From Clostridiales bacterium (GTDB lineage: Bacteria; Bacillota; Clostridia; Lachnospirales; JAQSXR01): 64,000 bases of DNA. The notes under the pieces are model-generated. The model was not told the DNA's origin, did no database searches, and worked only from the letters and a program-made list of their open reading frames with translations. The stretch is taken from positions 2,514 through 66,513 of the forward strand of contig JAQSXR010000004.1 in NCBI GenBank assembly GCA_029256575.1. The letters run 5' to 3'. This document shows positions 1 through 64,000 of the stretch, piece after piece; within the stretch, counting starts at the first letter, position 1; every line of letters begins with the position of its first letter. A program made the translations under genes and the position numbers.

Positions 1-430
1 CCCTTAGCCCAGTCTGGCGTATGAAAATTTGGTGCAATTCTAAAATCAAAATATGGATCGCGGGTTCTAGTAACCCCTTTTTTGCTATAGAAACTCTTGA
101 TTTTTCCTAGACATAGTTCAAACCAATATCCTAATATATTCTCTGTAGGTGGAATAACCCCTTCATAATAGTCAAAAAGTTCATCACTTTCAACTTTTAT
201 CATTAATTGCTTTTCTTCCTTATATCTTAAATATACCTTTTCAACATTATCTTTCTCAGTTCTTAATTTTATTGAAGTACTCTCCATTGAGGTAGGCTCT
301 ACTGGATTTCTGAAATTCCTAGTTTCATCACTAAAAATAGCTCTCTCATTAAGAATTGGTTGTCTCATTCTTGCATAAAATAGTAACTTTTCCGTATTTG
401 TGAAATCTGCAAATGGTATGTGAAGATTCA
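1..430 (-). CDS. Glycoside hydrolase family 13 alpha-glycosidase (neopullulanase/cyclomaltodextrinase type), N-terminal part; gene runs off the left edge
   Basis: My minus-strand translation from ATG at 430-428: MNLHIPFADF...LGYWFELCLGK...DPYFDFRIAPNFHTPDWAK. This resembles the N-terminal Ig-like domain and the PxWxK entry into the GH13 catalytic barrel. Not in the ORF track because it is truncated. No well-spaced RBS, so the start is uncertain. Confidence 0.5.
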
Positions 431-570
431 TAATAACTGTCGGCTGAATAAAATGCCAACTACCTCCTTCTCAGTAAATATATGTGTATATTCTATAATA
501 GTTCTACTCAAAATACAACTTAAACTTATAGTGTTAACTGATTAACCACTTTCTCCTCTTTAAAACATGT

Positions 571-603
571 AAAAAGGACAGCTTCCGATCGCTGTCCTTT
601 TTG
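571..603. terminator. Bidirectional stem-loop terminator
   Basis: AAAAAGGACAGC-ttccgatc-GCTGTCCTTTTT: a perfect GC-containing stem flanked by an A-run and a T-run. Confidence 0.7.
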
Positions 604-654
604 GAGAAGGTATTTGTTTCTTTGGGGTGTAGCAAAACTTTTATATAATGTATT

Positions 655-663
655 GGGGGGGGG
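655..663. repeat. G9 homopolymer tract
   Basis: tattGGGGGGGGGttac. A nine-G run is conspicuous in this AT-rich sequence. Confidence 0.9.
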
Positions 664-884
664 TTACAAGTATTATTATAGCATCGTATGGAAAATAAGT
701 GTGCATAATCTTTATCTTATTTAGAATTATTTTTTGTGCAGCTTTTTCTTGCCCAAAATCACTACAATGACACATTTCGTGATTTTTAACTAAAAAACAA
801 GATTTTTCTCGATATTTTTGACATGCTATTTTTCCCTTGTTCTTCCTGGTTTTACAAATATTATTCTTAGCTCTTCTAATAAGT

Positions 885-921
885 AATAACCTCACACCTA
901 TTATCTAGGCGAGAGGTTATT
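885..921 (-). terminator. Stem-loop just downstream of ftsH
   Basis: AATAACCTC...GAGGTTATT inverted repeat, 7 nt after the ftsH stop codon. Confidence 0.55.
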
Positions 922-927
922 CGTACT

Positions 928-2841
928 TTATTCTATATCTGTTTTCTCTTCGTTTTTAACTTCATGAACTGTTATTTCTTCCGGTTCAACAGCTACTCCT
1001 GGTAATTCAGTATCATTTACCGGTGTAACCACACCAAAAATTGCTTCAAATTCACTTCTATTAATTTTTTCTTTTTCAATTAATAATTTAGCACATGCAT
1101 GTAATTCTTCCATGTGTTCTTTTATTAATCTCTCTGCTTCTGTATATGCCATATCAATCAACTTTTTAACTTCATTATCAATTTTCTCTGCAGTACTCTC
1201 ACCATATTTTCTTGAATGGCCCCAGTCTCTACCTACAAATACTTCTTCATCATCACTAAATAAGATAGGCCCCAAAGTATCTGACATACCAAATGTTGTA
1301 ACCATTTGGCGAGCTGTTTCAGAAGCTTGTTTTATGTCATTAGAAGCACCTGTTGATATATCACCACAAATCAGTTTCTCAGCAACTCTACCACCAAATG
1401 CAACGATAAGATCTTGTTCCATTTCGCTTTTTGTTCTATACATTTCATCACTTTTTGGTAAAGGCATTGTATATCCGCCAGCACGTCCTGTTGGTATTAT
1501 AGAAACACTATACACTGGTCCCATATCAGGTAAAACTTGAAATAATATAGCATGACCAGCTTCATGATATGCTGTTAATCTCTTATCTTTTTCTGATACA
1601 ACTTTACTTGTTTTCTCAGTACCAATACCTACTTTAACCCAAGCCTTTTTAATATGCTCTTGTGTAATATATTTTTTGTTTTCTCTTGCGGCTATTAAAG
1701 CTGATTCATTCATTAAATTTTCGAGGTCAGCTCCTGTAAATCCAGAAGTTGTTCTAGCAACATCTTTCAAATCTACATCGTCTCCCAAAGGTTTTCCCTT
1801 TGAATGAACTTTCAAGATTTCTACTCTGCCCTTCATATCTGGTCTTCCGATATGAACTTTTCTATCAAAACGTCCTGGTCTTAAAATAGCAGGATCTAGA
1901 ATGTCTACACGGTTAGTTGCAGCCATTACAATAATTCCTTCATTCGCACCAAAACCATCCATTTCAACTAATAATTGATTTAATGTTTGTTCTCTTTCAT
2001 CATGTCCGCCTCCAAGGCCTGCCCCTCTTCTTCTACCTACCGCATCAATTTCATCGATAAATACAATACAAGGTGAGTCTTTCTTGGCTTGTTCAAATAA
2101 ATCTCTTACTCTAGATGCACCAACACCAACAAACATCTCAACAAAATCCGAACCTGAAATACTATAAAACGCAACTCCAGCTTCCCCTGCAACTGCTCTC
2201 GCAAGTAATGTTTTACCTGTTCCTGGAGGGCCATCAAGCAATACGCCTTTTGGTATTCTAGCACCTAAGTCAGTGTACTTTCTTGGAGATTTTAAGAAGT
2301 CTACAAATTCTTGTAGTTCTTGTTTTTCTTCATCAAGTCCTGCAACATCTTTGAATGACATTTTTTTCTTATCATCTGTCATCTTCTTTGCTCTACTTTT
2401 TGTGAAGCTCATTGCTTTGTTTGCTCCACCACCTTGAGCTTGATTAATCAAAAATATAAATAATAAAATAGAAACACCAAATATTAAAATGTATGGTAAT
2501 ATACTAAGCCAAGGGCTTCCTTCTGTAGGAATGTCTGAAATATTATATTGTACACCAGCTTCTTTTATCATCTCTTCAGCCATCGCAATATCAGGTACAT
2601 ATATTTGTTTAACCGAATTATCCGTTAAAGTAACAGTCGCTATTCCTGTAGGTATTTCTTTATTTTGATCCAAAACTACACTTTGTACTTCCCCATTTTC
2701 TAAGTCAGATATAAAATCACTATTTTTATATTTTTGAGAATCTGGTTTTTGTGTATTGTTTGATAAAACCATTGCTCCGACTGCAACAATAAGTGCTAAC
2801 AGTAGGTAAAATGCAATGCCTCTAAATTGCTTTTTCTTCAT
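928..2841 (-). CDS. ftsH: ATP-dependent zinc metalloprotease FtsH
   Basis: N-terminal TM segments, Walker A GPPGTGKT, Walker B IVFIDEID, zinc motif HEAGH. AGGAGG lies 6 nt before the ATG at 2841; the track ORF starts at an upstream GTG at 2856. Confidence 0.97.
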
Positions 2842-2876
2842 CTTCTTCCTCCTCACGCTTTAGCGAGTTATTAATA

Positions 2877-3404
2877 TTAATCTACAAATTCAACTACCCC
2901 GATATAAGGTAAATTTCTATATCTTTGGTCATAGTCTAAGCCAAACCCAACAACAAATTCATCTGGTATTGTAAAAGCTACATAATCAACGATTACATCA
3001 TTTACAACTCTTCTGTGTGGCTTATCAAGCAATGTACAAAGTTTAATTTCTTGAGGAGCTTTATTCTCAAGAGTTTTTACAAGGAAACTCAAAGTTCTTC
3101 CAGTATCTATAATATCTTCCACTATTAAAACATTCTTTCCTTCAATTGGATCGTCTAAATCTTTAATAAATTTGACGCTTCCACTACTACTTGTGTCACC
3201 CCAATAACTAGCGACTGCCATAAAATCCATAGTTACTGTTACTTTTAATCTCTTTGCTAATTCACTCATAAACATAACTCCACCTTTAAGAATACAAATC
3301 AAGTGAAGTTCTTTTCCTTCATAATCTTTGTTGATTTGATCTGCAAGCTCATCAAGCTTTCTACAAATCTCTTCTTCACTAATCAACGTTTTTACTCTTT
3401 CCAT
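2877..3404 (-). CDS. hpt: Hypoxanthine-guanine phosphoribosyltransferase
   Basis: 175 aa with PRPP-binding loop VLIVEDIIDTGRT. The tilS-hpt-ftsH order matches B. subtilis. Confidence 0.95.
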   Translation of the reverse strand: MERVKTLISEEEICRKLDELADQINKDYEGKELHLICILKGGVMFMSELAKRLKVTVTMDFMAVASYWGDTSSSGSVKFIKDLDDPIEGKNVLIVEDIIDTGRTLSFLVKTLENKAPQEIKLCTLLDKPHRRVVNDVIVDYVAFTIPDEFVVGFGLDYDQRYRNLPYIGVVEFVD

Positions 3405-4817
3405 CTAACTTTCCTCCTGCACATCCAGTGTATATCTGCCATTAATCTCAACAACAAGTATTCTCTTTGTGGCACTAGTTACCTTATATTTTTCACTAAT
3501 TCTATAACCTGCAATCCAAATTATTTCATTGCCTTCTGCTAACAAAAGTATTTTATCCCTTTTTTCACTAGGAATTTTATTATCAATAAAGAAATCACTT
3601 AATTTCTTTTTGCCGTTTATTCCAGCTAAACGAATAAAATCGCCAGGCTTTCTTGTTCTAAATCGCAATTTATCCTTAATTGTATCATAATCAAACCATT
3701 TCGTATACGATTTTTTTGGGATGTTCACATTTAATTCACAATTAATTAATGTCATTTCCACCTGTGCAACATTATCATCAATCGTTATCTTACTACCTGG
3801 TTCAATATCATAACATATTTGATTAATACTATCTATGTTTCTTTCTTTTTTCTTTAAAACTATCGCATCATACGTTCTTATTGCAACAATGTTATGCGGC
3901 AAGCATATTTTCTTACCTACTTGTTTATTTTCCAATTCGCATATATCATCTATATGCACCAAATCAATATCTTTCAACTTAGTGATTAACTTCTTTACCG
4001 CTAATCTAATAATACGTCGTTTTATTGCAATTTTCTCTACCATAAAATTATTTACTAATATATTTATTTCATTCTTTTTTATTTCACATATTCTATCAAA
4101 AGCTAAATCTGTCATATATGAAATATATTCTTCCTCTTCATTCAAGATCCTAGCAGTATTATTTATGTGCATTATTACCTTTTCATTTATTTCATTTTTA
4201 ATATATGGGAATACGTTTAGTCTTATTTTATTTCTTGTATATACATCTTCCAAATTAGTTCGATCTGTTTTATATTCCGTTTGTTTACTCATGCAATATA
4301 TTTCAATTTCTTCTCTCGTCAAACATAATAATGGCCTTATTATATTATCTCTTATTGCCTGCATTCCAGTAAGCCCAGTTAATCCTGTTCCTCGAAATAA
4401 ATTAAGCAAAACTGTTTCTGCTTGGTCATTCGCATTATGTGCGACTGCTATTTTATTCGAATTTGTTTTATTTAGTTCTTCCTCAAAACTTCTATACCTT
4501 AATATTCTTCCTGCTTCCTCAGAAGACAGCTTGTTTTCCCTAGCGTACTCATTTATATCATATTGATAAATTGAAATACTAATATTGTTTTTTTCACATA
4601 ATTCAATTACGTAATTTTCATCATCTTTGGCTTCTAATCCTCTTACTCCATGATTAATGTGTACACAATGAATCGTAATCATCAATTTTTCTCTTAATTC
4701 AATAAGCATCAAGAGTAGACATACAGAGTCAGCGCCACCTGATATTCCTACGATAACGCTGTCTCCTTTTGAAATCATATTATTTTTAATAATATAGTTG
4801 TAAACCTTATCCAGCAT
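3405..4817 (-). CDS. tilS: tRNA(Ile)-lysidine synthetase
   Basis: 470 aa with PP-loop VGISGGADS. Abuts the hpt start codon. Confidence 0.93.
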   Translation of the reverse strand: MLDKVYNYIIKNNMISKGDSVIVGISGGADSVCLLLMLIELREKLMITIHCVHINHGVRGLEAKDDENYVIELCEKNNISISIYQYDINEYARENKLSSEEAGRILRYRSFEEELNKTNSNKIAVAHNANDQAETVLLNLFRGTGLTGLTGMQAIRDNIIRPLLCLTREEIEIYCMSKQTEYKTDRTNLEDVYTRNKIRLNVFPYIKNEINEKVIMHINNTARILNEEEEYISYMTDLAFDRICEIKKNEINILVNNFMVEKIAIKRRIIRLAVKKLITKLKDIDLVHIDDICELENKQVGKKICLPHNIVAIRTYDAIVLKKKERNIDSINQICYDIEPGSKITIDDNVAQVEMTLINCELNVNIPKKSYTKWFDYDTIKDKLRFRTRKPGDFIRLAGINGKKKLSDFFIDNKIPSEKRDKILLLAEGNEIIWIAGYRISEKYKVTSATKRILVVEINGRYTLDVQEES

Positions 4818-4871
4818 TCATATTCCCCCTATAAAAGGAATATTACTAAATATACACAAATAAATCAAGTC

Positions 4872-7238
4872 CTAGTTCTTACAAATCCGAACAACTAAAA
4901 CTGTCATATCATCCTGTAAATCATTACCTGACTTTTGTTTAGCGATTGAAAGTATTGCATCTGCAATTCCTTGCGGACTTTTTTGCATGTTATCCTCTAA
5001 GATATTCTTTATAAAATGTTCTTTATTAAAATTTTTCTCAGCATCAAGAACTCCATCTGTAACCATAATTACAAGATCGTTCTCATCCAAGTCAACTGAT
5101 ACCTCGTCTAATTCTATATCATTCATGACACCAATAGGTAAATTTGTTGACCTTACTACTTCAACTGTTTTTCCTTTTTTTATAAAAGTAGAAGATGCTC
5201 CAACTTTTATAATTTCACATGTTCCGGAATATAAATCAATAATACTTAAATCAAGTGTAGAAAATGACTGTTCTGTTGATTTTAATACAAGAACTGAATT
5301 TATCATTTTAATTGCTGTTTCTCTATCGAAGCCTGTTTCTAAAAATTGTTCCAAAAGTTCTATTGCCGCTTCACTTTCTTTGCATGCTTTTGCACCCGAT
5401 CCCATACCGTCCGACAAAGCCATTACAGTTTGTCCACTATCAAGTTCTAAGAATGAATAATTATCCCCCGAACAGTTATTCCCTTCCTTACTTTCTCTGG
5501 CCATTCCGTAAACTGTTCTAAATTGTTTGATTTCTGAATATCTCAACGTTACAGTATCCGGACTTGTAATATTAGTAATCTCTTGATCCAATTGTATATG
5601 TTTATCCAAAACTATGGTAAGTATATCTAAAATTTCATCACTATACTGTTTATTCACTTTATTGATATTTAATGTTATATATATCTCTTTTCTTTTACTG
5701 TATCTTTCAATAATTAATACTTCATCAAAATTGATTTGCCTTCTTTTTAATTCTTTTTCTATACGTTTTTCAAGAAAGCGATTACCTTCTAAGTCTGAAC
5801 TTAACTGATTTGCGAACTTATCTATAACTTTCGCTACTGCTTGTAATTGTTCTGCAATTAATTCTCTTCCTTCTGCCATTTTATTATTCCATACTAGGTT
5901 GTTTTTAAATAGATCAAAATAAGAGTTAGTCGCAACAATAAATTCATCAAGTTTTACACATTTATTCTTAAAATCATTTGGTATATCCATTTGCCTTACC
6001 CTCCCATTTTTTTCAGCCGACCCTAATATTGAATATGCAGCTTTATACGTTTCATAGAATTCGTTTTTCCAACATGCATTGCACAAACTACAGTCTCCAC
6101 AGACAGTATTGGCAAGCTCATCAAAAATTTGACCAACTTCAGTTTTACTTAAACTTGTTCTCCGTTCTGCTAAAGAATTAAATGTGATACCTAATCTATC
6201 AAAGCAACCTGCGAAACCTTTTAATTTTTCTCTTGTTATTTCTTCTAATTTATCGTTGTGTAAGCTTCCACTTGATGTAATCTCATTATTAACTTTTCTG
6301 GATATCCTGGAAATAAAACTTTTCGGCATGGTAATAAAAATTACCTCCGCTGTTAGCAATGACCTCAACATGGAATAATCAATCTCAAGTTTTAAGCTAT
6401 AGCTAGAAACTATTATAGTTGTCATCAAATAACCTATACCACACGGAATCTTTCCTATTTCTGAAAATATACTAGCTGCAACAGCAGATATCGCCATTAT
6501 AATTACAGTATCTGTACTTAACAATCCCAAACTTGATAATACAAAACCAGTAATAATTCCTGTAGCAGCTCCTAATCCAATTCCATATCTATAGCAAAAT
6601 ACTAAAGTCATCAAATATGCTACCACTTCATATATCGGATAATCAAACACTACCATATCTGATATTCCAATTATGAGAGATACCCCAAGTAAAACTATAC
6701 TTATGACAACTTCATTGCTTAATATACGATCTTTTTCTTCACTAACAAAATATTCAGTGCCCTTCGTAAATACTAGTCCTAATGCTATAACCGTTAATCC
6801 CTCTACAACAGCAAGTTGATATAACACAATCGTATTCATCTGTACTGCAGCACTTGCTATTCCCAACATCAGTACACATGTACCGGCAATCGCACATATA
6901 ATTCCTTGACTTGCTGTTTTCTTTTTCCCTTCATAGACACCTACAATACATATTATCATCAAAATAATTAGTATATATTTAGTCGCATCTAATAACGGCA
7001 TTTTTGTCGCTACTCCCACAACGGATGCTAGTATCGCAATAATTCTTGTAGACTTGTTTCTATAAACGGCTGCGAAATACGCTATTCCTATTGGATTAAA
7101 ACTGCCAATAGTTGCTCTCCCCAAGAAGCAAGCAACAATGCAAATTAGAATTTTCTTTATTAGCACCCCGTCCCATATTTTTAACGTCTGTTTTGTAGTA
7201 CTTTTTGCATTACTATTAATTTTCTCTAACTGTTCCAT
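4872..7238 (-). CDS. spoIIE: Stage II sporulation protein E (PP2C phosphatase with polytopic membrane domain)
   Basis: N-terminal half is multi-pass TM. C-terminal PP2C motifs LSDGMGSG and MVTDGV. GGGAGGAG RBS precedes the ATG at 7238; the track ORF starts at TTG 7256. Syntenic position. Confidence 0.9.
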   Translation of the reverse strand: MEQLEKINSNAKSTTKQTLKIWDGVLIKKILICIVACFLGRATIGSFNPIGIAYFAAVYRNKSTRIIAILASVVGVATKMPLLDATKYILIILMIICIVGVYEGKKKTASQGIICAIAGTCVLMLGIASAAVQMNTIVLYQLAVVEGLTVIALGLVFTKGTEYFVSEEKDRILSNEVVISIVLLGVSLIIGISDMVVFDYPIYEVVAYLMTLVFCYRYGIGLGAATGIITGFVLSSLGLLSTDTVIIMAISAVAASIFSEIGKIPCGIGYLMTTIIVSSYSLKLEIDYSMLRSLLTAEVIFITMPKSFISRISRKVNNEITSSGSLHNDKLEEITREKLKGFAGCFDRLGITFNSLAERRTSLSKTEVGQIFDELANTVCGDCSLCNACWKNEFYETYKAAYSILGSAEKNGRVRQMDIPNDFKNKCVKLDEFIVATNSYFDLFKNNLVWNNKMAEGRELIAEQLQAVAKVIDKFANQLSSDLEGNRFLEKRIEKELKRRQINFDEVLIIERYSKRKEIYITLNINKVNKQYSDEILDILTIVLDKHIQLDQEITNITSPDTVTLRYSEIKQFRTVYGMARESKEGNNCSGDNYSFLELDSGQTVMALSDGMGSGAKACKESEAAIELLEQFLETGFDRETAIKMINSVLVLKSTEQSFSTLDLSIIDLYSGTCEIIKVGASSTFIKKGKTVEVVRSTNLPIGVMNDIELDEVSVDLDENDLVIMVTDGVLDAEKNFNKEHFIKNILEDNMQKSPQGIADAILSIAKQKSGNDLQDDMTVLVVRICKN

Positions 7239-7391
7239 TACATACTCTCCTCCCAAAATCTATCTACAAGCAGTGATTATAGGTCACTCCCGGAGAAATG
7301 TTTGTCATAATGTGTAAGGATTTTTAAAAACTTCTAGACAAAAATAACTTCGAAACGCACGATAACTTAATCTCATATTAAATACATGCAT

Positions 7392-7420
7392 AAAAAAAAC
7401 ACACTGGAATTCCAGTGTGT
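7392..7420 (-). terminator. Rho-independent terminator after tRNA-Met
   Basis: ACACACTGG-aatt-CCAGTGTGT followed by T8 on the minus strand. Confidence 0.8.
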
Positions 7421-7429
7421 TTCGTTAAG

Positions 7430-7503
7430 TAGCGGAGAACGGATTTGAACCGCCGACCTGCCGGGTATGAACCGGACGCTCTAGCCAGCTGAGCTACTCC
7501 GCC
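7430..7503 (-). tRNA. tRNA-Met (anticodon CAT), elongator-like
   Basis: Minus strand GGCGGAG-TA-GCTC-AGCTGGCTA-GAGC...TTCATAC loop...GGCGG-TTCAAAT-CCGTT-CTCCGCT-A folds as a cloverleaf. No CCA is encoded. Same position (divIC/tRNA-Met/spoIIE) as in B. subtilis. I cannot exclude a tRNA-Ile2 (lysidine) identity. Confidence 0.85.
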
Positions 7504-7557
7504 AAGAGCTTACGATTCGTAATTATACACGACAGACAATGTTTTGTCAACCTACTT

Positions 7558-7872
7558 TTAATGTTTTTCTTTAATAATCGTCTCATTTGGATATAATAAT
7601 CCTAATTTTTCTCTTGCTTGCTCTTCTATATATTCTCTTGTGTTTATGAAGTCAATCTCATCTTGTAAACTTAATTTTTCATTCTCTTGCTCAGCTATAC
7701 TTGCATCTATCATTTTTTCCCTATCTTCTAATGTCCGAGTTTGTGCTGTAAGCTTGGAAGTTTGCACTGTCATAACAATAATTAATGCTATTAAAACGCT
7801 ATACATTAATATTATATTAATCTTTCTTATCTTGCGATTTCTTCTAACCAAGCATATCTCCCCTTTACTCAT
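7558..7872 (-). CDS. divIC: Septum formation initiator, FtsB/DivIC family
   Basis: 104 aa with one N-terminal TM helix followed by a coiled-coil-like segment. Lies downstream of yabQ. Confidence 0.7.
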   Translation of the reverse strand: MSKGEICLVRRNRKIRKINIILMYSVLIALIIVMTVQTSKLTAQTRTLEDREKMIDASIAEQENEKLSLQDEIDFINTREYIEEQAREKLGLLYPNETIIKEKH

Positions 7873-7896
7873 ATGTATAAACTTCGATTAAATTTC

Positions 7897-8523
7897 TTAA
7901 TCTTTAGGATTTTTAGTCTTTTTTCTTAAGTCTTTTTTGTTCACACTTTTTTGTTCAAGTCTTTTTTGCTCAATCTTTATTACTTCAAGCCTTTTTTGTT
8001 CAATCTTTTTTTCTTTCATTAATTTTTTTTCATACTTTATTAATTGCTTCTTTAACTTATATCTACCCTTACTTATTTTAACCTGTTTTATAGGTTTTTT
8101 CAATTGTTTTACTACATATTTTCTCGGTTTGCGGGTAAATTTTTTTAGGAAGTTATAAATAAACCTTATTGGAGCAGTTAATAGCTTTATAAGCGCCAAT
8201 ATAAAGTTCTTAATTTTATTTATAGTCCAAACTGTCGCCTTCACATATGCCTTACTAATACTTATGTAATATATACACAAACCTACCATTACTCCTAGAA
8301 TAGAAAAACCCCTTATTACCCCATCATCTTTACTATAAAGCACATAAAAAAGAAATATACTGCAGCATATCCAATATATCAAATCTTCTATAGCAATAAC
8401 AAAATTGTTATGTGGAACAATTCTTCTAAATATTCTAATACTGTCATAGATAACTCCCATTCCTATACCACATAAAATAGTAGCTCCAAAAATGCTTGCT
8501 TGTATTGGGATAAAATCGCTCAT
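7897..8523 (-). CDS. yabQ: Spore cortex biosynthesis protein YabQ-like membrane protein
   Basis: 208 aa with about 4 TM helices and a Lys-rich tail containing a duplicated IEQKRLE. Follows yabP. Confidence 0.65.
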   Translation of the reverse strand: MSDFIPIQASIFGATILCGIGMGVIYDSIRIFRRIVPHNNFVIAIEDLIYWICCSIFLFYVLYSKDDGVIRGFSILGVMVGLCIYYISISKAYVKATVWTINKIKNFILALIKLLTAPIRFIYNFLKKFTRKPRKYVVKQLKKPIKQVKISKGRYKLKKQLIKYEKKLMKEKKIEQKRLEVIKIEQKRLEQKSVNKKDLRKKTKNPKD

Positions 8524-8532
8524 ATTATCACC

Positions 8533-8820
8533 CTACTTAAACAATCTGCCAAAAACAGATCCGGAGTTTTTTGAATTAGGCCCTGTTGCACTATAGCTAA
8601 AATTATTAATGTCACCTTCAATGTCAACTTCGCCTTTTTCTACTGTTACTCTATTCACGTGTAAATCTGAACCTTTTATTGTCAGAATCCCCTGTTCTGT
8701 ATCAAGAATTATCTCTTCTGCATCAAAAGCCAAAACATCATCTACACCTGTAATTTGACATATTTTACGATTATTCAAGGTAACTCTATGACCTTTAAGT
8801 GGTTGTTGTTTTTCATCCAT
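8533..8820 (-). CDS. yabP: Sporulation protein YabP
   Basis: 95 aa. HRVTLNNRK...ITGV...FD...IILDTEQGILTIKG..L is typical of the YabP/YqfC family. Confidence 0.85.
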   Translation of the reverse strand: MDEKQQPLKGHRVTLNNRKICQITGVDDVLAFDAEEIILDTEQGILTIKGSDLHVNRVTVEKGEVDIEGDINNFSYSATGPNSKNSGSVFGRLFK

Positions 8821-8926
8821 AAAAAAGCCCCCCGATATACTATTCTTACATTAAGTATATTAATGTAGAATATCTATTATTCCTATCAAAAGGGCATATA
8901 TGGAAATCAAACAACAACCACTTAAA
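8794..8926. repeat. Inverted repeat: 18-bp perfect arms (8794-8811 and 8909-8926) copying the yabP 5' coding end
   Basis: TTTAAGTGGTTGTTGTTT / AAACAACAACCACTTAAA. The upstream copy even keeps an ATG (plus strand 8900: MEIKQQPLK versus YabP MDEKQQPLK). Confidence 0.9.
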
Positions 8927-8982
8927 AGTTCAAAAAGTCGCTATCAATTGAATTTCTATTTCATTACTTTAATAATCTTATA

Positions 8983-9222
8983 TTACAAATATTTATATAG
9001 CTCTTTTGACTCTTCTTTTTTAGTGGTATCTTGTATATTCAGAACTTCTACTTTAACAGATTTAGCTCCGAAAGCAATTTCAATTATATCTCCTACTTTA
9101 ACTTGTGTAGATGGTTTCGCAAGTTTCCCATTTAGAAAAACTCTTTCCCCACCACAGGCGTCATTTGCAACTGTTCTTCTTTTTATTAATCTTGATACTT
9201 TTAAATATTTATCTAATCTCAT
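8983..9222 (-). CDS. yabO: S4-domain RNA-binding protein (YabO/RqcP, Hsp15-like)
   Basis: 79 aa. MRLDKYLKVSRLIKRRT...G.V.LNGK.AKPS..VK.GD is an S4 fold signature. Syntenic position. Confidence 0.8.
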   Translation of the reverse strand: MRLDKYLKVSRLIKRRTVANDACGGERVFLNGKLAKPSTQVKVGDIIEIAFGAKSVKVEVLNIQDTTKKEESKELYKYL

Positions 9223-9253
9223 AATATTCTACACTCCTTTGCTATACAAAAAC

Positions 9254-9400
9254 AAGCGGCTGACTCTGTATTAGTGTAACAGGAAAGCTTGGGTCTCTTG
9301 CGAGCAAGACAACCTTCTCTATTTACATGTAAGCGGCTACGCCGCACTAGTGAAACAGGAAAGTTTGGGCTCTTGCGAGCAAAACAACCTTCTCTATTTA
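9254..9400. repeat. Tandem direct repeat, 2 copies of about 73 bp
   Basis: AAGCGGCT...TAGTG(T/A)AACAGGAAAG(C/T)TTGGG(T)CTCTTGCGAGCAA(G/A)ACAACCTTCTCTATTTA occurs twice, in the leader/promoter region of the yabO operon. Confidence 0.85.
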
Positions 9401-9401
9401 T

Positions 9402-9434
9402 AAAAAAAATCTACACCTTATCAGTGTAGATTTT
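9402..9434 (-). terminator. Rho-independent terminator of hup
   Basis: AAAATCTACAC...GTGTAGATTTT followed by T8 on the minus strand. Confidence 0.8.
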
Positions 9435-9453
9435 ATGCCTTACTAAATTCAAA

Positions 9454-9726
9454 TTAGTTTACAGCATCTTTAAGAGCTTTACCTGCTTTAAATTTTGGTG
9501 CTTTTGACGCATCAATTTTCATTGTTTCATTAGTTTGAGGATTTCTTCCTTCTCTTGCTGCACGTTCTGCAACGCTGAAAGTTCCGAATCCAACTAATTG
9601 AATTTTTTCACCTTTTGTAAGTTCTTCTGTCACTACGTCGATGAATGCTTTTAAAGCTTTTTCTGAGTCTTTTTTAGACAATTCTGTTTTTTCTGCCATA
9701 GCAGCTACTAATTCAGATTTGTTCAT
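9454..9726 (-). CDS. hup: DNA-binding protein HU
   Basis: 90 aa. MNKSELV...GFGTF...R.GRNPQT...KFKAGK. Confidence 0.95.
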
Positions 9727-9987
9727 TTTTAACTCCTCCTCTTATATTATGTTTTTTTCCTAGCTCCCTAAAACTGACCCCAAAGCCTGTTATATTTTCC
9801 TAGGTATGTTCACTGATGCCAAGCTCTTGCCACAAATTAGCAACACCAGCACCTCTAAGTTTAGTTATAACTGTTTATACAGTATTTGTCAAGGAATATT
9901 AAGCATTTTATGTTGAAAAATCTTGTTAAAAGCCTAATCCGTGCCAAATTCGTAAACATTTACACATAAGCCAAAATTTTCGTCCAT

Positions 9988-10017
9988 AAAACAGGCGAAT
10001 CCTTACTGAATTCGCCT
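9988..10017 (-). terminator. Rho-independent terminator of spoVT
   Basis: AGGCGAAT-tcagtaagg-ATTCGCCT followed by GTTTT on the minus strand. Confidence 0.7.
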
Positions 10018-10026
10018 ATAAATAAC

Positions 10027-10575
10027 TTATTGTTCCATTTGTTTTCCTAAAAATCCTGCTGCTGATGCTGCTAGCTTATGTTCAACGTCTCCCATTTTAG
10101 CCTTAGGACCTTTTGTAAGAAAAATTACAGCTCCTACAGCATCACCCTCACAAATAATAGGTGTAATAACCTGTGCAGTATAATCATCCATTTCTTCATT
10201 TATTACATTAACAAATTTTTTCTCTTCTTTTGTCGCAATTATTGTTTCACGTTCAGAGATAGCAGTCTCAAGACCTTTACTTATGGCTTTAGAAAATAAA
10301 TCTTTTTTAGAACCACCTGATACAGCAATTACTTGATCTTTATCTACGATACATATAGTATGTCCTGTAGTTTGAGCAAGAGCTTCTGCATATTGTTTTG
10401 CAAATGTCCCTAACTCTCCAATAGGTGAATATTTCTTTAAAACGATTTCTCCATCTTTGTCTGTGAATATTTCAAGTGGATCTCCCTCTCTTATTCTCAA
10501 GGTTCTACGAATTTCTTTTGGTATAACCACTCTTCCTAAGTCATCAATACGCCTTACGATTCCTGTTGCTTTCAT
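10027..10575 (-). CDS. spoVT: Stage V sporulation regulator SpoVT (AbrB-type N-domain + GAF-like C-domain)
   Basis: 182 aa. MKATGIVRRIDDLGRVVIPKEIRRTLRIREGDPLEIF is the SpoVT/AbrB swapped-hairpin motif. Length fits SpoVT rather than AbrB. Confidence 0.9.
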   Translation of the reverse strand: MKATGIVRRIDDLGRVVIPKEIRRTLRIREGDPLEIFTDKDGEIVLKKYSPIGELGTFAKQYAEALAQTTGHTICIVDKDQVIAVSGGSKKDLFSKAISKGLETAISERETIIATKEEKKFVNVINEEMDDYTAQVITPIICEGDAVGAVIFLTKGPKAKMGDVEHKLAASAAGFLGKQMEQ

Positions 10576-10664
10576 TATATATTTCCTCCGTTTACCCTAT
10601 TTTGTAATATTAAAAGAGTTAACCTCTGGAGATAGTATTTGTATTCCTGTGATTTTTATACAAA

Positions 10665-11759
10665 TTAATTTCCTATTCCTTTTCCCATTTCTATTTTATT
10701 CCACTGTTTTTGAACAACTTTTATATCTTTTTCTGCTTCTTTTTCCCATTCAGCATATATAGGTGTATAAAATTCTTGTTTTTGCACTTGGAGTAAATTA
10801 TTCCTCAAATATTCATCGTAATCTTTTATAACTTTTTCAAATTCTGTTATTTCTTCTGGAGTCGGTTTAATAATTTCTTCTAATCTCATAATATGATATC
10901 CGAATATTGATTCAACTAAACGTATTTCTCCAATTTCCATATCAAAAGCTGCATCTGAGAATTCATGGGTCATCTCTTTATAGGTAAATGTATATTCTCC
11001 TTCGTTTGCCAACGAAGCTTCATCTTCCGAATATTCTGTAATCAATTTCACAAAATCTTCACCATCTTTTACTCGTTCAAAAAGTTGTTCCGCTTCTATT
11101 TTAGCAGCTTTCTTATCTTCCGCTGAGTAATTAGTTGTTTCAGTTGGTTGTTCACCAGTAAATGTCTTTATAAGTAAATGCTTAACTCTAGCTTTTGTTA
11201 TAATTTCTTCTATTGGTGTATTTAAAAAATATATATATTCACTATTTTCTTCTAATGTTGAATAAATTTTTTCTTCATCAACTTCCATATCTTTTGTTTT
11301 TAAATCTAATAGTTTTGAAAATAAAGCATTTTTCTCATAAACTATCTCAACCGTCGATAGGGTTAATCCTAATGTCTCAATTTCCGATTCTTCTAGCTGA
11401 TCAAAAAAAGTTTTAGCATCTTCTTTAACAGTTTCCAGCTCTTCATTACTTAGAGTAATATTTTCTTCTTTCGATTTTTGTGTTAATACAAGTACTTGTT
11501 TTAATCTAAATTCTAATTCTGTCTTAGCTTGTTCTTTTGCTCCATCTTCAAGCCACACATTACTTGAACCTGCTGCTTCTTCAAATTCAGCTTCAAGAAT
11601 AGCTTGCCACAAAGAAACTTCATCTAAATTTAAAACAGTATCTTTATATTCCATTACCTTTATTTTTTCATAATTATTCTTCCCACATCCTGATAGTAAC
11701 ATTGTTAGTGTTGAAATCATAAGAAAAATTATAGTTAACCTTTTAATTATTTTCCCCAT
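10665..11759 (-). CDS. Parvulin-type peptidyl-prolyl isomerase lipoprotein (PrsA/SurA-like), paralog 1
   Basis: Lipobox LLSGC. Rotamase motifs VKHLLIKT and FGYHIMRLE. Confidence 0.8.
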   Translation of the reverse strand: MGKIIKRLTIIFLMISTLTMLLSGCGKNNYEKIKVMEYKDTVLNLDEVSLWQAILEAEFEEAAGSSNVWLEDGAKEQAKTELEFRLKQVLVLTQKSKEENITLSNEELETVKEDAKTFFDQLEESEIETLGLTLSTVEIVYEKNALFSKLLDLKTKDMEVDEEKIYSTLEENSEYIYFLNTPIEEIITKARVKHLLIKTFTGEQPTETTNYSAEDKKAAKIEAEQLFERVKDGEDFVKLITEYSEDEASLANEGEYTFTYKEMTHEFSDAAFDMEIGEIRLVESIFGYHIMRLEEIIKPTPEEITEFEKVIKDYDEYLRNNLLQVQKQEFYTPIYAEWEKEAEKDIKVVQKQWNKIEMGKGIGN

Positions 11760-11772
11760 TTGTCTACCTCAC

Positions 11773-12852
11773 CTAGCTGAATATAGTGCCAATTTCAAGT
11801 TTATCCCATACTTCATCAACATAATTTACTGTGTATTTTTCTGATTCTTTTTCAAAAATACCCCAGAAATATTCTGATTGTAAGTACTCTAACATTGCAG
11901 TCCAAGCTTCTTCTTTGTATTTTACTAAAGAATCTTGATATGCCTGATAGTCTTCAGTAGTAATCTCAGGAATAGCTTCAAGTCTCATAATATGATAACC
12001 ATACTCAGTTTCAACTAATCGAGTTTCTCCTACTTCCATGTCATATGCTGCTTCTTCAAACTGAGGAACCATTTCATCTCTTCCAAATGTAATTTCACCA
12101 TTAGCCTCAACTGAGCCAGTATCTTCTGAGAACTCTTTTACAAGAGCTACAAAATCTTCACCACTTTGTACTTTGGCAAAAATATCATCTGCTTTTGTCT
12201 TAGCTGCTGCTTTATCTTCATCTGTCTTAGGGGTTCCATCTTCATTAATAGTTTTTATTAAAATATGTTTAACAGTTACTTGTTGCATGAAATATTCTGG
12301 ATCTTTAGTAACACTTTCAACATAAGTTTGGTCATTGTTTAATGCAGTATTTATTTCTTCATCAGTCGGTACATAATCACCAACAGTTTTATCAAAAACT
12401 TTTCCAACTAGCGCATCATTATAAAATGCTCTCTTTGCAGTTTCTAATGTAACACCAAGAGTTTTAATCTCTTCTGGTACTCCATCAAAAAATTCTTGAG
12501 CTTGTGTATCAATATCTATCTTTTCTTCATCCGTTAATACCATTCCATCATTTTTGGCCATCTCTGATAAAATCGCTATTTCCTTAATTCTGTCTTTTAA
12601 GGATACTAATAATTGTGTTTTTTGATCTTCAGTCCATTCTGTAACTCCAGCATTATCTTCAAATACAGCCTGCCATAACAGAACTTCGTCTTTATATATT
12701 TTTGTATCATTAATACTTGCCGCTACTGTACTAGCTAGATTTTCTTTCTCTTTATCTTTTTTGTCATCATTATTTTTACAGCCCACTGTAATACTTGCCA
12801 CTAAAGATAGGGACAACATGAGCACGATAACCTTTTTATAAATCAACTTCAT
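11773..12852 (-). CDS. Parvulin-type peptidyl-prolyl isomerase lipoprotein (PrsA/SurA-like), paralog 2
   Basis: Lipobox TVGC. VKHILIKT and YGYHIMRLE. Clearly paralogous to the adjacent gene. Confidence 0.8.
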   Translation of the reverse strand: MKLIYKKVIVLMLSLSLVASITVGCKNNDDKKDKEKENLASTVAASINDTKIYKDEVLLWQAVFEDNAGVTEWTEDQKTQLLVSLKDRIKEIAILSEMAKNDGMVLTDEEKIDIDTQAQEFFDGVPEEIKTLGVTLETAKRAFYNDALVGKVFDKTVGDYVPTDEEINTALNNDQTYVESVTKDPEYFMQQVTVKHILIKTINEDGTPKTDEDKAAAKTKADDIFAKVQSGEDFVALVKEFSEDTGSVEANGEITFGRDEMVPQFEEAAYDMEVGETRLVETEYGYHIMRLEAIPEITTEDYQAYQDSLVKYKEEAWTAMLEYLQSEYFWGIFEKESEKYTVNYVDEVWDKLEIGTIFS

Positions 12853-12915
12853 TTCTTTTCCTCCTAAAAATAATTAGTGTTTCAGCCACCATGTTTCTAT
12901 TATAGTTGATAACTT

Positions 12916-15900
12916 TCAAAGTTTCAAACATTTTATTTCTTCGATAAGTGTATTTATCTGAATAAAAGCATCTTTTTTACTTATCTTTCTAAGAGACAGA
13001 GCAAAAAAAGGTTTTCCTATTACTGTAAATTCAAGCTTATTTTTATATCGAGCAATTAGTTCTGGAATTTTTGATGCATCAATATTTGCTGATGGTTTCA
13101 TAAATAATTTTACTACTTCCTTAACTTGTTCTACCCCAATTATTTCTGCTTTATTCGCATTTGCTTTCATTAATGCAATTTCCAATAAATTTTGTACGCA
13201 TGTAGGAAGTGTCCCAAATCGATCTTCTAACTCCTCTTGCATATCATTATAATCTTCGTCATTTTCAATTGTTGCAATTCTTTTGTATACATCAAGTTTT
13301 TGAAACTCATTTTTAATATACTCAGATGGTATATAGGCATCATAATTAAGATCTACGGTTGTTTCAAAATATTCCTCAACAGGCTCATCTTTTAGTGCTC
13401 TAACTGCCTCATCTAACATTTTACAATACATATCATAACCAACCGCTTCCATGTTCCCATGTTGCTCGGCTCCTAACAGATTCCCTGTTCCTCTTATTTC
13501 CAAGTCTCTCATTGCTATTTTAAATCCTGATCCGAGTTCTGTAAATTCTCTAATAGCTTGTAGTCTCTTCTCTGCTATTTCTTTTAACATCTTATCTCTC
13601 TTATACATTAAATAAGCATATGCAGTTCTATTTGATCTACCAACTCGACCCCTTAATTGATACAACTGTGCAAGACCTAATTGATCGGCATCATGTATGA
13701 TCATTGTGTTTACATTTGAAATATCTAATCCTGTTTCAATTATGGTGGTACTTACTAACACATCAATCTCACCATTAATGAAGTCGAACATAATCTTTTC
13801 TAATTCACTTTCCTTCATTTGGCCATGTGCGAAGGCAACATTAGCTTCAGGAACCAATTTACTAATACTATTAGCAACTTCAACTATTTTATTTACTCTA
13901 TTATATACATAATAAACCTGTCCTTCTCTTGCGAGTTCTCGATTAATTGCTTCACGTATAAGCTCATCATTTTGTTCTAATACATAAGTCTGAATCGGCA
14001 TCCTCTCTTCAGGTGGCTCTTCAAGAACACTCATATCTCTAATACCAATTAAGCTCATATGAAGTGTCCTTGGTATTGGTGTAGCAGTTAATGTTAAAAC
14101 GTCAACATCAGATTTAATATCTTTCATTTTTTCCTTATGCCCAACTCCAAATCGCTGCTCTTCATCAATAACTAATAACCCTAGATCTTTAAACTTCAAA
14201 TCTTTTGATAGAATCCTATGCGTTCCTATTACGATATCAACCATTCCAGAACTTATTCCTTCTAAGGTCTTCTTTTGTTCTTTTGCCGTTCTAAACCTAG
14301 AAAGCATATCAACTCTGATTGGAAAGTCTTTCATTCTTTGTACAAATGTATTATAGTGTTGCTGTGCTAGAATAGTTGTAGGAACAAGATAGGCTACTTG
14401 CTTGCCATCTTGTACTGCTTTGAAAGCTGCACGAATAGCTACTTCCGTTTTACCGTACCCAACATCTCCACAAATCAGTCTATCCATTATCTTAGCACTT
14501 TCCATATCTTTTTTTGTCTCACTAATCGCTGAAAGTTGATCATCTGTTTCATCATACGGGAACATTTCTTCAAACTCTTGTTGCCATACGCTATCTTTCG
14601 TATATCGAAATCCTAATCTAGCCTGCCTCTTAGCATATAATTCAACTAAATTAAATGCTAATTGCTTAACAGCTATTTTTACTTTTGTTTTCGTCTTTTC
14701 CCATTCCGCGGAACCTAATTTATTTAATTTTGGCTTTCTATTTTCTGCTCCTATATATTTTTGAATTGCATCTAATTGCGTAGTCGGAACAAACAAATTA
14801 CCATTATTACTATACTCTATTTTAATGTAATCTTTTGAGATAGTATCTATCTCAATCTTATCAATCCCTTTATAAATACCTAATCCATGTTTTTCATGAA
14901 CAACATAATCACCCACTAATAAATCTGTAAAACTCTGGATTTTCTTGCCTGTGTAGGTTTTTTTATGTTTATTTTTCTTAAGACTCTTTCCAAAAACATC
15001 TGTTTCAGAAATTATGATAAATTTAAGAAGAGGATACTCAAATCCCTTGTGCAAACTTCCATTTGAAATGATTACCTCTCCCGGTAGAATTGGTCTATCA
15101 AGATTTTCACTATAAAAAGCATTAAGCCCCTCATTCATCAATTCCTTTGCTAATCTTTCTGCTCTTGTTTTTGAAGCTGCTAGTAGCAAAACTTTGTTCT
15201 TTTTACTTTTCCACTGAATTAAGTCTTTAAGTAATAATTCGAAACTACCATTATAGGCTGAAGTTGCCCTCGCAGTTATGTTATATGTGTCTTTAACTTG
15301 AAATTCCTTTGTTACTTGTGGCATCATACTACTTAAAACAATTTTTTGCTTTGTTAGCATATGAACAACGGTATTATAATCATATAAAACTTCAATTTGT
15401 CCAGGTAGTATATACCCCTTCTCTAGTCTAGTAAGCATATTGTCTCTAAATTCTTCGTAGGTAAAGGATGCTTTTTCCGCTATCCTGGTAGGTTCGTCCA
15501 ATATTACGATTGAGTCCTCGGATTTAAAGTATTCAACAAAGCATACTAATTTTTTGTAAAAATAATTTATATAACTTTCCAAACCTCTATATTCAACTGT
15601 TTGTGTCAGTTTTTCATATGTTTGCTTGTATATTGGTTTTATTCTGTTAATTGCTTCATGATTCTTTTGTTTTGATAATGAGTCAACAAATGTATCCATA
15701 TCATTTTTTAAATCAATAATGCTTTTTGCCCTAATTTCTTCATTAATTATTATTTCGACTGCTGGGAAAATAAGAATTTTTTCTAATTTTTCAATTGATC
15801 TTTGACTCTCAATATCTATTGTTCTGATAGAGTCAACTTCTTCATCCCAAAGTTCAATTCTAAATGCACATTCTTCAGTTAGTGAGAATATATCAATTAT

Positions 15901-16428
15901 TCCACCCCGTATAGAAAATTGCCCTTTTGCCTCAACCTGAGATGTTCTTTCATATCCTATATCAATTAATTTGCTTTTTAGTTGATCTAATTTTATAATT
16001 TCACCAAGGGTTATTTCCAGTGTATTTTTCTCATAGACATCAATTGGTATTAGCTTATCTAGGCATCCATCTATTGTTGCAATTACTGTAATATTTTCAC
16101 CATTTGAGATTCTTCTAATAATCTCTAGCCTTTGAGCCGTGATATCATTACTATGGATATCCGCATTAAAAAATATAAGATCTCTCGCAGGATATAAATA
16201 TACATTCTTATCAAAGAAAAGATAATCTTCATATATTTCTTTTGCCTTTATTTCGTTATATGTCACAATAAGCTTAGTCTTATAGTTTTGTGCTAAGTCA
16301 TAAAACAAATGACATTTTTGGCTATCTATTGATCCTGTTATATATATAGGAGTATTTCCATCGGCTATATTCTTCTTACAAATACTTATCTCTTCTAATT
16401 CACTTAACGGTTGCGTAACAGCTAACAT
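12916..16428 (-). CDS. mfd: Transcription-repair coupling factor Mfd
   Basis: 1170 aa. Superfamily-2 helicase motifs GDVGYGKTEV and DEEQRFG, plus a UvrB-homology N-terminus. Syntenic with pth and spoVT. Confidence 0.97.
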   Translation of the reverse strand: MLAVTQPLSELEEISICKKNIADGNTPIYITGSIDSQKCHLFYDLAQNYKTKLIVTYNEIKAKEIYEDYLFFDKNVYLYPARDLIFFNADIHSNDITAQRLEIIRRISNGENITVIATIDGCLDKLIPIDVYEKNTLEITLGEIIKLDQLKSKLIDIGYERTSQVEAKGQFSIRGGIIDIFSLTEECAFRIELWDEEVDSIRTIDIESQRSIEKLEKILIFPAVEIIINEEIRAKSIIDLKNDMDTFVDSLSKQKNHEAINRIKPIYKQTYEKLTQTVEYRGLESYINYFYKKLVCFVEYFKSEDSIVILDEPTRIAEKASFTYEEFRDNMLTRLEKGYILPGQIEVLYDYNTVVHMLTKQKIVLSSMMPQVTKEFQVKDTYNITARATSAYNGSFELLLKDLIQWKSKKNKVLLLAASKTRAERLAKELMNEGLNAFYSENLDRPILPGEVIISNGSLHKGFEYPLLKFIIISETDVFGKSLKKNKHKKTYTGKKIQSFTDLLVGDYVVHEKHGLGIYKGIDKIEIDTISKDYIKIEYSNNGNLFVPTTQLDAIQKYIGAENRKPKLNKLGSAEWEKTKTKVKIAVKQLAFNLVELYAKRQARLGFRYTKDSVWQQEFEEMFPYDETDDQLSAISETKKDMESAKIMDRLICGDVGYGKTEVAIRAAFKAVQDGKQVAYLVPTTILAQQHYNTFVQRMKDFPIRVDMLSRFRTAKEQKKTLEGISSGMVDIVIGTHRILSKDLKFKDLGLLVIDEEQRFGVGHKEKMKDIKSDVDVLTLTATPIPRTLHMSLIGIRDMSVLEEPPEERMPIQTYVLEQNDELIREAINRELAREGQVYYVYNRVNKIVEVANSISKLVPEANVAFAHGQMKESELEKIMFDFINGEIDVLVSTTIIETGLDISNVNTMIIHDADQLGLAQLYQLRGRVGRSNRTAYAYLMYKRDKMLKEIAEKRLQAIREFTELGSGFKIAMRDLEIRGTGNLLGAEQHGNMEAVGYDMYCKMLDEAVRALKDEPVEEYFETTVDLNYDAYIPSEYIKNEFQKLDVYKRIATIENDEDYNDMQEELEDRFGTLPTCVQNLLEIALMKANANKAEIIGVEQVKEVVKLFMKPSANIDASKIPELIARYKNKLEFTVIGKPFFALSLRKISKKDAFIQINTLIEEIKCLKL

Positions 16429-16678
16429 TCAAACACCTCCTAATTCATGTAATTATATTATTATTTTTATGGCAATACAACCTTAATATGGAATTTCTAC
16501 TGTAGTGTTATTAATTTGCTATAGCTTAAATCATGCTAATTATAAGTCAGGCCTGCCAACTTGATATATTTGTAGCAAATTCATATACTTTGCGAGAATT
16601 TGAATTGGTCAATATATAATATCTCTAAATCCAGTAAACAAAATACCGATAAATAAATTTTTCTTTATTTTGTGGCGA

Positions 16679-16712
16679 AGAATTCCCACGACTTAGGTCG
16701 TGGGAATTCTTA
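16679..16712 (-). terminator. Perfect 15-bp stem-loop downstream of pth
   Basis: AAGAATTCCCACGAC-ttag-GTCGTGGGAATTCTT. There is no clear T-run, so function as a terminator is uncertain. Confidence 0.45.
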
Positions 16713-16774
16713 AAGCATTTAGAAATACACTTCAAAATATTTGAATTATTAAAAAGCAAGAAAGGATATCAGTA

Positions 16775-17353
16775 CTAGATATCCTGTGATTTTTTTTGAT
16801 TGTATATATTCATGGCTTTATTTAGGTCCTCTACTACTATTGTTGTAACTGCGTTTACAACATTGTCCAAAGATTCTTCTACTAATTTTTCGTCTGCTTT
16901 TGCGAATGCTGATAGCACATAATCAGCTAAATCCCATTCCTTTGGTTTTTCATCGACACCAACTTTAATTCTAACAAATTCAGAAGTACCACTAAGTTGT
17001 ATAATACTTTTTACTCCATTATGCCCACCAGCACTTCCTTGCTTTCTTATTCTTATGTCTCCTAGAGAAAGAGATACATCATCATATATTAATATTAAAT
17101 CTTCCATACTCAACTTATAAAAAGTTAAAATTTCTTGTAAGCTTTCCCCACTAAGATTCATAAATGTTTGCGGCTGTGCAAGTAATACTTTTTGGCCTTC
17201 CATATATCCACTACCAAGTAATGCTTTATGTTTTTTTTGATCTAATGATATTTTATATTTTTCAGAAATCTTCCTAACTGCCTCAAATCCAATATTATGT
17301 CTCGTTTTTGTATATTGTTTCCCTGGATTCCCAAGTCCCATTATTAAGAACAT
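16775..17353 (-). CDS. pth: Peptidyl-tRNA hydrolase
   Basis: 192 aa. GLGNPG..Y..TRHNIGF...GGHNG. Confidence 0.95.
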   Translation of the reverse strand: MFLIMGLGNPGKQYTKTRHNIGFEAVRKISEKYKISLDQKKHKALLGSGYMEGQKVLLAQPQTFMNLSGESLQEILTFYKLSMEDLILIYDDVSLSLGDIRIRKQGSAGGHNGVKSIIQLSGTSEFVRIKVGVDEKPKEWDLADYVLSAFAKADEKLVEESLDNVVNAVTTIVVEDLNKAMNIYNQKKSQDI

Positions 17354-17374
17354 CTTTTATCTCCTACCTAACTA

Positions 17375-18124
17375 TTATCTTTTTATGATAATTTGATTTG
17401 CCTCTTCCAATTGCTCCGGTGTATTTACGCCTAACATTTCTTCATATATATCTATTGGTAATGTATCTACCAACAAACCTTTTTCTTTAATCGCAACTAA
17501 AGTGTCAGGTAAATAGTATTCACCTTGTGAATTATTTAATGTCATCTTTCCAAATGCATCTTGAAGTGCTTCTGAATTAAATAGATACATACCTGAATTT
17601 ATTTCTTTCGAAAGCAACTCATTTCCAACAGCATCTTTTTGCTCTACATTCTTAACAAACTTCCCATTTTCATCTCTAATAATTCTGCCATATCCAGTAG
17701 GATCATCAACCATTGCTGTTAAAACTGAAGCAGCATTACCACTCTTCATATGAAATTCAACTAATTTTCGAAGTGTATTTCCAGTTATCAGAGGAGTATC
17801 TCCACATAACACTATAACCATTCCATCATTCCCAATAAAATCTGCTGCTTGCATTACAGCATGTCCAGTTCCTAATTGTTCATATTGATTAACATATACA
17901 ACTTTATGATGAATCGACTCTTTTACAACATCGGCTTGATATCCAACTACCACACATATCTCTACTGCGCCTGCTTCCATGGAAGCTTCAATTACATATT
18001 CCACAAGTGGTTTTCCTTGAATTTGGTGTACTACCTTTGGTAAATCCGATTTCATTCTTGTCCCTTTACCTGCTGCCAAAATAACTGCCTTTATATTCAA
18101 AATTATATTCCCCCATATATTCAT
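17375..18124 (-). CDS. glmU: GlmU-like N-acetylglucosamine-1-phosphate uridyltransferase domain only (no LbH acetyltransferase domain)
   Basis: AVILAAGKGTRM, LGTGHAV, CGDTPL. Ends at ...LGVNTPEQLEEANQIIIKR, the linker helix. The pth start follows 22 bp later. A more likely start is TTG at 18100, preceded by GGGGGA. Confidence 0.8.
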   Translation of the reverse strand: MNIWGNIILNIKAVILAAGKGTRMKSDLPKVVHQIQGKPLVEYVIEASMEAGAVEICVVVGYQADVVKESIHHKVVYVNQYEQLGTGHAVMQAADFIGNDGMVIVLCGDTPLITGNTLRKLVEFHMKSGNAASVLTAMVDDPTGYGRIIRDENGKFVKNVEQKDAVGNELLSKEINSGMYLFNSEALQDAFGKMTLNNSQGEYYLPDTLVAIKEKGLLVDTLPIDIYEEMLGVNTPEQLEEANQIIIKR

Positions 18125-18258
18125 AATATTATTGAATACATTTTACTCCAGTTAATCAACCTTTGCAACTTATAATCTTTGTTTTATATTCTTTTAGTTT
18201 CGATACGATATGTATCTTCTATTCTATACTTAATACGTAGTCTGTTTTTATGTTCGTA

Positions 18259-18476
18259 TGTTTTATGTTTTATGTTTTAGTTTTAGTTTTAGTTTTAGTT
18301 TTAGTTTTTGTTTTAGTTTTAGTTTTTGTTTTAGTTTTAGTTTTAGTTTTAGTTTTAGTTTTAGTTTTAGTTTTAGTTTTAGTTTTATATTTTATTTTAT
18401 GTTTTATGCTTTATGTTTTATGTTTTATGTTTTATGTTTTATGTTTTATGTTTTATGTTTTATGTTTTATGTTTTA
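18259..18476. repeat. Compound microsatellite: (TGTTTTA)3-(GTTTTA)18-degenerate-(TGTTTTA)11
   Basis: Read directly. Hexamer array 18280-18387 includes two GTTTTT variants. Heptamer arrays at 18259-18279 and 18400-18476. Confidence 0.95.
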
Positions 18477-18487
18477 TAAACTTTAAA

Positions 18488-18742
18488 GTTTGCTAGGGCT
18501 TGGGTTAGTACGGTAGCTGTTTGCAAACATTATGAAGGACTGCCCGAATATCTTATAGCATTTAAATTGCGTAAAGTGGCTAAAATGGGGGTGTCTGAGC
18601 AAAAACCCCCATAATCAAAACCCCCTAAAAGCGAGTTCCCCATTTTAGCCACTGCCCTTAGCAATTTAAATACTATTAGATATACGCGCTGTCCGAATTT
18701 GATTTGCAAACAGCTACCGTACTAACCCAAGCCCTAGCAAAC
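18488..18742. repeat. 255-bp foldback (MITE-like) element with 40-bp perfect terminal inverted repeats
   Basis: GTTTGCTAGGGCTTGGGTTAGTACGGTAGCTGTTTGCAAA (18488-18527) is the exact reverse complement of 18703-18742. Inner arms also pair (GTGGCTAAAATGGGG / CCCCATTTTAGCCAC). Confidence 0.9.
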
Positions 18743-18759
18743 CCATCCACCTTTCATTC

Positions 18760-18786
18760 AAAAAAAAAGATGGCATAAGCCATCTC
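18760..18786 (-). terminator. Rho-independent terminator of spoVG
   Basis: GAGATGGC-ttat-GCCATCT followed by T9 on the minus strand. Confidence 0.8.
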
Positions 18787-18811
18787 AAATTTTATTTTAA
18801 TTAAGTTAAAA

Positions 18812-19105
18812 CTAAACTACAGCCTTTTCATTTGCTTCAACTTCAGCCTCTGCTTCTTTCGCAAATTCTTCTAATATAGCCTCTTGAAGAATTTCTCTTA
18901 GTTGGCTATCAATTGGATGTGCAATATCCCTATATACGCCATCCGGTGTTTTTCTGCTAGGCATTGCTATAAAGTCACCGTTATCCCCTTCAATCACTTT
19001 AATGTCATGTACAACAAATACATCATCAAATGTTACTGTTGCAACAGCCTTTAGTCTTGCTCCATTTAATACTCTACGTAGCCTTACTTCTGTAATTACC
19101 ATCAT
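18812..19105 (-). CDS. spoVG: Septation/sporulation regulator SpoVG
   Basis: 97 aa. ITEVRLRR......LKAVATVTFDD.FVVHDIKVIEG..G.FIAMPSRK. Confidence 0.95.
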   Translation of the reverse strand: MMVITEVRLRRVLNGARLKAVATVTFDDVFVVHDIKVIEGDNGDFIAMPSRKTPDGVYRDIAHPIDSQLREILQEAILEEFAKEAEAEVEANEKAVV

Positions 19106-19282
19106 TTTCCCTCCTCATGTATACTTTGTTGTCAAAGCTTATTTATACCCGCAATATACAGCATCTAAAGTTTATTTTTCTCTCTCTATTTATCTTCTGT
19201 AGACACAGCTTGTACTTGTATGTTGCTTTATTATTATACCACATTTTGCCACTTTATCAATATAATATTTTATTAATTTCTC

Positions 19283-20404
19283 CTACATTATATATCTTTC
19301 ATTTTTTTCGATAATTACGTTAATATTTCTGCCATTTTCGACATAAATACTCTTATCTCGCAAAGTATCTCTACTTTCAATAATACAATTTTCTATAATT
19401 ACGTCTTTCCCAACGTAAACATCATCTAATATTATCGAGTTTTTAATAACTGATCCTTCCCCTACAAATACAGTTTTAAATAAAATCGAATTCTCAACTG
19501 TTCCATTAATAATACTACCACTTGAAATAAGGCTATTCTTAACAGCTGAGCCTACGTTGTATTTTGCAGGAGGTAAATCATAGACTTTTGAATATATAAT
19601 TGGATCATCTTTAAAGAAATGATTCCTTATATCCTTGTTTAAAAAATCCATATTAGCTTCATAATATGCTTCTACAGAAGAAATATTTTTCCAGTAATCT
19701 TTCATGTCATAGGCATACATTCTCTTTTTCTTTAAATATCTCATTACTATACTTGTTGCTATATCTTGTCTTTTATCAGCTGAAAGTTCTTCTAACATAT
19801 CAATTAACTGTCTTCTTCTTATTACGTAAATACCTGTTGATACATATGTATTTTCTGTTTCTAGAGGTTTTTCTTCAAATTGAATTATCTTGTTATCAGA
19901 GTCAACTTCAACGACACCAAATCTGGTTGGATTATCGCTACTGCCGATATCTTTACATACAATAGTAATATCTGCCTTTTTACTTATATGATATTCAAGT
20001 AATTTATTATAATCCATTTTATACACTGAGTCCCCACTAGTAAGTATTACATACGGTTCATGACTCTTCTTGAGATACTCGATATTTTGATAAAGCATGT
20101 CTGCAGTTCCGCTATAGAAGTAGCTACTATCCCCCAAGGTAGCTGAGGAAAACACAAATAAGCCTCCTTGTTTACGTCCAAAATCCCACCATTTTGATGA
20201 ATTTACATGTTCAATTAATGATCTAGCATTATTTTGAGTAATAATTGCAACATTTTGAATATGCGAATTAGTCATATTACTTAATGCAAAATCTATTGCT
20301 CTGTACTTACCAGCTATTGGCATGGCAGCAACTGCTCTTTTGTTTGTAAGTCCCTGTAATTCATCATTACCTTTTCCTGCAAATATAACTCCCAATGCTC
20401 TCAT
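19283..20404 (-). CDS. glgD: Glucose-1-phosphate adenylyltransferase regulatory subunit GlgD
   Basis: 373 aa nucleotidyltransferase + LbH fold, paralogous to the upstream GlgC but lacking the GGxGxRL motif (has AGKGNDELQGL). Start overlaps the glgC stop. Confidence 0.85.
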   Translation of the reverse strand: MRALGVIFAGKGNDELQGLTNKRAVAAMPIAGKYRAIDFALSNMTNSHIQNVAIITQNNARSLIEHVNSSKWWDFGRKQGGLFVFSSATLGDSSYFYSGTADMLYQNIEYLKKSHEPYVILTSGDSVYKMDYNKLLEYHISKKADITIVCKDIGSSDNPTRFGVVEVDSDNKIIQFEEKPLETENTYVSTGIYVIRRRQLIDMLEELSADKRQDIATSIVMRYLKKKRMYAYDMKDYWKNISSVEAYYEANMDFLNKDIRNHFFKDDPIIYSKVYDLPPAKYNVGSAVKNSLISSGSIINGTVENSILFKTVFVGEGSVIKNSIILDDVYVGKDVIIENCIIESRDTLRDKSIYVENGRNINVIIEKNERYIM

Positions 20405-21678
20405 TATATTACACCATCCTTAACTAAATAACTACCAGGAGGAAGTATCCCACCTTCGTAATCTTCATAATCTGTAATACCTGAAATAGCAGAATTTTTA
20501 CCTATCTTTACTCCATCCGGAATAACGCTACTCTCACCAATAACAATTAGATCCGAATTGTATATTTCTGGGTCAACAATATTTTCTTTCCATTCCCCTG
20601 TCCCCATTTCAACGCCATTTCCTATTATTACTTCTTCTGCTAAAATTGAGTTTCTTATTACACAACCCTCGCCTACCTGACAATTATCCATAACAATTGA
20701 ATTCCAGATAATTGAATCCTTCCCTATATGTACACTATTTCCAATAACAGAGTTGTAGACTTTTCCATATACCTCAGCCGCCTCACTAATTATACAGGTT
20801 TTTACTTCTGCAGTTTCGGCTGTATATTGTGGCGGCAAAGATCCATTATTAGAATATATTTGCCAGAATTCTTCGTACAAATTAAAGTCTGGAACGATTT
20901 TTACCAATTCCATATTTGTTTCCCAATATGATTGTAATGTTCCTACATCTCTCCAAAACCCATCAAAATGATATGCGTAAATATTACATCCAATATGTTT
21001 ACAATATGGTATTATGTGCTTTCCAAAATCACTCTTCCTATGTAGCAAATCATTACTTGCTAATGCACTTTTTAATAGCTTCCAGTTAAAAATATAAATA
21101 CCCATTGATATTAAATTATTTTTAGGATTTTGTGGTTTTTCTTCAAAGTCAATAATTTTATTTTGTACATCTTCTATGATAACACCATATCGATGTGCTT
21201 CTTCAATCGGGATTTGAATGGCTGCAATTGTTAAATCTGCCTTTCTTTCCTTATGAAAGTTCAACATCATCTCATAATCCATTTTATATACATGGTCTGC
21301 CGAAAGTATAATTACATACTCTGGATTATAATAATCAATAAATTCTTTGTTTTGATAGATTGCATTTGCAGTCCCTGAATACCACTCTCCAACAGTTGCC
21401 TTTATATATGGAGGTAATATTGATACTCCACCATAATTCCTGTCTAAGTCCCAAGGAATCCCAATTCCTATATGCCTATTAAGTCTGAGTGGCTGGTATT
21501 GCGTTAGAACTCCTACTGTATCTATTCCTGAATTAATACAATTACTCAATGTAAAATCAATTATTTTATATTTTCCACCGAACGATACGGCCGGTTTTGC
21601 AAGTTTATTGGTGAGAACCCCAAGCCTACTACCCTGTCCTCCAGCTAATAGCATAGCAACTGTTTCTTTTCTTAACAT
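20404..21678 (-). CDS. glgC: Glucose-1-phosphate adenylyltransferase
   Basis: 424 aa. LAGGQGSRL, FGGKYKIIDF, WYSGTANA. Confidence 0.93.
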   Translation of the reverse strand: MLRKETVAMLLAGGQGSRLGVLTNKLAKPAVSFGGKYKIIDFTLSNCINSGIDTVGVLTQYQPLRLNRHIGIGIPWDLDRNYGGVSILPPYIKATVGEWYSGTANAIYQNKEFIDYYNPEYVIILSADHVYKMDYEMMLNFHKERKADLTIAAIQIPIEEAHRYGVIIEDVQNKIIDFEEKPQNPKNNLISMGIYIFNWKLLKSALASNDLLHRKSDFGKHIIPYCKHIGCNIYAYHFDGFWRDVGTLQSYWETNMELVKIVPDFNLYEEFWQIYSNNGSLPPQYTAETAEVKTCIISEAAEVYGKVYNSVIGNSVHIGKDSIIWNSIVMDNCQVGEGCVIRNSILAEEVIIGNGVEMGTGEWKENIVDPEIYNSDLIVIGESSVIPDGVKIGKNSAISGITDYEDYEGGILPPGSYLVKDGVI

Positions 21679-21892
21679 GGCTATTCCCCTTCCATTTGTA
21701 TATTATACTAATTATACATTTTTTCTTGTATATCTTCAAGTAACATCACTTATATAAACCCAATTTTTACTAAACATATATGTATATCTTTGGATTGTTA
21801 TTTATTTTAAAATATTTTACATTTTTTCTTTCATATTGTAGTATAAATGGTTATAATGAATAGAACGCAAACTATTAATAAGGAGAGTTACG

Positions 21893-23281
21893 ATGTACAA
21901 AATAGATTTTAAAAAACCTTTATCAGTATATTTCATTGGAATTGGTGGCATAAGCATGAGTGGCTTAGCACAAATACTTCATTTCGAAAATTTTACGGTT
22001 TCTGGTTCAGATGAAAAACATTCTCCAACAACTGAGATTTTAGAAACTCTTGGTATCAACATAAACTATTCACATCAAGGACAAAATATTACATCTAACA
22101 TTGATCTCGTTGTTTTTTCTGCTGCAGTAAAACCAACGAATCCTGAATATGCTACTGCTATCGAAAAACAAATCCCAATACTATCTAGGGCTCAATTACT
22201 TGGTCAAATTATGGATAATTATACTTATTCTTTTGCTGTTTCAGGAACTCACGGTAAAACAACTACAACTTCTATGGTATCAGAGCTATTAATTAATGCT
22301 CAACTCGATCCAACGATTACAGTAGGTGGGATGCTTGATTCAATAAACGGTAATATAAGAGTCGGTAAATCGGAGTATTTTGTAACGGAAGCCTGTGAGT
22401 ATTGCAATAGTTTTTTAAGCTTTAATGCAAAGGTTGCCATAATACTGAATATAGAAGAAGATCATCTTGATTTCTTTAAGGATATCGATGATATCAGAGC
22501 GTCATTTAAGAAATTTGCTTGTCAAGTTCCTGATAATGGTGCAATAATAATTAACTCTGACATTGACAATTACGAATATATTGTTGAAGATAGTAAAAGT
22601 AAAATTATAACATTTGGAACGCGAAAAGAAAGTACTTTCCGAGCGGATAATATTTCCTTTAATGACAAGGCTCAGGCTTCATACGATTTATTTATAAACA
22701 ATGAATTTGTTGATAAGATAGATTTATCTGCTAACGGACTTCATAATGTGTATAATTCCCTTGCTATGATTGCTGCTGGTTATTATTCAAATATCCCACT
22801 CGCAATAATTAAACAAAGCATTTTATCTTTTAAAAATGCACATAGGCGTTTTGAATATAAAGGAACTTTGCAAATTAAAGATGTATCGGTAATCGATGAT
22901 TATGCACACCATCCTACCGAAGTTAAGACTACATTAGAAACTGCTAAACTATGTACATCTAAACATATATGGTGTATATTTCAACCTCATACGTATACAA
23001 GAACCAGACTATTGCTAGATGATTTTGCAACCGCTTTATCTGTTGCTGATACCGTTATTTTATGTGATATATATGCCGCTAGAGAAAAGTTTACCGATGT
23101 TATTCATTCCAAAGACTTGCAAAATAAATTAGTTCAATCTGGTCATAACACATTATATTTTGATTCCTTTTCCAAGATTGAAGAGTATATTATAAATAAT
23201 ATTTTAGATGGCGACCTATTAATCACTATGGGTGCCGGAGATGTTTATAAAATAGGTGAAGATTTATTATCACTTCATTAA
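21893..23281 (+). CDS. murC: UDP-N-acetylmuramate--L-alanine ligase
   Basis: 462 aa. IGIGGISMSGLA, GTHGKTTTTSM. AAGGAG RBS. Confidence 0.93.
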   Translation: MYKIDFKKPLSVYFIGIGGISMSGLAQILHFENFTVSGSDEKHSPTTEILETLGININYSHQGQNITSNIDLVVFSAAVKPTNPEYATAIEKQIPILSRAQLLGQIMDNYTYSFAVSGTHGKTTTTSMVSELLINAQLDPTITVGGMLDSINGNIRVGKSEYFVTEACEYCNSFLSFNAKVAIILNIEEDHLDFFKDIDDIRASFKKFACQVPDNGAIIINSDIDNYEYIVEDSKSKIITFGTRKESTFRADNISFNDKAQASYDLFINNEFVDKIDLSANGLHNVYNSLAMIAAGYYSNIPLAIIKQSILSFKNAHRRFEYKGTLQIKDVSVIDDYAHHPTEVKTTLETAKLCTSKHIWCIFQPHTYTRTRLLLDDFATALSVADTVILCDIYAAREKFTDVIHSKDLQNKLVQSGHNTLYFDSFSKIEEYIINNILDGDLLITMGAGDVYKIGEDLLSLH

Positions 23282-23295
23282 TATTCAAGTGATAA

Positions 23296-23328
23296 AAGGC
23301 AGATTAGATATTTTTTCTAATCTGCCTT
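23296..23328 (+). terminator. Terminator after murC
   Basis: AAGGCAGATTAG-atatttttt-CTAATCTGCCTT. Confidence 0.7.
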
Positions 23329-23342
23329 GTCTTTATTAATAT

Positions 23343-23450
23343 GTATTGTTTCTATTAATAAGTATTGTCTCTATTAATAAGTATTGTCTCTTTTAATAAG
23401 TATTGTCTCTTTTAAAAGTTTTGTCTCTTTTAATAAGTCTTTCTCTATTT
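23343..23450. repeat. Tandem array, 5-6 copies of a ~19-bp unit GTATTGTCTCT(A/T)TTAATAA
   Basis: Read directly between the murC terminator and the stop codon of the LytTR gene. Confidence 0.9.
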
Positions 23451-24160
23451 TATATGAACTCTTTTGCTATAAATTTATTAAATTCTCGTATTACCCTTTG
23501 TTTTCTTCTAACACTCATAGGAATTCTTATCCCATTACAAGTTATTAGTTCATCACAATCTATTTCTTTAATATATGACATATTAACAATAAATCCTTGA
23601 TGTGTTCTTACAAACCCCCTTGAAAGAAGTTTAATTTCTTGATCTTTTATTTTCCCCTTAACCGAATATTTATCACCCATATATGTTACAAAGGTTACTT
23701 GTCTCATATAGCCTTCAATATAGACAATTTCATTTACTTCAAGAACTACAATTTCTTCCTTATCTTTCACGACAAATCGTACGTGATCATATTGATAACA
23801 TTCTAGTGCTCTCTGAAATTCCAAACAAAACTCATAATTATTTACAGGTTTTGTAAAATATTGAAATATTCCCAATCTAAATGCTTCCTGTATATATTTA
23901 TAATTTGAACAAATAAATATAATACTAACATATTTATCTATACTTCTTATAAGTTTCACAATCTCTAGTTCGTTTACCTCATTCATTATTATTTCAATAA
24001 TTATAATGTTATATTTCTTCCCACTAATGTATTCGTGAGCTAACTGCTCAGCTTGTTGGAAGGAAAACGTTATCTCTTTATCCTTATCCTTATACATTTC
24101 CATGCAATTTTGTATATGATCGTCCTTTTGTTCAGTCTTCCTGCATATGGCTACTCTCAT
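23450..24160 (-). CDS. LytTR-family DNA-binding regulator with degenerate (pseudo-)receiver domain
   Basis: C-terminal LytTR domain (IVYIEGYMRQV...FVRTHQGFIVNMSYI). N-terminal receiver-like fold reads ICRKT in place of the IC(E/D)DD acidic pocket, and IIIEIIM in place of the LDI phospho-Asp site. GGAGGG RBS precedes the ATG at 24160. Confidence 0.8.
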   Translation of the reverse strand: MRVAICRKTEQKDDHIQNCMEMYKDKDKEITFSFQQAEQLAHEYISGKKYNIIIIEIIMNEVNELEIVKLIRSIDKYVSIIFICSNYKYIQEAFRLGIFQYFTKPVNNYEFCLEFQRALECYQYDHVRFVVKDKEEIVVLEVNEIVYIEGYMRQVTFVTYMGDKYSVKGKIKDQEIKLLSRGFVRTHQGFIVNMSYIKEIDCDELITCNGIRIPMSVRRKQRVIREFNKFIAKEFI

Positions 24161-24305
24161 GTATACCCTCCGTAATGCCAATTCCCCACAATAAACAATT
24201 ATACCTTTTTAGTAATCATTCTTCAACATACATTTTTAATATTTATATTTATTACTTAAATTTTCCATTTTAGTGAAAATTAACAATGTTCAAAACTTAT
24301 ACACA

Positions 24306-24501
24306 TTATCCACATAGTTATCCTCAATTTGCACCCATATAATTTGTGGAAAACCAATATGATAACTTGTACTATTTTTTAGCTGTCTCAGAATTATTAT
24401 TAAAACTATCAACATTTCCACAATTATATAAAAATTTTTTAAGCACATTATGTTGAAAACTTACTGTAAGTAATTGAGAATTTTTTAGTACTATTTCCAC
24501 A
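24306..24501. promoter_or_regulatory. Cluster of DnaA-box-like 9-mers upstream of dnaD-like/dnaI-like genes
   Basis: TTATCCACA (24306-24314, perfect consensus), TTATCCTCA (24318-24326), TGTGGAAAA = reverse complement of TTTTCCACA (24345-24353), ATTTCCACA (24414-24422 and 24493-24501). Confidence 0.55.
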
Positions 24502-24571
24502 TTTAATTTTTCTGGTCATCATGTTATAATAGTATAAGTTAAAAATTGTCGTACTACATTAAGGGGATACC

Positions 24572-25633
24572 ATGGGAACAGTTCAATTAAGCAATAATAC
24601 TAGCACAACTACAATTTCAAATATTTTTATAGATTCGATTATGCCCACTGCGAATGGTGAGTTTGTTAAAGTTTATCTTTATTTACTTAAAGCTTCTCAA
24701 ACATCATCAGAGTTTACTGTATCAGCAACTGCTGATAAATTCAGTATGACTGAGGGTGATATTATTCGTGCACTAAACTTCTGGCAAGACAAGAAAATGT
24801 TAACTCTTACATTCTCCTCTACGAAAGAATTAAGCTCAATAATTATTATTGACCCTAAGATAGAAACAGAACCCAAATTACCATTAGTTGATACAACTAT
24901 AAAAATAGATTCCCTTAATCTCACTCCAAAAACCTTTGTTAAAACAAAATATTCTCTAAATCAGTTAGAATCATTAGCAAGTACTGATGAAATAAGGGAA
25001 CTTTTATATATGGTTGAAATGGGAATTGGAAAACCATTAAGTCCAAAAGATATGGAAGAAATAGTTTTTATATATGATGGCCTCAAGTTACCATTTGACG
25101 TAATTGAATATTTAATAGAATATTGTGTTTCTAATAATCATAGAAAATTAAGTTACATATCCACTACAGCCTTGAATTGGGCCGAAGACGGAATTGATAC
25201 AGTTGAAAAAGCCAAACATAATGCTAGTATATTTAACAAAAATTATTTTGCTGTCATGAAAGCTTTTGGTATTATTAATCGAAATCCTTCTGATTATGAA
25301 TTAACATTTCTTAAAAAATGGTTTAAACAATATAATTTTGAGATTGACATCGTACTTGAGGCTTGTACCAGAACTATTAAACTAACACACCAACCTAGTT
25401 TTGATTATTCTGATTCTATATTAACTGCATGGTATAATAAATCCGTTAAGACACTATCAGATATCAATATTCTAGACCAAGACTATAATAAAAACAAAAC
25501 TACTACAGTAGAATCTAATAGCATTAAAGGTAAAGCTAAATCCACTAATAAATTTAATAATTTTCAACAAAGAGAATATGATTATGATGCTCTTGAGAAG
25601 AAGTTGGCTCAGAAACAAATGCAAATTAACTAA
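24572..25633 (+). CDS. DnaD/DnaB-domain replication initiation protein
   Basis: 353 aa. The region ...GIGKPLSP.D.E.I......L....DVIEYLIEYCVSNNHRKLSYI...A..WA..GI.T...A is DnaD-domain-like. Stop overlaps the start of the loader gene. Confidence 0.7.
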   Translation: MGTVQLSNNTSTTTISNIFIDSIMPTANGEFVKVYLYLLKASQTSSEFTVSATADKFSMTEGDIIRALNFWQDKKMLTLTFSSTKELSSIIIIDPKIETEPKLPLVDTTIKIDSLNLTPKTFVKTKYSLNQLESLASTDEIRELLYMVEMGIGKPLSPKDMEEIVFIYDGLKLPFDVIEYLIEYCVSNNHRKLSYISTTALNWAEDGIDTVEKAKHNASIFNKNYFAVMKAFGIINRNPSDYELTFLKKWFKQYNFEIDIVLEACTRTIKLTHQPSFDYSDSILTAWYNKSVKTLSDINILDQDYNKNKTTTVESNSIKGKAKSTNKFNNFQQREYDYDALEKKLAQKQMQIN

Positions 25634-26622
25634 TGAAAGTAGGTATGACTTTGGGTTTATCAAATATTGAATATTCAAAAATAATGCGTGAATATGAAAA
25701 ACGTCAAGTAAATAGAAAATTTATTCTTGACAATAGAAAACGTGAGGTTCTACTTAAAATACCAAAATTTAAAGAACTTGAAGATGAACTTATTTCTGAA
25801 GCAATAAAGACTGCGAAATCTGCTATTAATTCACCTTCAAAAGATAAATCTCAAGATATTAGCGAATCTGTTTTATTAATCGAAGATAAAAAAAGATCTC
25901 TTCTAGTGGCCAATGGTTTTCCTGAGGACTACTTAGTTGAGAAATTCATCTGTCCTCATTGTAAAGATACAGGATATATTCGCAATAAAAAGTGCACTTG
26001 TTTTAAACAGGCAATCGTTGATATGCTTTATCAACAATCGAATCTAAAGCATACTCTTCATAAAGAAAATTTTTCTACCTTTAACTTTGATTTATATTCC
26101 AAACAAGAAAATAATGGTCAGCCTTCTCCACGTGCAAATATGGAAGCTCTCGTTAACTTATCGAAAGATTTTATTAATAATTTCTCTAGTAATTTTCAAA
26201 ATTTATTATTTTATGGTAATCCAGGCGTTGGAAAAACATTTTTATCAAATTGTATCGCAAAGGAATTGCTTGATCGAGGTAATACAGTCATTTATTTAAC
26301 TGCATATCAACTATTCGAAAGTCTTGCTGACATTACCTTTAATCGCAATTATGATACCTCTGATAATAATTTATATGAATATATTCTCAATTGTGATTTA
26401 TTAATTATAGATGACTTAGGGACAGAACTTACTAATAGCTTTACTACTTCGCAATTTTTCTTATGTATAAATGAACGTATACTTAAGAAAAAAGCTACTA
26501 TTATATCTACTAACTTAGCAATAAAGCAATTAGCTTCTGATTATTCTGAACGTTCATTTTCAAGATTATATGGTAACTATCAGTTTTTAAGAGTTTATGG
26601 GGATGATATTCGATTACAATAA
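25633..26622 (+). CDS. Helicase loader ATPase, DnaI/DnaC (IstB-like AAA+) family
   Basis: 329 aa. Zn-ribbon-like CPHCKDTGY..KCTC, Walker A GNPGVGKT, Walker B LLIIDDLG. Confidence 0.8.
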   Translation: MKVGMTLGLSNIEYSKIMREYEKRQVNRKFILDNRKREVLLKIPKFKELEDELISEAIKTAKSAINSPSKDKSQDISESVLLIEDKKRSLLVANGFPEDYLVEKFICPHCKDTGYIRNKKCTCFKQAIVDMLYQQSNLKHTLHKENFSTFNFDLYSKQENNGQPSPRANMEALVNLSKDFINNFSSNFQNLLFYGNPGVGKTFLSNCIAKELLDRGNTVIYLTAYQLFESLADITFNRNYDTSDNNLYEYILNCDLLIIDDLGTELTNSFTTSQFFLCINERILKKKATIISTNLAIKQLASDYSERSFSRLYGNYQFLRVYGDDIRLQ

Positions 26623-26641
26623 TTATTTAGAATTATTTCTA

Positions 26642-26670
26642 TTTACATATGAATATAAATGTAATATACT
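26642..26670 (+). promoter_or_regulatory. Sigma-A-type promoter for tRNA-Arg
   Basis: TTTACA-17 nt-TATACT, with the -10 ending 15 nt before the tRNA 5' end. Confidence 0.55.
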
Positions 26671-26685
26671 AGTGTGTGGAAACAT

Positions 26686-26759
26686 GCACGCTTAGCTCAA
26701 CTGGATAGAGCATCTGACTTCGGATCAGAGGGTTGTGGGTTCAAGTCCTGTAGCGTGCA
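26686..26759 (+). tRNA. tRNA-Arg (anticodon TCG)
   Basis: GCACGCT-TA-GCTC-AACTGGATA-GAGC-A-TCTGA-CTTCGGA-TCAGA-GGGTT-GTGGG-TTCAAGT-CCTGT-AGCGTGC-A. The T-stem relies on G-U pairs. Confidence 0.85.
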
Positions 26760-26773
26760 TTTACAAAAGATAA

Positions 26774-26810
26774 AAAGCCTTGCAAATTAATAATTTGTTA
26801 GGCTTTAATT
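26774..26810 (+). terminator. Terminator after tRNA-Arg
   Basis: AAGCCTTGCAAATTA...TAATTTGTTAGGCTT followed by a T-rich run. Confidence 0.65.
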
Positions 26811-26851
26811 TTTAATTGATACTACCTTTTGTTCCCCTAGGAGGAAAATCC

Positions 26852-27262
26852 ATGAGCAAGAAAATTATTTTCAATATTATTATTTACTGTTTTTTAGCAA
26901 TCTCATTAACTAGTTGTTCAAAATCGAACAAACTTCCTGAAGATAAATTAACTTCAACTACATCTGAAGATAATGCAAATGAAGATAATACATATGAAAA
27001 TGATATTGTAAATACCGATATATATGATTGGGGCATATTACTTCCTGAAGAAAGATACATGAAACTTGATACTATGTTTTCTTTATTATCTAATACAGGT
27101 GTTGATACTAGCTTATTTCCTTCATATGATGATGCATTGTTAATGATTGAAGAGCAGCTTGAATTAGATATAAAGCAAACTAATATTTTTGACTGTCTTT
27201 GTCTGGGCATTGGTGTTGACCCAACCCCTTATCACCCAGTTATTGACAAAGTTAATAATTAA
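26852..27262 (+). CDS. Small hypothetical lipoprotein
   Basis: AGGAGG RBS. Signal peptide with lipobox LTSC. No recognisable domain. Confidence 0.55.
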   Translation: MSKKIIFNIIIYCFLAISLTSCSKSNKLPEDKLTSTTSEDNANEDNTYENDIVNTDIYDWGILLPEERYMKLDTMFSLLSNTGVDTSLFPSYDDALLMIEEQLELDIKQTNIFDCLCLGIGVDPTPYHPVIDKVNN

Positions 27263-27366
27263 CAAGTTGCAATTTATGTATTAAAAGTATAAAATAAACT
27301 CAAACTCTTATATAAAATATTTGAGTATGAGTTTTTTTATATTTCTTATGCTACGTGGAGGTTCTT

Positions 27367-29280
27367 ATGAAAAATGGTTTTATAAAAGTATCTGCAGCAA
27401 CACCAGAAATTCGTGTTGCAGATTGTGATTATAATGCAAATCAAATTACTATATTAATGAAAGAAGCAAATAACATCGGGGCAAAATTATTAGTTTTACC
27501 TGAACTTTGTATTTCGGGCTATACTTGTGGTGATTTATTCTTGCAAAGCACGTTACTGAACGGAGCTCTAAATGCACTAAATTCAATCGTAGGAGAAAGC
27601 AGTTTATATGACCTTGTTACTATTATTGGAATTCCTTTAGTGAAAGGATCCAAACTATATAATTGTGCTGTTGTTGTAAAAGATGGTGATATTCTAGGTG
27701 TTATTCCAAAAACACACATTCCAAACTATGGTGAATTTTATGAAAACCGACATTTTACACCAGCACCACTAACTAATTCTTCCATTTTAATAAATGGTAA
27801 AGAGTATCCTTTTGGTACAAAATTATTATTTGAATGTACAAATATGAGCACCTTCTGTATTGGTGTTGAAATATGCGAAGACATTTGGGTTCCTAATCCT
27901 CCATCAACTTTGCATGCATTGGCTGGGGCAACTGTAATTGTTAATTTATCGGCTAGTAATGAAGCTGTTGGTAAAGATACCTATCGCCGAGAATTAGTTA
28001 AGTCTCAGTCTGCAAGTCTAATTTGCAGTTATATATATTCTTCTGCTGGCGAAGGCGAATCTACAACTGATTTAGTATTTTCAGGGCATAACCTTATTTC
28101 TGAATACGGATCAATTCTTGCAGAAAGTAAACTATTCGAAAATTCATTAATTTTTAGTGAGATTGATATCGAGAAGTTAAATTTTGAGAGACGCAGACAT
28201 ACTACCTTTATGCAAAGTGAGGATAATAAATATGAAAAAATATATTTTACCTCAGATATTGCTCCTACTGCTCTCACAAGGTCAATTCCTATGCATCCTT
28301 TTATTCCAACCGATATCAATCAGGTAAATGAAAGATCTGAAATAATTCTTTCCATTCAATCCTATGGATTAAAGAAAAGAATATCCCATGCTTGTGCTAA
28401 TACAGCTGTAATTGGTATTTCAGGCGGATTAGATTCTTGCCTTGCATTATTAGTTACTGTTCGTACAATGGACTTACTAAAAAGGCCCCACAGTGATATC
28501 ATAGCAGTTACAATGCCTGGATTTGGAACTACTAGTCGAACAAAGGGTAATGCTGAAAAAATGTGTGAAGCGCTAGGCGTTACTCTTAAATGCATCGATA
28601 TATCCGAATCCGTTATCACTCACTTTACTGACATTGATCACGATTTAAATAATCATAATGTTGTTTATGAAAATGCACAAGCAAGGGAACGTACTCAAAT
28701 CCTTATGGATATAGCAAATCAAACAAACGGTTTAGTAATTGGTACTGGAGATTTATCCGAGTTAGCATTGGGTTGGGCAACCTATAATGGTGATCATATG
28801 TCAATGTATGGTGTAAATTCTTCAATCCCTAAAACTTTAATTCGCCATATTGTTAACTATTGTGCTTCTATTTCTACTGATAACAAATTAAAAAAGGTGT
28901 TACTTGATATTCTAGATACACCTGTAAGCCCTGAATTACTCCCTACGACAAACGGTGAAATGTCACAGATTACAGAAGATCTTGTAGGCCCTTACGAACT
29001 GCATGACTTCTTCTTATATTATGGTATTCGATGGTGTTTTTCTCCGGCGAAAGTTTTTTATCTAGCTTGCTACTCTTTTCATACTGTGTATGATAAAGAA
29101 GTGATTTTAAAGTGGCTAAAAGTTTTCTATAGACGCTTTTTCTCTCAACAATTTAAACGTTCTTGTTTACCTGACGGCCCTAAGGTTGGTTCTTCAACAT
29201 TATCACCACGCGGTGATTGGAGAATGCCAAGTGATGCAAGTGCAGCCCTTTGGTTAGCAGAACTCGATACTTTAAAATAA
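27367..29280 (+). CDS. nadE: Glutamine-dependent NAD+ synthetase (CN-hydrolase + NAD synthase domains)
   Basis: About 637 aa. N-terminal nitrilase-like domain (ELCISGY, EICED) and C-terminal PP-loop GISGGLDS. Confidence 0.93.
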   Translation: MKNGFIKVSAATPEIRVADCDYNANQITILMKEANNIGAKLLVLPELCISGYTCGDLFLQSTLLNGALNALNSIVGESSLYDLVTIIGIPLVKGSKLYNCAVVVKDGDILGVIPKTHIPNYGEFYENRHFTPAPLTNSSILINGKEYPFGTKLLFECTNMSTFCIGVEICEDIWVPNPPSTLHALAGATVIVNLSASNEAVGKDTYRRELVKSQSASLICSYIYSSAGEGESTTDLVFSGHNLISEYGSILAESKLFENSLIFSEIDIEKLNFERRRHTTFMQSEDNKYEKIYFTSDIAPTALTRSIPMHPFIPTDINQVNERSEIILSIQSYGLKKRISHACANTAVIGISGGLDSCLALLVTVRTMDLLKRPHSDIIAVTMPGFGTTSRTKGNAEKMCEALGVTLKCIDISESVITHFTDIDHDLNNHNVVYENAQARERTQILMDIANQTNGLVIGTGDLSELALGWATYNGDHMSMYGVNSSIPKTLIRHIVNYCASISTDNKLKKVLLDILDTPVSPELLPTTNGEMSQITEDLVGPYELHDFFLYYGIRWCFSPAKVFYLACYSFHTVYDKEVILKWLKVFYRRFFSQQFKRSCLPDGPKVGSSTLSPRGDWRMPSDASAALWLAELDTLK

Positions 29281-29290
29281 GCAATATTAC

Positions 29291-29320
29291 GGGGACGGTC
29301 CTTTCATAAGGTCCGTCCCC
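29291..29320. terminator. Stem-loop between convergent nadE and the ABC exporter
   Basis: GGGGACGGTCC-tttcataa-GGTCCGTCCCC (one mismatch). Confidence 0.6.
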
Positions 29321-29400
29321 ATTATAATATCGTGATATAAGAAGGACCGTCCCCATTGTATCATAGTGATACAAAAAGAACCGTCCCCATTGTATCACTT
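29308..29400. repeat. Three tandem 34-bp units containing CCGTCCCCATTGTATCA..GTGATA
   Basis: Units begin at 29308, 29342 and 29376. Each carries an internal short inverted repeat (TATCA/TGATA). Confidence 0.9.
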
Positions 29401-29407
29401 GTTTTAT

Positions 29408-31174
29408 TTATTCCATGTTTTCATTATACATACTATAAAGAGCATGGTATATTCCTTGTTTTTCAAATAATTCTTTATGGCTACCTTGTTCTTCAATTCC
29501 TTTTTCGGTAAGTACTAATATTATATCTGCATTTCTAATGGTTGTTAATCTATGTGCGATCGTAAATGTTGTTCTTCCCTTTGCTAAATCTTCAAGTGAT
29601 TGTTGAACGATACGTTCACTTTCGTTGTCAAGTGCTGACGTTGCCTCATCTAAGATTAAGATAGGTGGGTTTTTCAGGAAAACTCTCGCTATACTAATAC
29701 GTTGTTTTTGGCCACCGGATAATCGTACCCCTCGCTCGCCAACATACGTATCATATCCATCTGGTAGTTGCATTATGAACTCATGTGCCCCTGCAAGTTT
29801 TGCAGATTTTATTATATCTTCCATCGAAGCCCCTGGCATTCCATATTCTATATTTTCATAGACTGTTCCAGCAAATAGATAAACGTCCTGTTGTACTACT
29901 CCAATATTTTTTCTTAGAGATTCTAGTGTCAAATGTCTAATATCTATATTATCAACTTTAATTGCTCCCTCTGTTACATCGTAAAAACGTGGAATCAAGC
30001 TACATAGGGTTGTTTTACCTCCACCAGAAGGACCTACTAAAGCTATATTATCTCCTGCTTTTACTTTTAGTTTGATTTCTGATAGAACATTTACATCATC
30101 TTCATTATAGTGAAAACTAACATTATCAAATTCAATATCTCCCTTAACATCTTTGAGATCAATTGCATCATCCGCATTCTTTATATCAATTGGTACTTCC
30201 ATAATTTCTTGAAATCTTTCAATTCCTGTCATTCCACGTTGAAATTGTTCTGTAAATTCTACAATTCTACGAATTGAATTAAGCAATGTTGTAATGTATA
30301 GCAAATATGCTATTAGTTCTGCTGGTGTTATTTTCTTCTCTTTCATAAATAATGCACCTGCAACCACAACCGCTATATACATAACTCCATCAAATATTCT
30401 AGTAGTACTATGGAATCCTGCCATAGCTCTATATGCTCTCTTTTTAATATTTAGGAAACCAAGATTTCCTTTTTTAAATTTCTCTTCTTCAATGCTTTCA
30501 TTTGCAAATGATTTTACAACTCTTATTCCAAGTAAATTGTCTTCAACTTGTGCATTTATTTCCCCTACTTGATGCCTAGAATCCTTAAACGCATCCCTCA
30601 TCCTCTTGTTAAAGAGCCTTGATGATATTAACATTAATGGTAATATTGCAAATACAATTAAAGTTAACCAAATATTCATAGTTGATAAAATAATAAATGA
30701 TGCAACTATCTTAATCCCTGCAATAAAAAATTCTTCTGGGCAATGATGTGCAAATTCTGTTACCTCAAATAAGTCGCTCGTAATTCTAGCCATTACTTGC
30801 CCTACTTTAGCATTATCATAATATGAATATGATAATTTTTGTAAGTGCCCGAATAATGCAGTTCTCATATCCGTTTCAATTCTACTACCCATAATATGTC
30901 CAACTGAACTCATGTAGTAATTTGCGGCCATATCAATTATTCTTAACACTACATATACCATACCTATCGTTAATATAATCCTTACTGTTAACCCCTCTAA
31001 ATTATTCATTCCCATATCGGTAATATATCTAACTATAAGGGGTAAAATCAATTCACAGATGGTCGTTAATGCTGCACAAAAAAGATCAAAAACTAGTATC
31101 CATTTATACGGTTTAAAGTATGGGATAAAGTGTTTTATCAATTTAACACTGCTTGTTTTTTTCGTCTTACTCAT
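29408..31174 (-). CDS. ABC exporter, fused permease/ATPase (MsbA/MdlB-like)
   Basis: 588 aa. 6-TM domain, Walker A GPSGGGKT, signature LSGGQKQR, Walker B ILILDEATS. Confidence 0.9.
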   Translation of the reverse strand: MSKTKKTSSVKLIKHFIPYFKPYKWILVFDLFCAALTTICELILPLIVRYITDMGMNNLEGLTVRIILTIGMVYVVLRIIDMAANYYMSSVGHIMGSRIETDMRTALFGHLQKLSYSYYDNAKVGQVMARITSDLFEVTEFAHHCPEEFFIAGIKIVASFIILSTMNIWLTLIVFAILPLMLISSRLFNKRMRDAFKDSRHQVGEINAQVEDNLLGIRVVKSFANESIEEEKFKKGNLGFLNIKKRAYRAMAGFHSTTRIFDGVMYIAVVVAGALFMKEKKITPAELIAYLLYITTLLNSIRRIVEFTEQFQRGMTGIERFQEIMEVPIDIKNADDAIDLKDVKGDIEFDNVSFHYNEDDVNVLSEIKLKVKAGDNIALVGPSGGGKTTLCSLIPRFYDVTEGAIKVDNIDIRHLTLESLRKNIGVVQQDVYLFAGTVYENIEYGMPGASMEDIIKSAKLAGAHEFIMQLPDGYDTYVGERGVRLSGGQKQRISIARVFLKNPPILILDEATSALDNESERIVQQSLEDLAKGRTTFTIAHRLTTIRNADIILVLTEKGIEEQGSHKELFEKQGIYHALYSMYNENME

Positions 31175-31258
31175 CTTATGTTCACTCTCTTTCTTTCAAA
31201 TCAATAACTAAAATTATAACAGGTTCATAATAAATTTTCTATAGTATCAAATAATAAT

Positions 31259-31294
31259 CCCACTAATACTTTCCCTTAACGGAAGTATAGTGGG
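31259..31294 (-). terminator. Stem-loop downstream of nrdG
   Basis: CCCACTAATACTTTCC-cttaac-GGAAGTATAGTGGG. Confidence 0.6.
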
Positions 31295-31326
31295 TTAAAT
31301 TACGTGAATATCAAATGGTTCGTTTT

Positions 31327-31827
31327 TTATCCTTTTAATAAAATAACTTCTTTGTTTTGAAGTGACTTTTGAACATCTATAATTCTTTGATTGCTACTAC
31401 CTCTAAATTGTAATCTTATATCTTTCAGTTCCTCAACAAATCTTCCATCAACTAGTACATCTACTTGTTCTATTAACTTTCTTCGTTTATTATCTTCCAC
31501 TATTTCTTCAAATGTGTAGCCTGAATATAACCATACTGTTTTGCCCGACTCTGTTCTTACTCTCTTTAATAAATTGAGAAGATCATCATCTTGAACTTGT
31601 TGCATCGGCTCACCACCTAGTATAGTCACTCCTCGAACATTATCATCTAATACATATTGCATGAATTCATTTTCCACTTCATTCGTCCACTTTATCCCAT
31701 ATGTAAAATCTTGATATTCCTTATTGAAGCATCCCTCACAGTTGTGAGTACAGCCCGATACAAATAAAGATGTTCTAACTCCGGTACCATTTGCTATATC
31801 ATATTTTCTCATTTGAGCATAACGCAT
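31327..31827 (-). CDS. nrdG: Anaerobic ribonucleotide reductase activating protein (radical SAM)
   Basis: MRYAQMRKYDIANGTGVR.SLFVSGCTHNCEGCFN. Likely start is the ATG at 31827. Confidence 0.9.
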   Translation of the reverse strand: MRYAQMRKYDIANGTGVRTSLFVSGCTHNCEGCFNKEYQDFTYGIKWTNEVENEFMQYVLDDNVRGVTILGGEPMQQVQDDDLLNLLKRVRTESGKTVWLYSGYTFEEIVEDNKRRKLIEQVDVLVDGRFVEELKDIRLQFRGSSNQRIIDVQKSLQNKEVILLKG

Positions 31828-31874
31828 ATAAATCCTTCTTCCCAACAATCAAGGTAAGTCTTAAATTACAATCT

Positions 31875-33995
31875 TTATAGATGTAGAACTCTACTCTTAA
31901 TTTCTTGTGTCTTTCCTTTATTCCAATAATTGTCTCCTAAATAACCACATGTTCTTCTTATAACATTCATTTTGTCTTGATCTTTATTATGACAAACTGG
32001 ACATTCCCACTCAAGATCATCATTGATTAGTATTTCACCATCATATCCACATTCATGGCAATTATCTGATTTTGTATTAAATTCAGCATATTGAATATTG
32101 TGATAAATATAATTTACTATTTGTCTAAGTGCTTCAATGTTATGGTTCATATTGGGAATCTCAATATAAGATATACAACCTCCGGTAGATATTGGTTGGA
32201 ATTGACTTTCAAATTTTAACTTTGTAAACGCATCAATTTGTTCACGTACATCAACATGATAACTATTTGTATAATATCCCTTGTCTGTAATATCTTCTAT
32301 ATCACCAAACTTTGCCTTATCTATCTTAGCAAATCTATAGCAAAGTGATTCTGCTGGACTACCGTATACCGCAAATCCAATCCCTGTTTCAGCTTTCCAC
32401 TTTTTCGTTACTTCTTTTAACTTATTCATTACCTGTAGTGCAAATTCTTCGCCCTTACCTCCAACATGAGATTCTCCTGTCATAAGTTTCGTAACTTCAT
32501 AAACACCAATATATCCTAAAGATATCGTTGAATAACCATCCATTAAAAGTTTGTCTATTACTTCACCTTTTTCAAGTCGTGCAATTGCACCATGTTGCCA
32601 ATGGATTGGTGCTTCATCTGATAATGTTCCTTTTAAAGCATTATGTCTGCACATTAAAGCTTCATAACAAAGGTCTAATCGATTCTCAAGCAATTCCCAA
32701 AACTTATCTTCATTGCCTTTTGCTATTATTCCTATTTGAGGTAGGTTAATACTTACTACTCCTTGATTAAATCTACCCTCAAACTTATAATTTCCGTTTT
32801 CATCTTTCCATGGCGATAAGAAACTTCTGCATCCCATACACGAAAAAATATTTCCCTCATATATCTTTGCCATCTCTTTAGCTGATATATAATCTGGATA
32901 AAGTCTCTTAGCACTACATTGTACTGCCATCTCAGTTACATAGTCATACTTCCCACCCTCTAAGTTATTATACTCATGAAGTACATAGATAAGCTTAGGG
33001 AAAGTTGGTGTTGTAAACACTCCTACTTCATTCTTTATGCCCGTGATTCTTTGTTTAAGAATCTCTTCAACAATAGCTGCAACCTCTTCAACATACTCAT
33101 CATTTTCAGCTATATTTAAGAAAAGTGTTACAAATGGGCTTTGTCCGTTTGTCGTAAGTAATGTATTAATTTGATATTGAATTGTTTGAACACCTGACTC
33201 TAACTCCTTTTTCGTGAGTCGATCAACTGCTTTATCTAGTTCAGCCTTATCAGATATTGTTTCCTTTAACATGTTGTAGTATTTTTCTCTACTTCTTCTT
33301 AAATACTTTCCAAGATGTCTGATGTCAACTGATTGACCACCATATTGACTACTAGCAACTTGTGCAATTATTTGAGTCACTACTGTACACGCTACTTGAA
33401 AGCTCTTTGGACTCTCAATCATACGTTTATTAATTACTGTTCCGTTATCAAGCATATCTTTCATGTTAATAAGGCAACAGTTAAACATTGACTGCATAAA
33501 ATAATCCATATCGTGAAAATGTAGTACCCCCTCATCATGGGCTTGTACAATTCTAGCTGGCAATAGTTTTCTTCTCGTTATATCCTTCGATACTTCTCCT
33601 GCTATTAAATCTCTTTGCGTTGAAGCCATCATTGCATTTTTATTTGAATTTTCTCTTATAACATCTTCATTTGTCATATCAATCAAGCCTAAAATACTAT
33701 CATCCGTAGTATTTGTTTCTCTTTTAAATGACTGAATTGATCGATATCCTTCATAAGCTCTTGCTGTAAGTTCATGTCCATTCTCAATTAATTTCAAATA
33801 TACATAAGTTTCAATTTGAAAAATGGTCGGCCTAGCGTTTAATTTCGATACAATATCCTTTATTTCATTTGCAATTTTATCAGCTATCTGCTCATCAACT
33901 GATCCACTTCCATATCTCATTGCCTTTACAATTGCATTGTAAATTTTTCTTTCATTAAACTCAACTACATTACCATCTCTTTTAATTATGTTCAT
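31875..33995 (-). CDS. nrdD: Anaerobic ribonucleoside-triphosphate reductase
   Basis: 706 aa. N-terminal ATP-cone, C-terminal Zn-ribbon CHECG...CPVC, and glycyl-radical motif RTCGYLG. Confidence 0.95.
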   Translation of the reverse strand: MNIIKRDGNVVEFNERKIYNAIVKAMRYGSGSVDEQIADKIANEIKDIVSKLNARPTIFQIETYVYLKLIENGHELTARAYEGYRSIQSFKRETNTTDDSILGLIDMTNEDVIRENSNKNAMMASTQRDLIAGEVSKDITRRKLLPARIVQAHDEGVLHFHDMDYFMQSMFNCCLINMKDMLDNGTVINKRMIESPKSFQVACTVVTQIIAQVASSQYGGQSVDIRHLGKYLRRSREKYYNMLKETISDKAELDKAVDRLTKKELESGVQTIQYQINTLLTTNGQSPFVTLFLNIAENDEYVEEVAAIVEEILKQRITGIKNEVGVFTTPTFPKLIYVLHEYNNLEGGKYDYVTEMAVQCSAKRLYPDYISAKEMAKIYEGNIFSCMGCRSFLSPWKDENGNYKFEGRFNQGVVSINLPQIGIIAKGNEDKFWELLENRLDLCYEALMCRHNALKGTLSDEAPIHWQHGAIARLEKGEVIDKLLMDGYSTISLGYIGVYEVTKLMTGESHVGGKGEEFALQVMNKLKEVTKKWKAETGIGFAVYGSPAESLCYRFAKIDKAKFGDIEDITDKGYYTNSYHVDVREQIDAFTKLKFESQFQPISTGGCISYIEIPNMNHNIEALRQIVNYIYHNIQYAEFNTKSDNCHECGYDGEILINDDLEWECPVCHNKDQDKMNVIRRTCGYLGDNYWNKGKTQEIKSRVLHL

Positions 33996-34085
33996 CTTTT
34001 ATTACCTGCCTACCATTTTATTTTCTTTCATTTTAAGTTCATTATCTTAATAATACCATTTCTATTGTGGTTTGTCTACATCAAC

Positions 34086-34131
34086 ACACAATATATAGTG
34101 TCCAAAAAATAGTATATACACTATTATTTTT
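34086..34131. promoter_or_regulatory. NrdR operator(s) upstream of nrdD
   Basis: ACACAATATATAGTGT (34086-34101) closely matches the 16-bp NrdR-box palindrome acaCwAtATaTwGtgt. A second, weaker box overlaps 34109-34131. Confidence 0.65.
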
Positions 34132-34241
34132 ATTAGTTTTGCCTACTTTGTCAATCAGTTTTATCTCATGAATTTATATTTTTAGAATATGTACAACTTT
34201 CTCGCATACTCTATATATATAATAAACGTGTAGGTGATGAA

Positions 34242-35378
34242 ATGATTATACATATTGTCAAATCCGGAGAAACACTAAGTTCAATATCTCAAATTTATAC
34301 GATACCTGAAAGTACGATTATAGAACTAAATTCAATTAGACCACCAAACAAGCTTATAACTGGTCAAGCACTACTAATTCAGACTTCTTCCATATCAGCG
34401 GATAAGCTTCCTTCTCTTCAAATCAATGGATATAGCTATTCAAAATATGATAAATCTATAATAAATAAAACGTTACCCTATTTAACTTACTTAACTATAT
34501 TCGGATATCGAATTACCTCGGATGGTTCTGTATCCAATGTCGATGATGAAGAACTCATCATGTTATGCAAAGAAAATGGAGTCGCTCCAATCATGTTTCT
34601 TAGTACAATAAACGCAACTGGCTCTTTCAGTAGTAAAAGTGCAAGTATTCTATTAAATGATCTAAGTATACAGAATAATTTAATTGAATCTGTTATTAAT
34701 AAAATGATAATCAAAGGATATCGTGCCCTCAATATAGATTTTGGTTTTATACCTACTTTTTACCGACAAAACTACATAGATTTTATTATAAATCTCAAAA
34801 ATGCTCTAGAACCATTAGATTACGAAGTGATTGTAGGCATTCCCCCTAGGACTATTATTCAACAAACTAATATTATTTTCAACAACCAAAATTATACTAG
34901 AATTGATAATATAGCAAATATATTTAGTATATTAGAATATGAATGGGGTCACACATATGGACCACCCAAAGCAGTTTGTCCAATTACGAAGCTTCAAAAA
35001 GTCACAGACTATGCATTAACTTTATTACCTCCATCCAAAACAAGCCTAGGAATTCAAAATACAGGGAATGATTGGATCCTTCCGTACAAACTATATACTG
35101 CCGCAAAATCATTATCAAATCAAGATGCCCTTGATATTGCAAAAAGGTATGGAAGCATAATAAATTATGATACCACTGCACAGGCACCATACTTTACTTA
35201 TAATGATAATACTGATCGTACTCATATAGTATGGTTTGAGGATGTTAGGAGCATTGAAGCTAAATTAAACCTAGTAAATGAATACAATTTAGGTGGTATT
35301 GCAATTTGGAATATAGAACGAGTTATTCCACAGTTCTGGGAAATACTAAATTCTATATTTAAAATAGAAAAGATATAA
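34242..35378 (+). CDS. LysM + GH18-like domain protein (YaaH/SleL-type spore peptidoglycan hydrolase family)
   Basis: N-terminal LysM (HIVKSGETLSSISQIYTI......LN). TIM-barrel GH18-like remainder ending GGIAIWNIE. The DxxDxDxE position reads YRALNIDFG. Confidence 0.75.
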   Translation: MIIHIVKSGETLSSISQIYTIPESTIIELNSIRPPNKLITGQALLIQTSSISADKLPSLQINGYSYSKYDKSIINKTLPYLTYLTIFGYRITSDGSVSNVDDEELIMLCKENGVAPIMFLSTINATGSFSSKSASILLNDLSIQNNLIESVINKMIIKGYRALNIDFGFIPTFYRQNYIDFIINLKNALEPLDYEVIVGIPPRTIIQQTNIIFNNQNYTRIDNIANIFSILEYEWGHTYGPPKAVCPITKLQKVTDYALTLLPPSKTSLGIQNTGNDWILPYKLYTAAKSLSNQDALDIAKRYGSIINYDTTAQAPYFTYNDNTDRTHIVWFEDVRSIEAKLNLVNEYNLGGIAIWNIERVIPQFWEILNSIFKIEKI

Positions 35379-35434
35379 TAAAGGGCTGCTCTATAGCAGT
35401 TCTTTATTATATCTTTTATTTTATATGAAAAAAT

Positions 35435-36427
35435 CTATAATGATATCTCTCCTACATAATTACTCTGAAAAATATCTCTAACCTTATTAGGGTCCTGGGT
35501 CATCCCTAACGTCCACATCAACTTTGTAACAGCAGCCTCTGTCGTCATATCATACCCTTGAATTACACCTGTATCCAAAGCTTTCTTCCCTGTTTGATAA
35601 ATTGAAAAATCACTTCGTTCATACAAACATTGACTGCATACAACAACGCTAATCCCATTATCTACTATTTTTTGTAGTTTTGATATTAGGTCCCTTCTAA
35701 TAAAGTGCAAACCACCCGCTCCAAAGGCTTCAATTACGATTCCCTTATAATTCATTTGAAGTAACATATCAAATATCTCAGGATTTAATCCAGGAGTTAA
35801 TTTTATTAGAAAAACATCCTTGCATATTTTATTTTCAAAGCTAAAATCTCCAGATAATTTTGGAAGTATATCATAGTTCACCTTAAAACCTGTTGAGTCA
35901 ATTGTAGCGACATACGGAACATTTACACTCTCGAATGCATCAAATCCTGTTGTTCGAACTTTAACAGCTCTAGTTCCTAACATTACTTTTCTATTAAAAG
36001 CTACGAAAACACCCGCATTACCGGAAGAAGCCATGGCAAATGCACATCTTAAGTTTTCCATTCCATCCGTTAATGGGTCAGATAATGGTAATTGAGATCC
36101 CGTAATAACAACTGGAATTGGAATGTTTTGTAGCATAAAAGATAAAATTGAAGACGTATATGCCATAGTATCAGTACCATGAGTAAGCACGATTCCATCA
36201 TACTTCATATAACTTAGTGCAATATTATTTCCTATTTGTATCCATTCCTCTGGCTGTATATTAGAACTGTCTAAGCTAAATAATTCTTGTACTGTTATTA
36301 TATAGTTCGCATTTATTCCGCTCAAGCGATTTCTTAACTCGCTGTTATTGCTTTCAGGAACCAATCCCTCTTCGGTAGATATTGAGGCTATAGTCCCCCC
36401 AGTAGTTATTAGTAATATCTTCTTCAT
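35435..36427 (-). CDS. ansA: L-asparaginase, type I
   Basis: 330 aa. KKILLITTGGTIAS and HGTDTMAYT. Confidence 0.9.
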   Translation of the reverse strand: MKKILLITTGGTIASISTEEGLVPESNNSELRNRLSGINANYIITVQELFSLDSSNIQPEEWIQIGNNIALSYMKYDGIVLTHGTDTMAYTSSILSFMLQNIPIPVVITGSQLPLSDPLTDGMENLRCAFAMASSGNAGVFVAFNRKVMLGTRAVKVRTTGFDAFESVNVPYVATIDSTGFKVNYDILPKLSGDFSFENKICKDVFLIKLTPGLNPEIFDMLLQMNYKGIVIEAFGAGGLHFIRRDLISKLQKIVDNGISVVVCSQCLYERSDFSIYQTGKKALDTGVIQGYDMTTEAAVTKLMWTLGMTQDPNKVRDIFQSNYVGEISL

Positions 36428-36497
36428 GTTTAACTCATCATCCTTTAAAAATATTTAATCTTTATTTATCTTATCAGTTCCTTGTCCATTTGTCATT

Positions 36498-36534
36498 AAA
36501 AAAAGAAAGAGTTAGTCGACACACTAACTCTTTC
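36498..36534 (-). terminator. Rho-independent terminator of adhE
   Basis: GAAAGAGTTAGT...ACTAACTCTTTC followed by T7 on the minus strand. Confidence 0.8.
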
Positions 36535-36557
36535 ACTTAATTCCCCTTTATTTCAAC

Positions 36558-39188
36558 CTATTTCCCGTAATAAGCCTTAAGGTACATTGCCTTAATTTCA
36601 CTCATTAATGGGTATCTTGGATTAGCGCCTGTACATTGGTCATCAAATGCTTGTTCAACCATTTCATCAAGTGTATCTAAGAATTTCTTTTCATCAACTC
36701 CTGCATCCTTAATCGTATTTGGAATGTTGATTTTCGCTTTTAATTCATCTATTTTTACTAATAATTTATCAAATTTTTCTTTATCTGTTTTTCCTTCAAT
36801 GTTAAGGAATGAAGCACACTCAGCATATCTTTCAAGTGTATGTGGGTATTGGTATTGTGAGAATGTACCCATCTTCTTTGGACATTCATCTGCATTAAAT
36901 AACATAACTTCTTTTATAAGTAATGCATTTGCTACACCGTGAGGTAAGTGGTGGAAAGCACCTAATTTATGAGCCATTGAGTGACAAACTCCAAGGAAAG
37001 CATTTGCGAAAGCCATACCAGCCATTGTTGAAGCATCTGCCATTTTTTCTCTAGCGATTGAGTCATTTGCACCATTTTCATAAGCTCTTGGAAGATATTC
37101 AAAAATATTCTTTAATGCTTTTAGTGCAAGGCCGTCTGTGTAATCAGTTGCAAGCATTGCTGCATAAGCTTCTAATGCGTGAGTCATAGCATCAATTCCA
37201 GAAGCAGATGTTAATCCTTTTGGCATATTCATCATTAAGTTTGCATCAACAATTGCCATATTAGGCATTAATTCATAATCAGCTAGTGGATATTTAACTC
37301 CTGAAGTTTCATCTGTTATTACTGCGAATGGAGTTACTTCTGAACCAGTACCTGCTGATGTAGGGATAGCTATAAAGTATGCTTTTTCGCCCATTTTAGG
37401 GAAAGTATATACTCTCTTTCTAATATCCATAAATCTCATTGCAATGTCCATAAAATCTACTTCTGGATGTTCATATAGTGTCCACATAATCTTAGCAGCA
37501 TCCATTGCACTACCACCACCAACTGCGATAATACAATCAGGTTGGAAATCAGTCATAGCTTTTGCGCCTTCTTTTGCACAAGCTAATGTTGGATCTGGAG
37601 CTACATCATAAAATGTATAATGTTTAACGCCCATTGTATCTAATTGATCTGTAATTGCTTTTGTATATCCATTATTGTAAAGATAAGAGTCAGTAACGAT
37701 AAATGCTCTTTTCTTACCTAATACGTCTTTTACTTCTTGAAGAGCAACACCTAAACAACCTTTTTTAAAATAAACCTTTTGAGGTGTTCTAAACCAAAGC
37801 ATATTTTCTCTCCTTTCAGCAACCGTTTTAATATTTATTAAATGTTTTACTCCAACGTTTTCAGAAACTGAATTTCCACCCCATGATCCACAACCTAATG
37901 TTAGTGATGGTGCAAGTTTGAAGTTATAAAGGTCTCCGATTCCACCGTGTGATGAAGGTGTATTAATTAATATTCTACAAGTTTTCATTGCTGCAGAAAA
38001 TTGATCTATTTTATCTTTTTCAGTAATTGCATTTAAATAGATTGATGATGTATGTCCATATCCGCCGTCTGCAACAAGTGTAGCTGCTTTTTCAACTGCA
38101 TCGTTAAAGTTTTTAGCTTTGTACATTGCAAGAACTGGAGATAATTTTTCGTGAGCGAATTGTTCGTCAAGTTCAACTGATTCAACTTCACCAATTAATA
38201 TCTTAGCTGCTTCTGGAACTTCAAAGCCTGCTAATTTAGCAATTGTATAAGCACTTTGTCCAACTATCTTCGCATTTAATGCTCCGTTAATTATGATTAC
38301 TTCTCTTACTTTTTGTGTCTCTTCTTTATTTAATAAATAACATCCACGAAGAATAAGTTCTTTTTTAACTTCTGCATATATTTTATCTAAAACTATGATT
38401 GATTGTTCTGATGCACAAATCATACCATTGTCAAATGTCTTAGATACAATAATTGAGCTTACTGCAAGCTTGATGTCAGCTGTGTCATCAATAATTGCTG
38501 GAGTGTTACCTGCTCCAACGCCTAGTGCTGGTTTACCTGATGAGTAAGCTGCCTTAACCATACCTGGACCACCTGTTGCTAAGATAATATCTGCACTTCT
38601 CATTACTTCGTTTGTAAGTTCAAGTGAAGGAACATCAATCCAACCAATAATTCCTTCTGGAGCTCCAGCTGCAACTGCTGCATCAAGTACTATTTTCGCA
38701 GCTGCTATTGTTGAATCTTTTGCTCTTGGGTGAGGACTAAAGATAATTGCATTTCTTGTCTTTAATGCTATTAAAGATTTAAAAATTGCAGTAGAAGTTG
38801 GATTTGTAGTTGGAATAACTGCAGCGATTAAACCGATTGGTTCCGCAATTTTCTTAATACCAAATGCTGCATCTTCTTCTAAAACACCACAAGTTTTTGT
38901 ATCTTTGTACGCATTATATATATATTCAGAAGCATAATGATTTTTAATAACTTTATCCTCAACGATACCCATACCTGTTTCTTTTACAGCCATTTTTGCT
39001 AGAGGAATTCTTTGTTTATTTGCTGCTGTTGCTGCAGCTAAGAATATTTTATCTACTTGTTCTTGTGTAAAAGTAGCAAATATTTTTTGTGCTTCTCTGA
39101 TTTCATTCATCTTTGTTACTAAAGCTTCAACGCTATCTACAACTAAACTACTGTTTTGTTTTCCTAATTTAAGATCTTTATTTGCCAT
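36558..39188 (-). CDS. adhE: Bifunctional acetaldehyde-CoA/alcohol dehydrogenase
   Basis: 876 aa. N-terminal ALDH domain and C-terminal iron-ADH domain (GGGSAMDAAK, HSMAHKLG). Confidence 0.96.
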   Translation of the reverse strand: MANKDLKLGKQNSSLVVDSVEALVTKMNEIREAQKIFATFTQEQVDKIFLAAATAANKQRIPLAKMAVKETGMGIVEDKVIKNHYASEYIYNAYKDTKTCGVLEEDAAFGIKKIAEPIGLIAAVIPTTNPTSTAIFKSLIALKTRNAIIFSPHPRAKDSTIAAAKIVLDAAVAAGAPEGIIGWIDVPSLELTNEVMRSADIILATGGPGMVKAAYSSGKPALGVGAGNTPAIIDDTADIKLAVSSIIVSKTFDNGMICASEQSIIVLDKIYAEVKKELILRGCYLLNKEETQKVREVIIINGALNAKIVGQSAYTIAKLAGFEVPEAAKILIGEVESVELDEQFAHEKLSPVLAMYKAKNFNDAVEKAATLVADGGYGHTSSIYLNAITEKDKIDQFSAAMKTCRILINTPSSHGGIGDLYNFKLAPSLTLGCGSWGGNSVSENVGVKHLINIKTVAERRENMLWFRTPQKVYFKKGCLGVALQEVKDVLGKKRAFIVTDSYLYNNGYTKAITDQLDTMGVKHYTFYDVAPDPTLACAKEGAKAMTDFQPDCIIAVGGGSAMDAAKIMWTLYEHPEVDFMDIAMRFMDIRKRVYTFPKMGEKAYFIAIPTSAGTGSEVTPFAVITDETSGVKYPLADYELMPNMAIVDANLMMNMPKGLTSASGIDAMTHALEAYAAMLATDYTDGLALKALKNIFEYLPRAYENGANDSIAREKMADASTMAGMAFANAFLGVCHSMAHKLGAFHHLPHGVANALLIKEVMLFNADECPKKMGTFSQYQYPHTLERYAECASFLNIEGKTDKEKFDKLLVKIDELKAKINIPNTIKDAGVDEKKFLDTLDEMVEQAFDDQCTGANPRYPLMSEIKAMYLKAYYGK

Positions 39189-39260
39189 ACTATTATCCTC
39201 CTGTTTTTAGAGCCAATCAATAAAGATTGATAATGTTTTAACAATTCGAATTATAAGTCA

Positions 39261-39278
39261 TTGTTAATATTTTGTCAA
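39261..39278. promoter_or_regulatory. Possible Rex operator upstream of adhE
   Basis: TTGTTAATATTTTGTCAA versus the clostridial Rex consensus TTGTTAANNNNTTAACAA. Left half is perfect; right half has 2 mismatches. Confidence 0.3.
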
Positions 39279-39340
39279 TCTTATTTATTGCAAATAATTT
39301 TTGTCTTATAATAATTTGCTGTTTTTTGTATAAAACAGAT

Positions 39341-39388
39341 GAGCAATGTAGCTAAATTCTCTCTTTCAGAACTTAACTACATTGCTCA
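39341..39388 (-). terminator. Stem-loop downstream of the ABC-2 operon
   Basis: GAGCAATGTAG...CTACATTGCTC, with an 11-bp stem. Confidence 0.55.
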
Positions 39389-39469
39389 ATTTACACATAT
39401 AATTCTTACCTTTGCTAAATAAATTATAAATTTTCACAAAACAACTTCAAAACAATACAAATATTTTAG

Positions 39470-41071
39470 TTAAAGTGCTCTAAATTTTATTTCTCCCTTT
39501 GTCTTTAGATATCCATACATTGCCATATTTATCAACGCTATAATTACTGTTGTTCCTAACACTATAAATGAAATCGAAATGTCTTTCAAAAATATAGCAA
39601 TCATGATTGGAATAGCAACACTTGCCAAGCCTACCAGCATTGAAAGTATAGATGCAATACTTTGTTTTAGAACTGTTACTTCTGATTTCCACTCAAGGAT
39701 TGGGAATAACAAATTAATTATAATTCCAACTGTTGCGGAAAATACAGCATACACAAGCGGTGTTATATATAGCATTATTATTTCAAATAAACTAGGGTGT
39801 AATTTAATAATTAATAAAGTACTGCTTACTAAAATGACAGGTACTGTTAATGTTAAATTAACTGCAATCTTACTTAAGAATATTGTTATTGCATGAACTG
39901 GAATTGATTTTGCTATCCAAATATGCTTTCCTTCAAGAGAAATAGAAGATCCGGTAGTACAACTCATTCCAAGAAACACAGAAACTACAAGTGGTGCTGC
40001 TTTTGTAATCAACTCTGCAAACCCTGGCATTTCGAGAATTTGCTCTAGTGGTCCAGCCCCTACAACAAGAAACGTTATCGAAAGTATTAACAACATTATC
40101 ATACCTATTGAAGTATTCATGACATAAAAAGAAGAATTAAAATATCTTTTTATTTCTCTTTTGTATAATGCTCCAAATTGACTAGAACTCACCAAAGCTT
40201 TCATTTTATAATTTGACTTTGACCTAGTCGTTGTTAAAAGTGTATTGATAGCTCGATAGTTAATTGAAATAAACATAGTGAAAATTATAAAAGACCCCAA
40301 AGATATTAAAACATATAATAATAACGAGTTTAAATTATAATCCACTAATGCTTCGCTAAACAACTTTGATAATGGATATACCCGATAAATCTTCTCACTA
40401 AGTGACTTTGCCATATCTATAATTTGTGCTTCCGTTACTTTACTTGAATTCATGCTTAAATACATTATTCCAAATAAAAAAGCTAAGCTTAAAATAATAG
40501 AAATAAAACTTATATGTTTAAACTTAGCCGCAATCATTGTAATAATAGCACCAATTACAGTTGCAATTATGATTGGTACTAGTGGTATTAAAAGGATTGT
40601 AAGTATAAATATTAAGTAAAAGGCAAGCCCTGGCGCTGTATGTATTGCAAATACTGCTCCTGCTGGGACCATAATTAAAAAAGTAAATACTATATTCATT
40701 GAATATAACAATAATATTCTGCTCCCTACAATTTGTCTTACGGTGACTGGTAAAGCAATAATCATGTCATAATCCTTGTAACCGAACAAAATTCCACTTA
40801 CCTTATAAATAGTTGTAAATAATACCATTGCACTCGTTGACACTAACATAATAGGAAGTAGCATTCCAATGTCACCAAGCATAACAAAAGCTGATGCCAT
40901 AGAATTGCTATAAAGATAAGACAATAAGCTACATCCTACTAAACCAATCGTAGCAGAAATAGCAAAAAATATGAACTTTTGTTTTTCTTTTATGTCCTTT
41001 GTATGTAACATTTTATTAACACCAAAGAAGTTCAACAATTGTATTTTTAAAAGTATCCAAATTTTAGTCAT
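39470..41071 (-). CDS. Polytopic membrane protein, putative ABC-2-type exporter permease
   Basis: 533 aa with more than 10 predicted TM helices. 8-nt overlap with the upstream ABC ATPase gene. Confidence 0.6.
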   Translation of the reverse strand: MTKIWILLKIQLLNFFGVNKMLHTKDIKEKQKFIFFAISATIGLVGCSLLSYLYSNSMASAFVMLGDIGMLLPIMLVSTSAMVLFTTIYKVSGILFGYKDYDMIIALPVTVRQIVGSRILLLYSMNIVFTFLIMVPAGAVFAIHTAPGLAFYLIFILTILLIPLVPIIIATVIGAIITMIAAKFKHISFISIILSLAFLFGIMYLSMNSSKVTEAQIIDMAKSLSEKIYRVYPLSKLFSEALVDYNLNSLLLYVLISLGSFIIFTMFISINYRAINTLLTTTRSKSNYKMKALVSSSQFGALYKREIKRYFNSSFYVMNTSIGMIMLLILSITFLVVGAGPLEQILEMPGFAELITKAAPLVVSVFLGMSCTTGSSISLEGKHIWIAKSIPVHAITIFLSKIAVNLTLTVPVILVSSTLLIIKLHPSLFEIIMLYITPLVYAVFSATVGIIINLLFPILEWKSEVTVLKQSIASILSMLVGLASVAIPIMIAIFLKDISISFIVLGTTVIIALINMAMYGYLKTKGEIKFRAL

Positions 41072-41777
41072 TATCGATCAACTCCATAAACAGATTTTCA
41101 AGTGAATTATCACCCTTAACCTTATTGGTTTCTCCATATGTAATCAACTTTCCTGCTTTAATTATTGCAATCTTCGTACATAGTTTCTCTGCCACATCTA
41201 AAACATGAGTTGAAAAAAATATTGCACTGCCATTCGCGCAGATTTCTCTCATTATAGTTTTCAATGTATGAGCAGCCTTAGGATCAAGACCCACAAATGG
41301 TTCATCTAGTATAAGTAATTTGGGTTTATGTATTAACGCAGAAATAATAACGAGCTTCTGCTTCATTCCATGCGAATAAGAAGCAACTAAATCTCCTAGA
41401 TTTACAGTTAATTCAAATCGATCAGCATATTCCTTAATTAATGTTTCTCTTTCTTTTACATCCACCATAAATATATCAGCAATAAAGTTAAGATATTGTA
41501 TTCCCGTTAAATATTCGTATATATCTGGATTATCAGGTATAAAGGCAAGTATTTTTTTACATTCTAACGGATTATCTTTTATTGATATTCCATTAATAAA
41601 AATATCACCAGACTCAAATTCTTGAGCTCCTACAATAGCTCGAATCGTTGTTGTTTTTCCTGCTCCATTGTGTCCAATAAATCCATAAATATCTCCTGCT
41701 TTGACTTCAAGTGTTAAATTATCTACCGCTTTTTTACCGCCTTTATATGTTTTAGAAAAGTTTTGAATTTGAAGCAT
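41064..41777 (-). CDS. ABC transporter ATP-binding protein (ABC-2/DrrA-like)
   Basis: Walker A GHNGAGKTT, signature YSHGMKQK, Walker B LLILDEP. GGAGGG RBS precedes the ATG at 41777. Confidence 0.9.
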   Translation of the reverse strand: MLQIQNFSKTYKGGKKAVDNLTLEVKAGDIYGFIGHNGAGKTTTIRAIVGAQEFESGDIFINGISIKDNPLECKKILAFIPDNPDIYEYLTGIQYLNFIADIFMVDVKERETLIKEYADRFELTVNLGDLVASYSHGMKQKLVIISALIHKPKLLILDEPFVGLDPKAAHTLKTIMREICANGSAIFFSTHVLDVAEKLCTKIAIIKAGKLITYGETNKVKGDNSLENLFMELIDND

Positions 41778-41874
41778 TTCTTTTCCCTCCAAATGATTCT
41801 ATTATCATAATTCTAAATAATATTTTAAAAATATTCACATTATTATACGATCTTTTTATAAGAGTTCAATCCAT

Positions 41875-42744
41875 CTATCCAAATATTCTTCTACTTATTT
41901 CTTTTGCTGCTTCCGTCCCAGCCATTCCACCAATTGAAGTTTCTTTTAGTGAAGGTGGCAAAGCCTTTCCTACTTTATGCATTGCATCAACCATTTGATC
42001 GAGAGGAACTACACTTTTCATACCTGCCATTGCTAAGTCTGCACATAGCATAGCATTAATTGACTGAATTGCATTTCTTTGAGCACAAGGAACTTGAACT
42101 AAGCCTGCAACTGGATCACATACTAGCCCTAATACATTCATTAATACAAAACAGCACGCATTAATTGCCATATCCGGAGTTCCTCCAGCTAGCTGTACCG
42201 CTGCTGCTGTTGCCATAGTCGCCCCTACCCCTGTTTCAGCTTGACAGGCACCTTCTGCACCTGAAACTGTTGCATTCTGCATTATTACCGCTCCAACACC
42301 CGATGCAGTAAGTAATGCATCCAAGACTTCTTTCTTTGATGAATTATATTTATCCGATAATGAACTTACAACCGCAGGCACAATTCCACAAGCCCCAGCA
42401 GTTGGTGCTGCACAGACTCTTCCCATCGAAGCATTCGTCTCACTGCAAGAAAGTGCTCTAGCCATTACAGAATTAATAAAACTACCACATATACTATTTT
42501 CACCTTTTGAATAGTTGTATTGATCCATACTGATACCTTGTATCAATGCACCAGGTGTCACCAATGGTGTGTGCAGTGCTTTCCTAGTTGATTCTAGCAT
42601 TACATTATAATTTAATTCTAATTTTTCATATATTTGACTTTCAGATAGATCAGAGAGTTTCATTTCAGCTTCTAATATAATCTGTGAAAGCGAAACATTA
42701 CGTATTGTTGCTAATTCCAATAATTCATCAAAATTATTATACAT
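41875..42744 (-). CDS. sdaAA: L-serine dehydratase, alpha subunit
   Basis: 289 aa. Gly/Ala-rich ...AAPTAGACGIVPA... core. Follows the beta subunit gene. Confidence 0.9.
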   Translation of the reverse strand: MYNNFDELLELATIRNVSLSQIILEAEMKLSDLSESQIYEKLELNYNVMLESTRKALHTPLVTPGALIQGISMDQYNYSKGENSICGSFINSVMARALSCSETNASMGRVCAAPTAGACGIVPAVVSSLSDKYNSSKKEVLDALLTASGVGAVIMQNATVSGAEGACQAETGVGATMATAAAVQLAGGTPDMAINACCFVLMNVLGLVCDPVAGLVQVPCAQRNAIQSINAMLCADLAMAGMKSVVPLDQMVDAMHKVGKALPPSLKETSIGGMAGTEAAKEISRRIFG

Positions 42745-42756
42745 TTAAAAACACCT

Positions 42757-43428
42757 CTATTTATCCGTTATTATAATTGAGTGTACACTAATTACATTAT
42801 TTACTTCCTTCAAGCTTTCAACAACTTCACTTGTAATTATACTATCCGTTTCTATTATACAACAAGCCATCTCGCCCTTTGCAGTCCGATTCACCTTCAT
42901 AATACCAATATTAATGTTATTGTTAGCAAGAACTCTAGCGATATCGCTAATTACACCCTTTTTATCATATTGATTAATTACAAGAGTACATGCTTGAGCT
43001 GTTATTTCTGTATCAAATTTATTTATTCTCTTAACAATAATTTGTCCCCCTCCAATTGAGGAGCCAATAATATCGTTATAAGTACCATCTTTCATAAAAA
43101 ATGTAATCTTTACTGAATTTTCGTGCATTCCCTCTAATTCAAGTTCATAAAAATCAAAAGTTATATCATATATTTTAGCTATTTCAAATGATTTTACTAA
43201 ATCTTCATCATCCTCTAATATTCCTAAAATACCAGCTACTAATGCTCTGTCTGTACCGTGGCCTTTGTAAGTTTTTGCAAATGACCCATGCAACCCAAAC
43301 GAAACATGACTAAACTCTTTCCCTGCAATAACTCTTGCTATTCGAGCAAGTTTTGCTGCTCCAGCAGTATGCGAACTTGAAGGTCCTATCATGATAGGGC
43401 CAATTGCTTCAAAAACACTTACATTCAT
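42757..43428 (-). CDS. sdaAB: L-serine dehydratase, beta subunit (with ACT domain)
   Basis: 223 aa. IGPSSSHTAGA at the N-terminus. Confidence 0.9.
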   Translation of the reverse strand: MNVSVFEAIGPIMIGPSSSHTAGAAKLARIARVIAGKEFSHVSFGLHGSFAKTYKGHGTDRALVAGILGILEDDEDLVKSFEIAKIYDITFDFYELELEGMHENSVKITFFMKDGTYNDIIGSSIGGGQIIVKRINKFDTEITAQACTLVINQYDKKGVISDIARVLANNNINIGIMKVNRTAKGEMACCIIETDSIITSEVVESLKEVNNVISVHSIIITDK

Positions 43429-43444
43429 ATTTTGCCTCCAGACA

Positions 43445-43927
43445 TTACTCTGTCTTAAAACTTTCTAATCTACTGTGAATTGTTTTATTATAATTTAGAA
43501 CTTCTCTTTCATAATTACTATTCATGTAACTCGATGTTAATAAAAAATCAGCAGTTGCTTGGTTATTAGCAATTGGGATATCATATACAACCGCAATTCG
43601 AAGCAATGCTTTTACATCTGGATCATGTGGTTGTGATTCGAGAGGATCCCAGAAAAATACAACAAAGTCAACTCCACCTTCAACAATTCGTGCTCCGATT
43701 TGTTGATCACCACCTAATGGTCCACTATTATATCCTTTTACAGGTAATCCAGTCTTATCTGCAATCAGTCGAGCTGTTGTTCCTGTCCCACACAGAAAAT
43801 GTTGGCTTAAAATTTTCTTATTTGCATCAACCCATTCTACCAACTGAGGTTTCTTACTGTCATGTGCAATTAAAGCAATGTGTTTTTGTTTACCAATTGT
43901 AAATTTAATATAATCGTCTTGTATCAT
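43445..43927 (-). CDS. mgsA: Methylglyoxal synthase
   Basis: IALIAHDSKK...CGTGTT...SGPLGGDQQIGA...FFWDPL..QPHDPDV. Confidence 0.9.
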   Translation of the reverse strand: MIQDDYIKFTIGKQKHIALIAHDSKKPQLVEWVDANKKILSQHFLCGTGTTARLIADKTGLPVKGYNSGPLGGDQQIGARIVEGGVDFVVFFWDPLESQPHDPDVKALLRIAVVYDIPIANNQATADFLLTSSYMNSNYEREVLNYNKTIHSRLESFKTE

Positions 43928-44005
43928 ATTATCTTCTCCTATCTCTATCCTTTTTATTATAGTTAATCCTATATATTTTACTATATCACAAATTATATCC
44001 TTAAG

Positions 44006-45328
44006 TTAGAATTTTTCAACTTTGTTTTTTTCTACACGTGCAAATATTAATGGTACTAATTCTGGTTTTGTAGTTCCAACTGTTATGGCTTGTTTGAATT
44101 TATTTGAGGCTGCTTCAAATAAAGATTCTTGTGAGGCATACATCGTAGCGAAGGAGTCTCCAACCTTTACGTAGTCACCAACCTTATTTTTAAGGATAAT
44201 ACCAGCTGCATAATCAATTGTACTAGCAGTAGTTTCTCTACCCGCACCAAGCATTGATGAAGAAATACCACATAACTCTGTATTCATATGTGTTATATAT
44301 CCTTCTTTATCTGATACTACTTCAAAACTATATGGAGCCTTTGCAAAAGCATTCGTATCTTTAATTACAGATGTGTCTCCACCTTGTGCCTCAACCATTG
44401 CAATAAGACGTTCAAACGCTTTCCCATTATCGATAACTTCTTGCGCCATCTTCTTACAAGTGTCTAAATCACCTTTGCCTGCCAAATACAACATATTTCC
44501 TGCTAAATTAAGGCAAACTTCTGTTAAATCTTCAGGTCCATTTCCTTTTAACGTATTAACTGCTTCAATAACTTCGAGAGAGTTACCAATTGCGTGACCT
44601 AACGGAATATCCATATCTGTTATTAAAGCTACCGTTCTTTTCCCTGCATTTTCTCCAATTGCAACCATCTTTTTGGATAATTCAATTGAATCATCAAGTG
44701 TTTTCATAAATGCCCCACTACCAGTTTTTACGTCTAATAAGATACAATCATTTCCGGCTGCTATTTTCTTACTCATAATAGATACTGCTATAAGTGGAAT
44801 GCTGCTTACCGTTCCAGTAACATCTCTAAGCGCATAAAGTTTTTTATCGGCAGGTGTCATATTCCCTGATTGACCAATTACACTTAAACCAGTTTTATTT
44901 ACAACATCAAAAAATTCTTCTTGTGATAATGAAGTCCTCATATTTGGAATTGATTCCATCTTATCTACCGTTCCACCAGTATGTCCAAGCCCTCTGCCTG
45001 ACATCTTTGCAACTTTAACACCGCAGGCTGCTACAATTGGTGCGATTATAAGAGTTGTTTTATCACCGACTCCACCTGTAGAATGTTTATCAACTTTTAC
45101 GCCTTCAATTCTAGATAAATCAACTACATCCCCTGAGTGTGCAACTGCATTTGTCATAATTGATGTTTCTTCATCGCTCATCCCTTGAAAGCATATAGCC
45201 ATTAACATTGCTGACATTTGATAATCAGGAATTTTTCCTAAAACATATTCCGATATCATAAAATTTATTTCTTCTGGGCTTAAACAATTCCCGTTTCTCT
45301 TATTCGTAATTAGATCAACCATTCTCAT
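44006..45328 (-). CDS. pdp: Pyrimidine-nucleoside phosphorylase
   Basis: 440 aa. DKHSTGGVGD and SGRGLGHTGGT. Confidence 0.93.
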   Translation of the reverse strand: MRMVDLITNKRNGNCLSPEEINFMISEYVLGKIPDYQMSAMLMAICFQGMSDEETSIMTNAVAHSGDVVDLSRIEGVKVDKHSTGGVGDKTTLIIAPIVAACGVKVAKMSGRGLGHTGGTVDKMESIPNMRTSLSQEEFFDVVNKTGLSVIGQSGNMTPADKKLYALRDVTGTVSSIPLIAVSIMSKKIAAGNDCILLDVKTGSGAFMKTLDDSIELSKKMVAIGENAGKRTVALITDMDIPLGHAIGNSLEVIEAVNTLKGNGPEDLTEVCLNLAGNMLYLAGKGDLDTCKKMAQEVIDNGKAFERLIAMVEAQGGDTSVIKDTNAFAKAPYSFEVVSDKEGYITHMNTELCGISSSMLGAGRETTASTIDYAAGIILKNKVGDYVKVGDSFATMYASQESLFEAASNKFKQAITVGTTKPELVPLIFARVEKNKVEKF

Positions 45329-45470
45329 AAATTAACCCTCCAATTAATATTAAGAGGACTGGCCCAAGATTTGAGACAGCCCCTCTTATATTTTCTAATA
45401 TTTAACTTACTATAATTACTCGGTTATATGGTTATTTAAATAATAAACAGTTGTTTAAAACTACCATTTA

Positions 45471-46436
45471 CTATCTACTACTCTTATCGTATGGAATACC
45501 GGATGCTCTTGGTGCTTGTGAATTCTTAGATGAAAAAGCTAGTACAATTAATGTAGCAACATAAGGTATCATCTTATATACTTCACTCGATATAGGTAGA
45601 TTTTTAAGTAATGAAATTCCTGTGTAACTATTTGCTAATGTCTTCATAATACCAAAGAAGAAAGCTGCAAATAAAATTCTTTTTGGTTTCCATTGTCCAA
45701 AAATAAGAACAGCAAGTGCAAGGAATCCGTATCCTGCAACACTAGCACTAAATTGAGTTGAAGTAGGTAATATAAATACTAACCCACCAATACCTGCTAA
45801 TGCACCTGAGATTACAACCCCAGCATATCTTATTTTATACACATTTATACCAACTGAATCCGCAGCATGTGGATGTTCTCCACAAGCACGTAATCTAAGA
45901 CCAAATCTAGTTCGATATAATACAATGGATGAAACGATTAAGATTCCAAAACCCAAAAATGTTGTAATATATGCTTTTTGGAAAAACATTGGTCCAATTA
46001 CAGGAATATCACCAAGTACTGGTATCTTCTCTATATAGAACTTAGTTCCATTAAATATTACATTTTGAGAATTTTGAACCATTCTTGCAACGAAAATTGC
46101 AAATGCAGGTGCAAACATATTAAGTGCGGTACCACTTATCGTTTGATCTGCTTTCATATTGATAGAAGCAAAGGCATGAAGCAGCGAAAAAATAGCCCCT
46201 GATAATCCAGCAACAAGTAGCGCCAAGATTAATTGCCATTGACCAGGAATAGAATCCCCAGTGATATTTAAGAAGGCTACTCCGATAAATGCACCCATAA
46301 CCATTATACCTTCTAATGCTATATTTACTACACCACTCCGTTCAGAAAACATTCCACCAAGTGCTACTATTAGAAGAGGAATCGAGAAATACATGGCCTG
46401 TTGAGCAATAAAGTTAATTTCATTCATCTTTTTCAT
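45471..46436 (-). CDS. nupQ: Nucleoside ABC transporter permease (NupQ-like)
   Basis: 321 aa polytopic permease, last gene of a BMP-lipoprotein/ATPase/2-permease set arranged as in B. subtilis nupNOPQ. Confidence 0.8.
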   Translation of the reverse strand: MKKMNEINFIAQQAMYFSIPLLIVALGGMFSERSGVVNIALEGIMVMGAFIGVAFLNITGDSIPGQWQLILALLVAGLSGAIFSLLHAFASINMKADQTISGTALNMFAPAFAIFVARMVQNSQNVIFNGTKFYIEKIPVLGDIPVIGPMFFQKAYITTFLGFGILIVSSIVLYRTRFGLRLRACGEHPHAADSVGINVYKIRYAGVVISGALAGIGGLVFILPTSTQFSASVAGYGFLALAVLIFGQWKPKRILFAAFFFGIMKTLANSYTGISLLKNLPISSEVYKMIPYVATLIVLAFSSKNSQAPRASGIPYDKSSR

Positions 46437-47526
46437 CCTCCCTCTTAGCTAGTTTTTTACCTACTCTTCCAAGTAAGTTCTTAAATACTAATGCAAAGGC
46501 GCTAAAATAAATAATAGCCGCAATAATAATATCGATTACTTGCGGAGCAAAATCAAAGGATTGAAGATTGAATCCACCAACTGTAATATATCCAATAAAG
46601 AGTCCTGCAAATAAAATACCGATTGGATTCGATAATCCAAGTAATGCTACTGGAATACCATTGAACCCTTCAATTGCAATTATATCTTGTACTTGCATAT
46701 ATTTCCCTGCTCCAGATAAGTAGAATAAAGCTCCACCAAGTCCAGATATTGCACCAGCTATAACCATTGATAATACAATGTTTTTCTTTGCATTTATACC
46801 TGCATATTTACTTGCATTTGGATTCTTACCACAGGCTTTTAACTCAAAGCCAAATGTTGTTTTATTAATAACTATATACATGATAAAAACAACGAATATA
46901 ACGATTAATATCGCACCATTAACACTTCTATAAGGGAATATTTTATCGATTCCCCATTTTGGAATTTGTGCGGAAGCAGCAACTGGTAATGTTTGATTCT
47001 TTAATTGATCAAATACTGTTTTAACGATAAGCATATTTGTTAAGTACATTCCAATGTAGTTCATAATGATAGAAGAAATTACCTCATTAACATTTGCTAC
47101 CGCTTTTAAGATACCCGGTACAAAGCCCCAAAGTGCACCTGCTAATGCTGCTGCAAATAATGCAACGATCCAATGTGAATATCCTGGAAGCCAAGTCCAA
47201 TTTACCCCAATATAGATTGCAACAAATGTACCTACTGTAAATTGACCGGAAGCACCTATGTTAAAAAGTCCTGTTTTAAAAGCAAATCCAACTGAAAGTC
47301 CTGTCATAATAATTGGGACAGCAAAATAAATTACATTTCCCATTCCTGCCAAACCATCTTGAAGACCGCCTAATAAAATCGTTCCAAATCCTTGAAATGC
47401 TTGACTCGGATTACTAAACAAGAGTATAAGTAATCCAAATATCAGCCCTACTACAATAGCTAATATAGAAGATGAAAAACTTGCAACTGCACTATTTCCC
47501 AACATTTTACTAAGTTTAGTTCTCAT
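46420..47526 (-). CDS. nupP: Nucleoside ABC transporter permease (NupP-like)
   Basis: 368 aa polytopic permease. Overlaps both neighbouring genes. Confidence 0.8.
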   Translation of the reverse strand: MRTKLSKMLGNSAVASFSSSILAIVVGLIFGLLILLFSNPSQAFQGFGTILLGGLQDGLAGMGNVIYFAVPIIMTGLSVGFAFKTGLFNIGASGQFTVGTFVAIYIGVNWTWLPGYSHWIVALFAAALAGALWGFVPGILKAVANVNEVISSIIMNYIGMYLTNMLIVKTVFDQLKNQTLPVAASAQIPKWGIDKIFPYRSVNGAILIVIFVVFIMYIVINKTTFGFELKACGKNPNASKYAGINAKKNIVLSMVIAGAISGLGGALFYLSGAGKYMQVQDIIAIEGFNGIPVALLGLSNPIGILFAGLFIGYITVGGFNLQSFDFAPQVIDIIIAAIIYFSAFALVFKNLLGRVGKKLAKREDEKDE

Positions 47527-49048
47527 TTTTCACACTCCTTTTGGAACCCGACATGTATAACCCTAATTCTTGTACTGTAGTTTGATTTGGATCAAGATCT
47601 CCAACTATTTCACCTTCATACATTACTAAAATTCGGTCACTTACATTCATAACTTCATCTAACTCTAATGAAACTAATAAAACACCTTTTCCAGCATCTC
47701 TTTGAGCTACTAATTGTTTATGAATATATTCAATCGCCCCAACATCTAACCCACGTGTTGGTTGAACTGCTATAATTATTTCGGGATTCCTATCTATTTC
47801 TCTTGCTACGATTGCCTTTTGTTGATTTCCACCAGACATATCTCTTACAAGTGAATCTTCATCCTGACCGCTACGAATATCATATTGATCTATTAATTTC
47901 CTTGCAAATTCTCTTACTTCATTAAATTTAATAAATCCATGATTTTGATATTTCGGCAAATAATATGTTTGTAATACTAAATTTTCTTTCAAAGTATAAT
48001 CTAATACTAGTCCATCTTTATGGCGGTCTTCTGGAATATGCGCCATTCCGTCCTTACATCTTTTTCTAATTGATTCTTTTGTTATATCTTTTCCATTTAT
48101 AAATACATTACCACAATCAATGTGGGTTAAGCCAGTTAATCCATATACCAACTCTGATTGACCATTCCCATCAATACCAGCAATACATACTATTTCACCT
48201 TTTCTTACTTTAAATGAAACATCTGAAACAGCATTTTTAGATGTATGCTTTGATTTAATTGTAAGATCTTTTACTTCGAAAACTACTTCACCTAAATTTT
48301 GTTCTTGTTTTTCTACAGCAAAACTAACTTTACGTCCTACCATCATTTCTGACATTTCTTCTTTTGAAGCGCTTTCAACGTCTATTGTGCCAATATATTT
48401 ACCTTTTCTAAGCACAGTACATCTATCCGCTACTTCTTTGATTTCATTTAGTTTATGCGTTATAAAAATAATAGATTTTCCCTCACTAACTAATTGTTTC
48501 ATTATTTTCATGAGTTCATCAATTTCTTGAGGTGTTAAAACTGCAGTTGGCTCATCAAAGATTAGAATATTATTATCACAATATAACATCTTTAAGATCT
48601 CAACCCTTTGTTGCATTCCTACTGTAATATCTGAAATATATTCATCTGGATCTACCATTAATTTGTATTTTTGACTTAGTTCCATTACTTTCTTACGTGC
48701 ATCATCTTTTTTGAGAAAACCATTTTTGGTAGTTTCTCTACCTAATACTATACTTTCTAGTACTGTAAAATTATGAACTAATTTAAAATGTTGGTGAACC
48801 ATGCCTATGCCTAATGCATTAGCATCATTTGGGTTATTAATATTTACTGATTTACCATTAATCTTTATTTCACCTTTTTCAGGTTGATATAAACCAAACA
48901 ATACACTCATTAATGTCGATTTACCAGCACCATTCTCGCCTAGAAGAGCGTGAACTTCACCTTTTTTGACTTGTAATGTTATGTTATCATTGGCGATTAT
49001 ACCCGTAAATTCTTTGGTAATGTTATTCATTTCTATAACATATTCCAC
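47516..49048 (-). CDS. nupO: Nucleoside/sugar ABC transporter ATPase, duplicated NBD (NupO-like)
   Basis: 510 aa. Walker A GENGAGKST, plus a second degenerate NBD with GIDGNGQSE. Confidence 0.88.
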   Translation of the reverse strand: MEYVIEMNNITKEFTGIIANDNITLQVKKGEVHALLGENGAGKSTLMSVLFGLYQPEKGEIKINGKSVNINNPNDANALGIGMVHQHFKLVHNFTVLESIVLGRETTKNGFLKKDDARKKVMELSQKYKLMVDPDEYISDITVGMQQRVEILKMLYCDNNILIFDEPTAVLTPQEIDELMKIMKQLVSEGKSIIFITHKLNEIKEVADRCTVLRKGKYIGTIDVESASKEEMSEMMVGRKVSFAVEKQEQNLGEVVFEVKDLTIKSKHTSKNAVSDVSFKVRKGEIVCIAGIDGNGQSELVYGLTGLTHIDCGNVFINGKDITKESIRKRCKDGMAHIPEDRHKDGLVLDYTLKENLVLQTYYLPKYQNHGFIKFNEVREFARKLIDQYDIRSGQDEDSLVRDMSGGNQQKAIVAREIDRNPEIIIAVQPTRGLDVGAIEYIHKQLVAQRDAGKGVLLVSLELDEVMNVSDRILVMYEGEIVGDLDPNQTTVQELGLYMSGSKRSVKNEN

Positions 49049-49111
49049 GGCATATCCTCCTCGAGATTTAATTAAGCGGATTATTAGTCCGCTTCTTTTT
49101 CTCTGAATAAC

Positions 49112-49147
49112 TTACAAGTCCCCCAGCAATATGCCAGGGGCTTGTAA
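49112..49147 (-). terminator. Intra-operon stem-loop after the binding-protein gene
   Basis: TTACAAGTCCCC...GGGGCTTGTAA. Typical of stabiliser/attenuator hairpins after solute-binding-protein genes. Confidence 0.4.
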
Positions 49148-49180
49148 ATAAAGTAATATTGTAATATTTGAATTTATGAA

Positions 49181-50257
49181 TTATTCAATTACAGTTACAG
49201 TTACAAGATCAGTTGCTAATTCAGCAGCACTTGTTACATCTTGGTCACCTTTAATATCAAAATCTTTGTTAACTACTCTTGAATAGATTGAATCATAGTC
49301 AGCTTGTGTAAATGTTTCAAATCTTGAATTTTTCATTGGTAATTGAACACCTTCAACAGCTGCGTCAAGAGTGATTGATTTTCCACCTTCAAATGTTTTA
49401 TCATAGATTGAAGTTAATGCATCAACTACTGATTTACCAAGGTTCTTCATTGATGAAGTAATAACTGTATCTGATTCATTGTATTGGTCAACGTCAACAC
49501 CAATTACTTTTGTTCCAGCTGTTTCAGCTGCTTTCATAACTGAGTTTCCTGATGCTCCACCACAAGCAAAGATAAGTTCTGTACCTTCATTGTACCAAGC
49601 TGCTGCTTTTGCCATGTTGTCTGGAGTTGCATCAAAGTTACCAAAGTAAGTATATTTAACATTTACTTCTCCTGCGCTTAGTCCAAGCTCTTGAGCAGCT
49701 AAGTCAGCACCTTGAATGAATCCGTATCCAAATCTAATAACTGCAGGAACTGCTATTCCGCCTGTGAATCCTAATTGTCTGTAACCGTCTTTAACAGCTG
49801 CATAACCAGCTAAGAAACCTGCTTCTTGTTCTGCATAGAAAATTGAAAGAACGTTATCATTGATAACTGGATTCCAATCACCTGCGTGAGGGGCACCATC
49901 AAGAATAATAAACTTTACATCTGGATAAGTTGTTTGAGCTTTAAATACAGGAACTTCGAATAAAAATCCTGGACAAACAATAATCTTTGCTCCATTTTTT
50001 ACAGCTAAATCGAAAGAAGCTAAGTACGCATCATCTGATTTCTCAGTTGGTTTGTAATACTTATGTGTAATCTTGTTTTCTTTAGCGTATTCTACAACGC
50101 CTTCCCAAGCACCTTGATTGAATGACTTGTCATCGATAGTACCTACATCAGTGATTAAAGCAATTTCATAATTTGATTTTTCTTTTTTACAAGCAGCCAT
50201 TGATAACACCATAGCAGCTATTAAAAGAAGTGTGATAATTTTGTTGAATTTTTTCAT
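49181..50257 (-). CDS. nupN: BMP-family (PnrA/NupN-like) nucleoside-binding lipoprotein
   Basis: Lipobox MAAC. TDVGTIDDKSFNQ motif. Confidence 0.88.
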   Translation of the reverse strand: MKKFNKIITLLLIAAMVLSMAACKKEKSNYEIALITDVGTIDDKSFNQGAWEGVVEYAKENKITHKYYKPTEKSDDAYLASFDLAVKNGAKIIVCPGFLFEVPVFKAQTTYPDVKFIILDGAPHAGDWNPVINDNVLSIFYAEQEAGFLAGYAAVKDGYRQLGFTGGIAVPAVIRFGYGFIQGADLAAQELGLSAGEVNVKYTYFGNFDATPDNMAKAAAWYNEGTELIFACGGASGNSVMKAAETAGTKVIGVDVDQYNESDTVITSSMKNLGKSVVDALTSIYDKTFEGGKSITLDAAVEGVQLPMKNSRFETFTQADYDSIYSRVVNKDFDIKGDQDVTSAAELATDLVTVTVIE

Positions 50258-50285
50258 TTTCTTTCCTCCTACTTGTTCGCATGTT

Positions 50286-50711
50286 TTATTTTGATAAATT
50301 TTTATTAGTAAATCCCAAAGGTAATAACTCCTTTAAGGATAAAACTACGTAATCATTTTCACTCTTAGCTAAAATAATGCTAAAAGTTTCAGGGTCGCAA
50401 AATTCAGCCATAACTTGACGGCAAACACCACAAGGAGCACAATAATCTCCACTTCCCGCTTCAACACTATCTGTATTACCTACTATTGCAATTGCAGTAA
50501 AATCTTTAACACCTTCTGAAACTGCTTTAAAAAATGCAGTTCTTTCCGCACAATTTGTTGGTGTAAATGTAGCATTTTCGATATTACATCCGAGGTAAAC
50601 TTTACCTTCTTCACTTAGTAGCGCCGCTCCAACTTTAAAATGTGAATATGGTGAATAGGAAGACTTTTGAGCCTCAAAGGCTTTTTTTACTAATTCTTTA
50701 TAATCAGTCAT
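50286..50711 (-). CDS. cdd: Cytidine deaminase
   Basis: 141 aa. Zinc ligand motifs CAERTA and PCGVCRQ. Confidence 0.92.
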   Translation of the reverse strand: MTDYKELVKKAFEAQKSSYSPYSHFKVGAALLSEEGKVYLGCNIENATFTPTNCAERTAFFKAVSEGVKDFTAIAIVGNTDSVEAGSGDYCAPCGVCRQVMAEFCDPETFSIILAKSENDYVVLSLKELLPLGFTNKNLSK

Positions 50712-50729
50712 TTTATCTCCACCTTTATA

Positions 50730-51902
50730 TTATTTTATAATATTTGGTAAAAAACTTTCGCCTGAAATGTCTCCATTGACATTAAATGCATCTAATATTG
50801 TTGCTGCAATATCTGCAAATGTTGGCCTTGTACCAATTGAATTATTTTCTTTTATCATCGCTCCATAAGCTAACATTGGAGTATATTCTCTTGAATGATC
50901 AGAACCTGGGAATCCAGGGTCACAACCATGATCTGCTGTAATAATTAGCAAGTCATCTTCTTTCATTTTGTCCATAAATTCACTAAGTTGTTTATCAAAA
51001 ACAGTTGCTGCGTTGGCATAACCATCTATATCATTTCTATGTCCATATAACATATCAAAATCAACTAGATTAACGAAACACAATCCTTTAAAATCTTCAT
51101 CCATTGTTTCTAGTGTTTTTTCCATTCCATCAACATTGCTTATAATGGAAGTTGTTTTTGCTATATTTTTACCTGCAAAAATATCATAAATCTTGCCAAT
51201 CCCTATCGTATCATAGCCATTTTCCGATAGGCAATCCAACATTGTTGTTTTTGGTGGTAATAATGAAAAATCGTGTCTATGTGGAGTTCTCTTATATTCA
51301 GGTTCACTTCCGATAAAAGGGCGTGCAATTACTCTGCCTACACTGTGATCTCCAGTTAATATTTCTCTTGCTATTCTACAGTATTGATATAAATCTTCAA
51401 GTGGAACTATTTCCTCATGAGCCGCTATTTGGAAAACACTATCCGCTGAAGTATATACGATTAATTTTCCAGTTTCAATATGTTCTTTCGCATAATCTGC
51501 AAGAACTTCAGTTCCAGAATAAGGTTTATTGCAAATAACACCCTTACCCGTTTGTTTTACAAATTCATCAATCACTTCTTTTGGAAAACCATTTGGATAG
51601 GTTGGAAGTGGTTTATCTGATATAATTCCTGAGATTTCCCAATGACCTATTGTTGTATCTTTTCCTCTTGAAGCCTCTTGTAATCTTCCATAAGAGCCTA
51701 TTGTAGCGTCTTCTTTCTCGCCACAATTAACTCCATCAATATTAAACAATCCCATTTTTTTCATATTAGGTGTATTATATAAGGGTGATTTTGTGATTGA
51801 GCCTAAAGTGTTACTTCCTACATCACCATATTTATCAGCATCAGGAGCTTCTCCGATCCCGTAACTATCAAGTACAATTAAAAATACTCTTTTGATATTC
51901 AT
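50730..51902 (-). CDS. deoB: Phosphopentomutase
   Basis: About 390 aa. VLDS.GIG, TADHGCDP. The ATG at 51902 is preceded by GGAGG. Confidence 0.93.
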   Translation of the reverse strand: MNIKRVFLIVLDSYGIGEAPDADKYGDVGSNTLGSITKSPLYNTPNMKKMGLFNIDGVNCGEKEDATIGSYGRLQEASRGKDTTIGHWEISGIISDKPLPTYPNGFPKEVIDEFVKQTGKGVICNKPYSGTEVLADYAKEHIETGKLIVYTSADSVFQIAAHEEIVPLEDLYQYCRIAREILTGDHSVGRVIARPFIGSEPEYKRTPHRHDFSLLPPKTTMLDCLSENGYDTIGIGKIYDIFAGKNIAKTTSIISNVDGMEKTLETMDEDFKGLCFVNLVDFDMLYGHRNDIDGYANAATVFDKQLSEFMDKMKEDDLLIITADHGCDPGFPGSDHSREYTPMLAYGAMIKENNSIGTRPTFADIAATILDAFNVNGDISGESFLPNIIK

Positions 51903-51947
51903 CTGTACCTCCATAAGGTAATTATCTACCTATAATAATATATTCGG

Positions 51948-52655
51948 TCATGCTATTTCTAATGCTATCTTTACCATATCATTAAAACTACTTTGTCTTT
52001 CTTCTGATGATGAACACTCGCCTGTTACTAATGAATCAGAAATAGTACAAATTGCTAATGCATTTTTGCCTGCTCTCGCAGCGTTCATATATAATGCAGC
52101 TGCTTCCATTTCAACAGCCATAACACCCATCTTCTGCCACTTCATACCACCCATTGAATCATCATAGAATGTATCAGAGGATAATAAGTTTCCTACTCTA
52201 TAATTTATATTTCCCATACTCTTTGCAACATCAATTCCTTTTTGTAAAAGTTCATAGGAAGCAATTGGTGCAAATGTTCCTGGCAATTCAAATTGCTTTG
52301 CAAAGCTGGAATTCGTACAAGCGCCCATACCGAAAACAACATCTCTAACATGTAAGTTGGCATGTAATGCACCAGCAGTACCAATTCTGATTATATTATC
52401 TACATTATACATATTAAATAATTCATAGGAATAAATACCGATAGATGGCATTCCCATTCCGCTCGCCATGACAGATACTTTCTTTCCTTTGTAAGTTCCT
52501 GTATATCCATTAATTCCTCTTACTTGATTAACTAAAACTGCGTCTTCTAAAAAAGTCTCAGCAATAAACTTCGCTCTTAGTGGATCTCCTGGCATTAAAA
52601 CTGTTTTTGCAAACTCGCCCTCTTTTGCCGCTATATGTGGTGTTGGAATACTCAT
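51948..52655 (-). CDS. deoD: Purine nucleoside phosphorylase DeoD-type
   Basis: 235 aa. PTPHI....G..A..VLMPGDPLRAK and VEMEAAAL. Confidence 0.93.
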   Translation of the reverse strand: MSIPTPHIAAKEGEFAKTVLMPGDPLRAKFIAETFLEDAVLVNQVRGINGYTGTYKGKKVSVMASGMGMPSIGIYSYELFNMYNVDNIIRIGTAGALHANLHVRDVVFGMGACTNSSFAKQFELPGTFAPIASYELLQKGIDVAKSMGNINYRVGNLLSSDTFYDDSMGGMKWQKMGVMAVEMEAAALYMNAARAGKNALAICTISDSLVTGECSSSEERQSSFNDMVKIALEIA

Positions 52656-52677
52656 ATTATAAATCTCCTATCGTTTT

Positions 52678-53343
52678 TTAATATCCTTTTACTTCTTGAT
52701 CTCTAACCATATTGATTGCTGAACTTGTTCCAATTCTACTACAACCTTCGTTAATAAACATTTCTAAATCTGCTATACTCTTAACTCCACCTGCTGCTTT
52801 AATCTTTACATTTGGTCCGATGTGTTCTTTGAATAGCTTAATATCTTCAATGGTTGCTCCCGCTGTGCCAAATCCAGTCGATGTCTTTATATAATCTGCT
52901 CCAGCATTGGTTACTGCTTCACACATTTTAATTTTTTCTTCTTTCGTTAAATAGCATGTTTCAATAATTACTTTTAATATTTTATTTCCTACAACATTTT
53001 TTAATTCAGCTATTTCTTCTTCTACTTTTTTGAAAAGTCCATTCTTAACATCTGTAATATTAATAACCATATCTACTTCATTTGCTCCATCAAGTAGAGC
53101 TTGTTTTGTCTCTGCAACTTTAGCTGCTGTAACACTATAACCTAGTGGAAATCCAACTACTGTGCAGATATTAATCTTCTCACCGTATTTGCTATTAATT
53201 CGTTCAATGTAGCAAGGAGGCACACATACAGATGCTGTTCCGTATTCAAGTGCCTCCTCACATAGTATCTGAATATCTTCCCATGATGCAACCGCTTTTA
53301 ATTGAGTGTGGTCAACATAATGCAATATATCTACTTTATTCAT
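52678..53343 (-). CDS. deoC: Deoxyribose-phosphate aldolase
   Basis: 221 aa. IDHT.LK, Schiff-base region ADYIKTSTGF. Confidence 0.93.
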   Translation of the reverse strand: MNKVDILHYVDHTQLKAVASWEDIQILCEEALEYGTASVCVPPCYIERINSKYGEKINICTVVGFPLGYSVTAAKVAETKQALLDGANEVDMVINITDVKNGLFKKVEEEIAELKNVVGNKILKVIIETCYLTKEEKIKMCEAVTNAGADYIKTSTGFGTAGATIEDIKLFKEHIGPNVKIKAAGGVKSIADLEMFINEGCSRIGTSSAINMVRDQEVKGY

Positions 53344-53620
53344 TTGAAATCTCCTTTTACAATATGTCTTAATGATTATAAGTTACTTATTTATTATATA
53401 TAACTTATAACTATATTATCATACCTTATATATAAATTCAATATTTAATATATTACACAAAATACGCAAAGTTAACATTTTCCGTTCATAATTATCTTTA
53501 ATGTGTACTCTCAATTCGTATAATGTGTAATAATTCACTTTGGAAATTAATTTCCTTTTTTATTATTTTACTCTTATTAAACAAATAAATCAAGTGCTAT
53601 CTAAATAACAATTTATACTG

Positions 53621-54550
53621 TTAATCTTCTATTTTAATGTTTCCACTTGTTGTAGAAGCCTGTATAATGACAGAACCACCTTCATAAATATCTGTTCCTG
53701 AATCTTCTTCCTTCATATCTGTAAATTCATTTTTAACATAGCCCGAAGATGTTGAGTATTTTAATTCAAAGCCATCATTATCCGGTAATCCTAATTCAAT
53801 ATTCCCTGAACTTGCTTCTGTTATTACCGAGATCTTTGGCATTTCTAGAAAATCAATGTCAATATTACCACTTGACGTATCTGCAGTAAATTTATTTGCT
53901 TCCACTTCGCCTTTAATATTACCTGAACTTGCTTCTGTATATATTTCATTTGATTTAACACGATCTAGGTCAATATTTCCTGAGGAAGCTTCTGCTTTTA
54001 ATTTTAATATATTTCCTTTTACTTTTATATTACCACTTGATGCTTTTAACTGCATTGAGCTAGTATCATCAATGTCAGTTTTTATATTACCAGATGATGT
54101 TTTTGCATCGATTTGAAGTGCTTGTATAGATTTGATTTCAATATTTCCTGAAGATGCTTCTAATTCATACTCTAAACTTGTACCTTCTGGTATGTATATT
54201 TGCACTCTATTATTCCCAAAACTTATTCCTATGGTAATATTTAGTTTTTTATTTTCTTTAATTACCATTGTTGTTCCACTTTGTTCTACGGTAGGAATAT
54301 CTTCTAAATCTCTATTACTATATACCTCAACTTTTACTTTATCACCCTTATATTCTTCAATTTCTAAATCAGATGAGGTTAAATCCACACTAATCTTATA
54401 TACTTCATTCGCTTCCACTGAAAATGTGGATTGTAATTTAGCGCTACCCCAAATTCCTATATCTCCCACTTTACTTAAACCATACCCAACAAGAACAATT
54501 ATGATAATTGTCCAAATAAACGCCTTATTTCTCATATAATTTCTATCCAC
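53621..54550 (-). CDS. Membrane-anchored DUF4097-like beta-helix repeat protein
   Basis: N-terminal TM helix, then about 9 repeats built around (A/T)SSGNI(K/D/E). Confidence 0.6.
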   Translation of the reverse strand: MDRNYMRNKAFIWTIIIIVLVGYGLSKVGDIGIWGSAKLQSTFSVEANEVYKISVDLTSSDLEIEEYKGDKVKVEVYSNRDLEDIPTVEQSGTTMVIKENKKLNITIGISFGNNRVQIYIPEGTSLEYELEASSGNIEIKSIQALQIDAKTSSGNIKTDIDDTSSMQLKASSGNIKVKGNILKLKAEASSGNIDLDRVKSNEIYTEASSGNIKGEVEANKFTADTSSGNIDIDFLEMPKISVITEASSGNIELGLPDNDGFELKYSTSSGYVKNEFTDMKEEDSGTDIYEGGSVIIQASTTSGNIKIED

Positions 54551-54880
54551 TTTTATTTCCCCCTATTAATTATAATATTTATGATTTATATGTACTACTA
54601 TTTACCTTTTTATACGAATAAAAAATCGAACTTATGTCATCACTTATATACAACTTTATACAGTTATTATATAGCTTTCTCCACATAACTGTCAATGAAT
54701 ACATTATTTGGTACAATATTCAAAACGCTGATTAAATATACAATATCGATTCAAAATACAATAAATTGAATTTTCATTTTGAACATAGCATGTTTTTTTT
54801 TGGATATAATATACCAAAATAAAAAGAAGTATTCTGCAAACCTAGTTTAACTCCGTATTTTTATTTATTATATTATGTAA

Positions 54881-56188
<1,308 letters not shown>

Positions 56189-56195
56189 AAAAAAC

Positions 56196-56220
56196 AAGTT
56201 TGCTATCACCTAGCAAACTT
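56196..56220. terminator. Bidirectional terminator between the GH1 and carboxypeptidase genes
   Basis: AAGTTTGCTA-tcacc-TAGCAAACTT flanked by A8 and a T-rich run. Confidence 0.75.
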
Positions 56221-56247
56221 ATTTTATATATTAATATTCCAAACCTG

Positions 56248-57129
56248 TTAATTCGCTTTAAGCTCTTTATACACTTCATAAGCATCAAAAATATTCTTTT
56301 GTTCCGTCTTCGTATTTCCTTCTGCTCCCGTTGTAACTAATATATATCTCTTATTATTTATATACGCATAACTTGCAAGACATAGACCCGCTGGTTCCGT
56401 ATAACCAGTCTTACCTCCCAATATTTCTTCCATAACAAGTTCAGCACTATCCATTTTGCTAAACATGGAGCTATAGAGTGTAATCCCATCTGGATGAAGA
56501 TTAGTAGATGCTGTGGTATGTTTTACTGAAGTAAATATCTCCATAAAAGTTTCATTATTCAATGCATACTGCAGTAATTTCGCAAGATCCATTACGGTTG
56601 TGTAATGTTTCGAATTATGCAACCCTGTAGAATTTGTAAAATTCGAATTATCCATTCCAAGTTCCTTCGCTTTATTGTTCATAAGTTGGGTAAATTCCTG
56701 TTCAGAACCCGCGACCATATCAGCTAATCCGATGCAACATTCCGCCCCAGACGGAAGTAGAGCCCCATATAGTAGGTCAATAACTTGAACTTCCTCCTCG
56801 GGTAAAAAACCTGCCATCGATGCATTCTCTCCATATAATATTTCAAACATAGTGGTTGGTAAAGTAATGTATTGTTGCAAGTCTGTAATATTTTCAATTG
56901 CTACGATTGCTGTCATTATTTTAGTTAAAGATGCAGGAAATATCTGTTCCTCACTTTTTTTATCAAAAATAACCTTAGAATCATCTAATCGGATTAGAAT
57001 GGCATTCGAACTATAAAGTTTATCAATCGACAATTGAAATGAATCCTTTGGCTCGATTATTTTATCAGCAAATCCTGGTATTGTATTATCAATATTAACA
57101 TCTTGAATTTCCTGGGTGATAGTTATCAC
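56248..57129 (-). CDS. D-alanyl-D-alanine carboxypeptidase (S11 peptidase), 5' end disrupted
   Basis: SxxK (ASLTKIMT), SGA(E) and KTG (GKTGYT) motifs. The frame stays open upstream to 57228 and encodes a TM anchor (YIVTILSLVIIFWLG) with no start codon. The first canonical start is GTG at 57129, which has no RBS. Confidence 0.8.
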   Translation of the reverse strand: MITITQEIQDVNIDNTIPGFADKIIEPKDSFQLSIDKLYSSNAILIRLDDSKVIFDKKSEEQIFPASLTKIMTAIVAIENITDLQQYITLPTTMFEILYGENASMAGFLPEEEVQVIDLLYGALLPSGAECCIGLADMVAGSEQEFTQLMNNKAKELGMDNSNFTNSTGLHNSKHYTTVMDLAKLLQYALNNETFMEIFTSVKHTTASTNLHPDGITLYSSMFSKMDSAELVMEEILGGKTGYTEPAGLCLASYAYINNKRYILVTTGAEGNTKTEQKNIFDAYEVYKELKAN

Positions 57130-57221
57130 ACGATTATTCTGCTTGTCCTGTATTGAAACGATTCCTTCTTCTAGTGTTTCACTTCCAAGCCAGAATATAA
57201 TTACTAGTGATAATATAGTTA

Positions 57222-57350
57222 CTATATATTATTGCAAAAAATGAGGAGATATATTTCATTTGTCAAATATAGTTCGGCTAAATCTACAATTTCTTTTTCG
57301 TCATCAACTACTAAAATTGTCTTATACCCCTCTATCTTTTTTATGTTCAC
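57222..57350 (-). pseudogene. Stub of a response-regulator gene (first ~25 codons of a receiver domain)
   Basis: My translation of the minus strand gives ...IEGYKTILVVDDEKEIVDLAELYLTNE, then nonsense (IYLLIFCNNI*). Similarity to an OmpR-type receiver N-terminus ends near 57255. Confidence 0.55.
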
Positions 57351-57465
57351 ATTATATCATAAATAAACAATTCCAAATTGTAAATTTCTTTTTTTTACAT
57401 ACTGAATCTTAATGTGGGTCATTCATTATTAAGTGTTATATCATCAAATAAAGGAGGATTAAATT

Positions 57466-58830
57466 ATGGCGGATACAATCATTAGAATACAAAGTATTGA
57501 ATTAGAGAATTTTAAAAATATACAAAAAGGAATTATTGATTTAACAAGCTACAGACAAAAAAGCTACTATACTGGTAAATCTGATATCATTGGAATTTAT
57601 GGACAAAATGGTTCTGGTAAAACAGCTGTAGTAGAAGCCTATCGATTATTTAAAATTATAGCAAGTGGTGAAAAGATTCCTGATGATATTCAGAATTATA
57701 TTTACGAACTTGAAGACACTGCTAAGTTAAAATTTGTATTTTATATTGAAAAAACGAATTATAAGTTCTTAGTATATTATGAATTTTCTATCAGAAGAAA
57801 AAATAATAATCAAGCAGAAATAGTGAATGAAAAATTAAGTAGTTCTGAGATATTAGAAAATACTAAAAAACACAAATATGATATCGTAGAATACGATATT
57901 GACTATATTGGTTCACCGATTCTTCCTATTGCTCGCTACAAAGAATTGATTAAGCAAAATAAAGAAAATGATGTTAATTTAAAAGTAATAAAGAAGTTAA
58001 CGAGAGAAAGAAGAAGGTCATTTATTTTTAATGATGATTTAATTGAACTATTTCATCAACACCCAAATGAACTCGGTTACGACATTATCTCTTCTATTAA
58101 GCATTTTGCAGTGATTAATTTATTTGTCATTACTACTCGTAATCCATCACCTATTAGTCTAAATTTAATTCCTTCAAATTATAGATTAGAAAACAGTAAT
58201 GATTATATCTCCATTAAATTATTAGACTCTTCCATAATTGACAGAAATCGTTATAATCTTGTTCTAACTATTATTGAACAAATCAATATAGTATTAACTA
58301 CAATAATCCCGCATTTACATTTAGAAGTAGTCGATTTAGGAAATGAGCTATCACATAGTGGAGATAAATTATTAAAATTCGAATTACTGTCGGTGAAGAA
58401 TGAAATTCGGATTCCACTTAAATATGAATCTGAAGGAATAATAAAGATTATTTCTATACTAAGCACCTTAATATCTATGTATAATAATCCTTCAATCTGC
58501 TTAATTGTTGACGAGCTTGATTCAGGAATATTTGAATATTTATTAGGCGAACTACTAAAAATAATAGAACAAAAAGGTAAAGGTCAGTTTTTATTTACTT
58601 CACATAATCTTCGTGCTCTAGAAATGTTAGACAAAGATTCTTTAGTCTTTAGTACTACAAATTCACGAAATAGATTCATTCGAATTAGGAATATAAAGAT
58701 GAATAATAATTTGAGGAATGTTTATTTGCGTGGAATTGATCTAGGTGGCTTAAGTGAATCTATCTACGAAGAAACAAATAGTTTTGAAATCGCTCATGCA
58801 TTTAGAAAAGCAGGTGAATTTTTTGAGTAA
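57466..58830 (+). CDS. ABC/SMC-type (AAA_15/AAA_21-like) ATPase, OLD-N-terminal-like; candidate defence ATPase
   Basis: 454 aa. RBS AAAGGAGGA. IELENFKNI, Walker A GQNGSGKT (46-53), YESEG (320-324), Walker B CLIVDELD (345-352), FTSHN (377-381). Confidence 0.85.
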   Translation: MADTIIRIQSIELENFKNIQKGIIDLTSYRQKSYYTGKSDIIGIYGQNGSGKTAVVEAYRLFKIIASGEKIPDDIQNYIYELEDTAKLKFVFYIEKTNYKFLVYYEFSIRRKNNNQAEIVNEKLSSSEILENTKKHKYDIVEYDIDYIGSPILPIARYKELIKQNKENDVNLKVIKKLTRERRRSFIFNDDLIELFHQHPNELGYDIISSIKHFAVINLFVITTRNPSPISLNLIPSNYRLENSNDYISIKLLDSSIIDRNRYNLVLTIIEQINIVLTTIIPHLHLEVVDLGNELSHSGDKLLKFELLSVKNEIRIPLKYESEGIIKIISILSTLISMYNNPSICLIVDELDSGIFEYLLGELLKIIEQKGKGQFLFTSHNLRALEMLDKDSLVFSTTNSRNRFIRIRNIKMNNNLRNVYLRGIDLGGLSESIYEETNSFEIAHAFRKAGEFFE

Positions 58831-59515
58831 AAAGATTGTACTATTTATTGTTGAAGGAATAACAGATGAAATTTCATTATCATTAGTTCTTTCTAAAATA
58901 ATTGAAGGTGATAAAATTGTAAAATTCAAAGTGATTAATGGAGATATTACAACCAAAACCGGTTCGAATCCAAGCAATATCCTCAACAAAATAACTAAGA
59001 TTATTAGTGAATTTATTGCGAGAGATGTATATGAAAAAAAAGATATTCTACAAGTAGTTCATTTAGTAGATACGGATGGTGCATTTATAAACGATAACTC
59101 TATCGTGCAAAAAGATATTAAATTTACTGATTATGATACACAATATATTTTTACTAAAAACGTAGAAAACATTAGAAATCGAAATGAGCAAAAAGCTGGC
59201 AATTTAAATAAACTGATTGAAACAGATACTGTATATACTAACCTCCCATATCGAACTTACTTCTTCTCTACCAATCTAGAACACGTACTTCATAATAATC
59301 AAGAAGTAATTGATCACGAGAAGAGTGAGTATTCTCAGATGTTTGAAAATAAGTTTGTTAAAAATCCATATAGTTTTATAGACTTTTTTAATAATCCTGA
59401 ATTTGCAGTAAGTGGGGATTATAATGAAACTTGGAATTTTATTCAGCAAGGTACTAATTCATTAAATCGATATTCAAATTTTCACTTGTACCTTAACACA
59501 ATAGAAAGAAAGTAG
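58754..59515 (+). CDS. Toprim-domain protein, RloB/AbiLii/AriB-like; candidate defence nuclease
   Basis: IVLFIVEGITDE (Toprim Glu), VVHLVDTDGAF (DxD), STNLEHVLH. Overlaps the ATPase gene. True start is uncertain: GTG 58754, ATG 58796, GTG 58814 or TTG 58823. Confidence 0.75.
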   Translation: MNLSTKKQIVLKSLMHLEKQVNFLSKKIVLFIVEGITDEISLSLVLSKIIEGDKIVKFKVINGDITTKTGSNPSNILNKITKIISEFIARDVYEKKDILQVVHLVDTDGAFINDNSIVQKDIKFTDYDTQYIFTKNVENIRNRNEQKAGNLNKLIETDTVYTNLPYRTYFFSTNLEHVLHNNQEVIDHEKSEYSQMFENKFVKNPYSFIDFFNNPEFAVSGDYNETWNFIQQGTNSLNRYSNFHLYLNTIERK

Positions 59516-59523
59516 GAATAGGA

Positions 59524-60518
59524 ATGAAAAAAGCATCTGTTTTATTAGATATACTGACTGTTAAAGATTTTACTTTTAGTAATCGATATGTATGTGCTCC
59601 TTTTGATATAGCAACTGCTTCTGTGACTGGTTTAGTTACAGAAGAACTTTTATCTATATATGAGCAACGCAAGGGACCATCTTTAATCGTAGTAGAGCAA
59701 GCGGCTATTACACTAGCAGGTCAATTAGAGAAAAACTAATCTTTGTAGACCGTGATGGATGTATTGATGGATTATCGAAACTGGTATCTGTTATACATAA
59801 TAACAATCAGGTTGCAGTTTTGCAAATAAATCACGCAGGAAGTGCTGCTAACACTGAATTAACTAAATTAGAAGCAGTAGCCCCTTCTGCAGTAATACAT
59901 CCTATATTGAATCGTTCTTTACCTAAAGCTTTGACCTTATCTGAGATCCAAGATATCAAAGATAAATTTGTTGATGCAGCTTTACGTGCTAAGAAGGCAG
60001 GTTTTGATGGAGTTGAGATCCATAACTGCCACGGATTTTTATTAACACAATTTCTTTCCCCGATAACAAACCTAAGAACAGATGAATATGGAGGTAGTCT
60101 AGAAAACAGAAGTCGCCTTCTTATGGAGATAACTTGTGCTGTACGTAAAGCAATTGGAGATGATTCTCTTCTTCTTGTTCGTTTAGGAGTGGATGACTTA
60201 ATATCAGGTGGTTTAACTTTAGAAGAAGGATGCATCGTATCAGCAATGCTTGAAAAAGCTGGTATTGATATTCTTGATGTCTCTACTGGACTTGTTCCTC
60301 CTCTCGGGTTACCCGGACCTGCTATGCTAAGAAAAACTCTAAAGACAGTTAAAGAACACGTAAATATTCCTGTTATCGGAGCGGGTGAGTTGGAAGAGAT
60401 TGAAATCGCAGAATACATGGTTGAACAGGGTGAGATAGACTTTATTGCCCTTGCAAGACCTATCATGCAACAACCAAATTTCGTTGAGGTATTATTAGAA
60501 AAAATAGCATTGAAATAG
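59524..60518 (+). pseudogene. NADH:flavin oxidoreductase (Old Yellow Enzyme family) split by a frameshift in an A5 run
   Basis: ORFs 59524-59739 and 59820-60518 join into one OYE-like protein (...QINHAG..., IHNCHGFLLTQFLSP.TN.RTDEYGGSLENR) if one A is added at 59731-59735. The frame from 59736 is open into the second ORF. Confidence 0.8.
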
Positions 60519-60577
60519 TGAAAATATATATTTGGTCTCTATTTGCGACTATATTGATGTATTTCTAGAATACAAAT

Positions 60578-60652
60578 AAACCAGCATAATAAACTGACCC
60601 CTGTCAAGCAGACATGGGTCAGTTCATTATAATTATCAATAATGCTGGTTTT
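60578..60652. terminator. Nested long stem-loop between convergent genes
   Basis: Outer stem AAACCAGCAT / ATGCTGGTTT. Inner stem ACTGACCC / GGGTCAGT. Confidence 0.65.
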
Positions 60653-60724
60653 CTATTTTCTTATTGATTTATTTATTTGATTCTTATTTTATTTATTTAC
60701 CGATTAATTTATGGTTATAACCTA

Positions 60725-61900
60725 TTAGCGTCTTTGAGTCATACCAGATCTTACTGGTCTTTCTTGCCTAGTTTGCATATCAGGCCTAACGGGCATATCA
60801 GGTCTAATTGGCATACCTGGTGTCATCGGTGTTCCTGGTGTACCTGGAGTCATCGGCATTCCTGGTGTTCTAGGCGTACCTGGAGTCATCGGCATTCCTG
60901 GAGTTCTAGGCATTCCTGGAGTCATCGGCATTCCTGGAGTCATCGGCATTCCTGGAGTCATCGGCATTCCTGGAGTCATCGGCATTCCTGGAGTCATCGG
61001 CATTCCTGGTGTTCCTGGAGTACCTGGAGTCATTGGCATTCCTTGCGTTCCTGGCATTCCTGGTGTCATTGGCATTCCATTTGTTCTCGGCATCCCTGGT
61101 GTCATCGGCATTCCTTGGGTTCCTGGCATCCCTGGTGTCATTGGCATTCCATTTGTTCTCGGCATTCCTGGTGTCATTGGCATTCCATTTGTTCTCGGCG
61201 GCATCCCTGGTGTCATTGGCATTCCATTGCTCCCATTATTCATATAACCATTATTCATATGGTTTTCATTATTCATATTACCATTATCCATCCCATTGCG
61301 ATTCATATTTTTGTTTATATCATCCATACCATTCCTATTAAAATTATTCATACCATTATAGTTCATAGTAGGTCTTGTTTCTACGTTGCTTCCCCATCTA
61401 CTTCTATCCCATCTATCTCCTTCATTTCTGCCGTCTCTTCCGTCTCTATCCCAATCTCTATCTCTGTCTCTGTCTCTATCCCTATCTCTATCTCTATCTC
61501 TTCCATCTTTATCTTTATCATCTCTGTCTTTATCGTCTCTGTCCCATCTTCCTCCATCCCATCTTCCTCTGTTCCATCTGTCTCTATCCCATCTATCTCT
61601 ATCCCATCTACCTCTATCCCATCTATCTCTATCCCATCTATCTCTTTCGTCCCTGTCTCTATCCCATCTGTCTCTATCCCATCTGTCTCTATCCCATCTA
61701 TCCCTATCCCATCTATCATCGATACGGTCAACTATTATCCTTGGCAGGTCTCTCGATCCCCATTCTGGCAAAGGTATTGGCCAAACTACCTGTTGCGCAT
61801 TAGTAGCTTTGTTTGTTTCTTGTACTTGTTTCTCATCTAATTTGGGGTAATGTTTACTAGTTTTAATAGTATTTGCTCTAGAACAATCTTTACAAGCCAT
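60725..61900 (-). CDS. Hypothetical low-complexity protein: unique N-terminus, RDRW repeats, N/M/G-rich block, MPMTPG repeats
   Basis: ATG preceded by GAAGGAG at 8 nt and followed by the stem-loop at 60578-60652. All other frames are open only because the DNA is repetitive. Confidence 0.65.
   Translation of the reverse strand: MACKDCSRANTIKTSKHYPKLDEKQVQETNKATNAQQVVWPIPLPEWGSRDLPRIIVDRIDDRWDRDRWDRDRWDRDRWDRDRDERDRWDRDRWDRGRWDRDRWDRDRWNRGRWDGGRWDRDDKDRDDKDKDGRDRDRDRDRDRDRDRDWDRDGRDGRNEGDRWDRSRWGSNVETRPTMNYNGMNNFNRNGMDDINKNMNRNGMDNGNMNNENHMNNGYMNNGSNGMPMTPGMPPRTNGMPMTPGMPRTNGMPMTPGMPGTQGMPMTPGMPRTNGMPMTPGMPGTQGMPMTPGTPGTPGMPMTPGMPMTPGMPMTPGMPMTPGMPMTPGMPRTPGMPMTPGTPRTPGMPMTPGTPGTPMTPGMPIRPDMPVRPDMQTRQERPVRSGMTQRR
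60911..61000. repeat. Five perfect tandem copies of an 18-bp unit (CATTCCTGGAGTCATCGG), coding for MTPGMP
   Basis: Read directly. Degenerate copies extend over about 60780-61230. Confidence 0.95.
61381..61740. repeat. Degenerate 15-bp and dinucleotide-codon repeats coding for (W)DRDR
   Basis: ATCCCATCT(A/G)TCTCT units and a TCTCTATCTCT... run. Confidence 0.9.
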
Positions 61901-62005
61901 AAATATACTCCTTCACAATATTATAATTAGTTATTATCACTTTATAATATGCAAACTCCTATAAAAGGGGTGTAAATAATCTATTATTTTTTGTACTTCA
62001 TTCTT

Positions 62006-62129
62006 GAATTATAGCGTCAAAAGTAAATAGTTTTTACTATAACAACTACAAATAGTGTCTCGACGTTTCAACGAACACTATTTGTAGTGTGTTATAATGT
62101 AAAACTTACTTTTGACACTATAATTATTC
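62006..62129. repeat. 124-bp imperfect palindrome (two ~55-bp arms)
   Basis: Left arm AATTATAGCGTCAAAAGTAA...CTACAAATAGTGT pairs with right arm ACACTATTTGTAG...TTACTTTTGACACTATAATT. Several perfect blocks of 8-13 bp are separated by small indels. Confidence 0.85.
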
Positions 62130-62154
62130 TTTTATATTCAAGAGAAAATAAATA

Positions 62155-62183
62155 TTGAAATATATGTCTATTTATATCATAAT
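62155..62183 (+). promoter_or_regulatory. Sigma-A-type promoter for the ABC exporter pair
   Basis: TTGAAA-17 nt-CATAAT, about 40 nt upstream of the ATG at 62225. Confidence 0.45.
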
Positions 62184-62224
62184 AAGAAATGCACGAACAA
62201 TCTCGTATATATAAGGAGTCATCA

Positions 62225-63973
62225 ATGAAAAGAAAACATTTTTTAATTCACTATATTAATAAATATAAATGGAAGTATCTTTTTGGGATAATAACACTTT
62301 TCATTGTAGATATCTTCAACTTATTTATCCCACAGTTAACCGGAGAAATTACAGATGGCTTGCAGACCCACTCTTTAGATATGGGTGGAGTTCTATCTAT
62401 TGTACTTAAGATTTTATTCGTTGGACTCGTTATTGCAATTGGTAGATTCTTTTGGAGATACTTTATTTTTGGTTCAGCTAGACTAATAGAATTTGAAATA
62501 AGAAATAACATGTTTAAACACTTGTCAGGATTATCCACTCGTTACTTCAATAATAATAAAACTGGTGATTTAATGGCACATTTTACAAATGATATGAGTG
62601 CTATTCGTATGTCTATCGGTCCTGCCGTGATAACGTCTTTTGATGCAACTATCATGACAATAATGGTTTTAGTAAAAATGATAACTCATATCGATATGAA
62701 ATTAACCTTTGTCGCAGTTATTCCACTTTTTTTCATTGCGTTTGGCAGCATTTTATATGGTAAAGCAGCCGAAGCACGCTTTGAAGCAAAACAGCAAGCG
62801 TTTTCAGATTTAACAGACCAGGTACAAGAAAGCATTTCTGGGGTTCGAGTTATTAAAGCATTTGTTCAAGAAAGAAAAGAGCTAAAAGCTTTTGCAATCG
62901 CTAACAGAAATAACATGGATAAAAACATGAGGGTCGTTAAATTGCAAGCTATCGTCATGCCTTTGTTAGATATCGTTATTGGTATTAGTAGTCTAATTAC
63001 TTTACTATATGGCGGTTATTTAGCTATTATCGGGGAAATAACCTTAGGTAAATTTATTGCTTTTAATCAATATATCGGTATGCTCGTTTGGCCCATGATT
63101 GCAGCTGGTGAAAGTATAACCCTATTCTCACAAGGGCATGCTTCACTCAATCGAATTAAAGATATATTTAATGAACAATCTGATGTATTTGACAATGATA
63201 ATGTCAAAGATATTCAATCTATAGAGGGGACAATAGAATTTAAAGATTTAACTTTCTTTTATCCAGAATCAAGTTACCCCGCTTTGCAAAATATTACATT
63301 GAAAGTAGAAAAAGGATCCACTCTAGCTATATTAGGAAGAACTGGCAGTGGAAAAACAACTTTTGCTAATCTCTTATTGCACTTATACAATACCGATCAA
63401 AACTCAATACATATCGATGGCAATGATATCTGCGAAATCCCTCTTAATACACTTAGAGAAAACATTGCTTATGTTCCTCAAGACAATTTTTTATTTTCCG
63501 ATACATTACAAAATAATATTGCGTTTGGTGCGAATACAAATGATATTAATTTAGTCTATGATGCAGCAAAACTTGCAAACATACATGATAATATAATGGA
63601 TTTTCCAGAAAACTATGATACCATGGTTGGCGAAAGAGGCGTTACCTTATCTGGTGGCCAAAAACAAAGAAGTTCAATTGCACGAGCACTTATGAAAAAT
63701 TCTCCAATCTTAATTCTTGACGATGCCTTATCTGCTGTTGATACAGACACGGAAGAAAAGATTCTTGCAAATTTAAAGAAAAATAGAATTAATAAAACAA
63801 CAATAATAATAGCACACAGAATCTCTACTATACAAAATGCGGATCATATACTTGTTCTTGATGATGGGAAAATAGTCGAATACGGAACTCACGAGTATTT
63901 ATTGTCACTTAAGGGAACGTATTCTACTATTTATGAAACTCAACAACTTGAAAAACAGCTTGAAAATGAGTAG
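62225..63973 (+). CDS. ABC exporter, fused permease/ATPase (first of a probable heterodimeric pair)
   Basis: AAGGAG RBS. 6-TM domain, Walker A GRTGSGKTT, LSGGQKQR, ILILDDALS. Confidence 0.9.
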   Translation: MKRKHFLIHYINKYKWKYLFGIITLFIVDIFNLFIPQLTGEITDGLQTHSLDMGGVLSIVLKILFVGLVIAIGRFFWRYFIFGSARLIEFEIRNNMFKHLSGLSTRYFNNNKTGDLMAHFTNDMSAIRMSIGPAVITSFDATIMTIMVLVKMITHIDMKLTFVAVIPLFFIAFGSILYGKAAEARFEAKQQAFSDLTDQVQESISGVRVIKAFVQERKELKAFAIANRNNMDKNMRVVKLQAIVMPLLDIVIGISSLITLLYGGYLAIIGEITLGKFIAFNQYIGMLVWPMIAAGESITLFSQGHASLNRIKDIFNEQSDVFDNDNVKDIQSIEGTIEFKDLTFFYPESSYPALQNITLKVEKGSTLAILGRTGSGKTTFANLLLHLYNTDQNSIHIDGNDICEIPLNTLRENIAYVPQDNFLFSDTLQNNIAFGANTNDINLVYDAAKLANIHDNIMDFPENYDTMVGERGVTLSGGQKQRSSIARALMKNSPILILDDALSAVDTDTEEKILANLKKNRINKTTIIIAHRISTIQNADHILVLDDGKIVEYGTHEYLLSLKGTYSTIYETQQLEKQLENE

Positions 63974-63983
63974 GAGGGGTAAA

Positions 63984-64000
63984 ATGACAAAACAAAAACA
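63984..64000 (+). CDS. Start of a downstream ORF (likely the partner ABC exporter subunit); runs off the right edge
   Basis: AGGAGGGG RBS 5 nt before ATG (MTKQK...). Only 17 nt are visible. Confidence 0.35.

Follow-up and report, generated by a model that had tools for sequence, protein, structure and literature searches.

Here we describe a genuine gene at 60725-61900 on the minus strand of a 64,000-nt stretch of DNA from a Clostridiales bacterium (GCA_029256575.1, contig JAQSXR010000004.1; the window, in whose positions all coordinates are given), which encodes an almost wholly disordered, modular repeat protein and is part of a very narrow, spore-forming lineage of Lachnospiraceae-like Clostridia. 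Because a promoter-like element of the late-sporulation, mother-cell type is conserved in both known members of the family, the product most likely serves in the outer spore layers, as a rapidly evolving protein, a role for which it is a candidate. In its specific form, as a sigma-K-expressed disordered coat or exosporium protein that joins a conserved N-terminal anchor to expandable repeat modules, this proposal is tentative and in our estimate falls somewhat short of an even chance.

Layout and coding strand of the gene

The ORF opens with ATG and encodes 391 amino acids plus stop. It is preceded by the RBS GAAGGAG (61908-61914), which a preliminary description of this DNA had recognized from sequence and which lies 7 nt ahead of the ATG rather than the 8 nt given there. 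The three-part, low-complexity layout proposed in that description also stands, with block sizes corrected here by residue count on the translation. Residues 1-57 (61730-61900) form a conserved N-terminal region that is 53% identical to residues 1-67 of the homologue P0020 and carries the motifs HYPK(L/I)D(E/D)K and TNAQQVxWPxPLPExG, with a conserved Pro-rich motif, WP(I/L)PLPE. Residues 58-169 (61394-61729; 112 amino acids, against about 120 before) are a polyampholyte block of 12 DRDRW units with a 15-nt period (61538-61717), DK/RD units, an (RD)8 run (61454-61501) and 2 more RW units; in these charged repeats the aromatic residue, Trp, recurs regularly, once per 5 residues. An Asn/Met/Gly-rich segment follows at residues 170-225 (61226-61393; 56 amino acids rather than about 65), for which TRF reports a 15-nt period at 61233-61291. 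The GMPMTP / GMP(R/G)T(N/Q/P) array then spans residues 226-364 (60809-61225; 139 amino acids rather than about 135) in about 23 units of 18 nt, and the translation ends in a basic tail of 27 residues, IRPDMPVRPDMQTRQERPVRSGMTQRR (residues 365-391; 60728-60808). The repeat periods found by TRF are 15 nt (x12), 6 nt (x13) and 18/36 nt (x19), and the five perfect 18-bp repeats mentioned in the preliminary description are units u13-u17 at 60917-61006.

By hand count, five amino acids (57 Arg, 52 Pro, 50 Asp, 46 Met and 44 Gly) make up 64% of the residues, and Trp occurs 16 times, Ser 7 times and Leu 3 times. In the N-terminus, hydrophobic stretches are missing and hence, as had been stated before, so is a signal peptide; reading of the 391-residue sequence revealed neither a signal peptide nor a membrane segment.

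The coding strand is the minus strand. The preliminary description had pointed to a plus-strand ORF of 387 amino acids (60677-61840), which exists, as the possible real product. We reject this option: the plus ORF is an antisense shadow that starts with TTG directly after a plus-strand terminator, has no purine-rich RBS and is in codon register with the minus ORF (position mod 3 = 2 at the start of both). No stop interrupts it, since TTA, CTA and TCA codons are missing from the minus ORF until Leu21 (tta, which reads TAA at 61838-61840). Variation among repeat units of the coding sequence is synonymous only: in the 13 GMPMTP units it is confined to third codon positions of the minus frame (gga/ggg/ggt, cca/ccg/cct and aca/acc/acg/act), and the charged repeats vary between gat and gac and between aga and agg, whereas the repeat-unit differences read in the plus frame all change the amino acid. 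The plus ORF would also need CGG for Arg, a codon rare in low-GC Clostridia. Openness of both strands over about 1.16 kb, the recent repeats with their five perfect copies and the absence of the gene from protein databases might still suggest a minisatellite that is open by chance and makes no functional protein, or the plus-strand product. We consider this very improbable, because the repeat variation agrees with the minus frame only, the orthologue described below keeps the N-terminal motifs with synonymous differences and an in-frame indel, and the promoter-like element, RBS and terminator are conserved; the database absence is accounted for by short-read contigs that break inside the array.

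The preliminary description knew of no characterised family with this composition, and the searches agree. Pfam, NCBIfam and PADLOC returned no family match for the 391-residue protein, PHROGs returned only a low-complexity match to a family of unknown function, and a PDB profile search gave no match; Rfam had nothing within 59000-64000. A single-sequence AlphaFold2 run, which cannot separate disorder from missing alignment information, gave a mean pLDDT of 45 with 0 residues at or above 70, values below 50 across the C-terminus and no confident fold for the N-terminal region.

A single orthologue with conserved flanks

An exhaustive HMMER search of 1.84 billion representative proteins recovered one true homologue, the unannotated 163-residue P0020, which aligns to query residues 1-108 with 104 bits (E = 8e-25 for the full library) and is encoded on Logan contigs of SRR13001971 and SRR13001973. 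The two genes are orthologous and syntenic. Both proteins combine the N-terminus with RDRW repeats, an (RD)n run and an Asn-rich segment, the last of which is Asn/Gln-rich in P0020 and occupies the place of the Asn/Met/Gly segment; P0020 differs in lacking the Met/Pro/Thr/Gly (MPMTPG) array and the basic tail, in having fewer RDRW units and in an N-terminus that is 5 residues longer. Six synonymous differences fall in amino-acid motifs conserved between the two genes, the single indel that separates them is 15 nt long and in frame, and the P0020 gene has an RBS (AAGGGG) at the same distance from its start. It also holds the same position, with an ABC-exporter pair on one side and a DUF4097 gene on the other (71% identity for the ABC exporter; E = 4e-32 for the DUF4097 gene), and at both loci the second ABC gene and the ferredoxin come next.

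Scans with the unique N-terminus, by which the preliminary description had proposed to look for homologues, revealed no relative in GTDB genomes, JGI metagenomes (scanned twice, once with degenerate patterns) and IMG/VR. Word-indexed searches gave only compositional matches for the full protein, zero candidates for the N-terminus alone and, for a two-sequence profile, only P0020 and P0160, the latter an unrelated signal-peptide protein carrying RDRW units. An exact-protein look-up found no record of the 391-residue protein, and the top matches to residues 220-375 in the exhaustive HMMER search were generic Pro/Thr/Gly-rich proteins. As the family has two members only, conservation statistics are thin.

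Upstream, comparison of the orthologous intergenic regions (L082 and L083) revealed a nearly identical element common to both genes, ATTTACACCC-N13/14-TTGCATATTATAAAGTGA. The block ATTTACACCC (61968-61977, minus strand; 10/10 identical) contains the 'AC' of a putative sigma-K-type -35, and TTGCATATTATAAAGTGA (61937-61954, minus strand; 18/18 identical) contains the candidate -10 box CATATTAT(A) at 61943-61951 together with the probable transcription start region. These two perfectly conserved blocks take up 28 of about 42 upstream positions, the remaining spacer having diverged. The preliminary description had reported CATATTATA at 61943-61951, where it is indeed present, as a sigma-K-like -10 of weak evidential value. 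We keep the identification and rank it higher, because the whole block is conserved in the only orthologue and matches mapped sigma-K promoters of C. difficile. In 128 kb, CATATTAT occurs 12 times and CACC-N17-CATATTATA (61943-61972 here) just 4 times; the copy described here is the only one in promoter position, since the other three lie inside long ORFs. AC and CATA are spaced by 18 nt in this gene and by 19 nt in the orthologue, and the mapped C. difficile sigma-K promoters, counted from the sequences given in PMC3789822, have 15-19 nt; the element thus shows the AC -35, the CATA---TA -10 and the distance (about 15-19 nt) of a sigma-K-type promoter. That report describes CATATTAT as 'a canonical -10 box for mother cell sigma factors', distinguishes sigma-K from sigma-E by the AC -35 and gives GCATATTATA as the -10 in the sigma-K promoter mapped for CD3580 (PMC3789822).

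We therefore favour the spore coat or exosporium option among those raised before, and call the putative promoter sigma-K-like, an assignment made by consensus matching and by conservation in two sequences only, with a 1-nt spacer difference and a spacing towards the upper limit of those known. The conserved region contains no sigma-70-type site. Other candidates were discarded: TTTACA as a possible -35 stands 19-21 nt away from every -10-like hexamer, the orthologue does not keep the sigma-H-like AGGAGTT, and no ATA -35 of sigma-E type occurs at the required distance. A clear internal control for the mother-cell -10 did not emerge from the region upstream of yabP, and no RNA sequencing run containing the locus was found.

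Downstream lies a bidirectional intrinsic terminator (60568-60649), so classed because T-runs follow the hairpin on both strands. The hairpin, ACCAGCAT...ATGCTGGT (60580-60649), is strong (-43.8 kcal/mol over the stretch folded, z = -6.35), which bears out the stem-loop seen previously, and its counterpart behind the P0020 gene has the same CCAGCAT/ATGCTGG arms.

The repeats vary in length between soil metagenomes or strains. A 6-base in-frame deletion at 61461, present in the principal contigs from runs X2 and X3, turns (RD)8 into (RD)7, so that the copy-number variation predicted in the preliminary description does occur, though within the (RD)n stretch; at the MPMTPG array, all short-read assemblies are interrupted. 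Disordered tandem-repeat regions are documented in the coat proteins CotB and CotG (PMC7821199), and the repeat number of the exosporium protein BclA varies by strain (PMC10470788).

A candidate spore-surface protein and its alternatives

Sporulation genes are present in the genome: the window encodes SpoIIE and YabQ, as well as ORFs called YabP-like and SpoVT-like by translation alone. All records of the organism are metagenomic; it has been detected in soil, sediment, manure and bioreactor samples, with a depth of about 160x in soil run X1. Around the gene lie a divergent ABC exporter pair (ABC_membrane and ABC_tran domains only, with no C39 peptidase domain), a broken flavin oxidoreductase (split OYE fragments) and an AbiLi-like ATPase with a partner ORF, and nearby are D-Ala carboxypeptidase-like and GH1-like ORFs, again named from translations only. 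Pfam and NCBIfam scans of the flanking ORFs gave no model match to CotH.

We suggest that the gene would be transcribed in the mother cell late in sporulation from the sigma-K-type promoter (AC -35, CATATTAT -10), and that the protein, made in the mother-cell cytoplasm without a signal peptide, would be deposited on the developing spore as an outer coat or exosporium component. Its 57-residue N-terminus (HYPKxD... TNAQQVxWPxPLPE) could dock onto an underlying coat or basal-layer protein, leaving the repeat modules to form an extended, hydrated surface matrix. These modules, the Trp-studded Arg/Asp polyampholyte, the Asn-rich segment and, in this species only, the Met/Pro/Thr/Gly array, would lengthen and shorten through replication slippage.

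Such a plan resembles that of the BclA-type nap proteins in the exosporium of C. difficile and the Bacillus cereus group, whose basal-layer partners are of the BxpB/ExsFA type; bclA expression is sigma-K-dependent. In BclA, a short N-terminal domain attaching to a basal-layer protein is followed by long Pro/Thr/Gly-rich variable repeats (PMC10470788), and bclA1-3 are treated in the sigma-K regulon section of PMC3789822. Patches of the present protein such as GTPGTPGMP are collagen-like, with a score for Pfam Collagen (PF01391) of 19.5 bits, below the 27.2-bit cut-off. Unlike BclA, however, the protein has no uninterrupted Gly-X-Y triplets (the unit is G-M-P-M-T-P), and a triple helix cannot form because most units carry Gly once in six residues instead of once in three; Pfam and NCBIfam reveal no C-terminal trimerisation domain, the pLDDT stays below 50 there and the protein ends in its 27-residue basic tail, the Arg/Asp/Trp and Asn blocks have no BclA counterpart, and sequence homology to BclA is not detectable. 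The SKR-repeat outer-coat proteins CotG and CotB of Bacillus subtilis (and ExsB) likewise contain a disordered block, central or C-terminal, of short (5-7 residue) charged tandem repeats; CotG and CotB are made in the mother cell, the authors suggest that they assemble in a manner resembling phase separation, and their Ser/Lys/Arg-rich repeats are substrates of the CotH kinase encoded by a neighbouring gene (PMC7821199). Here, in contrast, the repeats are D-R-D-R-W and R-D, Ser is scarce, and no cotH linkage is seen among the flanking ORFs scanned. Near-identical short motifs, among them SMPMTPGMPQNG and GMPMRPGMPMTQ, occur in Clostridial LysM and other Firmicute proteins (P0001, P0002, P0004 and P0006), a likeness that is compositional only, as these proteins have other flanking domains (ABC ATPase, LysM) and none has the N-terminus or the RDRW block. 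Long alternating Arg-Asp runs also characterize eukaryotic mixed-charge RD/RE domains (U1-70K, NELF-E), to which this bacterial protein, its RD run broken by regular Trp, bears a mere resemblance without homology.

Against a spore-coat protein speak, among other points, its scarcity of Cys, Tyr, Lys and Ser, which sets its composition apart from known cross-linked coat proteins, and the absence of an adjoining coat or exosporium gene. A disordered protein of the cytoplasm of vegetative or stressed cells, either a hydrophilin/LEA-like protectant against desiccation or stress or a sticker-and-spacer condensate scaffold held by Arg-Trp cation-pi contacts in RDRW, is a possibility that we rate as unlikely. 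Hydrophilins and LEA-like protectants combine more than 6% Gly with high hydrophilicity and induction by water deficit, and the very hydrophilic sequence described here has 11% Gly, with Arg and Asp together at 27% (hand count). The lack of both a confident fold and an export signal, the aromatic residue every 5 positions and a host found in soil, sediment, manure and bioreactor samples would also suit this explanation, and a phase-separating scaffold, one of the options first listed, is compatible with the sequence. Yet the conserved upstream element resembles a sporulation mother-cell -10 with no sigma-70 -35/-10 pair, and a general stress protectant would be expected to spread more widely than this extremely narrow family, of which the collections searched yielded no further member and which has no gene at the corresponding place beside the two closest ABC-transporter relatives among GTDB species representatives. 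More of a long shot is a new spore-surface or mother-cell material built as a disordered tri-block protein in which each of three parts would do work of its own: a polyampholyte of well-mixed Arg and Asp that, with Trp 'stickers' every five residues, might self-assemble through cation-pi contacts, an elastomer-like Met/Pro block, newly expanded in this species, that might provide anaerobe spores in oxic soil with an oxidant- or metal-scavenging outer layer, and an N-terminus that would represent a previously unknown coat-anchoring motif.

Slightly less probable again is a function centred on the Met-rich array, which would bind Cu(I)/Ag(I) like a sponge or serve as a sacrificial methionine antioxidant; this may coexist with a spore-surface location. 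MXM and MXXM motifs are Cu(I) ligands in Ctr1, PcoE/SilE and CueO; the protein has 46 Met (11.8%) and more than 13 MPM (MXM) motifs with M-x4-M spacing, 13 of them one to each GMPMTP unit, which documents motif presence only. However, the sole orthologue lacks the entire Met/Pro array while keeping the promoter-like element, the N-terminus and the charged repeats, so the array is an add-on rather than a conserved function, and GMPM-type tails on unrelated Firmicute proteins (ABC ATPase, LysM proteins) suggest compositional drift over a metal site. Nor does the context support the Cu(I) binding proposed in the preliminary description: no signal peptide directs the protein to an extracytoplasmic location, no cop, cus or pco genes are nearby, and the neighbours are the ABC exporter pair and the broken flavin oxidoreductase. 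The divergent arrangement with two ABC-exporter genes, kept in both species, might instead mark the protein as an exporter substrate secreted without a classical signal peptide. This is highly improbable, given exporters without a C39 peptidase domain, an N-terminus without a double-glycine leader and the two closest ABC-exporter relatives among GTDB species representatives (69% and 66% identity), which have no such gene adjoining; in two relatives, the linkage may reflect no more than an inherited gene order.

Implications for spore surfaces and repeat evolution

The case shows that genes of this kind are systematically missing from protein databases, as short-read assemblies break within their arrays. 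Gut and soil harbour Lachnospiraceae and related bacteria in abundance, and to our knowledge the outer spore layers of these bacteria are almost uncharacterised. If the protein is indeed a component of these layers, it would help to show how the surface of such spores is assembled and diversified, with consequences for adhesion, hydration and resistance, and its N-terminal anchor would be a candidate for spore display. The two-member family would then represent a natural case of module gain via repeat expansion.

Coding strand and layout of the repeat gene

The minus-strand open reading frame (ORF) at 60725..61900 encodes 391 aa from an ATG start, as the preliminary description had proposed. 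The ribosome-binding motif GAAGGAG reported there was found at 61914–61908 (−), although 7 nt, not 8, separate it from the ATG. The downstream stem-loop was also recovered, as a hairpin at 60580–60649, 75 bases beyond the stop codon (−43.8 kcal/mol for the folded stretch; z = −6.35 versus shuffles). T-runs follow it on both strands, so that it can serve as terminator for this gene and for the flavin-oxidoreductase gene converging on it.

Counted by hand on the translation, the protein comprises a unique N-terminus (residues 1–57), Arg/Asp/Trp repeats (58–169), an Asn/Met/Gly-rich segment (170–225), a GMPMTP-type array (226–364) and a basic tail (365–391); five residue types make up 64% of it (R 57, P 52, D 50, M 46, G 44, hand counts). 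Tandem Repeats Finder and a repeat tool confirmed three arrays in the gene, with periods of 15 nt (×12, 61536–61717), 6 nt (×13, 61443–61519) and 18/36 nt (×19, 60843–61225), and the five perfect 18-bp copies noted previously lie at 60917–61006. The amino-acid composition accounts for a GC content that climbs to 54% within the gene and for a strong purine excess on the minus strand. No export signal was found in the protein. In a single-sequence AlphaFold2 model the mean pLDDT was 45 and every residue scored below 70, which fits a disordered protein, although a family of two gives no depth of alignment.

The plus-strand 387-aa ORF (60677..61840) had been raised as the possible expressed product. 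Both ORFs start where position mod 3 = 2 and share codon boundaries, and a plus-strand stop in this phase reads as TTA, CTA or TCA on the minus strand. Leu (3 residues) and Ser (7) are scarce in the minus protein, and no such codon occurs before Leu21, whose tta is the TAA at 61838–61840, the precise end of the plus-strand ORF. By itself this argument is symmetric between the strands, but four other observations break the symmetry. Across 13 GMPMTP units only columns 9 and 15 vary (cca/ccg, aca/act), and alternative units add gga/ggg/ggt, cca/ccg/cct and aca/acc/acg/act; all of this variation falls at third positions of the minus frame, as does gat/gac and aga/agg variation in the charged repeats, whereas in the plus frame the array variants fall at first positions and give W/R, C/S/G/R and S/P/T. 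The plus-strand ORF starts with TTG, lacks a purine-rich ribosome-binding site and begins 27 nt beyond the plus-strand terminator hairpin and T-run. Most of its Arg codons would be CGG, which is rare in low-GC Clostridia. Last, it is the minus-frame protein that is conserved in the orthologue P0020, described below. We therefore treat the plus-strand ORF as an antisense shadow and reject it as the real product; that the ORF is non-functional, or that the plus strand gives the product, is highly improbable, and we are strongly confident that the gene is real and minus-stranded.

A two-member family at a shared locus

The protein matches no family in Pfam, NCBIfam, PADLOC or PHROGs and no solved structure, in line with the earlier remark that no characterised family was known; Pfam Collagen scored 19.5 bits, under its 27.2-bit cut-off. 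With the whole protein as query, a word-indexed search matched the Met/Pro/Gly array by composition only, in LysM proteins whose linkers are MP-rich, an ABC ATPase that has a GMPM tail and a hypothetical protein from JGI containing SMPMTPGMPQNG repeats; the N-terminus alone returned nothing. The protein itself is absent from the records by exact look-up, because short-read assemblies break inside its arrays. Exhaustive HMMER searching of 1.84 billion representatives yielded 844 matches, nearly all of them generic Pro/Thr/Gly-rich proteins covering residues 220–375. The one true homologue, and the one found to share the N-terminus, is P0020 (163 aa; 104 bits, E = 8e-25, query residues 1–108). 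It carries the same motifs, HYPK(L/I)D(E/D)K and TNAQQVxWPxPLPExG, followed by RDRW repeats, an alternating Arg-Asp (RD)n run and an Asn/Gln-rich end; the Met/Pro array is absent. Between the two N-terminal coding regions there are six synonymous differences inside motifs that are strictly conserved (cat/cac, tac/tat, ccc/ccg, act/acc, gcg/gcc, cct/cca) and one in-frame 15-nt indel. Two-sequence profile and degenerate-pattern searches found no third member. The family is real yet very narrow: two unannotated members with an unusual tri-block composition. RDRW units also occur in P0160 (L084 38–391), a secreted protein of 117 aa that is unrelated to this family, comes from a different metagenome and has RGRWDRDRWDRDRWDRGRW and then a poly-Pro tail, so such repeats arose independently at least twice.

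The P0020 gene occupies the same position, divergent from an ABC-exporter pair and a small ferredoxin gene. Between the two loci, identity of the first exporters is 71%, above that of the best GTDB representative, an Anaerocolumna MAG (69%); in the two next-closest genomes no similar gene adjoins the exporter. Downstream of P0020 lie a terminator and a DUF4097 gene matching window 53621–54550 (E = 4e-32). The corresponding interval is ~6 kb longer in the window, where it holds two oxidoreductase fragments, an AbiLi-like ATPase with a partner ORF, and D-Ala carboxypeptidase-like and GH1-like ORFs (the latter two named by translation only). The AbiLi-type AAA ATPase (PADLOC 3.6e-28) and the overlapping 253-aa ORF without a family match (57466–59515) lie in a 25–28% GC patch, are not present at the P0020 locus L082 and are probably an acquired abortive-infection/defence islet. 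The OYE/NamA-type NADH:flavin oxidoreductase (59524–60518) is broken into ORFs 59524–59739 (NamA model N-terminus, positions 5–69) and 59820–60518 (Pfam positions 99–338), either a pseudogene or an assembly error. The GH1 (phospho-)beta-glucosidase-like ORF (54893–56188), at 431 aa seemingly short for its family and with an odd-reading middle region, may carry an internal deletion.

The window organism was found in three soil metagenomes (~160×, 65× and 16× depth) and at 2–3× in runs from manure, sediment, bioreactors and soil; the target locus was found in no RNA run. In soil runs X2 and X3, (RD)8 is shortened to (RD)7 by the loss of 6 bases at 61461, and a minor 31-nt contig in X2 (depth 13 versus 53) equals the window sequence there, which suggests that the (RD)8 allele is also present. 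The predicted repeat-number variation thus holds for the (RD)n run, the MPMTPG array being beyond short-read contigs. Elsewhere the window contains a TTTTATG-like microsatellite of ~36 copies (18246–18477) and tandem units of 19 bp (×6.6, 23327–23449, adjoining ORF 23450–24181), 34 bp (×2.5, 29313–29397) and 30 bp (×3.3, 7917–8011, coding for a Lys-rich C-terminal extension of YabQ).

Conserved promoter-like blocks

Upstream of the two genes the intergenic DNA has mostly diverged, but two blocks are fully conserved, ATTTACACCC (61977–61968) and TTGCATATTATAAAGTGA (61954–61937), 13 nt apart in the window and 14 nt in the orthologue. The second includes CATATTAT, termed "a canonical -10 box for mother cell sigma factors" by Saujet et al. 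(PMC3789822), in whose account sigma-E and sigma-K promoters have a common −10 and differ in the −35 (ATA and AC, respectively). An AC precedes CATA by 18 nt in the window and by 19 nt in the orthologue; counted likewise, the mapped Clostridioides difficile sigma-K promoters of their Table S7 span 15–19 nt (sleC 18, CD3580 17, CD0564 19), and that of CD3580 has GCATATTATA, identical to the one here (PMC3789822). No ATA was found at the sigma-E distance upstream of the gene, and no sigma-70 pair in the conserved region; a sigma-H-like AGGAGTT was rejected as the promoter, not being conserved in the orthologue. As a gauge of chance matches, 128 kb (both strands) contain 12 copies of CATATTAT and 4 sites fitting mACm-N17-CATAnnnTA, of which the other 3 are inside long ORFs in the ORF tables, leaving this copy alone upstream of a gene.

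The window spacer also holds a palindromic element (62045–62124) whose 14-bp arms match perfectly (ACTACAAATAGTGT / ACACTATTTGTAGT). It is single-copy in the window, absent from the orthologous spacer of L082, and in runs X1–X3 reaches ~nine times genome depth, joined to many different contigs; it looks like a dispersed REP/MITE-like repeat inserted here.

A candidate role at the spore surface

SpoIIE and YabQ, together with YabP-like and SpoVT-like ORFs (named by translation only), mark the window organism as an endospore former. The stretch 928–16428 is a conserved Firmicute sporulation neighbourhood (ftsH, tilS, spoIIE, divIC-like, yabQ, yabP, spoVT-like, two PrsA-like lipoproteins and mfd).

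In the target and P0020, a conserved N-terminus precedes repeat modules whose number and type differ from species to species and from strain to strain, and promoter-like, ribosome-binding and terminator elements are kept. From a real gene with a syntenic orthologue and conserved elements, a protein without an export signal or a confident predicted fold, and a spore-forming host, we infer that the gene would be expressed late in the mother cell under sigma-K-type control and its product deposited in the outer spore layers, where the N-terminus would anchor it and the repeats would form an extended matrix at the surface. We hold this full scheme tentatively, at somewhat less than an even chance. 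The protein resembles BclA in plan, BclA having an attachment domain at the N-terminus and Pro/Thr/Gly repeats that vary between strains (PMC10470788), but lacks the Gly-X-Y register and C-terminal domain; its disordered charged repeats resemble those of CotG and CotB (PMC7821199), but there are no Ser/Lys repeats and no cotH neighbour. The protein thus fails the defining tests of both families.

Among other readings, a cytoplasmic stress or condensate protein is unlikely. A Met-based metal or oxidant sink is less likely still, the Met array being missing from P0020, and we give very little weight to a substrate of the adjoining ABC exporter. The product is most plausibly a repeat-rich disordered spore-surface protein. 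Lineage-specific low-complexity coat proteins are unsurprising per se, and this gene reveals no new mechanism; its conserved sigma-K-like promoter makes the hypothesis specific and directly testable.
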